Assembly: GCA_973895155.1 (NCBI GenBank) | Contig: OZ316891.1 | Coordinates: 10,975,875 to 11,039,874, forward strand | Source of the DNA: Marsupella aquatica | Lineage: Eukaryota > Plantae > Marchantiophyta | Direction: 5' to 3' | DNA length: 64,000 nucleotides | Shown here: positions 1 to 64,000 of the stretch, piece after piece | Numbering within the stretch: the first letter of the stretch is position 1 | Layout of the letters: each line of letters starts with the position of its first letter | Notes under the pieces: model-generated | Told to the model about the DNA's origin: nothing | The model's database searches: none | Seen by the model: the letters and a program-made list of their open reading frames with translations, nothing else | Program-made: the position numbers and the translations under genes

Positions 1-308
1 ATCCCACTTGTCACGGAATTGTTGCGTGGATGTTCGTTTGAACGATTTCACCGTCATCAGAAGTGAAGCAAATGAATCTCCGCTGCACAACGTCGCCATG
101 TCAATCTCTGCTCAATGCGTCTTGAAGATTTGTTCCATGTCCGCAGTAATTTCACCTTATGATGTGCCTTCAGCCATTTTGTGGTTACTTGTTGCTTCGT
201 TTATTCTTCGAGTAATCAATCCCTTCTGCTCAAAGTACTTTATTTGGGCACTTCAGATCCTCCTGTGTTTGTCTAAAAAATGAAGCCAGCCTATCATAAT
301 CATACTGA

Positions 309-1355
<1,047 letters not shown>

Positions 1356-3045
1356 TTTTGGACAGGGGAGCAATGTAAACTAATTTAGGCTCCATTTCAG
1401 ACAAGGAAAATAGTAGCTGACAGGAAGGAGGGGTACTGGGAGTGAAATTATTTGGCTTTAGAAAAGAACATTTGTACAAAACATTCTTTGATTGTATATA
1501 CTCCCGAGACAGGGCGTCCAGCATAACATTTCTGTTTACTGTCTTACTTTTAATGAATACTTGACTGCAGTGTTATCTGCGTATCACTTAGATCGTGCAT
1601 CAGCAAACGGTCAACTGCATCCTGTTTGCATCCAGTTTTGAACTCTGAAAGCTAGGTGGAGAGCATCTATTCTGTCTTCAGATTTTAGCTTAGCATTCAA
1701 AAATCATGATCTCTTCTTTCTTCCCGACATACTTGCGCGGAAAGCACCTGAAGGTCCATCTGCCTCGTTGTCTCTGGAGGTTTGAAGATCCCATATGGAG
1801 TCTACTCCTGAAACTGGCGTCGCTAGTTGTGAGGTGCTCGCTACGAGTCATTTAGCTCTCGTCATCTTCTCTGCACCGCAAGGAAGACAGAACTACTAAC
1901 TCGATGAATCTATATAGCCAATTTCTTGAGGGGCATTGGGAATGACAATTTATGCAAATTATCACTGAAGCACGAGAAATACTTTCCTTCTCCAGTTTAA
2001 CGGTTCATTGGTAAACGGTTCAGCAGAGATCATACAAGATGTACATTATGTGGCAGTTTTCTTGACATGACCATGTTTTGGAACCGAATTGATGCGTCTA
2101 AAAGTCACAATTGGCCAGAGGCTGGCTAAATTGATAATTATTATGCTGGTTTTTCGCTTCTAGGCTGCTGATAAGGGATCTGCAAGTCTGGAGTCTTTGC
2201 TCTCGGAATTTAGATGTCTTAAATTCACAGAGTCTTTGCTCTACAAATTGGGAAGCCTTCAATTCACATATCTTCATTTGAAATGTCTCCAGTTCATTTT
2301 GCTAGCACGCAATGTCAGCCCACGCATGAGAAATCACGGCAGAGAGATCCGCAGGATCGTACAATCAATTTTGTGCAATGATGAGAACATGCAATCATAG
2401 GCACGTATGACAATCCGATTGCTTGAAAGGCAGTTCCTCTCCCATAGGCACGGATTACCAGCTTCCAATCGGATTGCTTGAAAAAGGTTTCTCTCTCTCA
2501 AGTGCCTGTATACCAAATGTTGAGATTTCCCTAAGCCTGACTTCAAACCAGAAGGCGTGACTTGGAAAAGAGCTCCATTTTTAATCCTGAAACGTTATAG
2601 TGTGTCTACAGTTTTCATATACACCACGTGGAGAGTAAGTCCACTGTGAGGGCATAAATATGCCAACGAGACATTGTTTCAGGCTCAATGTAGATACAGC
2701 AATGTATGAGTGAGCCACAGCTGTGCTACCGTAGTGGGACCGTCAGATCTAAAGTCAAAACCATGGAGATGATCACAGTTACACATAATGAATACAGCAG
2801 TAGTGCAATTTCCTTTTCCACCGACCAGAGCATATTGTCAAACCCAAAAGGTGGCCAACTTCAAGCCAAGGAGAGGTTCTGTGCACGATAAGTAAGTCCC
2901 CCGATGATTGAGCTGAAAGATGCAGAAGTGTGAAACTGTTGTGGTCCCAATGCAGCTGCCAAGGGAACCCTATGACGACCTGATTGCAGATTTTGCCGCT
3001 GTTACTAGTGCCACGATTGTGCTTTTGATCACTGGCATTTCAGTG

Positions 3046-3726
3046 CTAGCCGAATATGAGTTTTAGTACCACGGTTACAGTGTTGAGAGCTACCAGTGGA
3101 ACTGTAGACAAAACAAACAAGGTACCCCTCATGTTAACAAGTATTGGCCATAAAAAGTAGTTGCATAGATTTTAGTTGTTACAGAAAGTGGGAACGAATG
3201 GAAAGGCAGAGTGAAATTCTCCAGATTGTCCACTCTGCCCTAAATGACTCACACAAGTTGTACCACGTTCAAAGTTGTATGACAACGTCGTTACTATGTC
3301 CAGAATTAAGTAATACCTTGCAACAAATGGACCATACCAGACAAAGTTTGTGAAAATAGGTCGGGCGGCCTCGACAAGTGACGCAGAACATATTTTAGGT
3401 TGAAGCTTACCTCTCAAATATTGAACGGCATGAAGTAAGCCAATAATCTGACTCTTAAATGAAGACACCCTCCCATTCGACATCTCCGAGAATCCCCATC
3501 CATCTGCCAGCAAAGCAAAAGCAGCCCATTGACGACTTCATAGCTTCACTCCACACGCAATTCTCACTAACAAGAACGGCCGAAGTATAAACGGGGAGAG
3601 GAAAACGGGATAGCAAAGAAGCAGAAGGGAGGCAGACTCACGAGGAACCAGGAACCGATCTTCGTTGAGGATTGCAAGCGCGTTGGTGAGCATGAGCAAC
3701 GCCTCTAGAAACTGCCACAGGCTCAT
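3046..3726 (-). CDS. YOS1: Yos1/IER3IP1-like ER-Golgi transport protein, 77 aa, exons 3726-3642, 3503-3411, 3101-3046
   Basis: MSLWQFLEALLMLTNALAILNEDRFLVPHGWGFSEM...KSQIIGLLHAVQYLRVPLVALNTVTVVLKLIFG*; NALAILNEDRFL is the Yos1 signature; canonical splice sites; exon lengths sum to 234 nt. Confidence 0.95.
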
Positions 3727-3752
3727 GATGGCTTCCTCTCTGAACCAGCAGA

Positions 3753-3959
3753 TAGATACTCGAACAAATTGGCTGCCGGCAAAACAGGGAGCAATATCAG
3801 ATCCCCACAACTTTTTTGCTCTGAAATTTCACTTCCTTTGCCTTTCTGTAGAGAGAGATACTCGAACAAATTGGCTGCCGGCAAAACAGGGAGCAAAAAT
3901 CAGATCCCCACCAACTTTTTTCCTCTGAAATTCCACTTCCGTTGCCTTTCTGTAGAGAG
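3753..3959. repeat. ~100-bp tandem duplication in the Yos1 5' region
   Basis: Two near-identical units agatactcgaacaaattggctgccggcaaaacagggagcaa...gcctttctgtagagag. Confidence 0.9.
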
Positions 3960-4411
3960 TCGCAATCGATTCACGCAATTCGGCAGCAACACAACAGGAT
4001 TCACGAGTGTCTTTGCTTTCGACGTTCGCATACATACAATACGAGACTAATATGGTTCGAAGAGTACTGTATCGTGTTCTGCAGTGGACCAGTTGCACTA
4101 ACAAAGTTTTACATACCTTTACTGAAAGTTTAAGCTCCCGTAGGATACCCCATGACACGTTTAGACTCCCATGGTATGCATGGGACGTTCTGAGAAGCTT
4201 TAATGAGGCATTTTACTCACATATGCCACTTAATTTCAGTAGTGAATGCAAGTATCAGTGTGTGACCATTTTTGGAGGTACTTCCTATTTTCGTAAACCC
4301 CTCGTGAAGTTTTTCTTTGTATTTGTGTACCAGGTTATGAAACATCACCCCAGGTGAAGCCATTGAACCCCTGGACCAGCCAGGCCTGGGGATTATGAAA
4401 TTTGAATGAGA

Positions 4412-5939
4412 AATAGGGTAACTGCAAGTGGCAGACAGTGACGGATCAGACTTGTACTGTGTCAAACTGAACTAAATGTTGTGTAAAAATTCACTCAGGC
4501 TTTACGCTCGGTAACTCATCCCCACTTGGGGATAATGGATGTAACCCCCTCGGGCTCAGCGCCCTCTCGGATTACATCCCATTACCCCCTCTTGGGGATG
4601 GTTACCCTACACATAATCTCTTGTGTGGAAGTTGCTTTTTCCCTGACACTAATTATGTCCTGTTTTAGTACTTGCTAATCATATGATCTCTTGCCTTGAA
4701 GTAACTTTTTCCGGGACACTAATTACATACTGTAATGGAGGCCTGGGCAGGGAATCTAGTCTGAACCCAACAGCTCAGAAAAGCTTCCCCTTTACTTTAA
4801 TATGGTCATAGGGTTACACGCTAGTAACCCCATACCAGAGTGTCACTATCCTATACATCAGATACTCCCATTATCCTATACATCACATTAGTGCATCTCA
4901 ATGCTTCATTGTTACAAGTGATGGCTTTTGGCTACAGAGAGATGGCTCTAATTGACTTCATGGGGTTGTGTAAAAAGGTGTATTTTTGGTTTGTTTTCCC
5001 TGGCCTCTACGGTTCTCCCCCCTCGATTGGGTCTTTTGCCTGAGGGATCATGTCAAGGGTGGGTGCCCTTTACTTTTTGGCAGTTGGGGACATCTATGTA
5101 CAGTTACTTAGGGCCATGGCAAAAAGTTCTGGATTGTGAATTTAGAAGTCCATAACCCTAACAAACTAATTAGGGTACATTCAAATTTTGAGGTTTGGGA
5201 CACCCCATTGGATTGTTTGACAAACCCCATTGTCAAACATGCACATGCAACTTTGTTACACTTCCCAGTAGACCCCGTGCAAGCCCTGAGAGTCATGTCC
5301 GTAACATGCTAGTATTGATGGTGGCCAACTATTGCATGAGCCCATACCCATTTATCCAGGTCCAAAATGGTTAGAATATATGCAATTATTATTGAAATAG
5401 ATCAATAAATAATGTTACTGGCACATACAAAAGGTGTGATTCCTCGCAAGCATAGTTTTTTAAGATTCACAACAAGTGTTTGTATAGGGTAATGCAGGTT
5501 TGGGCGCAGAATTACTAGACTGTAACCTGCTCCCGGAATATTCAAAGAAGCTGACCGGCGACAACAAGTGTTTGTATGGGGTAATGCAGGTTTGGGCGCA
5601 GAATTACTAGGCTGTAACCTTGCGTCCAGAATATGAAAAGAAGCTGACCAGCGGCAGCCGGAAAGCTTCTTTGAATATTCCGGGAGCAGGTTACAGTCTA
5701 TAACCCCAGCCCTGCCCTGCACTAGCGTACGTAACTCCTGCCCGGAAAGAGGTTACCGGCTTGACTTTTCATGACAGCAGATTATGACTATAGGAGGCCC
5801 CTGCAGAAATAGTTACACACCGGTAACCTCTTCTCCTGACAGGAATTACACTTTTGGTAACCTGTGGGCTGCAACCCTCTCAGGCTCACGGCCCTGGGAT
5901 TACACACCATGACTCTCCGGCCCACAGGTTACCCTACAC
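4412..5939. mobile_element. Cluster of short non-autonomous hairpin-bearing repeat elements (tagggtaa...ttaccctacac termini)
   Basis: Inverted terminal motifs at ~4414/4600-4612 and ~5482/5927-5939; internal hairpins 4510-4606, 5516-5700, 5856-5933; no convincing coding ORF. Confidence 0.55.
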
Positions 5940-6971
5940 ATTTCTCCTGAGTAGACAGACCAGTTAAATACTCATGACAAACAAAACTCCAAGCCCCTTG
6001 GAAAGAAAGAAAATTACTTTTTACTAAAAAGGGCCAAACAAAAAACAAAGTAGGATGGATAAAACCAAAAGACGTTTAGAGAGGATATAGACATTCGGGA
6101 AACTCGAGAGAAGAGGGCACATGCAAAACCCACAAATCTAGAAAGAAATAAAGGACAGAAACAAAGATTTAACACTTCAGTAGGACTTAATGGTCCATAT
6201 CGTGCCATCGTCAACGTGTCGAAGTTTTATGGGCTCGAGCCCTTGGAAATCTCTTTCGTTGGAGTTTCAGCATACTAGAGAAATCAGCTCTGGATGCGCA
6301 CTGTCGGTGGATGAAGAACGACACTCGCATGTCGGAAAAGTGACCAGGGAAACGAATCCATCCCTCGATCAGCTCAGTACATTCGGATCCGAATCGATCT
6401 TCTGATTCACGATGCGCTTTGAGCGACTTGGAGATGATCGGTACGAAAATCCTCTGGCTTTTGCACCGTTTCGTCAGGGATTTGAGGATGGGAAGGTGTA
6501 CCTACCGTCCGTGTTGAGAACGCTTCAATGATTGCAAAGCTCGTTCAGGGAATGAGAGTCACTCTACTTGGAGCTTTGAGTAGCTTGTAGTTTCTTCTTC
6601 GGAGCAAGGGATGAGCGCGGGCAGATTGCGGGCAGAACCTGGGCTTGAGTCCCTGATTGACAAATTACAGTCCATGTGGACTGTGCTTCATCGCGCCGAG
6701 TTTAGGTCTGCCATTATCACTTCGCAATGCCGTGTCTCGTCCCTCCTTTATAACACAGACCATGACTTTCTCGATTGCGGTCGTTTTGGTAGTGCCATTG
6801 CCTTCATTTGGCAGTGACAATTCATGAAGAGTTTAATCCACGCGATAGTCATACGTTAAACTCGGAATGTTGTACTGTCACAACCAGTCGTAGAAGCACA
6901 ATTTGTTGATTTTCCGATACTCATCCCAGGTTGAAGAACGAGATTTCGAGCAATCTCATGTTTAATTGGAA

Positions 6972-8914
6972 ATGGCAGGGAAAAATAAATTGATTGTTTT
7001 TGATTTGTCATCTGTGGCAGGCCATCAGCTAGGTCGTCGTCCCACCGTTGCAGCATCTGGGAGATCCCTGGACGAAATTGATGTTCGAGAGGAACCGGAA
7101 GAGACTATAATTGAAGTGATCACCATGGCACGGGATTTGAGAGGAGATTTAATAGGAAAGATAGTTCTGGTGACAGGAGCGTCGTCCGGAATTGGCAAGG
7201 AGCTGGCACTGGCGTTGGCCAAGGCTGGATGCTATGTGGTGGCTGCTGCACGGCGACGAAAGAATTTAGAGTCGCTTCGCGATGAGATTGAGAGTTGGAG
7301 TAGTACCACCAGCACCAGCACCTCTTCATGCGATGGAGTGGGGAAGGTCGCCATTGTGTCTTTGGATGTCAGCGCGGACGAACCTGCCATCGACGCCGCT
7401 GTAGAGACTGCGTGGAATGCATTCGGCGCTATCGACGTTCTGGTCAATAACGCGGGCATCAGAGGTACGTGACTTTATGGTTCTGGGAGTTGGAAAGTTG
7501 GAAAGGAAGAACAGGTATGGGGTCAAAAGTGGTCTCAATTGTAACCAACTAATCAAAGTTTCAAAACAAGGAATGTGAAGGAAAACAGAAAGATTGTACA
7601 AGAATTTATTTGCATCCATGTTTGGACCCGCATGAGAAAACCTTCCAAAGGGATGCTCTCCATGAGTGACAAATTCTCTCTCCATGAGTGACAAATTCTA
7701 CGAAAAGGCCAACCGGCTAACTCCGCGAGAGCCATACTACATGACAGACAGATTCGAGAGATAAACCTTATAACCCGATGACAGAAACTCCGTGAGAGAC
7801 AAACCACATGAGAGACAAATTCCGCTTTGTCACGCCACGATTCCTCAAGTCTTGAGATGAGACACAAATTCTCCGAACCGTTGTTCTGTTCATTCTTGAG
7901 GCCCTGCTTGCATGCTTTTGGAGATATCAACTCCCGCACAGAAACATGTGTTCCCAAGGATTTACTGAATCGAAATTCTCTAAGGCAAAATTTTGCTCAA
8001 TCAACTATAGCCGTTGTACCAAAAGTTGATATCAACATTCGGATGTGTCACAACCAGTCAGTTTTTTTTCTTAAAGAGTATCTGATCACTTCTACCGTAG
8101 CCATAGTGATAACTGATTGCTCTCATGTCAGCTGGATACAATGTTTACTGTAATTCTTGCTCACACCATATATCTCAATCATGTCTACTGAGGCAGGGAC
8201 CACCACCGGTGCAATTGAGCTAGACGAGGCTGAATGGAAGAATGTCATGGATACTAATCTAAAAGGTCCATGGCTAATGGGTAAGGCTGTCGGGAGAAGG
8301 ATGCAGTCAACAAAAAGAGCTGGTTCCATCGTCACCATTACATCCACGGCAGGTCTACACAGGAGTTTATTGCCAGGTGGCGTTGCATATGGAACATCCA
8401 AAGCCGCTGCTAATCATCTGACGAAGGTATGTGACAGTATACAGTCTAGAAGTAAATATAATTGAGTTATAGAGAGCTTGTAGAAGACACTCTGCTTCAA
8501 AGTTTCGGAATTTTTGCAGCTATCTATTTGTCCAAAAATCCGATTCAGTTGATGCATGACCGTACTCTGATGATTAACAACTCTGTCTTGAACAAGTCGT
8601 AAGGTAGCTTACGGAGGTATCTTTTCATTGTGCAGATCTTGGCTTTGGAGCTCGGACAGTGCAACATCCGAGTGAATGCTATAGCTTCAGGGATGTTCAA
8701 CACAGAGATCACAGAGAATCTCTTTGCCAAGGATTGGATGAAAGTAGTAGCTCAGAAGTTGGTCCCCATGCGTCGATGGGGTGTTATAAATCCAGACTTG
8801 ACCTCTCTGGTATTTCTTTTGTGTAGTGATTATTCTTCCTATATCACTGGGAACGTGTTTATAGTGGATGGAGGGCAAAGTCTTCCATCCGTTCCCATTT
8901 GGTCTTCCCTCTAG
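6972..8914 (+). CDS. Short-chain dehydrogenase/reductase (classical SDR, FabG-like), probably peroxisomal; exons 6972-7464, 8197-8426, 8636-8914
   Basis: TGASSGIG Rossmann motif, NNAG, YGTSK (YxxxK), IRVNAI, VDGG; C-terminal SSL is a PTS1-type tripeptide; GT-AG introns in phase. Start could be a later Met. Confidence 0.93.
7630..7875. repeat. Short-motif array (atgagtgacaaa/gagacaaa) in SDR intron 1, probable TE remnant
   Basis: Several (roughly 7-8 by eye) copies of G(A/T)GACAAA-like motif including an exact tandem ctctccatgagtgacaaattct. Confidence 0.6.
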
Positions 8915-10323
8915 AGTTCATATTAGATGATAGACAGATTGAGACCATCAGGAGCATACGTTCTAAAAGCATCCTTCAAAACAGAAGAGGTAGCAGAAAG
9001 CGGCGTAAGGGCCACATTTAATGCTCGTCCGTTGTATATAATTTGAGTGCAGTAGGTGACATGTTTTTTCCACGGTTTCAAGGGACTTGGGACAGAGAGT
9101 TTGATGCGGTTTTGAGGTGGAAAAGCCTTTCATTCCCAACTGAAGGCTATCAAACAGCTGACTGTTGTCATTTGGAAGTTATCCGTATGTACAGTTGCAT
9201 ACAATAGCAAATTAATTTTTTGGAGACAATTCAACCAAGTATGTAAAGTGAAAGCGAACCACTGCTATCTGGGATCTTCTGGCTGCAAGCTTTGTTTTGG
9301 AGATGGTTTGTTTCACCTATTGCACTTGGGAAACTCCATGGAAGCAGATCAATGCAGGCATCGCCAGTTTGCCACTGCTTTGCTGCATTTAGAATTTGAC
9401 CTTGAGATTCGGAGCAGATCCGGAGTTGGGGTTGAGAGTTTAACTAATTACCGTTAGTGCACGCTGAAGTTGAGCCATCAATACTCAAAGCCCAAAAAAC
9501 CGGAATCAAATTCTAACTCGTCTAAATTGTAGAATTGAACGTGAGGCAGAAAAGACAAGTGTCAGTCAAGGAAAGTGATGGAATGTCCTCTCCACCGGTA
9601 ATTTCGGTAAAACCCTTGAATACACTATGAATCACTTTCATACGTGCATACATTGTGTTAAGTTTTTTACTCCCTATTCCTTCATGTATTGAGCAGAAGC
9701 CCACCCCCGTACAATTATGCCATTTCGCCTAATGATAGTATTATTTCTATCTATCTGTGCACTACAATCAACGGTTTGTTTTTGTAAATGCTACCTCTGA
9801 ATGTGAGTGGGCAACAAAAGTCTTCGAAAAAGGCATGGGCAAAAGTAGCAGTCTGATTTATCACTAGTTTCTAAGTGACTGTTCAATTAATCGAAAGAGA
9901 GCTGCACGAGCAAAAATGGCAGGTCATGCCAATCGATGAACAAAGCGCTACACATGCTGCTGACTACAATAGTATACTGGCACAGCATTCACAGAATTTT
10001 GAAATAGTCTAGTTTGTAAAGCCCTGAATGTATGAAAGTTTAGATGAGAACTGACTAGGTATTCTCCTGTATAGCTATTACATAAAATCCATTTACGGCT
10101 ATCAAACTATGGATGAGTAAATACAATATGGCAATTTCGTTCCATTTGCACAATGATTTGTGAATGTCTACTTCAACTGGGCAACACTCCTGATATTAGT
10201 GTTGCCTACATAAATTCTGTCAGGAAGGCAGGTTACATGTAAGCATTTCTGGAGGTCCTTCCTATTCCCATAATATGTTGCCCCCAAGTAACCTTTTTCC
10301 GGACAGAAAGTACTCACTAGAAT

Positions 10324-10436
10324 CATGTCTGGGCAGGGGTTCTAGCCTGAACCCTGCTCCAAGAAAGCTCAGAAAACCTGACCTACAGGGCAGGGTTCAG
10401 GCTAGAACCCTTGCCCAGACATGCATTATCCTACAC
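10324..10436. repeat. Near-perfect 34-bp inverted repeat followed by cattatcctacac; same repeat family as 4412-5939
   Basis: 10324-10357 vs 10390-10423 match 33/34 as reverse complements. Confidence 0.85.
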
Positions 10437-10985
10437 ATTGTGGCCTTTCTTCCTCTAGACTCTCCAGCTTTCCTTGTTCTCACCTGTGCTTCTTTTGCAG
10501 ATGCGAATGTCACAACAAGAGTAAGCTCCTTCCAATTGCTGCTATTCTGGGGGTCTCTAAATCAATCCCTAAACATGAGCTCTAGTGCGGCTCATGGCCA
10601 AAAGCCTCAAAACTGCTGGATGCTCTAAGTGGTACCCTACAGCAACATTCCTCACAATACCCAAAAGTGAAATGGCACATAGCCAACCCTGCCCCCACAT
10701 GAAATTAATGCATAACTTTTTCAGTCAGAAATGTCATGTGTGATTTGTCCCTTTGTATTTTTTAGGGCATTCTGGGAGCATAATGCCGGGTCAAGATCTG
10801 GATCACCTCTTTGGGAGATTCTCCTAAGTCCACTTTAACTCTGAAGCTTTTAAGTGTGTAATAAGGTCCTGTTTCCGGAGCATTATATACCTTAATGCCC
10901 TCTAAACAAGAGTTTACCATCACTGGATCTCAACTCGTGAATTTTGAAATTTAAGACACCCTAGATACTCTACTAGTGAGTCGAG

Positions 10986-11014
10986 TGTAGTGTAGTGTAG
11001 TGTAGTGTAGTGTA
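10986..11014. repeat. (TAGTG)n pentanucleotide microsatellite
   Basis: Direct reading gtagtgtagtgtagtg..., just upstream of a GC-rich putative first exon. Confidence 0.9.
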
Positions 11015-14000
11015 GACCCTTAGCCTAATTGTACCCCTAACCAAACTGTCCGGTACAAACGAACCGGGGTCACGAGCGGCTGGGGGGCAGCGGCCCTCCG
11101 CCGAAGGAACAGCCTTTCACGTACGTTACGTTGTTACGTTGTTAGGGTCCGAGCGAGGTGCAGAGGAAAAGGAAGACGAGAAGTGCTCCCGGTGGGCGAC
11201 CCGGATCAGGAGGGCCCGGCGGTGGTGGAGGAGGGTGGTGGTGGCCGGCTATGGCTGCATTGCGCCTGGCATTCTGTTCAGGTCCTTCTGGAGCGCAGAA
11301 GCGGAGAGGATTGCGCGGCATGAAGAGGATCCGGAACTGGACGACCCCGAGGTCGTGATTGGGGAGAGCGGAGGAAGCAGGGAAGCTGCTGCTGGCGTGT
11401 ATGGTAATTTTCGTGGCGAGGAGAGTCGGATAAGGCTCGGAATTGGAGCCGAATCTGGCTTGTGAAAGGTGAATCTGATATCTGTTCTGGACGGACTCCA
11501 TCTTCGCCCTCTGCAAGGTGTTTTTCTTTGCTTTTTCTCATGTCTGTGATGACTTATCCTTCCCTTTCGACTTTTCGTGCCCTTCCTTTGTCTGCCTCGA
11601 GCATGGTAGCAGCAAAATAATCTTGTTTTGTTCTGGTACCCTGTTACCTAAGCCGTTCCGCTAGCATTCAAAAGAAGTTTGGATCCAGTTGGCATGCCGG
11701 GTGGCTCGCTTGTCCTGCACCTTTACGTTGCGATTCTTGTTAGCGTCACGTGTTGTGTTGGTGGATTGCGCAAGCCTTTCTTCTTTCTGCTCTCTTCTTT
11801 CTTCGTTCTTTACCGGTTTGTCGTGGGCTTCTCACTCTTAGTGCGGACTGAGGAGGGTTTTTTCATCATTTTATTGAAATCATTTACCTTCGTCTTTCCC
11901 TGTTCACTGATTTGGTGGTAGTCATGACCGGATTTTCCTCGACGGTTGCTTGAAGTGCTTAGCGACAGTGTTCCTTCATACAAGTAAGTGCCAGATGTTC
12001 TTTCTGGTCTTTTCTTTCGGACTCATACGCTTTACCTTTCAGATTCAGGATTACCTCTACTTCAAGTGAGGAAGAGGCCGGGCAGCTAGCCTGTCGCGAG
12101 CTTGGAGATTGATGACTCATTAGCGTTCGAGGACTCGCGACCGCTTTTCGCTCAATTGTGGACTGCTTGTGTGGATCGTTCTCTCTGCTGATTGCGTGAG
12201 GCATAGTTTAGAGCCCTACATTCGGCTCAGTCGATCAATGCCAGCTTGTGGAGAGGCTTTGCCTTAGCAAATCTACGGTTGCGTTAGTTGTCTTGGGTAT
12301 GCTGTACCTTAGCGGAGAAGTGCAGTCCTCGGGGGCAGTTTAGGTGAGCAGAGGTGACGTCGTTTTGTTGTTGTCTGACGGTGGTAATGAATGGCACTGT
12401 AGGCTACGGAATGCGTGATCTGGACGAAGCATCAATATATTTGTCCGTTGTTCCAAGATTTCTATGTGTTCTTTTCGTGCGAATGGTTGCGTTGGTGCCT
12501 TCGTTTATATCCGCTGTGAAGGTGAGGCGCGGATCGGGAGGCTGCCAGTGACACTGATCTTTCCACCCTTCTGGAATCGCCATTTTAGGGCAAAGGGGGG
12601 AGTGTTGTCATGGAAACAGATGGACCTCTTTCTCTTCGGAGGCAACACTAGTAGTAGTTGTGGAACCCTTCCACTTAGGGTTCCATGGGGCTATCTTCAA
12701 AAATCTCCAGTCCCCTCTCGTCTACGCGGCTCGAGGAGCCTTAGTCGCTTGAAGGTGAACACTATGGTATCATCCTCCTGGCCCCACTATCACAATTTCC
12801 GTCATGGTAGATGCATTCCCCCGCTACCGTCAGTCGGTTGCTCTATTCCTGTCTATGGCCGAGAGTTCTCATTCCGATTAGCGTGACGTCAAAGGCAAGC
12901 GCCCGAAGCTATTCAAAGCTGCCGAGTCTGTCAGCCTCTGGAATTGGATTTGATGCAAGTGTGGGAAGGAAAGTCATTCGAAGAAGCCGCGAAAGATTGC
13001 TATCCCAGTCATTACATCATCATTCGATCATCTTAGTTGCGCTTCCTCTCACGATCGTCGGTCGTTCTGTCGTACATGCCTTCGACGTAGTTGCGAGTCG
13101 CGACTTTGCCAGTCAGTTTGGAGAAGGCGTCATGAACTCTTCTATCTCAATGCCCTTTCACTAGACCCTTGAATCTCTTAGCTGACAGGGCTTTATGTCT
13201 TATCCTATGAGTTCATCATCTCGCAGCTTGGTCGACCTAACTTCGTTGGACATGTTAGAAGTTGTCCTACCAACATTAGTCTATCCTGAGAAATCAAGTG
13301 GGGAAAGGACAGGCGTGGAATTCCTTTAGGGTTACGTTTGGAGTTACCTTCCAGAACGGTCATAGGAAATTGCACGAAGTGATGAAAATTTAGAAATCGA
13401 ATTTTTGGAGTGCGTAAGCAAACGACCGAGTGATATGGGAGCTGTTACGTTCCGGAATTGAGATTTCCTGATGCACTGGGCCGTGTCTACGTGCCACTTG
13501 ATGTATGTCTAACGATGGAAGAGAGCTGAGTGAGAGGCGGGTATAAATCTTCCTGCATTTAGTCATTTCTTGTACATCTTCAGTTTCTTGGTTTTCTCGA
13601 CGGTGCATTTTCTTGATCTGGACGGGTGCTGCGCAAACGTCTCCCGATGCAAAGATTTGCAGTGAACTCGCTTGTTCAAACCTATCAATCACACAAGTTG
13701 TTGGTGTCCAATTTCCTACTATGAAGTTGAACTGGCTTCCCATGCTACGAAACCTCCCTTCTCGATTGGTCCACTTCAGTAGCTTTGAAATTCTTTTGCT
13801 GACGACCATGCTACTATCCGGTGAATGCTTCTGACGGCTGTTCTTCTGCGATGCAGATCAAGCTGATGGAGATCAAGCTATGACAGTGAACAGAAAGCTA
13901 AGCCTATGAGATTGGACCCACATTCATTCACTTCGGTAAATTGCTGAAGAAGGGGAATACAACATATGTTCTTCTTGTCTTCAATCTCTGGGGCGGTGGC

Positions 14001-15188
14001 GTCTCTAATCAGTGCCTCAATCGCATGTATGGGGTGCGTGTTCTTCCATCGTCCGTAGACCCTTAATATGTCCAATTTCATGGTTCACCAGTTGCTTGTG
14101 TCGGAAGGAACAAGTACTTTCACTTTCCGACAGTGTGCCAGACTCGTTTTCTACTATTGTTGATAGGCCTCTACCTAGACGTGTGTGACCTTTTCATATA
14201 CTGTCGTCCGAATCTAAGTGCTATGTCCTCCCTTCTAAAGATTTAAGTAAAACAATTCTATGGACTGGTGTTTGTGTAGCCCGACGCAATTATATTTTGA
14301 GCAGTAAGTCTTGAACTAATGGAGCCCAAGATCAGCACATGACGAGTGTTCTATATAATGAAATTATGGTAACAGGGATAATTCTAGAATTTTCGTCGTC
14401 TTACAAGATTGAGTGAGATTCGGGGTAAAGAATGTCCATGCTTGACACAGCACAAATGGATCAAATAGAGCTCAAGAGTCAGGAGTGTAGCAAATACCTC
14501 ATATACCTTTTGCCTCAACAGGTGACGATCCTAAGGTGCTGGATTTAAATATAATGTGTGAAAGTTGATAGCTGGTTGTCACCCTACCAAGGAAGCTGGT
14601 GAACAAACTTTTGGAGGGAGCAAAGCACGCTTACGGAACCACTGATAACTTAGTTGTGGCGGATTGATAATTGTGAGAGGCAACTGGTCCGTCTCCTATT
14701 GTTGCGTTGCAACACTCTCGTGCATCTTAGTCGGGATTTTGGGTACCTCGTGCAATGCCTTGGTTATCTTCTGAACCTTTGGTCGATTGCTATGTTAAAA
14801 GTTTGTTCTGTGCCCATCGCGTCTTTCAATTTAAATCGATCGAATCCTTGCATCTTTTCGATCCCGTTAATGCGCTTCTCAGCGAGTCGCATTGTTGATA
14901 TGTTTTGTTAAAACCTGCATTTAAAAAAATAAAAAATAAAAACCTGCATTTTAGTAATCATCAGGGTTTTCTTCCATTCCATGTGGCTCTAATCATCTGG
15001 AGAGGCTCGAAAATGTGTCCAAAAAGAAACATTGAACTAAGTCGTGGCAGTCGTGGCGGTGCTAGTCCAAATTTTGTTTGTTCAGGAGGGATTAATTCAC
15101 GAGCGGATTAACGGCTCGAAGGTGATTTGCTGATGAATTTTACACTGTCTGGTTGTGGGTTGCTGTCTTGGACCTGTATTTGCAACAG

Positions 15189-16621
15189 AGCAGTGGTTGC
15201 GTTGGTGGTTGTGTGAAACCCCCACCTGTAACCACATCGGAAAAGCACAATCGAAAGCAAAAATCACTGAAGAAAGGGGGACGTGGGCATTCGACCCACC
15301 CCCCTAGGAAAGATTGGTGGACTTCAAGTTCCAATGAGATGGACAGTAATTCGACCAATCCTCGTAGCACACAACGAAGCACATCCACAGTAACTACAGT
15401 GAGCACACCCAATCATTCTCAAGAGGGAAGACCAGCTGGAAACAATAACTCCACTTTCGTCAATCATGGTAACTTTTGCCTGCCTTCTCCTTTGTCACGC
15501 TCGGGTTCCGAGTTTCCAGGGCATTCCGCCCTATTTCGTAATTAGTTGACAACTGGAGAAAGAAACATAGTGAATGGATCGTGGTTTCAGAGTAAGATGT
15601 AGCCACTTGAGGTGTTGACGGCTAGGTCTTTGGATGGGGTACATGCTCCATGGAAGCTGGGACTATCTATAGGTCTCAACTGGTCTGGGCAGTCGATCGA
15701 TTGGGTGATCAGACTGGTGTTAAGTAGGCTGAAACGGGGATATCTGTTGTGTTGACGGTGAGAAGTTGGTGCATAGCTCTAGCTTGGTCGCGGTAACCGG
15801 AGAAATTTATTGGCGGATGGTTAGTTTGTAGTTTGATTGTGTCCGTACAACTAGATATCTCGTTTGACGTGAGCAATGCGACAATTTGTGAGGATTTATT
15901 CTGGGGATGATAATGGTTTTGTGCAGCCTTGATGCTCTGGAATGAGAGAAGAAGAGAATGGGTCGGTAACCGGCCTCGTCATCGGTCCAACCAAGCACGA
16001 GAGCCTGTGATTAGGTTAGTCATGCCAAATTATGATCTTTCTGGGTTTTTACCCTTACCTGTCAATGCCAGTTTAGATTTACTGCATTTTTAGGCAGCTT
16101 CCGAATGAACCTTTAACATGTGGGTCAGGCTTTACACGTGCATCTTGTAATTACAGTACACACGTAAGTGCAACAGTAGGAAGTGGATCTAGCAGCAGAG
16201 GTCCTTCAAGTCATTGCCTAGGCTACCTCTTCGGCCTCATTACTCTGTGTGGACGGATGTTCAGCTGGAGTACAACCTACGAAGACTTGCTTGCAACAAG
16301 CCGACCCTTTCCCCAACCCGTCCCACTGCCTGTAAGTCTGGGAGAGATTTGGTCCTAAGGAGATCTGTTTTTCTGGCTGTATGGCTTAGATAGATCATGT
16401 CATCTTGGCTAAAAGTTTGGGGCAGTTTCTTTGGGCTTTTAGATGTAACAGAATCCTGGCTGTCTTCAACGAGCACTGGCTAGCTAGATAAGATAATTAA
16501 ATTCCAAGCTTAAACCTAATTTTTGAAACTCTTAGCTCATAACAGTGTTGGCTATTACTCCCTGCAGGAAATGGTGGATTTCCTGGTCGACGTCTGGGAA
16601 CAGGAAGGTCTTTATGAGTAA
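15189..16621 (+). CDS. DUF4050 (Gag1-like clamp) family protein; exons 15189-15468, 15927-16014, 16265-16331, 16568-16621; start codon lies in an upstream exon (candidate 12811-12894)
   Basis: GCVGGC...DWWTSSSNEMD...FVNHALMLWNERRREWVG...REPVISWSTTYEDLLATSRPFPQPVPLPEMVDFLVDVWEQEGLYE* matches the conserved plant DUF4050 C-terminus; splice phases consistent. Confidence 0.93.
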
Positions 16622-19600
16622 AGTTTTGAGGTTATGTATTTGGGTAAGGGCTGTAACTGCCATGTCCAATTGGACTTGTATTTTGTAACTCTATTCTCGC
16701 TTTAGTAGTTGTGATTGCTTCCTTAGCAGAATATACGACTGGTGGTAGGCTTGGACTGTAGAATTAGCCACACATAGGTCTGAAGTACGGGCAGCTGAGA
16801 GGGGTGTTGGGTGTCAATATTTTGGACTCATCTTCAGGTCATGAGGCATACGTCACTTGTTCGCTTCCACTGTTCGATTGCCATGTGGAAGGCTAGGAAG
16901 TAACTTTAGCTTTTGCTGCTATTGTTGTAAATTATTGCATTGTGCAGCCATCTATTTCCTTGCACAGACGTTGGCCAATTCACAGCGTCCCACAGACCCA
17001 ATTTTTGTAATTATTGGTTTCTATTCTGGATGACGCAGTGTAGAATATGGACCAAATCACCAAACAGTATTGATGTGCAGGACCGTCTCCGGTCCTAGTG
17101 TACTGTTGGATGCGTATCAAGTGCTACTCCATCTCTGCACCTTGGCGCATTGGTCATCTGTGCCAACCCAAAAACACTGGAACTCATTGGAAGTATGAGG
17201 AATAGCAATAGTTTCACGCTGAGCTATTTTTGCATTCCGACCCGCCTCATAATTTGTGTTCGTATCAGGTGGTGTCACATTGTGCTGTTGCCTTTGCTTC
17301 TAACCCAGAGCAAAGTATCTGTCGTAAGGGAAATTAAAGTCTGTTTGTATCATGGTTTTAACAGATCAGCGACCTCTGTGGTAAGGGTCACATTTTGTAA
17401 TGAGGTGAACATAGACCTGGCAGATTTGGGGTTGTGTTCATCTGCCGTGAAGATAGAAGAAACTGCGAAGAAACCTTTTCCCACTGAAAATTGGGGGAAC
17501 TACACCTTAAGAAGTAACAATGTCCTCATTTTCACGAGTAAAATATTGTAGGATCGTATCCTGATTTAAATTGGTGTCGTGGTGCTACTTGAAATGATTG
17601 CCTAGGCATCTGAGAAAACAATTTGAAAAGTATTAGTAACATGTGACGTTTTGGTTGTCCCTGGAAGATTTGCTAAATCCATGTCCGCTGCCGAAGATTT
17701 GGTATCTCTATGCCCGGGATTGCTTCTGAAGATTTGGTAGAGTACAGTGCTACCTCTACTGCAAGTCCACGACATTCGGAGTTGCCCAGAAACTCCACCT
17801 TCGCACTGTAGGGAGTTGGGGAGACATCTCATCCAGAAGTTTGTGAGTCAGATATCAACAACTGGAGTTTGTGAGTCGGATGGTATTCTCTCACTGACTC
17901 TTCAGGAAACTCTGCAGGCGATAAATTCTAGCTGTGTAGAGAAAACGGTCACCAAACAGACTTGACAGAATAGAAACCAATTTAGAAGGACGAAAAGTCA
18001 AAACACATTAGATATTTGAGACTCTAGAGAGGCAAAGAGAGATCTAATGAATATAACTCGCAAAAACTCACTAAGGCAGGTTTTACTATTGTCTTACTGT
18101 GAAATTCCTAGAAATGCAAAGACTTCCAAGTAACATCTCAGATGAATGCCCTTCTGTTTTTCTGCGTGCCATGGCTGGGTCTGGCTTAACATGTGGAAAT
18201 TTGCACTAAAATTGTGCTCCATAAAAATATTCATTGAAGTGAACTTTACTGGGTGATGTGTTCCCTTGGATGGAAAGATGTTATTGGTGTGCCCTAACAA
18301 GTTGCTCTTTCAGAAGATGGCGTGTCCCCTTATGTGAAATGGTAATGTATTATAAGTTCTTGGATCACAAAAATCAAGGGAGAAAAGTGAAAGTGTGATG
18401 CAAATGAATAAGCAATCAATGAAAGATTGCTCATTAGAGGATCAATATGTATTAATCAATTGTTAGTAGAGTTCGTGTGAGTGTGGCTATGATGAGACAG
18501 AGGGAATCGTTAGCACAACAGAAAACTTGAAAGCTTGTTTTTGCACTTTGCTCGTTGGAGTCACCCCGCATCCTTCGAAGTAATCTCTTGTGAAATGGAA
18601 CTCCATTACAAGGTATCACTAAGTCGAGTCAAATTCACTTGCTAGTCATGCGGGACTCCAAGTTTATACACATAGCAGAACCTTACTAATATTGTTCCAC
18701 CTTACTAATGTTGTTCCACATGCCAACCAACATATATTTTCTTTCTCACCATAGTCACATTCACACGAGCTTTACTAGTGTCGGGAGACTCAACTTGGAA
18801 GAATGAGAAACTAATCCTCATTCTCCAAGGTATATCCCCATGGCCCAAAGAGCATGGTAACTTAGATGAACAGGTCATCCCTACCAGGTGACCTACTATA
18901 CCAAATCATCCTCCCAAACCTATAACACACCATGTGCAACCAACAAAGTTGTAACCTAAATATAACATACGACTACATATTCTCTAATATGTACCTTTAA
19001 TAAAGTAAAATAGATCATTAACATTGAAAATTGAGAATATTCTTGAAATATTTTTTTTACAATAGGTGTTTTTATATTAGTCTAGAATTGCACTGGTACC
19101 CCAAAATATACACTAAGATAACCACTCAAGGAAAGCAAGCGGACCAGGTTTTCTATTGCTGAGGATTCTCGCCAAATATATGCTTACTCTTGATTTGGTT
19201 TAACACACTACAAAGAATTAAACAAAATTCTGGCACTAGATTGGCCAAACGCTTCCTTAGGTAAAGCAGCTAGTCACCAGATCTATCAGTTTTGGACTAA
19301 ATCTAGGATTTCAGGAAAGGACAAAAGACAGAGAAAATGCACCAGCAGTTGCCACTTTAGAATAGGATGGTCACTTTTTTGGAAGATGTCTCTAACTAGA
19401 TAAATTTCCCGAAATCAAAGTATATATCCATCTGCTCAACAAAATCAAAATTAGGATCCCAGCCAACAAAGGGGAGAACACATGGGAAAACCCTAGCCTA
19501 TAGGCATAAATAAAAGGACCTACATGGACAAGTATCCTTTTGGGTATCAACCCAACAACCCCATTGCATCAAAACTGAGCTCACCTTGGTCTCACCCCAA

Positions 19601-22057
19601 ATTAGTAAGTGGACCCCTTAGTTACAGACCCCATGAGAGATCCCTTCCAAAATTCCTAGCACCAAAGCGTGTCACATCAACAACAACTGCAACAAACAAG
19701 ACTCATCAGTTTTGTGAATCAAACTTACATTTTTCATTCGTGTTTGCGTCAATTTGGGGGTAAATTTTGGGACGCCATGCCGTAAAAAGAAATGTAAAAA
19801 ATTAGAAATGCAAAATACAAGAGGGGTAAAACTATCACTACGTAACCGTTTTAGTTACGTATCCAATTTTAAAAATTAAATTGAAAGATTTAAAAACAAA
19901 TTCAATAATAAACAATGACTAATAACTAACTTGATAACTTTGTTGATAAAGGGTAATTGGCACCTTGAGTAAGATTCTGGCCTTTAGCAATTAAGGCAAA
20001 CTGCTAGCTATGGTCCAAACTTGAACTCAATGAACTGATACAATTAATTTGATCAGACATTGACCTGATTTCAAATGGACTTGCCACAGATTGAATTCTG
20101 ATTCACTTAGCTTGAGAATTTGGTTGCATGTAGCAAAAAGACTTGATTTTGACAACTGCTTGTGATAACCACACTATAGACTTCGGCTTGCAAAGCAAAG
20201 TGTGGCAGTTGAAGGAAACTGCTGAGACCATCGCTGAATGGGTCCACAACGATTTCGTGAGAAATTCTAATCTAAACAATACAAAGCTAGTGTAAAATCT
20301 GTCCTACTTGTCCAACACAACATGACTACCAGTTCCCTTCCTAATCAGACTTCTCTATTCTCTTCGCTTAAGCTCTGCCCTTCTCCATTTGGTGAATAGT
20401 TGCGTCAAGGTCATGAGGCTATTAACCTCTAATTCAAAACTTGCCAAAGTCGGACTCCAGTGAAATCTCTAGAATTTCCAATTATTTGAAAGTACACTGA
20501 TAAATCTTCTACAAATTAACAGGACTCAGCTACTAGAAAGCTTAGGGTGCGTTGTAGAGAAAAACAATCTTGTCAATTGATCTTGAGAAAGTAGTTTTCT
20601 CAACTCAATTGGGTGCCCATGACACTTTAGTGGTTGAATATAGTGCCATCCAATGCCCAAATCAACTAACTAAAAAAAATTGTGCCTTGGGTTTATTAAT
20701 GTTCTAAAATTAGCTAAAATATCTCATATATCTTAAGTGTTTTAATACTTGCTAGCAGAGCATTATGAACCATATTAGCCTCTCAAAACACAAGCTAAAA
20801 TCCCTCATTTTACAGGTCATTATGAAGACTATTGCAAAATCACATTTGTGTGAGGTAATTTATCCTATATTTTCACTAAAATTTGTAAAACTATCTTAGC
20901 ATAATAACGTGTGTTACGTACCAGATCATTTGGACCATAATAGACTCACACAACTTGAGCTAAAGCTAATATTACATACATTATTTTTACTCAAACAAGG
21001 CCCAAAAAATGTAACTAGGGGGTCCACCAACTAATTATGCTTGCTTCAATGCCTGTAAGGAAATAATACATATTATGTTGTAATTACTTTTTGGTTTAGA
21101 AATAATGAATGGATTGCAAAGTCAATGTTTTGCTCAGAATCTTCATAGATTAGAATCACAAAATTAATTTGCTTCACAAGCACCCTAAAAAAATCCTTAT
21201 TCAGGTATAAAGTTTAAAATTTATTTATTGAACAAACCAGGATGACAATTAATATGGTAGTAAATGTTTGCTGGAAGTAATTTTTCAATTGGTGAAACAT
21301 TGCCAACATCTTCTCTTCTACAGCTCCCGACAAACCCATCCAAAGAAAGATCAACAAAACAGATATTCCTTGTTCCTCGGGCTGGTCCCCCCTCCCCCTT
21401 GTTGCTCGGCCTCTTTCGGTCTCCCTTCCTCTAGGGTTCATGGGTTGCAAAGGAAAAACAAAAAAACCAAAAAAATCTGTCTTTAGCTTTAGTTGGATTT
21501 TCCAGATCTTTGAAGATCTTGTTGCTATCCAGCACTGGCCATACAAAAGGAGAAGTGTCCAAGATTTCTCCCTTTTCACATTTTGTACTCTAGGGTGAGA
21601 ATGTTGAAATCTGATGGATCCAGGTTTTGTCATGGACATTGGTTCCTTAAGATCAAGAATGATGGAAGGATTCAATAATTTTTAAAATACTTATAAATAA
21701 ATATTATACATATCCTAAACTATAATACATTGTTGAGCCCTTTTTTGCAGTAGTCGTCATTCAAATTTGCAGGGTCAAAAAAAATTCAAAAAAATTTAAT
21801 CCTAGCAAACCAAGGAATCAGAGCTATATTAAAGTTAATGTACACCAAAAGTGAATCAACTGCATTCCAAACAAATGGGGAATCAAATGGGACACAAAAA
21901 AGAGGGAGCCAATGCACATGCACCAGTATCAAGTAGATCACTTATCCATACACAAGAAGTACAAAGGTACATTTAATGTATATAATATTTTCTATTATTG
22001 CAGGAACTGCAATATTATTGTATAATATAATAATGATAATAATTTAATTAAAATATC

Positions 22058-22304
22058 CTGGGGTCACTTCCATGGAAGTGACATATTATGTGCGATGAAA
22101 TATAGGACCATTTAAATGGTTTTGGCGGAAAACTTATTAAGTCTTCTATGGAAATATAGGGTTGTTTAATTACAAAATGCATACGTGTCATCACATGATT
22201 GGTGTCGTATAACTTTCTAGAAAGTGACTTAGGGGGGTCATAAATGACGCAAACCATCGCACGTGATGTATGACCCTTCATATAGTGACCCCCCCCCCCC
22301 CGAG
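22058..22304. mobile_element. MITE derived from the same family as the large DNA transposon starting at 45248
   Basis: Imperfect TIRs ctggggtcact...agtgac(c)ngag; first ~110 bp align with 45248-45365; flanked by direct repeat aaaatatc (22050-22057, 22305-22312). Confidence 0.85.
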
Positions 22305-23724
22305 AAAATATCAAAAGCTATTAAAGACTATAATACAAAGTTGTGCATTTTCTTCTATGGTCATCACTCAAAATGGCGAGGCATTTTGGGTGGAAAAAAT
22401 TGACACTAAAAAAGTGGAAACTATAAACAGCAAAAAAAAAAAACTGAGTGCACAAAACGTCCCGCGGTGACCCCGCTTTCCCTCCAGCACCTCTCTGTGG
22501 CGCCCCGACGAGCCCTGACAAGCCCAACCGTGTCGCGGGCTCGCTCCCTCCCCAACAGCCCCGACTACCTTGCTCCCTCCCCCCATGCCCTCGCTCCCTC
22601 CCTTGACAGGCCCCGACAAGCCCACCGTCGGCAACCCTCCATCCTTGCCCCAACTCCCGCTCCCTCTCTTGCCTGCTCCTCGCCTCCGTCTTGCCCCGCC
22701 CTCCCTCACCGCGGCCTTGCCTTGCCTCACCCAAGTCCCTCCTCCTCCTCCAGCCCCGCCCTGCCTTAATGGCGCTGGAGTGCACACTCAGTAAGGAAGA
22801 CCATTGGATTTTAAGGTCAGCGGGTACTAAATTTCAATCGTGGTCAAAGAGTTCTTTACAAGGGGAAGGGTACAAAAATTGTGAATTGTTGTGATTGAGG
22901 TAAGTTGTACATAACACGGTGTAGAAAAAAATTCAGTCAAACCACAGAACATTTAGACTCTATGAACATACATTTTAGAGAGCATTGTTAGCCATAATGC
23001 CCCCAAAACAATGGTTTTAGCGCAAGTTTTGAGAGTTAATATTGCTCATAGTCAGGTAATAGGAAGTTAACACACCTGAAGAGTAAAATATTTTCATTTT
23101 CCTCACTTTAGTAAAAGCAGAGGAGAAATAAAAATGTGGCGATCCATATTTTGAATGTGCATTTTTTTTTATAAATGCCCTGAAATTAATTGTAAAAAGT
23201 AAATTCATGAAGGGCTTAAGCTAGGAAAGTGATAAGAGATAGATTATCTTATTTGAAGGCCATTGTAAAGGCCTATTTTTCCGCATTTTATGTCCAAGAA
23301 AACTATCCATGTGTGCATTGGAGGATATGAACATAGCTCAAAATTTTCACTTTCCATTATGAGAGCCTTTGTAAATGTTTGCAATTAGAAGAAATTAAGG
23401 TCTCATGTTAACTGCTTTTGCTTTTTGTTATCTCTATCAAAACATATAATACACTATTGCACCAAAAAATGGCGTGACCATCATTTGAATTTAACATGAT
23501 GTTTTGTGTGGGAAGTACCAAAACTGTAAAAAGAAAGGAATAAATCTGGAAAAACTGTCCTCCACTTCTCTCCCCGCAACCCTCTCCTCTCGGCCCTCAA
23601 TGCACAGTGGTGCAGCCACGTGTCGCTCTCCTCCCCCCCCCTCCCCGTCGTGCTGCCCTCTTTGGTGTGCTCCTCTCTCCCTCCAAACTCCAAGTACTCT
23701 AAGGAGACAAAAATAACAAAACCT

Positions 23725-24205
23725 CTTAACATCTTAGCTCGCATCTTAGGCACCTCAACATCTTTTTACTTTGCGTCATCTTTGACATAACACCATTGTT
23801 TTACTTGACAACATCTTTGGCATCATGACATCTTTCTACTTCATGACATTTTACATGATACAACATCTTTTGCGCCATGGTATTTTTTTTAATTCTTGAC
23901 ATCTTTTTACTTCACTACATCTTTGGCACCACAACATCTTTTTACTTCACAACATCTTTGACATAACAACATCTTTGGCGCCATGACATCTTTTTATTCA
24001 ATGACATTTCTTTACTTGATGACATCTTTCACATAACGACATCTTTGGTGACAAAACTTCTTTATTTTTAACAATTTTTTTTTTCTTGGCGACATCTTTC
24101 ACATAACGACATCTTGGGTTACACGACATCTGTTTTCTTATCAACATCTTCACATAAGAACATCTTGGGCAAAACGACTTCTCTTTTCTTATCGACATCT
24201 TGACC
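23725..24205. repeat. Degenerate array of ACATCTT(T) motifs, probable TE-derived subterminal/internal array
   Basis: About 20 copies by eye of (g/a)acatctt at ~20-bp spacing, same orientation. Confidence 0.75.
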
Positions 24206-25689
24206 GACACTACAGTTCTTTATAAATAAATATTAGATGGGTCCTACATCCCCTCCTAGACCCATATAGCATTTTCCGGTTCAACTCCCTAAAATAAATC
24301 ATTGATTCTTGGGCAACCCTATAAAAAACTATGGCCATTTGTTTATCACCAAAAGCCATCATCCATAGCCATGAAGCTTTGAAACTCCCTAATATCACGT
24401 CCTTTCGGGAAACAACTCCAGAGCCCCAACCGCATGGAGACCGAACTCAAAACCCGCTCGCCCTCGCCCTCGCCCTCGCTCCCCCTTGTGCGATCAACAG
24501 TTCAGCACACGAGAGAATGTCACGAGCGTCAGGAGCTCACGTGGTCCCTACTCTCTTTTGTGCAATTCAGCAATTCCGCATGGCAGCCTCGTGGTCGCCT
24601 TCTCGCCGCACCACCACTGCAGCAGACAAACAAATTCTTCCCTGGGACTCTGCACGCACTCCTTGAGAATCGCACTCTCGGAACGTGTCGAATCGCCCTT
24701 CCAACAACTCCATGCATGCCGTCCTCGCCCGGGCCTGTGTGGAGCCGTTTCGTGCAGCCTCTTCGGCTCCCCTCCGGCACCGCAACAACGCGATGGAGAG
24801 CGTGCTCCTGCCATCTTTCAGCACCACCACTCGCACAGGCTAAATAACCTTTTAGAGTCTGGTGACGGAATGTTATGTGTTTTCTGTTTTGACCATTTTT
24901 AACCCGTGAATTGAAAAGATTGTGGTCGTTTAGGGTTTGTGATGAAAAGCAATGTTCGCTGTGAGGACGTCCTTTTGAGTGGATTGACGGACTGGGTTTC
25001 CAATTATTGCTCCTGTTGAGATGACGATTATGACTGCTTAGCTGTCCTTCTGGAAAAGATCTCTATAGATCCGACGACGATATGTAGTAGAGAGCCTCGC
25101 TGTGATGGATGGTTGCTCTCGTAGTATTTCATCGATGGAAATTGTCGGATTATGAATTGAGACAATGATTTCAGCGAGTTGAGGAAATCGGATTCTGTCA
25201 ATTGGATCGGATAGGGTTAGGACATTGCCAACGGGACTGTCTTTGATTGAGGATATTGGCAACGTCACTGCTTGAGACGCATGCGTACTGCCGGTTCATC
25301 ACATCGACACGACGAAAATTTCGAATACTGTCATCTCTTTATTCTCTTAATTTAAGGACAAGGACTATGCCAATTGCTTCGTTCGTTTTCGCGTCGTATG
25401 ACGAAATTTTGGGGAAGTTTGGTCCATTGTTTTTACAACACAATTACAATCCTCAGTAAGAAAACATCGATCGATATGGCAGCACAACCTATTTCTGCTG
25501 CCAGTTAATTGGACTTTCGGGAGTTGTTAAGGACTGGGAAGATTTCGGTTATTTTGAAGGCTTAGGGGATGTCAGTTGCATGCACTATTAGACGAGAGAA
25601 AATTAGTCCGTTTGAAGAGTGCATTGTGCCATTTAAATCACCAATTAAGGCGAGAGAATTCTTCCCCAAAAGGAAAAAGTCCAAGTATC

Positions 25690-26571
25690 ATGCTGGGGGA
25701 CAATGATCTCTCCCTTCTTCTTTCGCTCGTGTTCGGATGGGTGGATGGCAAGACCCTCTCAACTTTCTGCTGCGTGTCCAGACAGTGGCTGGGAGTAGCC
25801 AGGCAAGAGCATTTTTGGAAGGATTTCTGCCATGTGCATTGGCCATCGTCAAGCAGTGATAGTGGGATTTCAGCCATCAGAGCTGTAGGGGGGTACCAAA
25901 AGTATTATGCTCTTCGCCTACAGGCCCAAAAGCATGTCTCTGTCCCTCGTCGCAGGATATCGGAACCCAGGCTTGGAATGCAGGACTTTATCATGTTCCT
26001 GGACGTCGTCTACAACGGTACAAGCATCTGCTCGTTTGTCAAGGGAGGGGAGGGACTGGAGCCACTGTACATAGCTCTGAGTGCCAAACAGGGCGTGTTT
26101 AGATTCGGCATGGACTTTCCTGAACGCACATCTGTTCCCTTCCCCACTTCTCTGAATCCAAATCAATCCTCCCCGCCTTTGATCCGAGAGGACTGCAAGG
26201 GGTGGAGGAAAGATCAAGTGAAAGATTTCCAAATCAGCTGGGCTGTAATGGAGAAAAGTACCCACAAGATGTTGCAGCTGTTACAGACTAGCAAAGGGAC
26301 TATGGTGGGGTACACATGCACATTCAAAGGTTGTCTTCCCGGCCACTCTTGTAATCCTTCAGGAGGCACCAATCACATTGTAGAGGTGGACATCATGTGC
26401 AGATGCATCTCTCCCCCGCAGCAGCCTGGTCAGAATATGAGGGACCAGGGAGACTCTTTGATGATCTTACAGCAGTTGAAGTTTGGATTCATGATCTTCC
26501 CGGAGTGGAGATACTTCACTCAGTTACAAGCCTGTCGTTACTTGCAGCACATATTCAATCACGAAATGTAG
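25690..26571 (+). CDS. F-box protein (single long coding exon; ORF open from 25576, an upstream exon is possible)
   Basis: N-terminal LLSLVFGWVDGKTLSTFCCVSRQWLGVARQEHFWKDFCHVHWP is a typical F-box motif followed by GGYQKYY; ~293 aa uninterrupted. Confidence 0.88.
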   Translation: MLGDNDLSLLLSLVFGWVDGKTLSTFCCVSRQWLGVARQEHFWKDFCHVHWPSSSSDSGISAIRAVGGYQKYYALRLQAQKHVSVPRRRISEPRLGMQDFIMFLDVVYNGTSICSFVKGGEGLEPLYIALSAKQGVFRFGMDFPERTSVPFPTSLNPNQSSPPLIREDCKGWRKDQVKDFQISWAVMEKSTHKMLQLLQTSKGTMVGYTCTFKGCLPGHSCNPSGGTNHIVEVDIMCRCISPPQQPGQNMRDQGDSLMILQQLKFGFMIFPEWRYFTQLQACRYLQHIFNHEM

Positions 26572-27983
26572 CCTACCGTGTCCCTGTCCTCGATGCTGAC
26601 CATCGTTCTCTAGATACGTCCATTAGGATAAGCATTTTGTTACGTGCTTTAGTTTATCTCTCTGCATATTATGATCATTCTCCGTTGGGACAAGCATATG
26701 ACCTCCGTTCCTTTGAACCAGAAAGATAAGCAGATTCATACACTAGTAGCACGTCGCTCTCCATTCCTTACAATGAGGACAAGTTAATGGCACTAAGTTG
26801 TAGCTTAACAATATGTCCAATTAACATGTGCTGTTCCGTCGTGTAAATTAATGTACGTGCACTGGTTTAGAATTTGCTCTCTTGGCGTTAGATTAAGTGC
26901 TTTCCATCAATTCCGCTCTCGTCTGTAAATCATGACTCGAGGCTGGGTTGTAGCCTTCTGGGATCCTTTCCTCGCCGGTTGATTGATGATTAGGCTCCTT
27001 TTATTCCCTACAGTACTTCTTCAGCTCTTGTCTTGCGTCACTGCACGTCGATTTTTTCCACATTGTGGCGCAGGTGTTGGTCTCATGGCTTTTGAGAAAA
27101 ATCTGTGTCGAGAATGCGTGTCTCAGCTTCAGTAATCGATATATACCCGTCCCTCCTAAAATCCGAGACAAATATCTCACTTCGAGAAAATGCCAGTGTC
27201 ACTCCAGTAATCGACATCTGTCCCTCATAAAATCCGAGCCCCTCACTTAGTTTCTTCAAGAATTATGACAATAATTCAGATAGGATCTTTGGAAAAGCCA
27301 TGACATCTGGAGGTATCCCACATGGGCGAGACTTCGAAACTCTGTCAGTCTGTCATCTCGTCGTCCAATTCTACAATGAGAATCTTTCACTGGTCAATTG
27401 TGGGTCCAAGTTGCTGCACAGGAGGAGACGAAGCTACAAAACCTCTCATAAACATTTAGTCTGGGCTTGACACACGCCTAGACAGGCAAAACTTAGTCTG
27501 GAATCTCAGTCTTCGTGTGTGGCCTATGTTCATATCCTATCATATCGAACAACATCGCCCCATGATTCCAGAATTTGTGGCACGTTGAACAATATATTAT
27601 CTTCGACAGATAAGGAGCGCTCTGTATGGATTATGGAGCACCAATTTGCCTTCGTACGGGAGCAAATGACGGAACGAGAAAGCGTCACAGCGAGAGCACC
27701 CCCACTCGCAGCCTCACTGTCATGATGCGTCAGCCTCGCTCATCGTGCTCAGGCAGCTCGTCTCGATCATGTGGGTGGATCAGATTTGCTCGCAGAAGAC
27801 AGAAGGATAATATCCTAGCCGATAGGCGATCCGATTACCTCGTCGCAGCAGTGTTTATTGGCTGCTCGATTCATCGGGAGGGGTAGTACAGTCTTAAACA
27901 GCAGCTGCAAGATTTTAGTTTGGGCTGGGAGCGATGACATGATTGATATGAAAACCTAGTAATTGGCAACTTCATTTTAAACC

Positions 27984-28101
27984 ACCACTAGCTATGACAA
28001 AAACCATATTATTCTCTCTTGGATGAGGAGAAGAATGAATGACAAAGACCACTAGCCATGACAAAAACCATAAATATTATCCTTTCCTGGATGAGGAGAA
28101 G
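27984..28101. repeat. ~65-bp tandem duplication
   Basis: accactagc(t/c)atgacaaaa...tggatgaggagaag twice. Confidence 0.75.
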
Positions 28102-28269
28102 GAGAAAGAATGAGAGTAAAGTGAAAAAAGGAGATGTCTTGGATAGTTCCTCCTTTTATATGGCTAGTGTCTGTTTAAGCCAGATTTCGTGGGTTGATCT
28201 CAAAATGTTTCTGTTTTTTGTTAGGGTAGAAATGCATAGACCACATTCGATTAGACGTTAAAACAGTTG

Positions 28270-28612
28270 GGTCATGGCTCACAAAGTTAGAATTTGGTTT
28301 GTATACAGTTGGTCCGTCAGGTTTTGGAATGGGTTATCAGTTCCGTTGATGAACCAAATTCATGGCTCGCAAAGTTAGAAGTTATGCAATATACAGTGCA
28401 TCAGGTTTTTTTAATGGGTTAACTCCATTGGAAGAACCAAATTCACGGCTTGCAAAAAATGAGTAAAGAAAAGTGCCCAAATGATTTGCAATGAGTATAC
28501 AAACCAAATTCATGGCTCACAAAGTTAGAAATGTATATAGTATTCAGTGCATCTTGTTTTGAAATGGGTCAAATCCATTGAAGTAAATAAACTTCAAGGC
28601 TCGCAAAAAATG
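28270..28612. repeat. Degenerate tandem repeat, about 5 units
   Basis: Recurring aaccaaattcatggctc(a/g)caaagttagaa core. Confidence 0.75.
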
Positions 28613-31600
28613 GATTTTTAAAAAAGTGCTAAAACTATAGATTGCAATTTGTGAAAAATGATTTTTGATTTTCTCCCTCTCTCAAAAACCTAAATGACTC
28701 CATTCAAATAGCCAGCATACACAAAGGGAGACCCCTAGAAATTTCCTAGGGACTCAAGGTGAAGGTGTCCAACCAATGGGACTGGTGCCAGGGAAGAAGC
28801 TGGGCCTCAGAAGGAGGCAACTAAAATGATTTCTGAGAATATATGATTGAGTGTTTAAGATGTCCTCAAACTCTCAACTTCTTTCCCTGATGAGCTTGAA
28901 ATCCATCGACAACAAAGAGTTTTTAGCTCAAGTGGAGTTCATTCTGTAACATATTAAATCTTTCCAAAAATTACAATTTTACAGGTTCATTGCGGCCGGA
29001 GCCAGGCAGTGGACCTTTTGTAATGGACAAAGACCCAACACAGACTGCATTCAAGTGTGAGGTGTTACCTTAAGCCTTACAGGTCATATTTTCATTTGGA
29101 ACCAAGAAGGACAAAGGGACTACTCAAATGAAGCTTGAATGTATTAATAGGCTAATTGATAAAAACCAACTTTCCATGACATATCTTTTTGTGACATTTG
29201 GCTCTACCTAAGACAGCCTCTGATGACAATATTCAAATTGTTGGAGTGTGGGTTGTTTTGACAATTTGCTCAAAAAACTTTTGCGCACATTGTCACAAAA
29301 AAGGAATTCATGATGAGTGAAGATTTGGGAAAAAACCCCAAATGTGCACTAAGCTAACTCAATTTTTTTGCCACTTTGCTCACTTGTAGTGCGCCTAGTT
29401 GAATGACAGTACGGTAATTACTGTATACAATGAATAAAACATAAAGAGTTGTCATTTTTAGTCTACTGTATGTAGCAAGGATGATATGTCAAAATGCAAG
29501 CCCGATGGTTAAAGGATTTTTAGTACCTTGTGACAAAGGTAGGGTTGGGTACTAATGATTAGATATTGGAGAACCCAGAAATGAATCCTCTATTTAGTCA
29601 ATGTGCTATACAACAACTAAGAATCCTATATTCAGTCAATGTGCTATACAACAACTCATATATAGACTCCAATAACCTAAAGTCCCAATAACCTCATGAC
29701 TGAATAGCGTATAGTAATTCTAGTAGTTTTTCATTGGAGTGGCACTTTTTGTTCAATTTTACTAGATCTGGTCAACATAGCATTATAGTAGACCAACCTA
29801 GTAATTGTTGCAGATCCTCTTAGCCACAAACTGAAAAGCAAGCTATGGAGTAACCACATCAGATGGACAAATAAAACCCCTAAAACCACAGCCTCGCCAA
29901 ACAAAGAATAACGAATCATGCCTGAGCACTCTAAGAATTGCCCATCTAAAGTACTAAAGTAGGACACAATGGTAGGCACTGAGGTTAGAAGTGTCTTTTT
30001 AAGTATTTACTTAATGTTTGCTATACATCTTAATAATAAAGCCCAATGCAAAGCTACTTCTGAGGGCTACAGTGTAGAGTGAAACTTCTACACGGATTAC
30101 CTTAATTAATCTCACACACAGTATTTGGGAACAAAGGTTTTTGAAAGCTGTCACCGTAATTAATGTGTGTGAGACTATATAAGAAGTGAGACTAAATACA
30201 TGTTATTATAAATTAGAGTAAGTGAGATTATTTTTGGTGACACTCAAATAGTGTGTGATGAACACATATTATGTATATAGCTTATGAAAAGTACAAATAT
30301 TTCTAGTAGTAAGATATATTTGCGATGGCATATAAAATTAAAAATGAATGTCAATTGAAATTCAGATTTCATTAAAGTATGATGAAATGACAACCAGGTT
30401 ATAAATACAATCAAAATCAAATTAGAACGAATGACAATAGACTGAACTCTCTACTTATACTAATATTTATATTTTTCAGATTTGTAGTCACACCCTGATT
30501 AGTGTGTGTGATACTATTTATGCAGGGAGACTATATAAGTTATGATACTAATTACGGTAAACAGTGTAGACTGTAACTTTGAATATGGACAAAGCAGAAA
30601 AGTAAAGTGGACAAAAAGCAGAGATGAGGCAAAAATGAACCAGAAATTTAGGGAACCCCACATAAAGCCAACAATCATTGACAACATTTGAACCCAATCA
30701 ATCTCCACTCAAGTGAGCTACCACACAACCATGGGTAATATCATTATTCATTGGAGGGTTCTTCATTGTCTTGGTCTCTACTTATGTTCAGGGACTTAGG
30801 GGCAATAATAGAATTAGGGGTGGGAGTGAGGAATGGGGATGGGGGTGGGGCAGTGCTAGGAGTAGTGCACGAATAGTGCACTGTTTTTGAAAATAAGGCT
30901 GTTTGTGAAGAGAGTTGATGGAGTAGGGAGGCCCCATGTGAAGAGTTCAGCTGCTATCAAAGAGGGTCGAGGGCTATGGTGAAACGGAGCTCTTCTTCAA
31001 TTCCTTGAAGAATCGTTGGTGAAGGGTCGACACTTTTTCATTTTTCTCTACTCATGTTCTTGTTCATTTAATCTATTTTCAGGTGCAAAGAAGGGAAAGT
31101 CAGGCTAGTCCATGCCCGGTTTGGCCTTGATGGGCAAATGAGGGGTCTGAACCCCGTCATCTGTATCCGTCACATCCGGTCATCCTGATCCCACACCAAC
31201 CCTATCCTGGCCCAACCCCGCCCGGTCCCCAACCCCATACCAACCCGGTCCCAATCTTGAACTGGGGGACAGGCTCGCTAAACCGGAGATATTCAGGGCC
31301 GGCAGGGGATAAAAGAGGAATTTGCGCCATTTGACCCCATTTGGAGCGATAATGTGACAAGTTTATGTGTAGGGCAACACCTAAAGTTGCCTGTCAACTC
31401 AAAACCAGGAGTCCCTCCATCAAAGAAATCAAATTCACATTCCAATAGTAAATAATCTCAATCAAATCAACTGAAATTCAAATTCAATTCAAATAGTGAA
31501 TAATATGCAAGAGTGCCCGGGTAAGACGATAAGTACTTGTTTGCAATTGCGAGGCTTGCAATCGAGTTCGGCGGCATCCACCTTTAACCTGACAACAAGC

Positions 31601-31687
31601 TTAAATTTAAGCCACTTTCTGGAGTGCATGACGTGCGGTGGGGGGTTCTAAGCGTGAGCACGTGTCTGCTGCATTGGCGTCCGGGAG

Positions 31688-31920
31688 TGTTCCAACTACA
31701 GTTTGCGTCGAATCGTTGGTCCAGAAAACCTCATCTAGGACAGTTCCAACTCCAGTTTGCGTCGAATCGTTGGTCAGGACCGCCGCATGCTGAGGACCGC
31801 CGCATGCAGGATAGCTCCAACTTATTTTACACTAGGTTGCGTCGAACCGGTGGTCAGGATTCAGGACCACCGCATGCAGGATAGCTCCAAGCCTCCAACT
31901 CCACTTGCGTCGAATTGCTG
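31688..31920. repeat. Tandem repeat cluster directly upstream of the MIR536 TATA box
   Basis: Four ttgcgtcgaa cores plus repeated aggacc(g/a)ccgcatgc and ctccaact. Confidence 0.8.
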
Positions 31921-31942
31921 CTCACGCCCACCGGGTTGAAAG

Positions 31943-31948
31943 TATAAA
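31943..31948 (+). promoter_or_regulatory. Candidate TATA box of pri-miR536
   Basis: TATAAA ~50 nt upstream of the hairpin 5' arm. Confidence 0.5.
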
Positions 31949-31992
31949 TTCGTGACAGCACGCACCCAAATCTTCATTTTCCAATGGGACGA

Positions 31993-32155
31993 TGGCCTTT
32001 GGCTGCCACAGCCGGGTACGACAATTAGATTTCTTCTTCAGTCGGTTGTTCGTTGTGACCCTCAGTTCGGTTGTTTCTGGTGGATCCTGACGAAACGATT
32101 CGCTCTTGGAAACCTAGTTTCGTTGCCGTGCCAAGCTGTGTGCAACCGAAGACCA
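31993..32155 (+). ncRNA. MIR536: MIR536 precursor hairpin; mature miR536-like on the 3' arm at ~32126-32146
   Basis: ccgtgccaagctgtgtgcaac matches recalled miR536 (UCGUGCCAAGCUGUGUGCAAC) at 20/21; 5' arm ggctgccacagccgggtacgacaa (32001-32024) pairs with it, and pairing extends through tggcctttgg/ccgaagacca. Confidence 0.88.
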
Positions 32156-34278
32156 CGCAGGTCGTGACTCTACGCCGTCAGTCAAACAGAGAGAGTAACG
32201 GAAGGAGGTCTGTGCACGCATTCTCAGGAGTGTCTTGATCCAAAGGTTGGAAGGATCGACAAACGAAGGGAGTACTGATAGCTGATACAGCTTTTGGCAA
32301 TTTGTGTTCTATTTTGTTTTGGCGAAATGTACCACAGATGTCTGTTAAAACAATTCATTTCTTGTTCGGGATCAAACGGTGTCTATGTTGTATCTTAGAA
32401 ATCAGAAATTTTGATTTTGCTGTACTTATATGTAGTTGCTGTCATACAATACTATGATTTTCTCTTTGTCAGGACTGATTTGGGTCCTCACTCCGGATTT
32501 TTAGCTGTGCACGATTGCTTGATGTTCTCGATCGTTGGTGGTTGGAATATGACTCGAGAGGTTTACAGTATTTTCCGGAGGTGCTGTAACTGTACCAGAA
32601 TTGCTCTGCATCTTACTTCGATACTTTGCCTCACATCGTCTTTGGTCTCGTGTGCCCTTAGATCGTCGAACAGTATTGTGGGACTATTCTGAATAAAAAA
32701 TATTTCTCTCTGTTTACAGCAAGTTGCTCAAGAGGCCACTGATGTCAGCCCATGTCCTTTCGAGAGTTTGTGTATTTGACTCATAGAAATGCTGAAGAAG
32801 CGATCAAGTTGTGCTCATATCACAGTACTTGAATGGGCTGTGATTGTCGACAGAGATATCGTCGTTCATCCAATTCGCTGTGCGAACTACTTGTGGCCAA
32901 CTCCAAACTATAGCCATTGTCTATGATTTCTGTCTGTACATGTGAAGACAGCTAATGACTAGGCAATCAAAAGCAATGACTTAGTCTCTTCGTATCGTGC
33001 GTCGTGGGAATTGCGCCTAGCGATCTCCTTAGTTATACTTTCAGTTCAGCTACTAGCACTGTTAGTTAATTGTAGGTTGTGAGATTGTCTCTGAACACGG
33101 CCATTCATGAGGTCTGTCAGGTATTCCTCAAGACTGCTAGTGTCAAGTAATTTTTGCTTCCAATACCAGTTAGTTGGCAGGTCAAGAGATACGGGATGAT
33201 TGAAAATAAACTCCCTTGTACAGCCCTGTGCCCCTGTAATATTTTACATCCCCTATGAGGAAACAAAACGCGTCTGTTTGATTTGCGGCTCCGCCCTTAT
33301 CACATGTTAGTATAAATGCAAAGAATGTTGTCGCACGTAGTTGCTGTGTCAATGCGTGAATGGAATTGTTGTATGAGTAAGTCGAATTGAGCAATTGATC
33401 AAGGAAAAACTGGATTCTGTTTATCCAGGAAGTAGACAGCAGAATGACAATGGGAAGACGCGTCTTCTAGATCAATTTATTCAACAATGTCGAATAGCAA
33501 GCCTTAACCTTAAGGCACCATGCCCTACACGCGACGGGTTTTGACGTGTTCTTGCAATTAACCTTTGACTGTGCATTGAAAACTGAAATCCGCGCAAGGT
33601 ATAAAATGATATGTGTGAACTCCCTCAAGACCTGAAAGCTCCCGCAGGTCGACTGCTTTGGACTATTTGAAGCGTACTTACCGATGTTTCTAGCTAGCAT
33701 GTGTATTACTGATGGTCCGAGATCGTCAAACTTACAGATGAATGCCAGTAATGTCTTAGCCTGAGGCGAGTTTTTCTCTATGTTGACCTGTGTATGTTGA
33801 CCTGTATTGCAACTCCGTGGCTTCTCTACCCTGCTAGTCTTCAATCCTGGTCTGAGACGAAAAACTTGTCCATTATCGATGCTTCCTGCAACTCCAGATT
33901 ACAGCACTCGAGCCCGTAATTTAGTCCGGGTTAAATTGATCCAAGGCAACCGCTCGAGCCTCTTCGCAAATTACCGGCCATCACGTACGCTGCTTGTCTT
34001 CGTGCGAGACACAGTATTCGCTATCCTCTGTTCAGGATTTAGGGTCAAATGATCCACTGCTGTATTCGTGCAAACTCCTTTTCTCGGATTATGTCACACA
34101 GAGCACCTCGACTGTAGTAACTTAGAAGTACCACCGTAGTGCCCGAATTACGTCTCCTCGAACAAGCAAGACTCGTGTCGTAGCAGTTTACCACAATTTT
34201 ACCACAATTGGATGGACCTTAACTCCCTATTTATGCTTTAAGTACACAAACAGCTATGGCCCAAGCTATAGTCCATAA

Positions 34279-34462
34279 CTTTTTGCCATAAGAATATGTC
34301 CTATGCCATTACCATTAGTCACCCCTTTTGCCATAAGAATATTTCTTATGCCATTACCATTAGTCACCCTGGTGAAAGAAAAATAGTTACATAATCTTGT
34401 GAAAAAGTTATTAGTTACCCTGGTGAAAGCAAAATAATTACATAATGTTGTGAAAAAGTTAT
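34279..34462. repeat. Two adjacent tandem duplications (~45 bp and ~52 bp)
   Basis: cttttgccataagaatat...attaccattagtcaccc x2; ccctggtgaaag...gtgaaaaagttat x2. Confidence 0.8.
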
Positions 34463-34681
34463 GACCATATTGTTATGGCTGAATGTCATAACCCCTAATT
34501 TCTCAGCTTTGAGATGCCCTAATAACTCATGAACCACTCATGGACCAGGTATGGTGTGGATTCACGCAGACATTTCCAGGGGAAATGCTCCCTGGTAATG
34601 CCGTTACACCTGTACTGTTGTATGAGAGTTGTGTGCCATGCTGTTGATAATATGAACAGACATCAAGGAAGGAGTAAACTT

Positions 34682-34805
34682 GATAAAGCTCATTTGCATT
34701 TGGAGTGACCTAGAAGATGAACCTCAGTATTTTGCATTTGGATTAAACCTTGACGATGAAGCTCATTTGCATTTGAAGTGACCTGGAAGATGAAGCTCAT
34801 TTGAA
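34682..34805. repeat. ~35-bp minisatellite, about 4 units
   Basis: gatgaagctcatttgcatttg(g/a)agtgacct(a/g)gaa variants. Confidence 0.75.
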
Positions 34806-37727
34806 TTTTGATGTCACTGAATTTCAGTAGAAGACTAATTTCTTGTTATTTATCTCCTAATTGTTGTCTCCTCTTGAAAAAGAGCAAATAAAGTTTTATA
34901 GCCACGCCCCCCCCCCCCCCCCCCCCCACGCGCCCCACCCCACCCCCACAAACCAGAGAGAGCCCAAGTCAGAGCAGGATTTCCTAGTATTTTACAGTAG
35001 TTCTCTCCTGTTATTTTAGTTATCTCCATTTGAGCGCTCTATAATAGATGACTTGAAAGTCTAAGCCTGGATGGCCCTCAACCCATATACAACTGCGCTC
35101 TCATCTCTGGAGAAAGCTCTGGTATGCCTAGAATGCTTAGAAACTTTTTTGAAAGAGCCTTTCAATGAGCCTGATATTTTCAGATATATTCAAGTACTGA
35201 ATGGATCATAAATTTCTGAAATTCTCTTCACTTCCTTGACAATCTAACCATGGGCCAACCAAAACTTATTTAAAGTCCTCCCTGATCTCTTGATGAAACA
35301 TGTTGGAAAGAAGTTTCCAATGAGCCTAACATTGCAGATTTCTTCAAGCATTGAAAAGCTCATGAATTTCCAAATTGCTCTAGCTACTGCTCCTTGAACT
35401 TGTAGCTTTGTTGTCATCAGAAATGATTTAGAGTTTCTCACTCAGCACTCAATGAAACCTTATGATTGTGCTTAAAATCTTAGAAATGTTTTCAATGAGC
35501 TTGACATTGACATATTTTATCAAGTACTAAGGAGATGATAAATTTCTGAATTCACCTGTGGTTCCTTGAAGGTCTTGCAATGTCATCTGCAACAAAGAAT
35601 TCAAACTTCTTCCAGTCTCTCGCTTCAACACCTAAGAGCCATTGTCTGAAGTCTTTTGCTAAGCCCTTCAAATTCCTCCCGGACAGTCTCTCTTTAGCAC
35701 CTAAGAGCCATTGTCTAAAGTCTTTTACTAAGCCCTTCAATAGCAAAGCTTACGGTATGAAACTCTGGACTGAGTGACCTCAATCAATCTCAAGAAGAAA
35801 GATAACTATGAATTAAGAAATGGTGAAATTGCCTTTGTTGCGCCATGCCAAGAGATTGGAGGAACATCTGCAAGTATAGACTGCTGTTTTATTACCATGC
35901 ATTGACCCATCTCTCTTAATTGGTGGGGACTCCCATGCCCTACCCCATCTCTTCTCTCAAAAATGTCTTAGCAAATTGCCGTGGGAGATCCCCCCCCCCC
36001 CTTATGGTTTTCCTCTTTCCAGGGTTTTGGGGTTTGCATTTGCCCACTTTTGAGTTTGATGTGACTGTCCCTTGAGACCTCTTTAGCTTTCACTGCATTA
36101 CACTTTATTGGGCAAGTTTTTTTGGTAAGTTATGACCATTTTTCTTCTTGCACATGTATTCTATCCCTTCCAATTTTTAATATTTAATAAGAACAGCAGT
36201 ACATAAGCTAGTGCAGCATGAATAAGTGCGTTCAGTGGTTAAGTGCATGTCAACCATGTGATCCCCTAATATTACAGCTATTCCCTCTAGAAATGCACCA
36301 CAATATGCAGTCTACATAATTGCATGTCAACCCTCACTAAACCACAAATGGTGACACTAAATGACAAATCCATAAGACAGTGCATTCACATCTATAAGCA
36401 TCCATTTATCAATTTCTGCCTGCTTAAGTATATATAAGAAGCATTTTGTGATAAGTGCAACAGACAACATAAATTAGTTTGATGCCACTCCCCCCTCTGA
36501 ATGTTCTTAATTTTCTTCACCTAGCCCTCCTCTTTCAATAGGTTTATATTGCCATCTTGCCCATCCTTTGTTACAATATGCTATTTGTATCCTTATATTT
36601 GAAGGATATATAATTGACATTCCAGACGTGAGGGATTTCCTAAACTCTAAGCTATCTCTTCCCAAGAGATTGAGAAATAAGGCTTCAAGACAATGTCATC
36701 CCTTCCCATTTTCAGTAGCCCTCTCATCTTTGTTTCCAAAGTTTATGGTTTTGACATACTTGTAGCTAAGTAAAGTCATTATGAGAGAAAGGTCCACTTA
36801 TTTCACAATCTTTCATATTAAGCTAAATAATTGTGTATTAGAAAAATGAGATGTGGGGAGGGCTTTAAAAGTGCGCCCAACGCTTTCTAATACCATGAGC
36901 ATCGAGGAGAGGGCACAGGTACCAAGCCACCTAAAATTAGTTTGTTCTTGCTTCAAGTTGGTTCATAAAAATTTCACCCCAACTCTTTAACAAAAAGTAT
37001 TATTCTTCTTGACATCATTATAACAAGCCACTTAAGTTTCTTCTTAGGATACTGCACCTTTATTTACTAGATATGATATCCTAAAAGCTTATCACACCAT
37101 TTGGGGAAGTTAGTTGGAGCAAACTGTTAAAGTTTTCTTTCATTGTACTCTGTGTTTTTTCCTGGTTTATAAAATTTGGTGGAATTCCTTTTTTAAACTA
37201 TTGAAAAAAAGGGGAAAAAAGAAAAGAGAAAGTTGGAGCAACCTCATTCGCAAGTGCTGCCAACAAGTGTTTGCATCTATACTTGCAAACAAGAAGTGTA
37301 GACATCTCTACCGTGGAGGAAATAATATTGAAATTTTGAAATAGTCGATGAGGTCACTCAAGTTGCACCTAGCAACGTGAATGAATGCTTCAAGGAATAG
37401 CTAATAAATTGTGACATAGGCCCTGTGCATCCCAATTTTGTAATCGCACTTGTTGCAAGTTGAAATTGTCGGATCAAATCACAATCAACAATCTGGCGAT
37501 GTGAATCACCTGAGTGGGGCCTAGTGTTGAGCTCAGGTGGCCGCCAGCTGTGCCTTGTGATCAACGTGTTCTGAGCCACAGCCGCTTCTGGAATTTATAA
37601 GAATTATGAAAAATATATAATATACACACTAGCAGTTTTCTTGCCAACAAACGACTTGCAAGTTGCAGGAATTATTGAAAATTAAAAATTATAAGTGTGG
37701 GTCTTCTTGTCTTCGTAAAGACTTTTG

Positions 37728-40700
37728 TGTTGTAGCTCATCAACAACTAACTCCTTTATTCATTCCTCTTCCAATACATATAGTCCCTTAGGCAGGTAGG
37801 GTAGTTAGGCGGTTAGTCTTAACCAACTGTGGTAGGTCTAACCTTAGTTAGGCTAGAGTTAACTCGGGTTACAACACTCCCCCTTGGGTGTAACATGGTC
37901 TTGGGAAGGAATGTTGCACCCACATTTAGTTTACTCTAGGTGGTGGGAATGTAACCTCATTAAAACCCCCCCTCCTTTCTTGTGGGGGGAAAGAGTGTTA
38001 CCATTCCTTCTTAAAAATGTAATTCGTAAGTGTAATTGTGTTGTGTTAGTGGTAAATTACTTGTAAAGTCTAGTGTAGGTAATAGGAATGAAGTGTAAAC
38101 GCCCTAATGTATTTGCGGATTGTGTGGTCGATTGTTTCGTTTGTGAGTAGGGAGCTCTTCGGTTCGAGTGGGGGAAGATTCGCTTTCGATTGCTTCACGT
38201 TGTAAGTGGATTCGGAGATGGAGGTCGGGCGAATCTCCCCCTGAAGGTTGCCAGTTGAGCTTCTCACTGTCGATGGTCGAATCGATGTTGGTTCTTGTTT
38301 CTCCCAGGTTCGTTGTTGCGGCTCCTCCATGTTCTAAGTGCTTCACCGAGTGATTCTTTGTGACCTGGCGTACCTGTGATGTCGTGTCTGCATTCCGATC
38401 ATTGTGTCTCGAGTTTATTGATTCGATCCGGTCTGCAGTTGAGATAGGCTTCGCATCCCTATCGAGTGTGTATGCCGGTTGTGTAGATTCGGTGGGAGTG
38501 CTTTCGTAAACATGTCTGCAGAGTTGGATTCGCTAGAGATCCACTGAACTGCGATGCTTTTGTTCTGCTGCTCGTGAGTAAAGAAAAACTTAGGTGCAAT
38601 GTGTTTCGTTCTGTCTCCCTTGATGAACCCTGCTTGGATTTGATCGACACACGGTCTATTGTCTTCATAGAGTTGTGTGGGTGTGGTCAATCTCGGTATG
38701 CCTGTGTTTTCGTGTATGTGGTTGATCACATTGCGTAGCCATATGCATTCCCGGCTCGCCTCGTATAATGCGATTATTTCGGAGTGGTTTGACGAGGTTG
38801 TGGTCAATGTTTGCTTGTTGCTCCTCCATGAGATGGCCGTATTGCCCATCAGGAACACATACCCTGTCTGTGATTTCGCATCTGCGGGGTCCGACAGGTA
38901 TCCTGCATCCGCGTACCCGGTAAGTAAGTAAGTATCATGCTTGGGGTAGAATAAGCCGAGGTCTGTCGTGCCTCTTAAGTATCTGAAGATTCTTTTAATG
39001 CCGTTCCAGTGTCTTATGGTTGGCGTTGCGCTATGGCGTGCCAGTAGGTTCACTGAGAATGCCAGATCGGGTCTTGTCTGGTTAGCGAGGAACATCAGGA
39101 CCCCTATTGCAGATAGGTATGGTTTGTCTGAGCCAAGTAGTGGCTCGTTCTCGTTCCTCTTCCGGAAAATGTCCTTGTCCATATCCAATGAGCGAATGTC
39201 CATTGGGGATTTGACTGGTTTGGACTGATGCATATTGAATTGCTTCAGTATTTTTCTTGTATAAGTAGATTGGTGCAGTAGGATTCCATTTGGCAGATGT
39301 TCGAATTGTAGGCCGAGGCAGAAAGTAGTCTGTCCCAAGTCTCGCACTTCAAATGCCTTTTTCAGTAATTGGATAGTTTCCAGCATGATTCGGCTGGTCC
39401 CGAATAAGTTCAGGTCATCCACATATATTGCAATGATTATAACTTCACGTCCTTCCTGCTTGAGGAATATGCAAGGTGTGATATCTGAATTTTTAAATCC
39501 CATGGTTAACATTTCAGATTTAAATCTCTTATACCAAGTTAGGCCGCTCTGTTTCAGGCCATACATGGAGCGAAGGACTTGCACTGCAAAACGAGTTTGC
39601 TTGGTGAGCATTTGCTTTGAAGAAGCTTTTAGTGCAATTGATTTGGCTATTGTATGTAGTACTGCCTCATTGGTGTGATCGAATTTGCTTTTCTCAGTGT
39701 GATCTAGTCTCATGGGTGTCTGCTCCCCCTGGCAGTGGTGTTCCACACGTTGTATCAACTCGGGTGGTGCTTCCATGTGTATAACTGTGTCCAGGTGCCC
39801 ATATAAGTATGCCGTCACTATGTCCAGTTGGTGCATGGATAAGTTGTGGTACTGTGAAAAGGTGATTAGGTAGCGGTAAGTGATGGCGTCCATCACTGGG
39901 GAGTACGTGAGGTCGTAGTCACGGCCCGGGATTTGGGTAAAGCCCTTTGCTACTAGTCGGGCCTTATGTCTGACTACTTCCCCCTGTGCATTCCGTTTCT
40001 TCACAAAGGTCCATCTGCAGCCTGTGAGGTGAATGCCTGGTGCTGCTGGAGTGATGGGGCCGAAGACATGGCGAGATATAAGGGAGTCTAGTTCTAGGTT
40101 AATTGCTTTTTCCCACTCGGGCCAGTCTGAGTGGGTTTGTGCTTCCCGGATTGTCTTTGGATCATGTGAGTCTTCGTCTATTTGTTGGGATATATGGAAC
40201 GCGAATTTATCATCTATTGTTGTGTGTGTTCTGTCCCATATGTGCCCTGTGCTTCCATAATTGATAGCGATCTCGTCGTTATCTTCTGGTGTGGTGGTCT
40301 GAGGGGTTGGCAGTTCTGAATGTGGTGATGGAGCTCTTGGAGGTGCTGCTTTCCTTTGTCTGGGTTGTTTGTCTGTAGCTCCTAGGGGGCGGCCCCGCTT
40401 TGCTCGTGGTGAGGTTACAGTTGCCGGTTGGATGTCCATCTGTATGCGCGAAGGTGTGTTTGCTGCCGGTATGTGTGATCGGGTTATTTTTGCGGCATCT
40501 GCAAAAGAGTCTGGTAGGTGTTCTATCAGGTTTGTGAGGTGGAGTATTCTTTTAACTTCCGTGTCAGATTGGCTAGTTCGGGGATCCTGCCAAAATGCAG
40601 ATTGGATTTGCCAGGTGAGAGATTTGTCGCTATCTGTTTCCTGTCTTGTTTGTAGTTTTGGAAATGTAGTTTCATAGAAGTGGCAGTCGCTGAATCGGGC

Positions 40701-43489
40701 CTTAAAAACGTCGGCTGTGGTGGGTTCCAGGTATCGAATGATGGATGTGGAATCACATCCAATGTATATTCCTGCTTGCCGCTGAGGGCCCATTTTGGTT
40801 CGTTTGGGGCCCAGTATTGGTACCATTACTTGGCAGCCAAAGGTTCGAAGGTGAGTTATGTTGGGGATGGTGCCGAGTGCCAGAGTGTGTGGTGAGCTTG
40901 AGTTGTATGCTGACGGTCTGTAACTGAGTAGTGTGGCAGAGTGTAGGATGGCATGTCCCCATGCGGTTGTGGGGAGGTTGCTCTGCATCAGTATTGGTCT
41001 GGCAATTATTTGGAGGCGTTTTATCAACGATTCCGCTGTCCCGTTTTGGAAGTGGACGTGGGGGACGGGGTACTGTACGTCTATGCCTGTAGCAGTGCAA
41101 AAGTCTTCAAAGGTTTTGGAGGTAAATTCCCCTGCATTGTCCACTCTGATTGTCTGGATCTGGTTATCCGGGAATTGTGCTCTTAGTTTCAAGATGTGAG
41201 CCAGTAAGCGAGGGAAAACTAGATTTCTTGTGGATAGGAGTGAGATTTGGGACCATTTAGTTGAGGCATCTATTACTGCTAGGTAAAAGCGGAATGGGCC
41301 ACTAGGGGGGTCGATCGGTCCACATACATCTGCGTGGATCCGTTCCAGAAAGTTGGGGATTCTGGTTCCAGGTGGGGTTGGTGAGGGCCTTATTATCAGT
41401 TTACCTTGTGAACAGGCAAGGCATGGTCCGAGCATAGATGTGGGGTGTACTGTAGGCGGTATGCCCTTGGTCTGTTTAACGATTCTCTGGAACATGTTAA
41501 GGCCCGGGTGGCCAAGTCTCCTGTGCCAGATCTCTGTGATGGGGTTTTGTGGCTTTTGATTCTCTGGCTCGGTATGGAAGCTGTGTATGTTGGTAGTATA
41601 AAAGCCGGGGTGATGGGCTTTTAGTGTTTCCAGGATCCCATTGTTCTGTGGAGTCTTGGATGTGATATGTAGGACTTCGAGTTTGTTGGAAGTCCCAGTT
41701 TGGATATGCAGATCATTGGCTCTTATGTCTCCAACACTTAGGAGGTTCCTGGTGGCTTTGGGTGCGTATATGGCAGAGTGTATCTTTATCACTGTGCCTT
41801 GTGGTAATGTGACGGTTGCAGGTCCGTAGCCCTCCTCTAACTGATGTTGGCCCATTATGGTGGTGACCTTTCGCTGTGATGGGGTTATGTGGGTAAAGTA
41901 TTCCTTATTTTTCAGAATTGAATGTGAGGTCCCACTATCGACTATACATGAGTGAGGATTGTTTGGGTTCTTTGTGTGGTTCCTTATAATCATGTTGATC
42001 TCGGGAAGGATCTCAGCGGAGTCCATGAAAGTGCCATATGTTTCAGGTGCGTTTGTGTTCATGCTTTTCTTATAAAGGGCTACTAGATGTGAAGGTGCTC
42101 TGCAGTGTTTCTGAATGTGCCCTTTAGTTCCACAGCGAAAACAGAGAGGGGGGTTGGTGGTCATATCTCGTTGGTTGTGCTGGTCCTCGTTGAACTTCGT
42201 GCGATTCTGATTATTGTTCTCTCTCGTCCAGGTGTTCCACGAGCTCCTGCCGTTGTATCTCGATCTGCCTTGGCCGCGTCCTCGGTGGAAATTCCCTCTG
42301 CCGCCTCGTTGAAAGTTATTGCTTCGACCCCTATTCGGGCTGCGTCCCCTGGTGCCTGCGCGGCCTCGATAGTTTCTTGATTCTCCCCTCTGTGGTGTGG
42401 CGTAGTTGGTCTCGGGAGCTGATGTGGACGGGAGGGTCCCCGGTGGGCGTTTCTGCGAATTTTGTAGTAGTAGGAGCTGGTGCTTTTCAGCCAGCAGCAT
42501 ATGCGCAATTAGTTCGGAGTATTTGGTAAAGGCCATATTCCTGTATTGTGTAGAGAGGATAAGGTTTGAAGAATGAAGAGTTGACAGTGTTTTTTCGATC
42601 TGCTCTGCATCGTTTATTGGTTGGCCGCAGATGGCCAGTTGTGCGATGATCCTGAATAGCTCACTGTTATAATCTGCGACCGTCTTGTAGTCTTGGACGC
42701 GCAGATTGATCCAGTCGTGGCGAGCTGCGGGTAGGTAGATAGTTCGAATGTGATCGAAACGGGATTGTAGGTCATCCCATAGTAGCCGGGGATTGAATTC
42801 GTTCATGTATTGTTTCTTCAATGGCTCGCATAGATGGTGCCGAATTAGTATTAAGGCCTTCGCCTTTTGTGGGAGAGTAGTTCCCGCATCTGTAATGATC
42901 GTGTCTTGGAGTTCTTTTGCTGCGAGGTGGGCCTCAATATCTAGAGTCCAGGATAGGTAATTTGCGCCGTCTATACTCAGAGGTTGAAATAGGAGTTTCT
43001 CGATGGAGTTAGTGGGTACAGCCATCTTCTATCAATTGGTCAATTGATCCTGTGATAATAACAATATATCCGTTCGCACTTGACTGAGTGATGATGTGGG
43101 GCTATGTCCCTTCTTGAGTCGTTGTCTCTCAAGTTGAATTCCTGGGTCTGCCTCCGCTTCTTCTATTGTCAGCCCCCTCAAATCCCAATCCGTGGAATCG
43201 TGGTCAAATTATACCACTCCCGATCGATCTGCTGCCCGAAAAATTAGTTTCTATGGTGCTGAATCAATCGCCTTGGCATGAATGTCCCTCTGAAGCTTGT
43301 TTGAAAAAAAATTCTCGTTGCAGACATCGTGCTGATAACGTGTTGTAGCTCATCAACAACTAACTCCTTTATTCATTCCTCTTCCAATACATATAGTCCC
43401 TTAGGCAGGTAGGGTAGTTAGGCGGTTAGTCTTAACCAACTGTGGTAGGTCTAACCTTAGTTAGGCTAGAGTTAACTCGGGTTACAACA
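37728..43489 (-). mobile_element. Full-length Ty1/copia LTR retrotransposon, Bianca-like, recent insertion
   Basis: Two 149-bp TG...CA LTRs (37728-37876, 43341-43489) identical by eye; 5-bp TSD TTTTG; PBS cgttatcagcacga (43340-43327); PPT aagggggag next to the left LTR. Confidence 0.97.
38415..43025 (-). CDS. Copia gag-pol polyprotein (gag, zinc knuckle, protease, integrase, RT, RNase H), 1536 aa, intact
   Basis: CFRCGTKGHIQKHC knuckle, IVDSGT protease, WHRRLGHP...CLAC, DVCGP/RVDNAGEF/NGTAE integrase, YGLKQSG and YVDD RT, GYADAGY RNase H; integrase precedes RT. Confidence 0.97.
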   Translation of the reverse strand: MAVPTNSIEKLLFQPLSIDGANYLSWTLDIEAHLAAKELQDTIITDAGTTLPQKAKALILIRHHLCEPLKKQYMNEFNPRLLWDDLQSRFDHIRTIYLPAARHDWINLRVQDYKTVADYNSELFRIIAQLAICGQPINDAEQIEKTLSTLHSSNLILSTQYRNMAFTKYSELIAHMLLAEKHQLLLLQNSQKRPPGTLPSTSAPETNYATPQRGESRNYRGRAGTRGRSPNRGRSNNFQRGGRGNFHRGRGQGRSRYNGRSSWNTWTRENNNQNRTKFNEDQHNQRDMTTNPPLCFRCGTKGHIQKHCRAPSHLVALYKKSMNTNAPETYGTFMDSAEILPEINMIIRNHTKNPNNPHSCIVDSGTSHSILKNKEYFTHITPSQRKVTTIMGQHQLEEGYGPATVTLPQGTVIKIHSAIYAPKATRNLLSVGDIRANDLHIQTGTSNKLEVLHITSKTPQNNGILETLKAHHPGFYTTNIHSFHTEPENQKPQNPITEIWHRRLGHPGLNMFQRIVKQTKGIPPTVHPTSMLGPCLACSQGKLIIRPSPTPPGTRIPNFLERIHADVCGPIDPPSGPFRFYLAVIDASTKWSQISLLSTRNLVFPRLLAHILKLRAQFPDNQIQTIRVDNAGEFTSKTFEDFCTATGIDVQYPVPHVHFQNGTAESLIKRLQIIARPILMQSNLPTTAWGHAILHSATLLSYRPSAYNSSSPHTLALGTIPNITHLRTFGCQVMVPILGPKRTKMGPQRQAGIYIGCDSTSIIRYLEPTTADVFKARFSDCHFYETTFPKLQTRQETDSDKSLTWQIQSAFWQDPRTSQSDTEVKRILHLTNLIEHLPDSFADAAKITRSHIPAANTPSRIQMDIQPATVTSPRAKRGRPLGATDKQPRQRKAAPPRAPSPHSELPTPQTTTPEDNDEIAINYGSTGHIWDRTHTTIDDKFAFHISQQIDEDSHDPKTIREAQTHSDWPEWEKAINLELDSLISRHVFGPITPAAPGIHLTGCRWTFVKKRNAQGEVVRHKARLVAKGFTQIPGRDYDLTYSPVMDAITYRYLITFSQYHNLSMHQLDIVTAYLYGHLDTVIHMEAPPELIQRVEHHCQGEQTPMRLDHTEKSKFDHTNEAVLHTIAKSIALKASSKQMLTKQTRFAVQVLRSMYGLKQSGLTWYKRFKSEMLTMGFKNSDITPCIFLKQEGREVIIIAIYVDDLNLFGTSRIMLETIQLLKKAFEVRDLGQTTFCLGLQFEHLPNGILLHQSTYTRKILKQFNMHQSKPVKSPMDIRSLDMDKDIFRKRNENEPLLGSDKPYLSAIGVLMFLANQTRPDLAFSVNLLARHSATPTIRHWNGIKRIFRYLRGTTDLGLFYPKHDTYLLTGYADAGYLSDPADAKSQTGYVFLMGNTAISWRSNKQTLTTTSSNHSEIIALYEASRECIWLRNVINHIHENTGIPRLTTPTQLYEDNRPCVDQIQAGFIKGDRTKHIAPKFFFTHEQQNKSIAVQWISSESNSADMFTKALPPNLHNRHTHSIGMRSLSQLQTGSNQ

Positions 43490-43824
43490 TTTTGTGATTT
43501 TTTGTTTGTTTGTATGAATGCATTAAATTCCAGTAAAGACTTTTAAAATGATTTTTCTCTTTGTATTTTTGAGTGCATTAATTTCCCATTGAGACTCTCC
43601 TTTTGAGGAGTGCATTATGTGAAGTATCACAAAAATAGGAAAAGTAAAACCCAAATATAGTGTTACCAAATACAATAAAATAATAACTTGTATCAAAATC
43701 ACAAGATTTATTTTTAACTTCTTTCATGCCTTTGGCCAATTGCAGGCCCTTTTGCTTAGATTCTATTCAGAGATTCACTGTTTCTTGTTTGTTACCCAAA
43801 AATCACTCAAGTTTTTACACACAT

Positions 43825-43938
43825 TAATGTCCTAGTTACTGGCATTATGAGAATAATGCTCTCAAAACTTGGGCTGCCGCCCTCATTTTTCAGGGCATTA
43901 TATCTCATAATGCCCTCTAGCAAGGACATTATCCTATA
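43825..43938. repeat. Hairpin repeat of the same family as 4510-4612 and 10324-10436
   Basis: taatgtcct...ggcattatgaga / tctcataatgcc...aggacatta arms, gggctgccgccctc loop, followed by tcctata. Confidence 0.65.
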
Positions 43939-44812
43939 ATTTGAACTACATTAGTTGGAGAGCTTGTCCTAAAAACAACAACTACTTGTGGTCCGGATTC
44001 TGCTCATGTATATATCCCCTAATATGGATTCAGTGCAAAACATTTCATTTCCCACAGAATCAGCTTCAGTGCCAAACATTTTATTCCCCACATAATCAAA
44101 AGTTGTAATAAGAGGTCCCCCACTTTTTAGAGTGGGCTTCTTACAAACTTTTGTGTTTTCAGTGCCAAAGAGGATAGGGAAACAAATATGGGATGAGAAA
44201 ATATGGAGATATATGCTTTATGGGCCCTCAGGTGAAACTTTCTTACCTGATAGGCCCCTATGAAACTTTTGTTCCTAATAGGTCCCTACAAAACATGTTT
44301 TACCTAATAAGGCCCCTCTTATGAGCAGTACTCGCTGTTCTTGTGAGGTGCCAAACTTTGTAGTTGACCACAACAGGGTTCTAAATAGGGTGGGGGCACG
44401 TTTTAGCCATGAAGATATATTGCATTATGTATTCGTGTGTTGTGAGGGGTTTCATTGGGGTTGTCGTTGCTACCTGACAATCGTCGCTCTTTGATTCTTT
44501 GTGTTACAGGAGGGAAGCGCTCAGGTTTTCTCGATGCTCAGGTTTTGTCTATACCTTCAGGTTCTTGATTGAAGCCCTGGCAGTGCCTAGTGCCTAGTCA
44601 CAGAAACGAGTGCCCAATGGCCAGTGACAAAAAAAAGTGCTAGTGGAAGTACTAGGATCATGACGACCGCATATGTCCTCCGGACTGATAGTCGCAGATA
44701 AAAAATTTGAGAAAACCCTATGTGGAGCACATGAAAGTAAGCCCTATGACTTGCCACTAAAATCCCTGGCCAGTGTCCTTTTCTACATTAGCACTACGTA
44801 CCCCAACTTAGC

Positions 44813-45247
44813 TGTAGAGGTTAACTCAGTCTTGGGTTGAACTATGGTTAGTATGTTAACTAGGGTTAGAGTAAACCCTAGTTGAAGAGTTGGTCTTTAT
44901 CTCTTCAACTTCTATGTGGTGTGAGAACACACAAGATAGTTCTCAAGAGAGAACCAGGGGATATAGCAAGAGATGAAAGCTTGAAGAGATGAGAGCTATG
45001 GTGATGCTTGAGTAGACACATAACCGTTAATAAAGCTTGGTCTTCCCGTGGACGTAGCCAACCTTGAGGCGAACCACGTAACTATTGAGCACGTGTATGT
45101 TTGGAGTGTTTTTCCTGATCTGATTTCTCCCCACAATTGGTATCAGAGCCAGGTTTTTTCAGTCGATTAGGAACTCCATAGAACTTGCTTCAAGCAAAGC
45201 GAACAGCGGATGATTTCCTCTTCGAAGCGGAACTATTGAAAGAAGAT
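44813..45247 (+). mobile_element. 5' LTR (44813-45135), PBS and leader of a second, probably copia-type, LTR retrotransposon, interrupted by the DNA transposon at 45248
   Basis: TGTAGAG...CCCCACA ends; tRNA-iMet PBS tggtatcagagcc at 45138-45150; internal cccgtggacgtag...cgaaccacgtaa motif typical of plant copia LTRs. Confidence 0.85.
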
Positions 45248-45619
45248 CTCGGGGGGGTCACTTCCGTGGAAGTGCCACATCACGTGCGACGAAGTATAGG
45301 GCCATTTAATTGGGTTCGGCGGAAGACTTCCGAAGTTTCATGGAAGAACAATAGGGTCCATTTTAATTTTTGGGCCGCTTTAAAGAACAATAGGTATTTA
45401 TTAAATGGGACATGTTCCACGGAAGATGTCCATGAAAGTTAGGGTTGCTTGCAATAGTTCTACATGGGACACACGGCCGGGCACACGGCATGTTGTGATT
45501 GGTCCAAGTGTCATAATATAATTGGTACACGTGTAGGGTACTATAGTCAAAATTGAGTTTGGGGTTTTGGGGTTTGGGGTTTTGGGGTCACTAGTAGAAA
45601 CTGGGGGGTATTTAGACCC

Positions 45620-45950
45620 CATTAAACGACTATGTAGTACCGTATAGGACTCGGAAACGACTGGGAAGGACTCCAGTCCTTTATAGGACTGTGAGTCATA
45701 TGTTTTGTTACTATAATCAACTGAGTCCTTTATAGAACTGGTTCACGAGTCGTTTAATAGACTGGATTTTCAGTCTATTGTAGTCTTTGTTTGGGTAGCT
45801 TTGGTGAGTCATTTTCAGTCTTTTAAGGGGTGTGATGGCGAGTTGTTGGGAAGGACTAAACAGGTTATGGAGGGTAGTCTTTAAGTTTACTTTGTGGGTC
45901 TATAAAATGACTAAAGGAGATATTTAGTGGGGTATGTATAAGTCTTTTAT
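45620..45950. repeat. Subterminal array of GACT/AGTC motifs
   Basis: More than 15 copies by eye in ~330 bp, both orientations. Confidence 0.7.
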
Positions 45951-46338
45951 GTCAACTTGAAATGAGTGATGAAGACCCCACTATACTACTTGGAATGTGC
46001 ACAAATAAGACATTCCATTCATGTTTTTTTGTGTACTGTAAATGAACTCACTCTATAAGGTCACAAAGCATGAAACTACCATACACACTAATATTGAAAT
46101 GATACAAAACAGATTCTAGTATCATCCAATGGTCACCTTACAGCCATAGTTTGACATCAATCACTTGTTTCATACATACACACAGAATTCATAAATATAT
46201 ACATGTCACACATAATGATAACGAATCCTTCATCCTCTTTACCAAATGGAAAAATTGGTACAGATATTTCTTGGATCTTTCCAAGGCAATGTCAAAATGT
46301 AACACAATTCACATGGTTCTATCTACACTTGCATTCAG

Positions 46339-49300
46339 TCACTGCAGACTAACACACTCTGATGGCCAGAGCACAAGAGATCCTACTGCATCTGCAATTA
46401 TTTCCTGAGGTGGATCATCATCTCTATTCGGAAATGGCAAATTACAATCAGATACAATCACTATAGTCAACAACACTACTATATGGTCATCGGGGACCAC
46501 TTTGCCATGGAATTTAGCATGATCCGGTCACAAAATGCCTGTACCCACACATACCTGTGAGTCATCCTCCCATGATTGAAGATTATGGACTGGCTCTGCT
46601 ATGGCTATCACCTCCACCTTACCCTAGCTGTTTTTCTTGGCTTTCCTGGGTGGCTTATACATGACATTATTCATACCTTGGTTGCGAGTCATGACTTTGG
46701 CACGAGTGTTTTGTGCTGGTGATCGAGAATTGGCTACACTCTTCTTCAAAGAATCTGCATCCATATTTGACACTTTCGATTGTGTAGCAGGATTTCCTTG
46801 CGACATCATCTCAGTATATGCCAACATTGTACTTGCTTCAATTGAAGCATCTACAATCTTACTTGCATCCAATGTTGCTCCCAAATTTTGACGTCGCTTC
46901 ACCCTGCTCCCACTTGGTTGAGAGTCTGACAACTCTGCATCAACTACAATTCAGTGTCATTGTCCAACTTAAGTGAATCACTCATCACATGTGCTACATG
47001 TACATGTCACCAACCACAAAGTTGTCACTATCTCCTTACCATTATGAACAGCCTTCTTCCCCTTCTTTGCCATTGCCATATCCTCCATGTCTGCTTCTGC
47101 TGATAAATAAACACACCACAATATTCAGGTTGAATCTATTAACCATTGAATTGTCTCTCAACATTCATATAGAGGAATTTAAAGCATCAGCTTACCTGAT
47201 ACCTCCTTGGCTATGGTCACTGAGGCACTGGGCACATCCTTTTCATTATTGCTCTTTGAGTCACCTGAAGCAAGTTAATCATGATGTCACTTCAGATCCC
47301 AGTTGATCCAACCAGTTCTTATAGAAAAGATTACCTCCAATCGGCTTAAGCTTCACAAAACTCCATGCACTTTTCAAATGTAATCTACTGGATCATAGCA
47401 GGTTACCTGTCTCAGCAACCTTCTTGCCCTTCTGCTTACTGATTACAGGGCCCTTCGATGCCTCCACTCTTCCTGCATTCAAACCATTCACTCAATTCAT
47501 GAAAACCCACTTCTAATATTTGAACATAGGACACAATGAACAATGGGCCGGTGTCATTTCCATACCTGTGTCAGATTTGCCAATTCCCTTTTTTGTTAAC
47601 AAGGGCACACTTTGTACAAGGTTGCCCTCATTGTTTGGCTGGGAACCACCCAATTTCTCAATCACAAGCTTGAAATTAGATTCCACTGATGCAAGTAGGT
47701 TTGCTATAGATGCCTCCAAAATATCCAAACGATCACCCAATTTACTTTCCACTCGAGGAAGTCCACACTCTAATGACTTCAACCGTTCACACATCTCTGC
47801 AAGAGTTGTAACAGTTCCCTGTAATCACACAGCTTACATATCTCAGATAACTGTCCCCAAGAACTGGTTGCTTACTTCCTACTACATTTCCTTCTGATGC
47901 TATCGAACATCACAGAATTACAACATAATCACCTGTTTGGAAGTCACACTTGTGACCTCACTCCTTTGTTTCATGAACTCCTCTCTCACTTCTTGTGCTG
48001 ATGGTTCTTCACCTGTCAATTTCTTCTGTATGCCACATCAACATACATATGAATTAAAGCAACTGTTGATTGTCAATGAAAATGCAATAATAGTAGCAAG
48101 ATGATTAGTGATAGGCTACGCTTACTATCAGACATGCCTTACCAGTTGTTCTTTCACTGGAGCATAACTTCCTCTCCCAGCTTGTGAAAGGTGTTTCACT
48201 TTGCCTCGAGCATTTGACATCAGTTCACTCTTGCTCTGCCCAGCCTCTGACATGAACCCTTTGATTAACCGTGTCCATTGATCCAGTTCCAATGATTGGG
48301 GTGCTGGCATTCTCCTGTTAGAACCATTGTCTATCCACATCCTTTTCAACCTATGTCTCTCTTGTTTCAAAATCCTCATTGCATAATCTGATATGCATTC
48401 TTCAACTGGGCCCTTACCATCATTACCAACATACTCCCACCGTTCAAGAATGTCCTTGCAAATAGCAGCCCAATCGGCTTTGTTCTGACTCCTAAACTCT
48501 GTAATGCTCAAATCTAACCAGCTCAATACTTCTCCTCTCAAGTCAGAATGCCAGCGGTTCTTACCATCACCTGTGGGAGTTATCCAACCATCGGAATTCA
48601 CTTCTACTTTACCAAATTTGTTACTGTCTCCTGCCTTGGTACTCCCTGAAGCGCTACTAGGTGTCCCTCCACGGCCTGGTGTCCCCCCACGGCTTGGGCC
48701 CCCACGGCCTGCACCACGGCCTGGAGCGCATTGTGCAAACCTCCCTGGAGTCCCTGCACATTTACGGGAACCATTTTTTAAGTATGAAGCATAAATTTTG
48801 CTGCCAAATATACACTGAACTTCAGAGGAATTTTGCAATGACCAAGTTACCTCTCCCTGGGCGCATAGATGGTTCTGGACCATCTGTCCAATTGCCTTGT
48901 CTTGATGAATTAGGGCCGTTTCTCCTGCCTGTGAATGATTGCCTCCTATCTGAACGTGGATGGCCTTTGTTGTTTTCGTGATTGTCCCAATGAGAGTCTG
49001 CATTCACCAACAGGCACATGCCACACTCATGGACCGGTTAGATACACTCTTTGCCCTAGACATCAGATAATTCCATATTGAGCTACAATTTCTACTACCA
49101 TCACAAAATCACTAGCACAAAGCACTTACTTGTCCAATTATCCTCCTGATCTTTCCATTGCCCTCTGTACCCATCTCTACCACGCTCTGGGCATTCATAT
49201 TCACCCCATCCATCTTCTGCTCCATCGTAGTCATCATCATAATCATCAGGCGTCCCTTGCCAATAACTCTGGCTCCTTCTAGGGTATGGATTACGTGATT

Positions 49301-49900
49301 TCTCTCTGGCTGCCCACCTACCTGGCACTTGATCAGGGCCCTGTGCATCTTGCACAGGTGCATTTTTCTGTGAGCCCCCTACATCTGGATGTCCATCCAT
49401 ATCCAATCTTTCCTCTTCACCCCACTCTCCAAGCCCCATGTCTGTCTCCATGTCTTCACCCTCTTCCCCCATAGTTTCTGCACAGCATCCACAACCAAAC
49501 CCAGGCTAAATGAGCACACTAAATTCAAAGTATCAATCAATTTCATGCATATGGACATGACCAAAACATCATTTTGGGAAGCAATTCCCGTTCTGTGACT
49601 CTGTGCATGTAGTCATCCTTAACCTCATCAAAGTGAATCTTCAGCCGCTGCCTATTGCACATCATCAACCTCATCATATTGCATCTCCCCAGGTTCATAT
49701 GTCTCTCTCAATGTTAAAGGGATGTAGTCAGTCCCTACCCGAGTAACAACATTGGAATTAAGGGCTCAGAGAATTAAAACTGCGTCTTAAAGGTACTAGA
49801 CAGACAGTAACAGTGAGGAAGGAAGCTGAGGTTTCGCAGGCATTCACTGTCTATTACATGAAGCGGGCCAAGGACATTGTCTACAGGTTTAGCGCATGCA
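46339..49900 (-). pseudogene. CACTA TnpA-like gene copy 1 (Ptta/En/Spm-like helical domain plus C-terminal Tnp1/DUF8039-like domain), multi-exon, with premature stops; 5' boundary approximate
   Basis: 48128-48570 KNRWHSDLRGEVLSWLD...LKQERHRLKRMW...QWTRLIKGF...SELMSNARGKV; 46339-46620 FHGKVVPDDHIVVLLTIVIVSDCNLPFPNRDDDPPQEIIADAVGSLVLWP; in-frame stops at 46528-46530 and 46624-46626. Confidence 0.75.
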
Positions 49901-50419
49901 ATAGGGGTTTTAGGAGCTAAGGAGGCAATGGAGTTCAAGAGCAACATTGTGGGTGCATTGGAGGCCGTGAGGGGAATGAAAGAATGTTGACGAGTTACAA
50001 GATCGATGGAGCTTATAGATGGCTAAATAATGACCACCAGGAGGCCACATAACCTTATAACCACATGCAAGTGACAATATAGCAAGGCAGGGAAGAACAG
50101 GCAAAAACATGATAGAAAAAACAATTAAGCATGCAATTGAAAATGCAAGCACGTAGGACATTCATAAGAGAATTTCAAGTGCAATTCCGGATTGCCGAGC
50201 TGCAAGCTCCAAAATACCTACAAGATTGCAGGCGTCAGGTTTTCCACTCCTGCTCTTCCACGACCAGCTTCCAATTGCTCAAGTGCTGTCCAATCGCAAT
50301 CTAGAGGAATACCTTTGGCAGGCCTTTCGAGAGACTTCACACTTCAAGCCTTTCGAGTATTTACAACGCACCATGGCAACCAGATTGACAACACATGAAA
50401 AACAGCCAAGACAAGGAGA

Positions 50420-51047
50420 GAAGTACTTGCAAGATATCACAACTACCAATAGAGCGTAGTGACAGGCAGACAACAACTTTGAATACTGGCATTTATTTTT
50501 AATGGGACCTGTTGGCAACTCAAGTTCATACGATAATTTTGGGACAACTTCACTCGGATCCCTATCGTACTGCATACCTTAGAGGTCTACAACAATCAAA
50601 GTTGTGATCTTTTTTTTATAATTTTTTGGGTTTTTTTGTGACTCTTGTTGTCTGTCTCGAGCAGGCACAACCAAGGGTTGGAGTGACGTACGGGAAGGTC
50701 TCCTGCAGTTTCACGAGACACCCTCCACTTAGCGGTTTACTTCTCGTCTCCCCAATCCCATCATAACCGAAGCTTGAATTACAAACAGTGAATAGTTCCC
50801 TCAGAAGACGCAAATCTTGGTTATTGTCAACTCCATTATCATCCTCTGGAGAAAACCGAGATTTCATCAGCATGGCCCTGAGGGTCTTCTTAGATGCATG
50901 AGAGTATGAGCGATCATAAGACCATGTCTGTTCGTAGGTCCAGAACTGGAACAATACGAGGCAGATTACACCGAAGATTACCCAAACAAGAAAACTCCAC
51001 CCTCTGGCGCTTGAGCGCCCTCCTCCAGCTACCTTTTGCACGGCCAT
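50420..51047 (-). pseudogene. Probable captured host gene fragment, type II membrane protein N-terminus
   Basis: MAVQKVAGGGRSSARGWSFLVWVIFGVICLVLFQFWTYEQ: short basic tail, one TM helix, then stem; frame disrupted in A-runs near 50610-50640. Confidence 0.45.
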
Positions 51048-52390
51048 GCTTTACTTCAAAAGTAAGAACCGAAGGAAGGAGCTTGTCTTTGACAACGCTC
51101 AACTTTTCGTGAGACCTGTCAATGTCTCGCAGTGCCACAGCTCTCTTCCGACTTCATTGACATCAAGAAGAGAGGAAACCTTGAAGAGGCTTGATCCTTG
51201 ATCAGGAATCGACCGAATTATTTCCAGCTGACGTAAATGCAGACACGTCGAACAAAAAAGTGTCTTCAACAGCTCCAGCAGCCCTATCAAGCAAAATCCA
51301 AGCAAAGATCCCCGATTCAAGACGTCATAAATCAGGCCATCTGCTCGCCCCTACATCAGAAACCAGGAGAGTGTCACTTCCAAATAACCATCCTCAGTAA
51401 TGATCAATCGAGAGACCTCCAATTTGTCAATTCATCTGCAGGGCTGGACCTCAGAATTTTAGACCGCGGGTTTCAAGTGACGAATTGATAAGGTTTCTGC
51501 CTTAAATAAAAAGGTCGCCCAATCAACCCGGAAACAAGCATGCCGGGTAGCTCTCTCTTGTCCCTCGCGGTGAATATTAATAATCCAGACGTGAAGCAGA
51601 AAACATATTTTGAGCAACTCTTCATCCATAGCCCCTCATCACCTCACTTCCCTCGTGCCTGCCCTCCTTTCAGTTGCCACAGACTCTCAGCGGAACCATA
51701 GGCGGGGAATTCGATCCTCATCATCAACTTCCCTCCCAGCAAGTCCTCTACCTGCTCAAGGAAAACGATAAAACGCTCCCATCCTCACAAAGGAAAGAAA
51801 AGCACCATTTGCAAAGGACAGAGAGTCAGGATGGTGATCGGCGGGCAGATCGTGTCTAATGCGCACAGAATTACACACAGTCGAGGAGCTGCCACAAGTT
51901 CTCGCCCTCCTCGCTCCCATGAAAAGTCTTCCATTGTCAACACTTCGCCGTAGTACAGGATGAGCTGCTACTGCTCCATTCGATTACCGTGAGCAAGAAA
52001 GGGAAACAAAATCGGAATGATGCCAAAAACCTTTAGTGCATCGCAGCAGGACGGGATGCCCGCACGAGAGAGATCATTTCATCTTTCGCTCGACATCGTG
52101 CTGGTCCCGTGGCAGTCGTCCTTCGAAGATGACCATTACTGTGCGCGCCGCCGTCCTTCCATGGAAATTGGAATTTGGAAGTTGGAGATCGTGGCATGAG
52201 GATTGACGAGATTTCGGTAGTGATGGCCATGCGAGGATTTGCACAAGCGAATGCTCTCATTGAAGTGACACCAAAAGACCCAACTCGATGAAACGCAACG
52301 AAGACTCTTTCTTTCTTTCTTTCTGCTGCTGTGAATTTCTTCCGACGCTCGATTCTTCATGAATCAGTTCCCTATCGAATCATGGGCACT

Positions 52391-52890
52391 ATGCCGAGCA
52401 CTACGCAAGAGACTGGGATAGACACTGCAAACATGGGGACTTTTGTTTGGCAAGAAATCTGGACATCAAACCTTCAGCAGCGGCAACGGGAAGCATTACA
52501 TCAGACGAGTGGACATCAAATGAGCAGTCCGGTTATAGGCAAACGGCGACTGACATAGCGGAGGGAAAAAATATGCATTGACATAGCAGACATGCGCGCA
52601 TTGACATAGCGGAGGGGAGCAAAACTACATAAGCCAACTGACCTTTTTAAGGCCCACAATTTCAAGGGGAGGGACAAAGAGAGCAAGCACTCCAATCTCT
52701 TCAATCCCTTCCGCAAGTAGCCGCCGAAATCTACTTCTTGGGGTCCAGCCCACGGATGGAGATCATGCAAGGTGGTCAATCACAGTAAGTGCAATCAAAT
52801 GCCGAGCATTGCGCAAGAGACTGGGATAGAGACTGCAAACATGGGGACTCACAGGCAAGAAATCTGGACATCAAACCTTCAGCAGCGGTC
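52391..52890. repeat. ~92-bp dispersed duplication (52391-52482 and 52799-52888)
   Basis: atgccgagca...gagactgggataga...tgcaaacatggggact...ggcaagaaatctggacatcaaaccttcagcagcgg twice. Confidence 0.85.
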
Positions 52891-54517
52891 GATGGGCTTT
52901 GATTCACAGGTCGCCCGGCTCGGTCCCTTGTTGCAGCTCGCCCAGCTCCACAACACCATAGACAAGGAGTTCGCAGGTCGAGTTTCCACCACGCAGCGTT
53001 AGCAAAATGACAATGCTTGATCTTCGCCCTCCGCCCTTTGCCCGAACCCCAAAATATCACAAGCGCAGCTCCAACGTCCAACCGGCAACCCTCCCCCAAG
53101 CTTTGTTAGACAAAAATCAGCACAGCACAGCTGAGCTCGACGGAAATAAGCTTAGCACCCACCGCAGCTGAACAAAGCTCACACAAGAGCTCATACGGGA
53201 GCTCGCTGTGGGAGTAAAAGAAAAATAGGAGGGTCGATGGCAGCCCGCAACTCCCACTGTACCCTGCTCCTTCACAACTTTGGCGAGCTCCTTTGCAACT
53301 CCAATGCAAACTACTATCCACAATTGTAAATGCACATCAATCAGCCAAACCTAAACCCTCCCACTGAGCTCAGACTCCCGCACAGCACTCCCGCAGTAGC
53401 ACTCTTGCAACAGCAGCGCAACCCTTTGCACTCCCGCAGCACTCCCGCAGCACATTGCACAGCCTCCCGCAACACTTTGCACAGCGCTCCCGCAGCTCCT
53501 GGAGACCTGATTGAAGCCTTGATTGCACACTCTTGAGGCAAAACAGCAGCGCAACCTTGCTAAACCCCTCGACCCTCTCGCCCTAAACGCTGAGTGGCAG
53601 ACACTAACCGCAACATTCAACGTTGAGCCTCGATACTTTGTGAGAAAAGTAAAACACGACTGAAAGGCGCGAGGGTGAAAAGGGTGCAAAGAGCCGTTTG
53701 GCGCCAACCTTACCATAACATGGCAGCCCCTAGAGTGATCTCAGCCATCCGGATGAAAAGAGATTGCCTTGAGTGATCTCGACCATCAATATGCAGGTTT
53801 CATGTTAACCCCAGGCCCCCATTCCCTCTACGTCAAGTGTCTAAATTAATTACACTCCAAGCCTTGTCTAGCCCCTAAAAACTAGTGCTAAGTCATGACT
53901 ACTAGGCCCTCTCAAAGTATTGCCCAGCTGAGTAAACTTCCAATATGCAACTTTTTGATGGTGGGGATCGATGGACTCCATCCAATGGTCCCTAAACCCC
54001 CCATCCCCTTAACCCTAAACCCCCCACCCTTGACATCTCAACCCTCCACCCTTGACATGTAAACCCCCCCTAAACCCCCTTTAGTGAAAACTCAGCCACC
54101 CCCACGCCTTGACATATAAACCCCCTAAACGTCTGGACAACTCGACTATGGCCAGACTGTTTTTGCAATGCCAGGGGCCATTTTAGAGCGCCGCTTGCAA
54201 GTTCATGAAGCATGTTGCCTCTAGCTCTCCAAATCCTCCCAAGGCAGCAAACAAGTTAGGGTCCACGGTCCCTGTTCGTTTACCCTAAATTGCTGCGTCA
54301 CTATTTCAATTGAGTGTTCTCTGACCCAAAACCCCATTCAAGTTGCTGACTTCTAATCTGCATTCCTCATATTGCAGGATGGATCAAAGGAGCCCACAGG
54401 GAAGTGATGCCCCTAGTGGAGGCTACTGGCTGTGATCGCTGGTGGACTGTTGCTCCTTCTGGTACATCACATGCCTGTCCCTAATTTTTGAAGGTAATTT
54501 TGCAGATCTTGTTCAGC

Positions 54518-55213
54518 ATGGCACACATCGCTCGTCAGTTGCTGGATCCAAGATTTGGGCATAGGGAGCACCTTCGTATGGATCCCCCTTGCTGTTTTGA
54601 ATGTGACGAGGGAGGAACTGTTTTGTTCTGTGATGGCCCTTGTGGTCGCCATTTTCATTATGTAGTTGATGGCCACAACCCTGATGAAGAAGATGGCCAT
54701 GGACCTACATGTCAGCGCATTGTCATTTCCAGAGGTCACGATTGGGCTGCAGCTTGGCTCTATGATCTCTGTCAGCAAAACAGAGGAAGATGTTTTGGTT
54801 GTGGGCTCCTTGGCAGAACCTTGAGAGCCAGCACAGACGAGCCCCTTGTGGTCCAGTGTTCTCATGATGATTGCTACTCATTTTACCATGTGGGTTGCCT
54901 CCGGACACTTCTGCGATTGGGGGAAATGCCATTCACCCGCCATCCAGATAACCCTGATGCACATCCCGATGCTTTTATATGCCCACGACATTACTGTGAG
55001 GTCTGTAAGGAGTATCGGGAGGGCATTTGGGACTTTGTCCAATGTCGTAGATGCCCTCGTGCATGGTGTCGTGATGAAGGACCAACAGCAGACAGGCACT
55101 TGAGGAGAGGGGTGAGGGGCCGAGACACCTGGGACATTGGACAGTGGCGCATGATTTACTGTAATCGCCATGTCATTCCAGAGGGTTCTGATATCCCTAG
55201 TACCCATGACTAG
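54518..55213 (+). CDS. Stand-alone EDM2-like composite PHD finger module (transposon cargo), possibly degenerate
   Basis: CFECDEGGTVLFCDGPCGRHFH...RCFGCGLLG...VVQCSHDDCYSFYHVGC...FICPRHYCEVC...VQCRRCPRAW...W...MIYCNRHVI is collinear with the recalled EDM2 PHD region (CAICDNGG..CCEG.CLRSFH...CFICK.LG...FYHP.C...CPLHKC.VC...CRRCPKSYH...LIYC.EHEI); WLYDLC appears to have lost a Cys via TGT>TAT. Confidence 0.85.
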   Translation: MAHIARQLLDPRFGHREHLRMDPPCCFECDEGGTVLFCDGPCGRHFHYVVDGHNPDEEDGHGPTCQRIVISRGHDWAAAWLYDLCQQNRGRCFGCGLLGRTLRASTDEPLVVQCSHDDCYSFYHVGCLRTLLRLGEMPFTRHPDNPDAHPDAFICPRHYCEVCKEYREGIWDFVQCRRCPRAWCRDEGPTADRHLRRGVRGRDTWDIGQWRMIYCNRHVIPEGSDIPSTHD

Positions 55214-55295
55214 ACACATCATGATTGCTACAAATTCCACCATCTTACAAACTTCAACCTTTTTTGTAGTGGACCCATAAGACAACCTAAATTAT

Positions 55296-55397
55296 ATGAA
55301 CTTAAGTATTTGGTTGAATGCTATGGACTTAAGTATTTGGTTGAATGCTATGGACTTAAGTATTTCGATGAATGAAAGGGACCTAAGTATTTGGTTG
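55296..55397. repeat. ~27-bp minisatellite, about 4 units
   Basis: ggacttaagtatttggttgaatgctat variants. Confidence 0.85.
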
Positions 55398-56210
55398 TCA
55401 AACAAAATGGAATTTTGATGAATTGAAATGGACTACAATAGATTGAGTGTTCAGATGACATTGTGAATGGTTGACTTGAGTCCTGATCTTTTTCCATGTC
55501 TGTCCATTGTTGTATGACAGGTTCATCTACCTAATCCCTCTCCCTCACAACCTGTATAACTGTCCATCATGGCACACCTAGGCATGAGCTCTGTCAGATT
55601 GGTAGAAAAGGTCAAAAGCAAGCTAGAGGGGTACTAAAAGGATCTCCACTTTCTCCACCAAAAGGACTTGGGTCCTTGAACTAATTCTCAGAATATTCTC
55701 CAGTGACCAAAATGTGACATGGAAGGGCCCAGATCTGTTTCGTGCCCATCCAAAGGTTAGATTTGAATTTGAGTCCAAATATGCATTGAATGTACCCCTC
55801 TAAAGCGAAGTGGTGGCCCCAAAAGCCAGTTGTTAGTGATTAAGGATCTTTGTTTGATTATAGACGCCGGTTTTAGGACGGTTCAAAATTCAAAATATCA
55901 ATTAAGACATCCCAAACTTTATGCTAAATCCAAAACAAGGACTGTTGCAACCACTGTTGCCCGACGACTCCTTTGGAGCTTCGTGACTTATTTTGAATGT
56001 TGCGTCGGACTCTGTATCCAAAGCTCGAGGCACAACACGCAATGCTTTCAATATTCCCATTCTTAAAGAAACGCTTGAAAGAATGCACACGGTCAGGTTT
56101 GATGTTGCATTATTTTCAGATCCCTCCTTTCACTTGAGAGTCTTCCTTATTCATGAACAATTCCATTTCGGAAGTCGGAGATATTTAGAGTAGAGGTGAG
56201 TGCGTAGAGG

Positions 56211-59200
56211 GTGGGCACATACAGAGCTTATTTGCAAATTCATCAACGAGAGATGGTGATTCTTAGTAACGTAGAAGATGCACTTGAAAGGATAAAGAGA
56301 GAGGCTCGTAACCAAAGAAGGCGTCAAAAATACTACGATCAGTCTGAGAGGAAGAAAAAAGATGCAACCACTCAATGCAATTGGGAGAACGAGGTTCTTG
56401 CGGATGCAGAGCAGCATTGTAATGACATTCTTGCAGATGCGGAGCAACAAGGTTTGGATATGCTTGCGGATGCGGAGTTACAATGTGAAAACATGCTCAC
56501 TGAGGTAGAGCAAGAAGGGCAGCAATTGCTTCGTGGTGTGAATCAACAATGCAAGGCGCTAAAGATGGCTGCTATGGATGACATACGAGAAATCACTGCC
56601 CAAGCACAGAGTGAGGTTGCTCCGTTGTTACACACCATGCTTTCAAACTTGCAAGAGGAAGTTGCTAAAGGCAAGGAAAGAGTCTGTGTTTTGAATGCAA
56701 CCATAGGCAGAAGGGAAGCACGTCTCCAAGCATTGAATGCGCAACTCGCAGTGTCTATTGATGAGCCAGAGTTTCAAGTTCATGATTTGGACAAGGCTGT
56801 AGCATTTCGGAGAAGAGACGCAGCAAGGAAACGAGCTCAATACCAAGAGGAGCACCAATCTTGCACCCGCATGAAGAGAACGGGGGTATGTAGTGACCAC
56901 GGTGATCCTATCCCAAACCGGAAGCGACAGTGCATCAATAGATTAGTTTCCAATTTCATTAGGGTTTTAATGAGTCGAAGGAAAGACCTTAATGTGGCTG
57001 CTAGAAAGCTAGTTATGGAGAGATTTTGGTTGCATAGTGCTTTGAGACAATACCAGCCTGCAGCGCTTGGGTGTGCAAGGCTAGATGCATCTGTAGGGTC
57101 TACCATGATTGACCTTGTTAAATCTCTAAAAATTGTGAAATCAGCTAGACGCAAAGATCATCTAGCCATGAAGAGAGCGCTCTTGATATCGCTGGTAGGA
57201 GAGTCCATAGTAGGGAGTAGATACCAGACCTCATTGGCCACAACTTTGGGTGTCAAACGTCAAAACATCCACAAAGCAGGTGCAATGAGGAAACAGCTTG
57301 ATCAGGATGCAGCATTGAGATATCCTACCGGTGACCGAAAGGTTAGGAGTGACAAGATTTCTATTGAGGTGCGAAAGATTGTGGAACAATACTGGGAGAG
57401 CAATACTCAAATTTCTCCTTGCAAGAAGGATGTGGCCAAACTATGCCTAGGTTTGAAGCAGTACGAGAAGCATTCCAAGCATTGGCTTGAGGATACTGAG
57501 GTAAATAATTATTTTTTGCTAATAGTATGATCGTGTTGAACTCGTATTCTCTGAAGTGCATGACAGAGTTTCTATGAGTAAGCTGAACCTTACCCCCTGG
57601 CGAATGGATCCTGATTTCATATTGCGTGTCTTGCAGGTTGAGCTCTTCATGAAATTCGAAAATTGGTGCACCGTGGAGGGGAATGGCATTTCTATAGGTC
57701 TCAGATCTTTTCAACAATTAAAGCCATACTATATCCGCACTATGAAGGATAGAATGGTTTGTTGCTGCAAACAACATGTTGAAATGGACCTGTTGAAAGA
57801 GGCACTCAACAAGTTCAGGAGACACCAGCACCAAAAGGATTGTAATTGTGAGTGTTCCATATGTAGATCACCCAATGCTTCTTTAGAGGGTCGCAGTTGT
57901 ATTGCCTCTAAGACATCCATTACTTCAGTACGAGAATGGATGGAAGGAGCAGTTTGTCCTAAGCTTGAGGGTTAGGAATGGCACCGGAAGAGTTGTATTT
58001 TTGGTCAGTGTGAGAGATGTGGAGTTCACAAGTTGTCATGGTGTGAAATGGAGATGGACATCATAGAGACACCTTATATTGATTGGGAAACCTTTCAATA
58101 CGTGGAGCTAGATGAGAAGACACAGAACAAGAGAGAAAAGAAAAAAGGGACTGCTGAAAGCGCACAACAGAAGGTAAAGCGCTTGCGGATGGTGCATCGA
58201 AGAACTTCTCTTCCTGATTTCAAGCTGCACGTACTAGGTACAATGAAGACATTTCTTATTCATAATTTTCGAGCCCGTTGGCAAGCTGTTCAGTCCAAAC
58301 TCTGCTTTACCTTCCCGCGGGGAACTATAGTGTCGTCCATAGACTTTTCTGAGAATTATACGTTCAAGGTCCAGAATGAGATCCAAACTCAGCATTGGGA
58401 TAATAAACAAATTACCTTGTTGATTCTTGTGACATACAGACATCGTGAAGATGTTGAGTCTATTGAGGCTGCCGTAGGTAGGTCTGTAGGAATGGCACAA
58501 GACAGCATTGGGAATCGAGACATTATAGCTGATTACCATTTTTCATTAGTGATGACAACACCCATGACACCCTTTTTGTGCAACACTGCATGGACTCACA
58601 CGTAAACTGGATGAAGCAAGAGAAAATTTCATTCAAGCACCATTGGGTTTGGTCAGATGGAGCGGCTTCACAGTTTAAGGCTTGCAGGCCTTTTTATTAT
58701 GTCTCCAGATATTACAAGCGACATGGTGCTAGAATGAAATGGTTCTTCCATGCTTCAGGACATGGAAAGGGGGTTGCTGTGAGTTTCTTAACTCGTCTTT
58801 GATCAGTTACTGCTCTATTTGACCATCATGAACAATCTGATTCAATACTATAGTGAGCTTTCATTGTAAATAGTGAGCTTTACAAATTGCACAGGTGTAC
58901 ATTCATTCACCCTTTGATTGAATTGTAATTGGTGTGCTTCATTTCAGGATGCTCTTGGTGGTCACATTAAGAGCGGAATAGAGAAGGAGCAGCTGAAAGG
59001 AATTCATGGAGCTCGGTTGGAGAATGCTGCTGATGTGGTTGCTTTTTGCAAAGACAAATTTGCCCTTGGCCAAGAGAAGGAATATGGTGACGTTCAATTG
59101 GTGAGGCAAATGTTTTGGGAAATTGGTGCACATGAAGTGAACCGAAGGAAAAAATGGGACTGTGACGCAATCAAGGGAAGTAGAACACTACATTGCTTTG

Positions 59201-59811
59201 ATGGGTTTAGTGATCGTCTCTCTACTCTTTTGCAAGTAAGGGATCTTTGTTGCTTCTGTGCTCATTGTGTAGATGATGAACCAGCCAAATGTGAGAACAT
59301 AGAATGGGTAGGACATTTTAAACTCGAGATGGTGAGAGGAGTACTGCCAATTGATGTGATACCTGACATACACAACATAGGACTAGGGGAAGGAGGTTCT
59401 CAATGGCAGGATGGCTTTTTGGCAGAATTGGTCCAACTAGGTGACTTTTATGCTGTTGAAGCCGAGCAGCCAAATAAGTGGGGTGCTGATTTCTACGTCC
59501 TTCAATGTGAGGAGGTACTGCACACAATCAAAGAGAGATTTACAGACGGGTATGAGGTGGAGTTCGATGCAGGCGACTTGGCATTGAAGGGAAGGTGGTT
59601 TCAACCAATTCCAAAATCAGAAACCAGATTTGTATTCAATGACACTGCACCCTCAAGCTATACTCATGCAAAATCTGTAGTTCATATTAGGTTTGCTTTG
59701 ACTCCATGTGAGGTTGGTCGAAAGGGTGGCAGTAGGATGTACATCTTAGATGTACATTCTCTAGAAGCAATCTCTGCTTCCTTGACTTCACAAGTCACTG
59801 TTGGAACGTAG
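56211..59811 (+). pseudogene. Sola2-type DDD transposase; exons ~56211-57500, 57637-58778, 58948-59811; one nonsense codon (57973-57975) and one frameshift (~58540)
   Basis: IDFSENYTFKVQNEIQTQHW, ISDDNTHD, VWSDGAASQFK and, after splicing, FFHASGHGKGVA|DALGGHIK are the motif blocks around the Sola2 catalytic aspartates; upstream Cys/His clusters CCCKQH and CIFGQCERCG. Confidence 0.85.
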
Positions 59812-59874
59812 ATTGTGCATTTAGGCGCTACAATGGAGTGAAGTGCCTGCACTAGAAGAATCCGAGGTGAACTG

Positions 59875-60205
59875 AGACCGCAATATATGACTCATTTTGG
59901 CTCATGTGACTTCATTGTGACTCAACGTGACTTGACCCACGCTGTGACCCTTGGAGTTGCAAAAGTTGAGACCAAAAAATGGAAGTCACTATTGATACTG
60001 GGCTTTGCAACTTGCTTGATACCCATTTGTGACTGATCTGTGACTTTATTGTGGAGTCTAGCCTTGTTTCGACGTGACTGCAATATGACTTCAGCGAGTC
60101 ACATCGTAAGTCACATACATGACTTACCCGCATTCAACAACGACTAGCGTGTGACTATTTAGTGTCACAAGAGAGACCAATGGAGACCCTGGCCCGCGTC
60201 ACACA
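59875..60205. repeat. Internal array of (G/A)TGACT / AGTCAC motifs between the convergent transposase and TnpA-like copy 2
   Basis: About 16 copies by eye in ~330 bp, both orientations. Confidence 0.8.
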
Positions 60206-60704
60206 ACAGAACCATTTGGGACTCTATATACTCATGTTTATAACTAATAAGGTTCACATGCAAGTTATAACCATGACTAATGAACACAGAGGGACAGTTC
60301 ATAAGGAGAGAGAGCACTCGACATTACAATACATAGAAACCTGATGTTCTAACTTTAGAAATATAACACATTGAATACAAGAAATGAACATAGCATGAAT
60401 GACATCCACATGAAACAAAGCATCATATAAGCAGATCCTACATAAAACATTCATAAGAATTAAACACAATCACAATCTTGCTAAAAAATGAAGATCATTT
60501 GAATTCCAATGGAATAGTTTACAATGTGATCAATGTAATTTAGACAAAACAGGAACTCATAATTGATGACTGTAGGATGAGATAACTGAAAGCACATGCA
60601 TGATACTATGAATCTCCAAGAGGACATGATTCTTGTACTGCTTCTTGACATCTAAAATCTACATAACATGACTCACACTACAAACAAATAATGGCATGAC
60701 ATTG

Positions 60705-63700
60705 TTATGGATCCTCTATGAACTTGCTTGGCCATAATACCAAAGAACCTGCAGCATCTCCAAGTGTCTTTTGAGGAGGATCATCATTTGTGTTTGGAAT
60801 GGGAAGGATAGCTTTAGGTTTCACTAGTAATGTGACTAACACTACTGAATAACCTGGGGGAATCCTCTTGCCATGGAACGTTGTGGAACCAACCTGCACT
60901 CTGGCAAATCCTACTCGTGTTCCACTCTCATCAACAGCTAACAAGCCACTTTGTCCCTCAGCATTAGGTGCTTTCCCCACTTCCACCTTAGATCTTTCTG
61001 CCAGCACTGTTCTTGGAGGTTTGTATGAAACCTTTGACGTGGCTCTGCTCCCACCAGCAGACTTGCTTCGTGTGCGCATGCTTCCTCTCTTCACAGTAGT
61101 GAAGCTAGGCTCAGTAGGTTCCTCTATTAGGACTGTCACAGTAGCAGGTTCATCACCTGGGAGTGTCATACCAACTAACTCTTTGGTTGGATTTATCTCA
61201 ACAAGAGGCACACCTGTCATTGAGAATGATACATTCTGCAAATCATTTATCTCTGCAATGGAGTCAAGATCTACATAGCATGAATCTGGCTCAATGGTAT
61301 CATTGTCATGCTTGCTGATATCCTCATTTGCCCCAACATTGATATCATCCACTCCCTTGCCAATGTCATCCTCATCCAAACATGGTTGACTGCCCTCTGT
61401 CAAACAAGTTGCTTGTACAGACTGCAACTTTGTTGCCTCTAAATTACAGCGAGTATTTGCCAGGTTCTCATACTTCTTCTCTGTAGCACCTGTCTTATTC
61501 TCTATGGACACAACAACCACAATATATGTTACTGAAAATAACACATTCAACAAACAATGTCAATTCAAACTATACATTTAATAATCATATCCCACACAGT
61601 TGTAAAGGCCTTACCTTCAAGCCTACATGTCGTTGGCATGCCAGAAGAGTGCATCGACTTTGCCACCTCAAGTGGTGATGGTGGAACTCCTGCAGAATTG
61701 GAATCAATTTTATCTCTCACCGACACAACAGCTTCCATTAAGGTCTTGAAGTTCACATGGAACAAGTCAGTCAATGAATTCAAACGTTCATTGATCTCTG
61801 GAAGACATGTTTCGACAGCCTTCAAACGACCACTTATCTCTGTAAGTGAAGATCCACCTCCCTACATGACACAGGGGTATAGGTTCAATCACTCCATATG
61901 AAATGTTGGGCAATATATGCACAATCAATGTTATATACAGTGTACACCTGAAATTCAACGCAGGTCATTCAATTACCAATCAGAACTCATATAACTTACA
62001 TGCTTGGAGGATTCAGATGCACCCTCTTGAGCCCGGGTGTTCACAATTTCAGCCCTCAACTCTTCTTTTGAAGGGCTTTGCCCCAATTGGGCTTTCTGCA
62101 CATGCATGGCAAACACAAGTTATCGATCAATATTCAGGGAACGTACACTAAAAAACAAAGTTTACATGTATGGGTTTACACTAAAAAATAGTACATAGTG
62201 TAGCATAAATTACATAGCTAGGCCATTCATTCTTACCAAACGTTTAGCTGTCGGTGCAGTGCCGGTCCTTCCTGTCAGATTAGGGTTCTGAACACTCAAC
62301 CTGGCCTCGGTCATCTGTGAACTCTTCTTTTTTGAAGCATCTGTTACAAAATAAGCTACTAACCTTGCCCACACTTTATCATCACAACTGGCTGGTGGAG
62401 GCATATCTGGCTTCTCCCCACCTTCCTTCCAAGCCTTATGCATTCTCCACCTCTCTTGCTTGATAATTTTACCTGCTGTACTCTCTAGGCAACCTATGTC
62501 CACGCCATCATCACTGCCCACATAATTCCATTTGGCAGCAATATTTTCACATACAGTCTTCCAATCTTTTGGATGCTGTTTTTTAAAATTAATAGCACTC
62601 ACATCTAACCAACGCAATACTTCAGCTTTCAAATCAGCATGCCATCGGTTCTTGCGAGGACACTCAGCATCCACCCATTGTCTCTCATTCAACTTTATGT
62701 TCCCTTTCTTTGTCACCTCCCCTCGTGCACTGCTCTCGGTAGTACTGGGCGTTGTATTGGCCACCCCTTCATTCACCCTACCTGGGGTTCTGAAGCCACC
62801 TGGGAAAATACAATGCCATTCATGCTTGAGAACTACATATAGCAGAATGGATGACGGCAACATTCAATGCTTCACTTCAAGAAAAATTCTTCAAACATAC
62901 ATACCTGTAGCTCTGCCTGTAGATGCCTGTGCAGGGACTGCACTCTGAAATTGTTGCGACCCTGGACCACCTGTCCAGCCTAGTACATGGGCCGGATGAT
63001 GTCACTTTCTAGGTATGTGTGTGCAAACATATGTACTGAAAACTAAGTACAAACTGTAGGAAAACAACTGAACATTCACCGACATACCTGTCCCCCTTCC
63101 GTGCTGCATCTGCATAGGGGCATTAGTGAATACTTGAGTCGATGGTTCGACTGTCCAACCTGCACACATACATTTTCTATCATTATACATGTGCAGAGTC
63201 CCCCCCCCCCACGTGAATGGACTCCACATATAATGAGTTCTTCCATTGCTGACAAGATCAGACATTACCTGCTCCTCTTCCAGCGTTTGTAGGTACTGAA
63301 TTTTGATATCCCTGCCAATTACCTTCACCACCTTCCCAACCTTGTTCATTCCACGACCCACCACCATCCTCCCAACCTGGTTCAACCCATGTCTGTCCTT
63401 GTGGACATTGGAACTGATCATTACTAGCATTTGCCCAATCAGGTTGGGCAGAATCTGCATGCAATGGCAGGTGGACAGAATTTCATGTTGTCTGAATCCA
63501 ATACATCCCAAACAATGTCAAAAATTGATATGCAGTCTGAAATTCAGGAGTGCCATGCCTTCACAAAGAACTGGCATATAGATATATACTCACATCCCCA
63601 TGGTTGAGGTGGACGTCCATACCCACGAGATTGTGGGTTTGGACCTGCTCTGCCTCTACCACGGGCATAACCTAGAGCTTGCCCCCTGCCATAGTATTGG

Positions 63701-64000
63701 GCACCAGCCTGGGATCTACCACTACTACCACCTCGCCAACCTTGATCAGAGGTCAGCCCCCCTGCTGGTATGGTGCATGCACAGGCTTCGAAGGCAAAAC
63801 AGAACTGGCAGGACGCTGCATCACATCACCAACTACAATGTCAAGAACTAAGCAAGGTACATATGTGTAGTACTGAACATATGAAACCTCTAAACAAGAG
63901 TTTTTAACTCAAAACCTTGTTGGGAAAACTACTTACATGTTTCTTTTGGGGCTGCTCTGCAATGTATTCATCTTCATAACCCCCATCCTCATCCATTTCC
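60705..64000 (-). pseudogene. CACTA TnpA-like gene copy 2, multi-exon, 5' end beyond window; probable frameshift near 63760
   Basis: 62238-62800 KNRWHADLKAEVLRWLD...IKQERWRMHKAW...VWARLVAYF...SSQMTEARLSV; C-terminus FHGKRIPPGYSVVLVTLLVKPKAILPIPNTNDDPPQKTLGDAAGSLVLWP; clearly paralogous to copy 1. Confidence 0.78.

What the first reader, a model, noticed from the sequence alone, without database searches (positions are those of the whole stretch)
54518..55213. Transposon-borne stand-alone EDM2-type composite PHD module
Seen: an intronless ~231-aa ORF consisting almost entirely of the EDM2-like PHD cluster, ~1 kb upstream of the transposase and on the same strand. Established: Arabidopsis EDM2 reads H3K9me2-containing marks through this region and, with ASI1/AIPP1, promotes full-length transcripts through intronic heterochromatin. 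Inference: the TE captured only the reader domain, either as a decoy or to express its own intron-rich genes or target integration in heterochromatin. The apparent divergence from EDM2 with most Zn ligands kept suggests selection within the TE, not a recent passive capture.
Basis: partly seen in the sequence, partly recalled or inferred. Interest (0 to 1): 0.85.

Follow-up and report, generated by a model that had tools for sequence, protein, structure and literature searches.

The report
Liverwort transposon carries histone-reader gene
Inside a block of DNA-transposon sequence, likely from a leafy liverwort, sits a short gene made only of the three zinc fingers found in the plant chromatin protein EDM2; the gene family has kept these fingers through long divergence, so it likely serves the transposon, and is predicted to bind histone tails and would blunt host silencing, although this particular copy is damaged.

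Summary
Observation confirmed: 54518-55213(+) is an uninterrupted 231-codon ORF made only of the EDM2/NSD-type triple-PHD module, 1,040 bp upstream of a two-intron DDD-type transposase gene on the same strand. It belongs to a family of stand-alone PHD genes (homologs at 68% and 55% identity start and stop at the same positions). Several diverged, in-frame variants occur within single sequencing runs. All 22 Cys/His ligand positions of this copy are shared by both full-length homologs; 0 of 2,000 neutral simulations at either divergence level kept them all. The third finger has a family-wide remodelled zinc site. This copy is decaying (Cys82Tyr; transposase stop and frameshift). Element ends were not found: the gene may travel with the Sola2-like transposase, with the flanking CACTA-type arm, or with a composite of both. 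Histone binding, expression and anti-silencing are untested. Best reading: a transposon accessory chromatin reader acting against silencing. No report found in ten literature searches. New variant of a known kind.

The parts
54518..55213 (+). Stand-alone EDM2/NSD-type triple-PHD ORF, 231 aa
   Evidence: start and stop positions shared with P0001 and P0002
54593..54772 (+). PHD1 (residues 26-85, C4HC3); this copy has Tyr at ligand 82
54761..54763 (+). Codon 82 = TAT (Tyr) where close homologs have Cys; lesion of this copy
54791..54991 (+). PHD2 (residues 92-158, C4HC2H), all 8 ligands present; Pfam PHD_NSD
54995..55171 (+). PHD3 variant (residues 160-218); His184 replaced by Cys and Cys187 lost family-wide; His194 invariant in the three full-length family members
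56253..59811 (+). DDD-type transposase gene (Sola2-like by recalled motifs); exons 56253-57500, 57637-58778, 58948-59811; acidic motifs at 58342, 58656, 58948; premature TAG at 57973-57975 and a frameshift near 58540
   Evidence: intron positions inferred from GT-AG sites and alignment to Calypogeia fissa P0161-P0164
55214..56252 (.). PHD-transposase spacer with a 27-bp tandem repeat (55295-55397); contigs over 55610-56500 have the same depth as the transposase
52391..54517 (.). Repeated upstream region of the PHD gene: 93-bp direct repeat (52391-52483, 52799-52888), 22-bp array (53992-54069); coverage rises near 52390
45589..50617 (-). CACTA-type arm A: terminus CACTAG at 45589, subterminal repeats, spliced TnpA-like gene (~46400-49500, weak Transposase_24); a sub-type of it shares contig depth with the transposase and may be part of the same mobile unit
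59850..64000 (-). CACTA-type element B starting CACTAG 39 bp after the transposase stop; TnpA-like gene homologous to that of A; far higher coverage, read as a separate insertion; runs off the window

Best explanation
The ORF is a stand-alone EDM2-family triple-PHD gene lying in repeated DNA-transposon sequence; it was likely captured long ago from a liverwort EDM2 paralogue, is likely kept by selection as a transposon accessory gene, and is predicted to bind histone H3 tails in silenced chromatin, where a reader with no effector domain would compete with host readers and ease silencing of the element. Shown: the ORF, its domain content, stand-alone homologs, diverged in-frame variants, ligand conservation beyond neutral expectation, and damage to this copy. 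Inferred: capture from the methyltransferase-less paralogue, mobility together with the neighbouring transposon genes, expression of intact copies. Predicted only: H3 binding, the mark read, and the decoy/anti-silencing effect.
For: Stand-alone homologs P0001 (68%) and P0002 (55%) with the same start and stop; a second, more distant stand-alone group P0142/144/148/158 joins them in the tree (95/86). 22 of 22 Cys/His ligand positions of the window copy are identical in both homologs at 64% and 50% non-ligand identity; neutral simulations kept on average 13.6 and 10.6, all 22 in 0 of 2,000 runs each. In run X4, 1,215 contigs lie on 52001-56500 (405/430/280/100 at 99+/95-99/90-95/under 90% identity), and loose ends in X4, X5 and X6 continue in frame as diverged variants, one with ATG at the same position (my reading of the printed letters). 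Overlapping contigs of like depth run from the PHD 3' flank into the transposase (X1 136 and 128.5; X4 976, 935, 1,027). Both neighbours are transposon genes. Both point lesions are C-to-T-type changes in CHG context if the original codons were the homologs' Cys and Gln, as expected of a methylated element (inference). PHD1 keeps the acidic residues 22, 30, 31, 39 and Trp80 at positions recalled to bind the H3 N-terminus in other PHDs. EDM2 binds H3K9me2 (PMC9910501, PMC7529245, passages); transposon accessory anti-silencing genes exist (VANC; PMC13317346, passage).
Against: No terminal repeats or target duplication bound the unit, and no single listed contig bridges the PHD ORF and the transposase. 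PHD coverage exceeds that of this transposase about 2-5x in X1 and 10-30x in X4 and X5, so most PHD copies are not beside this transposase sub-type. None of 6 related transposase loci holds the PHD gene, though most have little upstream DNA. The genomic context of P0001, P0002 and the second group is unknown, so selection 'within the element' is inferred. The family sits on a very long branch, lacks EDM2's acidic tract (3 vs median 9 D/E in 20 residues) and has a remodelled third finger, so it may read another mark or none; plant PHD modules without H3 binding are described (PMC9640981, listing and abstract only). PHD-only forms also exist as annotated host genes (Marchantia P0021, 280 aa; wheat-group cluster of P0122). 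This copy lacks a PHD1 ligand.
Confidence: 0.42

Rival explanations
1. The PHD protein is an integration-targeting adaptor: it binds the transposase (or TnpA-like protein) and tethers the transpososome to nucleosomes with a given H3 mark.
For: Same-strand neighbour of the transposase with flank contigs of like depth; the window copy lies in a nest of other elements; family-specific invariant His/Cys residues 15, 18, 25, 45, 116, 149, 194 point to new surfaces; a PHD is part of the Rehavkus transposase (PMC6446971, passage).
Against: PHD sequence is far more abundant than this transposase sub-type; 6 of 6 related transposase loci show no PHD gene in the DNA held.
Confidence: 0.2
2. It is a selected transposon accessory gene that no longer reads histones: a remodelled zinc scaffold that binds a host protein (for example an EDM2 partner) or nucleic acid.
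For: Very long stem branch; altered third finger, loss of the acidic tract and gain of invariant His/Cys.
Against: PHD1 retains the residues recalled as H3-binding; PHD1 and PHD2 ligands are fully kept in homologs.
Confidence: 0.17
3. One reading: it recruits or mimics the ASI1-AIPP1-EDM2 complex to give the element full-length transcripts through methylated introns.
For: EDM2 does this through H3K9me2 (PMC9910501, PMC7529245, passages); related transposase genes L002-L004 have repeat-filled introns and the TnpA-like genes are spliced.
Against: The protein lacks EDM2's N-terminal domain and C-terminal domain, groups away from EDM2 proper, and the adjacent transposase has two short introns.
Confidence: 0.11
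4. It is a host gene family or a passively carried (Pack-type) fragment whose conservation reflects host function, and its position in transposon DNA is incidental.
For: Host PHD-only genes exist (P0021; wheat-group P0122 cluster); CACTA elements carry host fragments (PMC10741241, passage); this copy is decaying; no element ends found.
Against: Only 25-32% identity to any annotated host protein aligned yet many diverged in-frame variants in single runs; coding frame without introns; flanks repeated together with it.
Confidence: 0.1

Closest known systems
Arabidopsis EDM2 and the EDM2 family (PF12047 + PF22908/PF23004 + PF26055)
   Same: Same three-finger module, 21 of 24 consensus ligands; best named hits are EDM2-like proteins of Riccia, Marchantia, Sphagnum, rice at 25-32% identity.
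   Different: No N-terminal domain, no C-terminal methyltransferase-like domain, no acidic tract, remodelled third finger, coding frame without introns, repeated, in transposon DNA.
Liverwort EDM2 paralogues without the methyltransferase-like domain (Marchantia polymorpha MPTK1_1g03210 and MPTK1_4g03050, Riccia R1sor_003797, M. paleacea Mapa_015239, Calypogeia CAM6087769, CAM6107985)
   Same: Top non-family scorers in the profile search; same side of a 100/99 split in two trees; 4 diagnostic residues shared against 1 with EDM2 proper; no acidic tract; protein ends just after the module.
   Different: Five of the six carry a 400-520 aa N-terminal part with the EDM2 N-terminal domain (E 1e-20 to 1e-26) and keep the canonical third finger.
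Animal NSD1-3 PHD cluster
   Same: Profile hit E 9e-21; structural match to NSD2 PHDvC5HCH, Z 6.0, rmsd 2.5 over 78 residues.
   Different: Part of a large H3K36 methyltransferase (recalled); not mobile.
VANC/KIU accessory genes of VANDAL Mutator-like elements
   Same: Separate transposon-borne ORF, partly of captured host origin, acting on chromatin silencing (PMC13317346, passage).
   Different: VANC recognises short DNA motifs; this protein is a predicted histone reader and shows no VANC-type family match.
Rehavkus transposons
   Same: PHD finger in a DNA transposon (PMC6446971, passage and table).
   Different: Single finger within the transposase, animals only in that table; here a separate EDM2-type triple module in a plant.
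Sola (Sola2) and CACTA/EnSpm superfamilies
   Same: DDD-type acidic motifs recalled as Sola2; nearest Atlas clusters are unnamed mollusc and arthropod proteins (0.90-0.91); CACTAG termini and TnpA-like genes on both sides.
   Different: No Sola terminal repeats or 4-bp duplication found; no TnpD-type transposase in the ORFs scanned; a PHD accessory gene is not described for either in the passages read.

Membership tests
EDM2/NSD-type composite PHD module | Three adjacent PHD-type fingers in NSD order | tested here: met
   Pfam order, profile hits to NSD2/3, alignment with 130 relatives, model
EDM2/NSD-type composite PHD module | Full set of 24 zinc ligands | tested here: not met
   21 of 24 as consensus; Tyr82 in this copy, Cys184 and Glu187 family-wide; His194 may substitute (untested)
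EDM2/NSD-type composite PHD module | Binds H3 tails carrying K9me2 | not testable with these tools
   Known for Arabidopsis EDM2 (PMC9910501, passage); no assay possible
EDM2 protein proper | N-terminal RFD-like domain | tested here: not met
   Profile of EDM2 N-termini finds nothing in the window's six frames or in P0001/P0002
EDM2 protein proper | C-terminal methyltransferase-like domain | tested here: not met
   Stop 13 residues after the last ligand, same position in P0001 and P0002; no such Pfam hit
EDM2 protein proper | Falls within the EDM2 orthologue clade | tested here: inconclusive
   Outside it in two trees (100/99), but AU p=0.076 for grouping with liverwort EDM2; long branches, no outgroup
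Sola (Sola2) transposon | DDD transposase homologous to Sola references | tested here: inconclusive
   Three conserved acidic motifs match my recall of Sola2; no reference profile available; no informative Pfam, PDB or named Atlas match
Sola (Sola2) transposon | Terminal inverted repeats and 4-bp target duplication (PMC10741241, passage) | tested here: inconclusive
   None found in 49500-60500; the right end may lie beyond element B, outside the window
CACTA/EnSpm | CACTA...TAGTG termini with 3-bp duplication | tested here: inconclusive
   Single termini at 45589 and 59850; no partner end in the window
CACTA/EnSpm | TnpD-type (Transposase_21) transposase | tested here: not met
   No hit in the plus-strand transposase segments or their Calypogeia homologs; only weak Transposase_24 in the minus-strand genes
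Transposon anti-silencing accessory factor (VANC-like in role) | Separate ORF carried by a transposon family and conserved | tested here: inconclusive
   Conserved, repeated and flanked by transposon genes, but element ends and homolog contexts unknown
Transposon anti-silencing accessory factor (VANC-like in role) | Expression lowers methylation or raises transcription of cognate elements | not testable with these tools
   Needs transgenic assay
Passive Pack-type captured fragment | Neutral decay with random ligand loss | tested here: not met
   22 of 22 positions kept against neutral means of 13.6 and 10.6; applies to the family, not to this copy

The most novel reading that the evidence does not exclude
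Liverwort DNA transposons stole the histone-reading module of the EDM2 family once, long ago, diversified it into several stand-alone sub-families, and use it as a chromatin-reader counter-defence or targeting device; the carrier here is a chimeric element with CACTA-type ends, a TnpA-like gene, the PHD gene and a Sola2-like transposase moving as one unit.
Probability: 0.3. Interest if true: 0.82.

Novelty: new variant of a known kind. Interest (0 to 1): 0.6.

Why it matters
The plant transposon anti-silencing factors in the papers read (VANC, TnpA, transposases) act on DNA sequence motifs or element ends. A captured histone-reader module would be a different route: acting on the chromatin mark itself. 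It also gives a natural, effector-free, rapidly evolved version of the EDM2 reader, with which one can test what the module recognises, and it points to an unstudied liverwort EDM2 paralogue as a likely part of transposon control in early land plants.

Tried and rejected
No whole genome is held, so copies, ends and dN/dS could not be obtained. No RNA holder listed; this says nothing on expression. PHD queries found no locus in viral contigs or metagenome contigs. Single-sequence search of solved structures gave only chance hits. Single-sequence fold of the Calypogeia transposase was unusable (pLDDT 36.7) and was not searched. The idea that the transposase C-terminal beta domain is BAH-like got no support from PDB or Pfam searches with 6 sequences. 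Complex prediction of that domain with the PHD was not available. Minus-strand genes of related loci L001-L006 show no similarity to the window's TnpA-like genes, so element B was not counted as part of the transposase unit. An upstream exon adding to the PHD frame was rejected: candidate introns are 44-55 bp and out of frame (my reading). The 45254 repeat first taken for a terminal repeat is LTR-element internal sequence. Contig depth was used only as a rough guide, since the tool states it is not copy number; single-copy depth is unknown. Three look-ups of earlier findings returned nothing. Bao 2009 (Sola) and Tsuchiya and Eulgem 2014 were not held.

Full report
Observation. The window has a 231-codon ORF from ATG 54518 to TAG 55213 on the plus strand. 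Pfam finds only NSD-type PHD families, in the order PHD-1st_NSD, PHD_NSD (E 4.6e-9) and PHDvar_NSD. A profile of 76 relatives hits NSD2 and NSD3 at E 9e-21. The AlphaFold model is confident (pLDDT 82); its top Foldseek match is the NSD2 PHDvC5HCH domain (E 8.9e-4; Z 6.0, rmsd 2.5 over 78 residues). The ESM Atlas puts it beside streptophyte PHD_NSD clusters (0.92). The transposase ATG is 1,040 bp downstream on the same strand.

A family, not a fragment. Three close relatives were found among 172 candidates of similar length: P0001 (68%), P0002 (55%), P0003 (partial). P0001 and P0002 have Met and stop at the same aligned positions. A profile search of 1.84 billion representatives gave 218 hits at E up to 0.001, 150 listed; among them are further short, diverged PHD-only proteins from unnamed assemblies (P0052, P0142, P0144, P0148, P0158), which form one branch with the window protein in the 43-row tree (95/86). 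Their genomic contexts could not be fetched.

Selection. Of 24 canonical ligand positions, 21 match the consensus of the 128 outside relatives. Tyr82 is particular to this copy; Cys184 for His and loss of Cys187 are shared by P0001 and P0002. All 22 Cys/His positions of the window copy are identical in both homologs, at 64% and 50% identity elsewhere. Random mutation of the ORF to those levels kept 13.6 and 10.6 on average and all 22 in 0 of 2,000 runs each. This shows purifying selection on the family at protein level; it is not a dN/dS. Seven further His/Cys residues (15, 18, 25, 45, 116, 149, 194) are invariant in the three full-length members and present in at most 4% of others; His194 could replace the lost ligand (untested).

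Origin. Named long relatives are EDM2-like proteins of Riccia, Marchantia, Sphagnum and seed plants at 25-32%. The best non-family scorers in the profile search are liverwort proteins of 280-770 aa that end just after the PHD module; five of six share the EDM2 N-terminal domain (E 1e-20 to 1e-26), so they are EDM2 paralogues without the C-terminal domain. Two maximum-likelihood trees (43 rows, LG+G4; 29 rows, mixture model, 14 rows left out as near-duplicates or long branches) put the stand-alone family with these paralogues, split from all EDM2 proper at 100/99; a first quick tree of 131 rows agreed. Four diagnostic residues side with the paralogues and one with EDM2, and both lack EDM2's acidic tract. 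Against this, the AU test does not reject a grouping with liverwort EDM2 (p=0.076), branches are long and the trees are unrooted. The donor is likely, not shown.

Context. Downstream is a transposase gene (56253-59811) whose 4 database relatives are all Calypogeia fissa proteins, with segments up to 81% identical; hence the inferred host, a leafy liverwort. It has two GT-AG introns, a premature TAG at 57973 and a frameshift near 58540. Its motifs DFSENY, SDGAASQFK and GHGKG..D are those I recall for Sola2; no tool gave it a family name. Six related loci from metagenomes (34-39%) hold no PHD gene in the DNA available, but one carries a NIF-type phosphatase gene (E 8e-15), so this transposase family does carry accessory genes. 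On both sides lie CACTA-type arms starting CACTAG at 45589 and 59850, each with subterminal repeats and a minus-strand TnpA-like gene; the two genes are 37-44% alike. No partner termini were found.

Repetition and linkage. Eight runs of three organisms plus air samples hold the stretch; five were laid (X1, X2, X4, X6; X1, X4, X5, X6), all as contigs. The tool warns that depth is not copy number, so these figures are indicative. In X1, near-identical contigs over 49688-50617, 52450-52670, 55610-56026, 56239-57489, 57817-58401 and 58946-59610 have depths 129, 133, 136, 129, 120 and 143, against about 2,000 for the CACTA gene A and 39-50 for 50642-52358. At 49694 all but 128.8 of 1,971 X1 depth carries a 3-bp insertion that the window lacks, the same figure as the transposase. 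This suggests that a sub-type of arm A, the PHD region and the transposase were amplified together. In X4 the spacer-transposase contigs (935-1,027) are about eight times a contig at 44058-44367 (118). The PHD ORF itself is covered more deeply than the transposase in every run (about 2-5x in X1, 10-30x in X4 and X5), and loose ends continue in frame as diverged variants: in X5 one with ATG at the same position and others resembling P0002 and P0140; in X6 one resembling P0148/P0158 (my translation by eye). So several sub-families exist, most not beside this transposase sub-type. No listed contig spans ORF and transposase, and co-sampled species could supply some variants.

This copy. It has lost a PHD1 ligand and its transposase is broken. 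If the original codons were the homologs' Cys and Gln, both point changes are C-to-T type in CHG context, as expected for a methylated element (inference). CpG is depleted in the ORF (observed/expected 0.44), but equally in a host F-box gene (0.43), so that measure is uninformative.

Mechanism. Arabidopsis EDM2 binds H3K9me2 and anchors the ASI1-AIPP1-EDM2 complex (PMC9910501, PMC7529245, PMC3632883; passages seen). A module stripped of both flanking domains cannot be expected to do EDM2's whole job; a selected reader with no effector most simply competes for the mark or tethers a partner. I rank decoy/anti-silencing 0.42, integration targeting 0.20, non-histone scaffold 0.17, AAE-type read-through 0.11, host or passive 0.10. 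Every step past sequence conservation is prediction.

Comparison and novelty. Transposon accessory chromatin genes are a known kind: VANC/KIU (PMC13317346, passages), TnpA anti-silencing (10.64898/2026.08.24.746577, passages), TET/JBP in fungal elements (PMC12730594, listing and term search), a PHD in Rehavkus transposase (PMC6446971, passages). PHD-only EDM2 derivatives also occur as annotated host genes. Ten full-text searches (listings seen) showed no title or abstract on an EDM2-type PHD gene in a transposon; the library lacks most subscription journals and Repbase reports, and supplements of liverwort genome papers were not examined and could bear on this. Other papers consulted by term search only: PMC10741241, PMC5751038, PMC4455052, PMC6839031, 10.1101/2021.09.26.461848. 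Verdict: real, a new variant of a known kind, interest 0.6.

Noticed in passing
window 37727-43489: Copia-type LTR retrotransposon with 100% identical 150-bp LTRs and an uninterrupted 1,537-aa ORF (38415-43028, minus): a very recent insertion.
   Followed up: no
window ~44814-45588: LTR-like segment followed by a recalled Met-tRNA primer-binding motif near 45140; CACTA arm A is inserted just inside it; 94 bp at 45254 recur at 22060 (82%).
   Followed up: partly
L001:2767-3972 (minus): NIF/FCP1-type phosphatase gene (Pfam E 8e-15) facing a related transposase: a second kind of accessory gene in this transposase family.
   Followed up: partly
L002-L004 transposase introns; L005:5298-5621: Repeat-filled introns in three related transposase genes; a Cys/His-rich minus-strand ORF without Pfam match in L005.
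   Followed up: no
window 50642-52358: Lower-coverage, CpG-richer segment (observed/expected 0.83) next to a 144-aa minus-strand ORF (50616-51050) with a membrane-anchor-like stretch and no Pfam match; possibly a captured host fragment.
   Followed up: partly
P0017-P0021, P0024, P0165, P0166: Liverwort EDM2 paralogue family without the methyltransferase-like domain, in Marchantia, Riccia and Calypogeia; not met in the literature listings.
   Followed up: partly
P0122 cluster: Wheat and Aegilops PHD-only EDM2-like proteins of 252-339 aa, nested in seed-plant EDM2: an independent reader-only form.
   Followed up: no
window 59371-59808: Conserved beta-rich C-terminal domain of the transposase with no Pfam or PDB match.
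   Followed up: partly
window 52391-52888: 93-bp direct repeat 405-408 bp apart; a contig in run X6 goes back 405 bp here, so the unit is tandemly repeated in other copies.
   Followed up: no
window 6966-8914 and 25558-26571: Host-like genes: a spliced short-chain dehydrogenase (by motif, recalled) and an F-box-like protein (weak Pfam).
   Followed up: no
window 5516-5700 and 10324-10423: Two near-perfect inverted repeats (44 and 34 bp arms).
   Followed up: no

Follow-up and report, generated by a model that had tools for sequence, protein, structure and literature searches.

CACTA/En-Spm transposons encode TnpA-type proteins (PF03004, Transposase_24; for example Arabidopsis TnpA-Spm1 and Spm3, and maize TnpA) from a multi-exon gene located inside CACTA ends that carry subterminal repeats. 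As described in the available part of a preprint, TnpA of Arabidopsis recognizes motifs that are clustered at the termini, and switches on its own elements via host demethylases (10.64898/2026.08.24.746577). In the partial sources at hand TnpA-only elements are known in Arabidopsis, and the plant transposon anti-silencing proteins VANC and TnpA act via sequence-specific demethylation. Two papers from 2026 confine TnpA-like domains, in their accessible text, to flowering plants (PMC13547354).

WG/GW platforms, such as the NRPE1 CTD, SPT5L/KTF1, WGRP1 and TNRC6/GW182, are disordered, glycine-rich regions whose tryptophan repeats were made by duplication. Parasite proteins may mimic them, TCV P38 reportedly being another pathogen GW mimic beside SPMMV P1 and HopT1-1. 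Argonaute targeting by SPMMV P1 (PMC2904775) and HopT1-1 (10.1101/215590), proteins with few GW/WG motifs, is experimental according to the accessible parts of both papers. Acidic-aromatic activation domains are disordered regions as well, in which Trp, Phe and Tyr stand among Asp and Glu.

Here we analyze a 64,000-nucleotide stretch of Marsupella aquatica DNA (the window), in which two TnpA-like genes, referred to as copy 1 and copy 2, each directly adjoin, on the inner side, a CACTA end that bears densely packed subterminal repeats. The original prediction held that both proteins carry disordered N-termini rich in GW/WG and RG, which may act as Argonaute hooks; the ten peptides that it quoted are all found on the minus strand where it placed them.

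Two TnpA-like genes inside CACTA ends

The end of element 1 (CACTAGTAGAA, within 45589..45950, plus strand) is followed by GACT subterminal repeats, 18 being found against 2.3 expected, and that of element 2 (CACTAGAAGAA, an exact match, within 59850..60250, plus strand) by GTGAC/TGACT repeats, with 13 GTGAC against 0.9 expected. Summed contig depth, which should not be read as copy number, increases by a factor of about 30-110 in the bin that begins at 59818 in all four sequencing runs; this position marks the boundary of a highly repeated element and sets it apart from the transposase gene to its left. The other end of element 2 lies beyond 64000, and neither matching second CACTA ends nor 3-bp target duplications were found for either element within the window. 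A candidate right end of element 1 at 53887 was discarded, since no more than 7 of its terminal bases are shared and the flank does not match.

GT-AG exon ends were picked by eye and joined by script, all splicing being predicted from the sequence alone. Copy 1 (46339..49472, minus strand) displays nine predicted exons, the last of which has two premature stops, at 46626 and 46530. Copy 2 (60705..64000, minus strand) shows nine predicted exons as well, its 5' start lying beyond 64000, and its frame is open across about 773 residues except for a single one-base frameshift near 63756, where six C stand in a row, just 5' of the first GW. Contigs from all four sequencing runs have one more C at this site, so that the frame of the copy-2 family is open and the break is private to the copy in the window.

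Concerning the conserved part of the proteins, copy 2 presents a folded, helical and likely DNA-binding core that includes the start of the PF03004 region (62237..62799, minus strand; AlphaFold2 mean pLDDT 91.7), and a last exon (60705..61501, minus strand) with a spacer and a C-terminal DUF8039-like domain. The core exons of both copies share 38% identity, and their PF03004 matches (E 1.5e-4 in copy 2, E 0.022 in copy 1) remain below the curated cut-off, which was passed by two of nine relatives scanned, P0003 and P0020. The copy 2 C-terminus itself has no Pfam match, and displays 41% identity over 76 aa (E 2e-18) with P0039, named as DUF8039-containing by UniRef. HMMER retrieved 57 relatives of the core exon at E<=0.001, and a profile search yielded one further full-length relative, the liverwort protein P0080; looking up the core exon in a word index gave no homologues, and neither of two metagenome locus scans yielded a confirmed relative. 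The core model is confidently helical, with no Foldseek match at E<=0.001 and, in a VIA search, best hits to FF domains (Z 5.1) and rows for BEN, Myb and homeodomains at Z 3.6-4.2. These fold searches did not confirm, in the core, the tandem tri-helical HTH of TnpA.

Overall, both proteins present the architecture of CACTA/En-Spm TnpA, i.e. a predicted disordered flank, a helical core, the PF03004 region, a coiled-coil stretch predicted by eye and a C-terminal DUF8039-like domain. As judged from the PF03004 region, the helical core and the DUF8039-like end, both genes are predicted to encode TnpA-like proteins of CACTA elements. They differ from the described members of the family in that their closest relatives are liverwort proteins: among 20 relatives looked up, the eight with a species name all belong to the liverworts Calypogeia fissa and Riccia sorocarpa. 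TnpA-like proteins with PF03004 or DUF8039 in Calypogeia and Riccia comprise P0003, P0016, P0020, P0039 and P0080. Judged by their Pfam and sequence matches, these relatives contradict the restriction to flowering plants given in the accessible text of the two 2026 papers, and would widen the family accordingly.

Tryptophan content and origin of the N-terminal arms

In copy 2, the arm is spread over several small exons on the minus strand. One of them (63594..63815) contains QGW, RG/GRG, GY/YG and PWG motifs, among them QGWRGG (63744-63727) and PQPWG (63609-63595), and it is this exon whose frameshift has no counterpart in other copies. It is followed by the tryptophan exon (63269..63454), which is acidic, has six Trp, includes a 27-residue peptide (63389-63309) and is predicted to be disordered (pLDDT 44, in a single-sequence model that gives weak support). 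Two phase-1 exons of 72 nt (63088..63159) and 75 nt (62905..62979) come next, and predicted splicing creates a GW across the 5' junction of each, yielding GWTVE (63160-63146) and GWTGG (62980-62966). Once the predicted exons are joined, six GW/WG share one frame, as the prediction of about six motifs had it; for copy 2, that prediction holds as to the TnpA-like nature of the protein, the disorder and the GW cluster in frame.

The copy-2 cluster arose by duplication in G-rich sequence. Five of the six Trp in the tryptophan exon derive from a 36-nt internal unit repeated at 27/36 identity, and the 72-nt and 75-nt exons are duplicates of each other (their alignment score was reached by none of 1000 shuffles). 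Hence, the GW/WG motifs are not independent, which weakens the count as evidence for an Argonaute hook, as does the borderline adjacency of Trp to Gly: six of the ten Trp in 236 aa adjoin a Gly, where shuffled sequences average 3.2 (P 0.066).

The copy 1 arm (48620..49472, minus strand) consists of an acidic, Trp/Tyr-rich part followed by an RG/RGG-rich part. It has eight Trp in 208 aa, only two of them adjoining Gly (shuffled mean 2.6, P 0.79). The peptides read from this region on the minus strand are GEWGEE (49430-49413), EDGWGEY (49217-49197), PGRGAGRGG (48724-48698), TPGRGG (48682-48665) and DGWIT (48592-48578). The last one was rejected as a hook because it is part of the folded core: it aligns to a hairpin with pLDDT 97 in the model, and the residue following Gly at the equivalent site is Trp, Ala, Leu or Lys in relatives. 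The earlier figure of about four GW motifs in copy 1 was therefore an overcount, since DGWIT belongs to the core and the RG motifs are not GW. Of the two arms proposed to be GW/WG-rich, that of copy 2 is so, and that of copy 1 is Trp-rich and not GW-rich.

Both arms share a high Trp content, 4.2% in copy 2 and 3.8% in copy 1 (P 0.0009 and 0.005 against a background of 1.25%; significance is lost against 2.5%), and no Trp occurs in the downstream spacers of the same two proteins (180 and 72 residues). Trp surroundings are more acidic than random positions in copy 2 (P 0.039), and not significantly so in copy 1 (P 0.19). Pairs of Trp 12 aa apart are found in copy 2 (118/130, 123/135 and 130/142) and in copy 1 (106/118). 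Compared with plant Argonaute-hook reference domains, as far as the partial source describes them, the arms match in Gly, Trp and Asn, with an excess of Tyr, Gln and Pro and a deficit of Ser: Tyr reaches 3.8% and 2.9% against 0.4% (7-10-fold), and Ser half the reference content.

Conservation among copies and across the family

Variation among copies was collected for 63140-63620 from four runs of three organisms, over-divergent contigs being left out, and 40 of the 47 differences are listed. These 40 comprise 25 intronic, 7 synonymous and 8 non-synonymous variants, and the resulting pN/pS of 0.31 in the tryptophan exon (Fisher P 0.022) points to purifying selection on this exon. None of the 24 Trp-codon sites varies among the listed variants, an invariance expected with P 0.29 at the non-synonymous rate and hence not significant by itself.

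Two observations were made in loose contig ends of the same region. The GRG motif at the exon end, read by hand, is kept in divergent contigs. In a single loose end, represented by one contig in X2 and one in X4, WG replaces GW and the next Trp upstream is absent, which should be taken as an anecdote only.

On a wider scale, 59 relatives were scanned, 19 of which have at least 50 residues ahead of the core; many were called as a single exon or rest on gene models that may be truncated, and their arms may therefore be incomplete. None of the 19 shows three or more GW/WG and one shows two. The closest full-length relatives, P0003 and P0080, display Gly-rich arms with Tyr/Phe-Gly instead of GW/WG (17 Tyr, 9 Phe and 4 Trp in 226 aa, and 10 Tyr and 1 Trp in 117 aa, respectively). 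P0053 and P0033 have 5 and 4 Trp and no GW, short WVPG-like Trp motifs occur in P0025, P0041 and P0057, and most relatives have 0-2 Trp in the region. The tryptophan exon gave no usable match in the Atlas, and only matches with E>5 among PDB sequences. GW/WG conservation, named as a check in the original prediction, is therefore found among close siblings of copy 2, with the statistical limit given above, and not between the two proteins of the window or across the family. In terms of sequence, the family seems to have in common a glycine-rich and probably disordered arm in which one aromatic residue can stand for another, with acidic patches and, in many cases, RG motifs.

Possible functions of the arms

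The reading that we favour, and to which we give an even chance, is that both predicted disordered arms form a general aromatic-acidic, RG-rich effector surface, working in activation or in condensates, and not a dedicated Argonaute hook. It is preferred on the basis of the recurring aromatic-acidic arm, since a 40-aa window of this kind is present in both proteins and in 5 of the 19 relatives, of the exchange of aromatic residues between relatives that keep the Gly-rich arm, of the acidic setting of Trp in copy 2, and of the high Tyr and low Ser content relative to reference hooks. By analogy with TnpA biology, the helical core would bind the subterminal repeats of its own element, the arm Trp, Tyr and Phe, held exposed by Asp, Glu and Gly, would contact coactivators or one another, and the RG motifs may contact RNA or DNA. 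The arms resemble acidic-aromatic activation domains in being disordered, with Trp/Phe/Tyr among Asp/Glu, on a likely DNA-binding protein, and differ from them in being Leu-poor and rich in Gly and RG. Under the strict rule in the available text of Staller et al. (10.1101/2020.10.28.359026), i.e. a 39-aa tile with charge < -9 and WFYL > 7, two of the 19 relatives pass (P0003 and P0070), the other 17 fail, and both arms of the window miss (best tile of copy 2, charge -8 with 6 WFYL; copy 1, -11 with 7). Further points count against the effector surface: it leaves the preference of Trp over Tyr in both proteins of the window unexplained, the acidic setting of Trp is not significant in copy 1, the arms of many relatives may be incomplete, and no DNA-binding fold stood out among the structural matches of the core (best Z 5.1). 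It is compatible with Argonaute binding as well. If correct, the arms mark the effector region of TnpA, which is unmapped in the TnpA literature available to us, where a Trp-rich arm goes unmentioned.

That the copy-2 family evolved a true Argonaute hook, its Trp cluster binding the tryptophan pockets of the AGO4 clade (or AGO1) while the core sits on the element ends, so that AGO-siRNA is sequestered or misdirected there, we consider unlikely. The hypothesis fits only one of the two proteins, copy 2, and weakly, and does not extend to the family. In its favour stand the six in-frame GW/WG, the predicted disorder of the tryptophan exon, its purifying selection with invariant Trp codons, and the pair spacing, which fits the ten or more residues between human TNRC6 Trp sites given in the consulted part of a review (PMC9262622). 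To score the motifs, the dos measure was re-implemented from the available text of Karlowski et al. (PMC2910046; threshold 6.99, 'medium' class 25-150). The best copy 2 domain reaches 38.5 half-bits, in the 'medium' class (P 0.043 against shuffles), and in the six frames of the window no GW-seeded segment, out of 249, scores higher than the single-exon part of this domain. Segments elsewhere in these frames reach 31-34, hence dos discriminates poorly. Copy 1 arm segments score 5.5 and 8.2, a copy 1 segment at 33.3 being rejected as an RG tract seeded by a Trp of the folded core, and none of the 19 relatives reaches 25. The absence of the cluster from copy 1 and from the relatives, together with the composition of the arms, argues against a hook.

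Like the WG/GW platforms, copy 2 is Gly-rich and predicted disordered, with duplication-made Trp repeats, a Trp spacing of at least 10 and a medium dos. As far as the accessible text of PMC4476159 goes, plant hook platforms are likewise built of degenerate repeats, and liverworts possess a WG/GW-bearing NRPE1 and AGO4 orthologues. Unlike Arabidopsis NRPE1, with about 19 motifs in the same source, copy 2 has six; moreover, unlike those of the platforms, the arms are Tyr- and Gln-rich and Ser-poor, the cluster is not common to copy 1 or the relatives, and Argonaute binding is hypothetical here. The resemblance to the pathogen mimics lies in a parasite protein with few GW/WG that could target AGO; in contrast to SPMMV P1 and HopT1-1, with their experimental targeting in the partial sources cited above, it concerns a TnpA-like transposon protein, likely nuclear, known from its sequence.

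There is, in our estimate, a small chance that a highly repeated liverwort CACTA family built its own TnpA Argonaute hook, an end-tethered GW mimic that captures AGO-siRNA and locally blocks RNA-directed DNA methylation. If true, a transposon protein binding AGO directly would be a new arm of the host-transposon conflict, and counter-silencing by GW mimics, known from viruses and bacteria, would extend to transposons, where we did not find it in print. No transposon-encoded GW hook was found in the literature searched, which missed most subscription papers, and 'transpos', 'CACTA' and 'Ptta' do not occur in six supplementary files of PMC2910046.

It is improbable that the arm is a mere flexible linker under weak compositional constraint, with Trp and GW arising incidentally, without a role specific to Trp, from G-rich repeat DNA depleted of CpG and from small duplications. 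The two arms barely align (38 of 1000 shuffles match the score of this marginal alignment), most relatives have at most two Trp there, and the tryptophan exon tolerates eight amino-acid changes, as a linker might. The pN/pS value, however, indicates constraint on this exon, the two proteins concentrate Trp in the arm and lack it in their downstream spacers, and both arms hold about 4% Trp although the proteins are just 38% alike. Docking of the Trp motifs in the tryptophan pocket of a non-AGO host partner, for example a chromatin factor or CCR4-NOT, which GW182 binds through Trp motifs, is quite improbable, since, even if short Trp motifs lacking Gly recur in relatives' arms, they vary between lineages, and the candidate partners are hypothetical.

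Other features of the window

A multi-exon transposase-like gene is located at 56208-59811 (plus strand), with DFSENY, WSDG and GHGK motifs and no Pfam match, and it may resemble Sola3-type DDD transposases. Its stop at 57973 is absent from other copies, and a frameshift near 58540 was read by eye. Element 2 starts 38 bases past the stop of this gene, which was rejected as a part of element 2, since it ends outside the CACTA end and its depth differs at least 30-fold. Just 5' of it, in repeated DNA (many divergent contigs), an ORF at 54485-55213 (plus strand) has a composite PHD finger (PHD_NSD, E 4.6e-9), presumably EDM2-like, and is possibly a transposon-captured histone-mark reader.

A Copia-like LTR retrotransposon at 37727-43489 (minus strand) has kept its ORF of 1537 aa intact, and its two 150-bp terminal repeats are identical, which indicates a recent insertion. 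An LTR-like piece (45090-45340) lies directly left of the element 1 CACTA end, followed by sequence that we take to be primer-binding-site-like; an 83-bp stretch of this region recurs at 22060-22142 with 82% identity. Host-like features comprise an intronless F-box ORF (25558-26571, plus strand) and a short-chain dehydrogenase exon (6966-7472, plus strand). Finally, near-perfect inverted repeats at 5469-5700 and 10324-10423, with arms of 44 and 34 nt, are possibly MITEs or hairpin RNA precursors.
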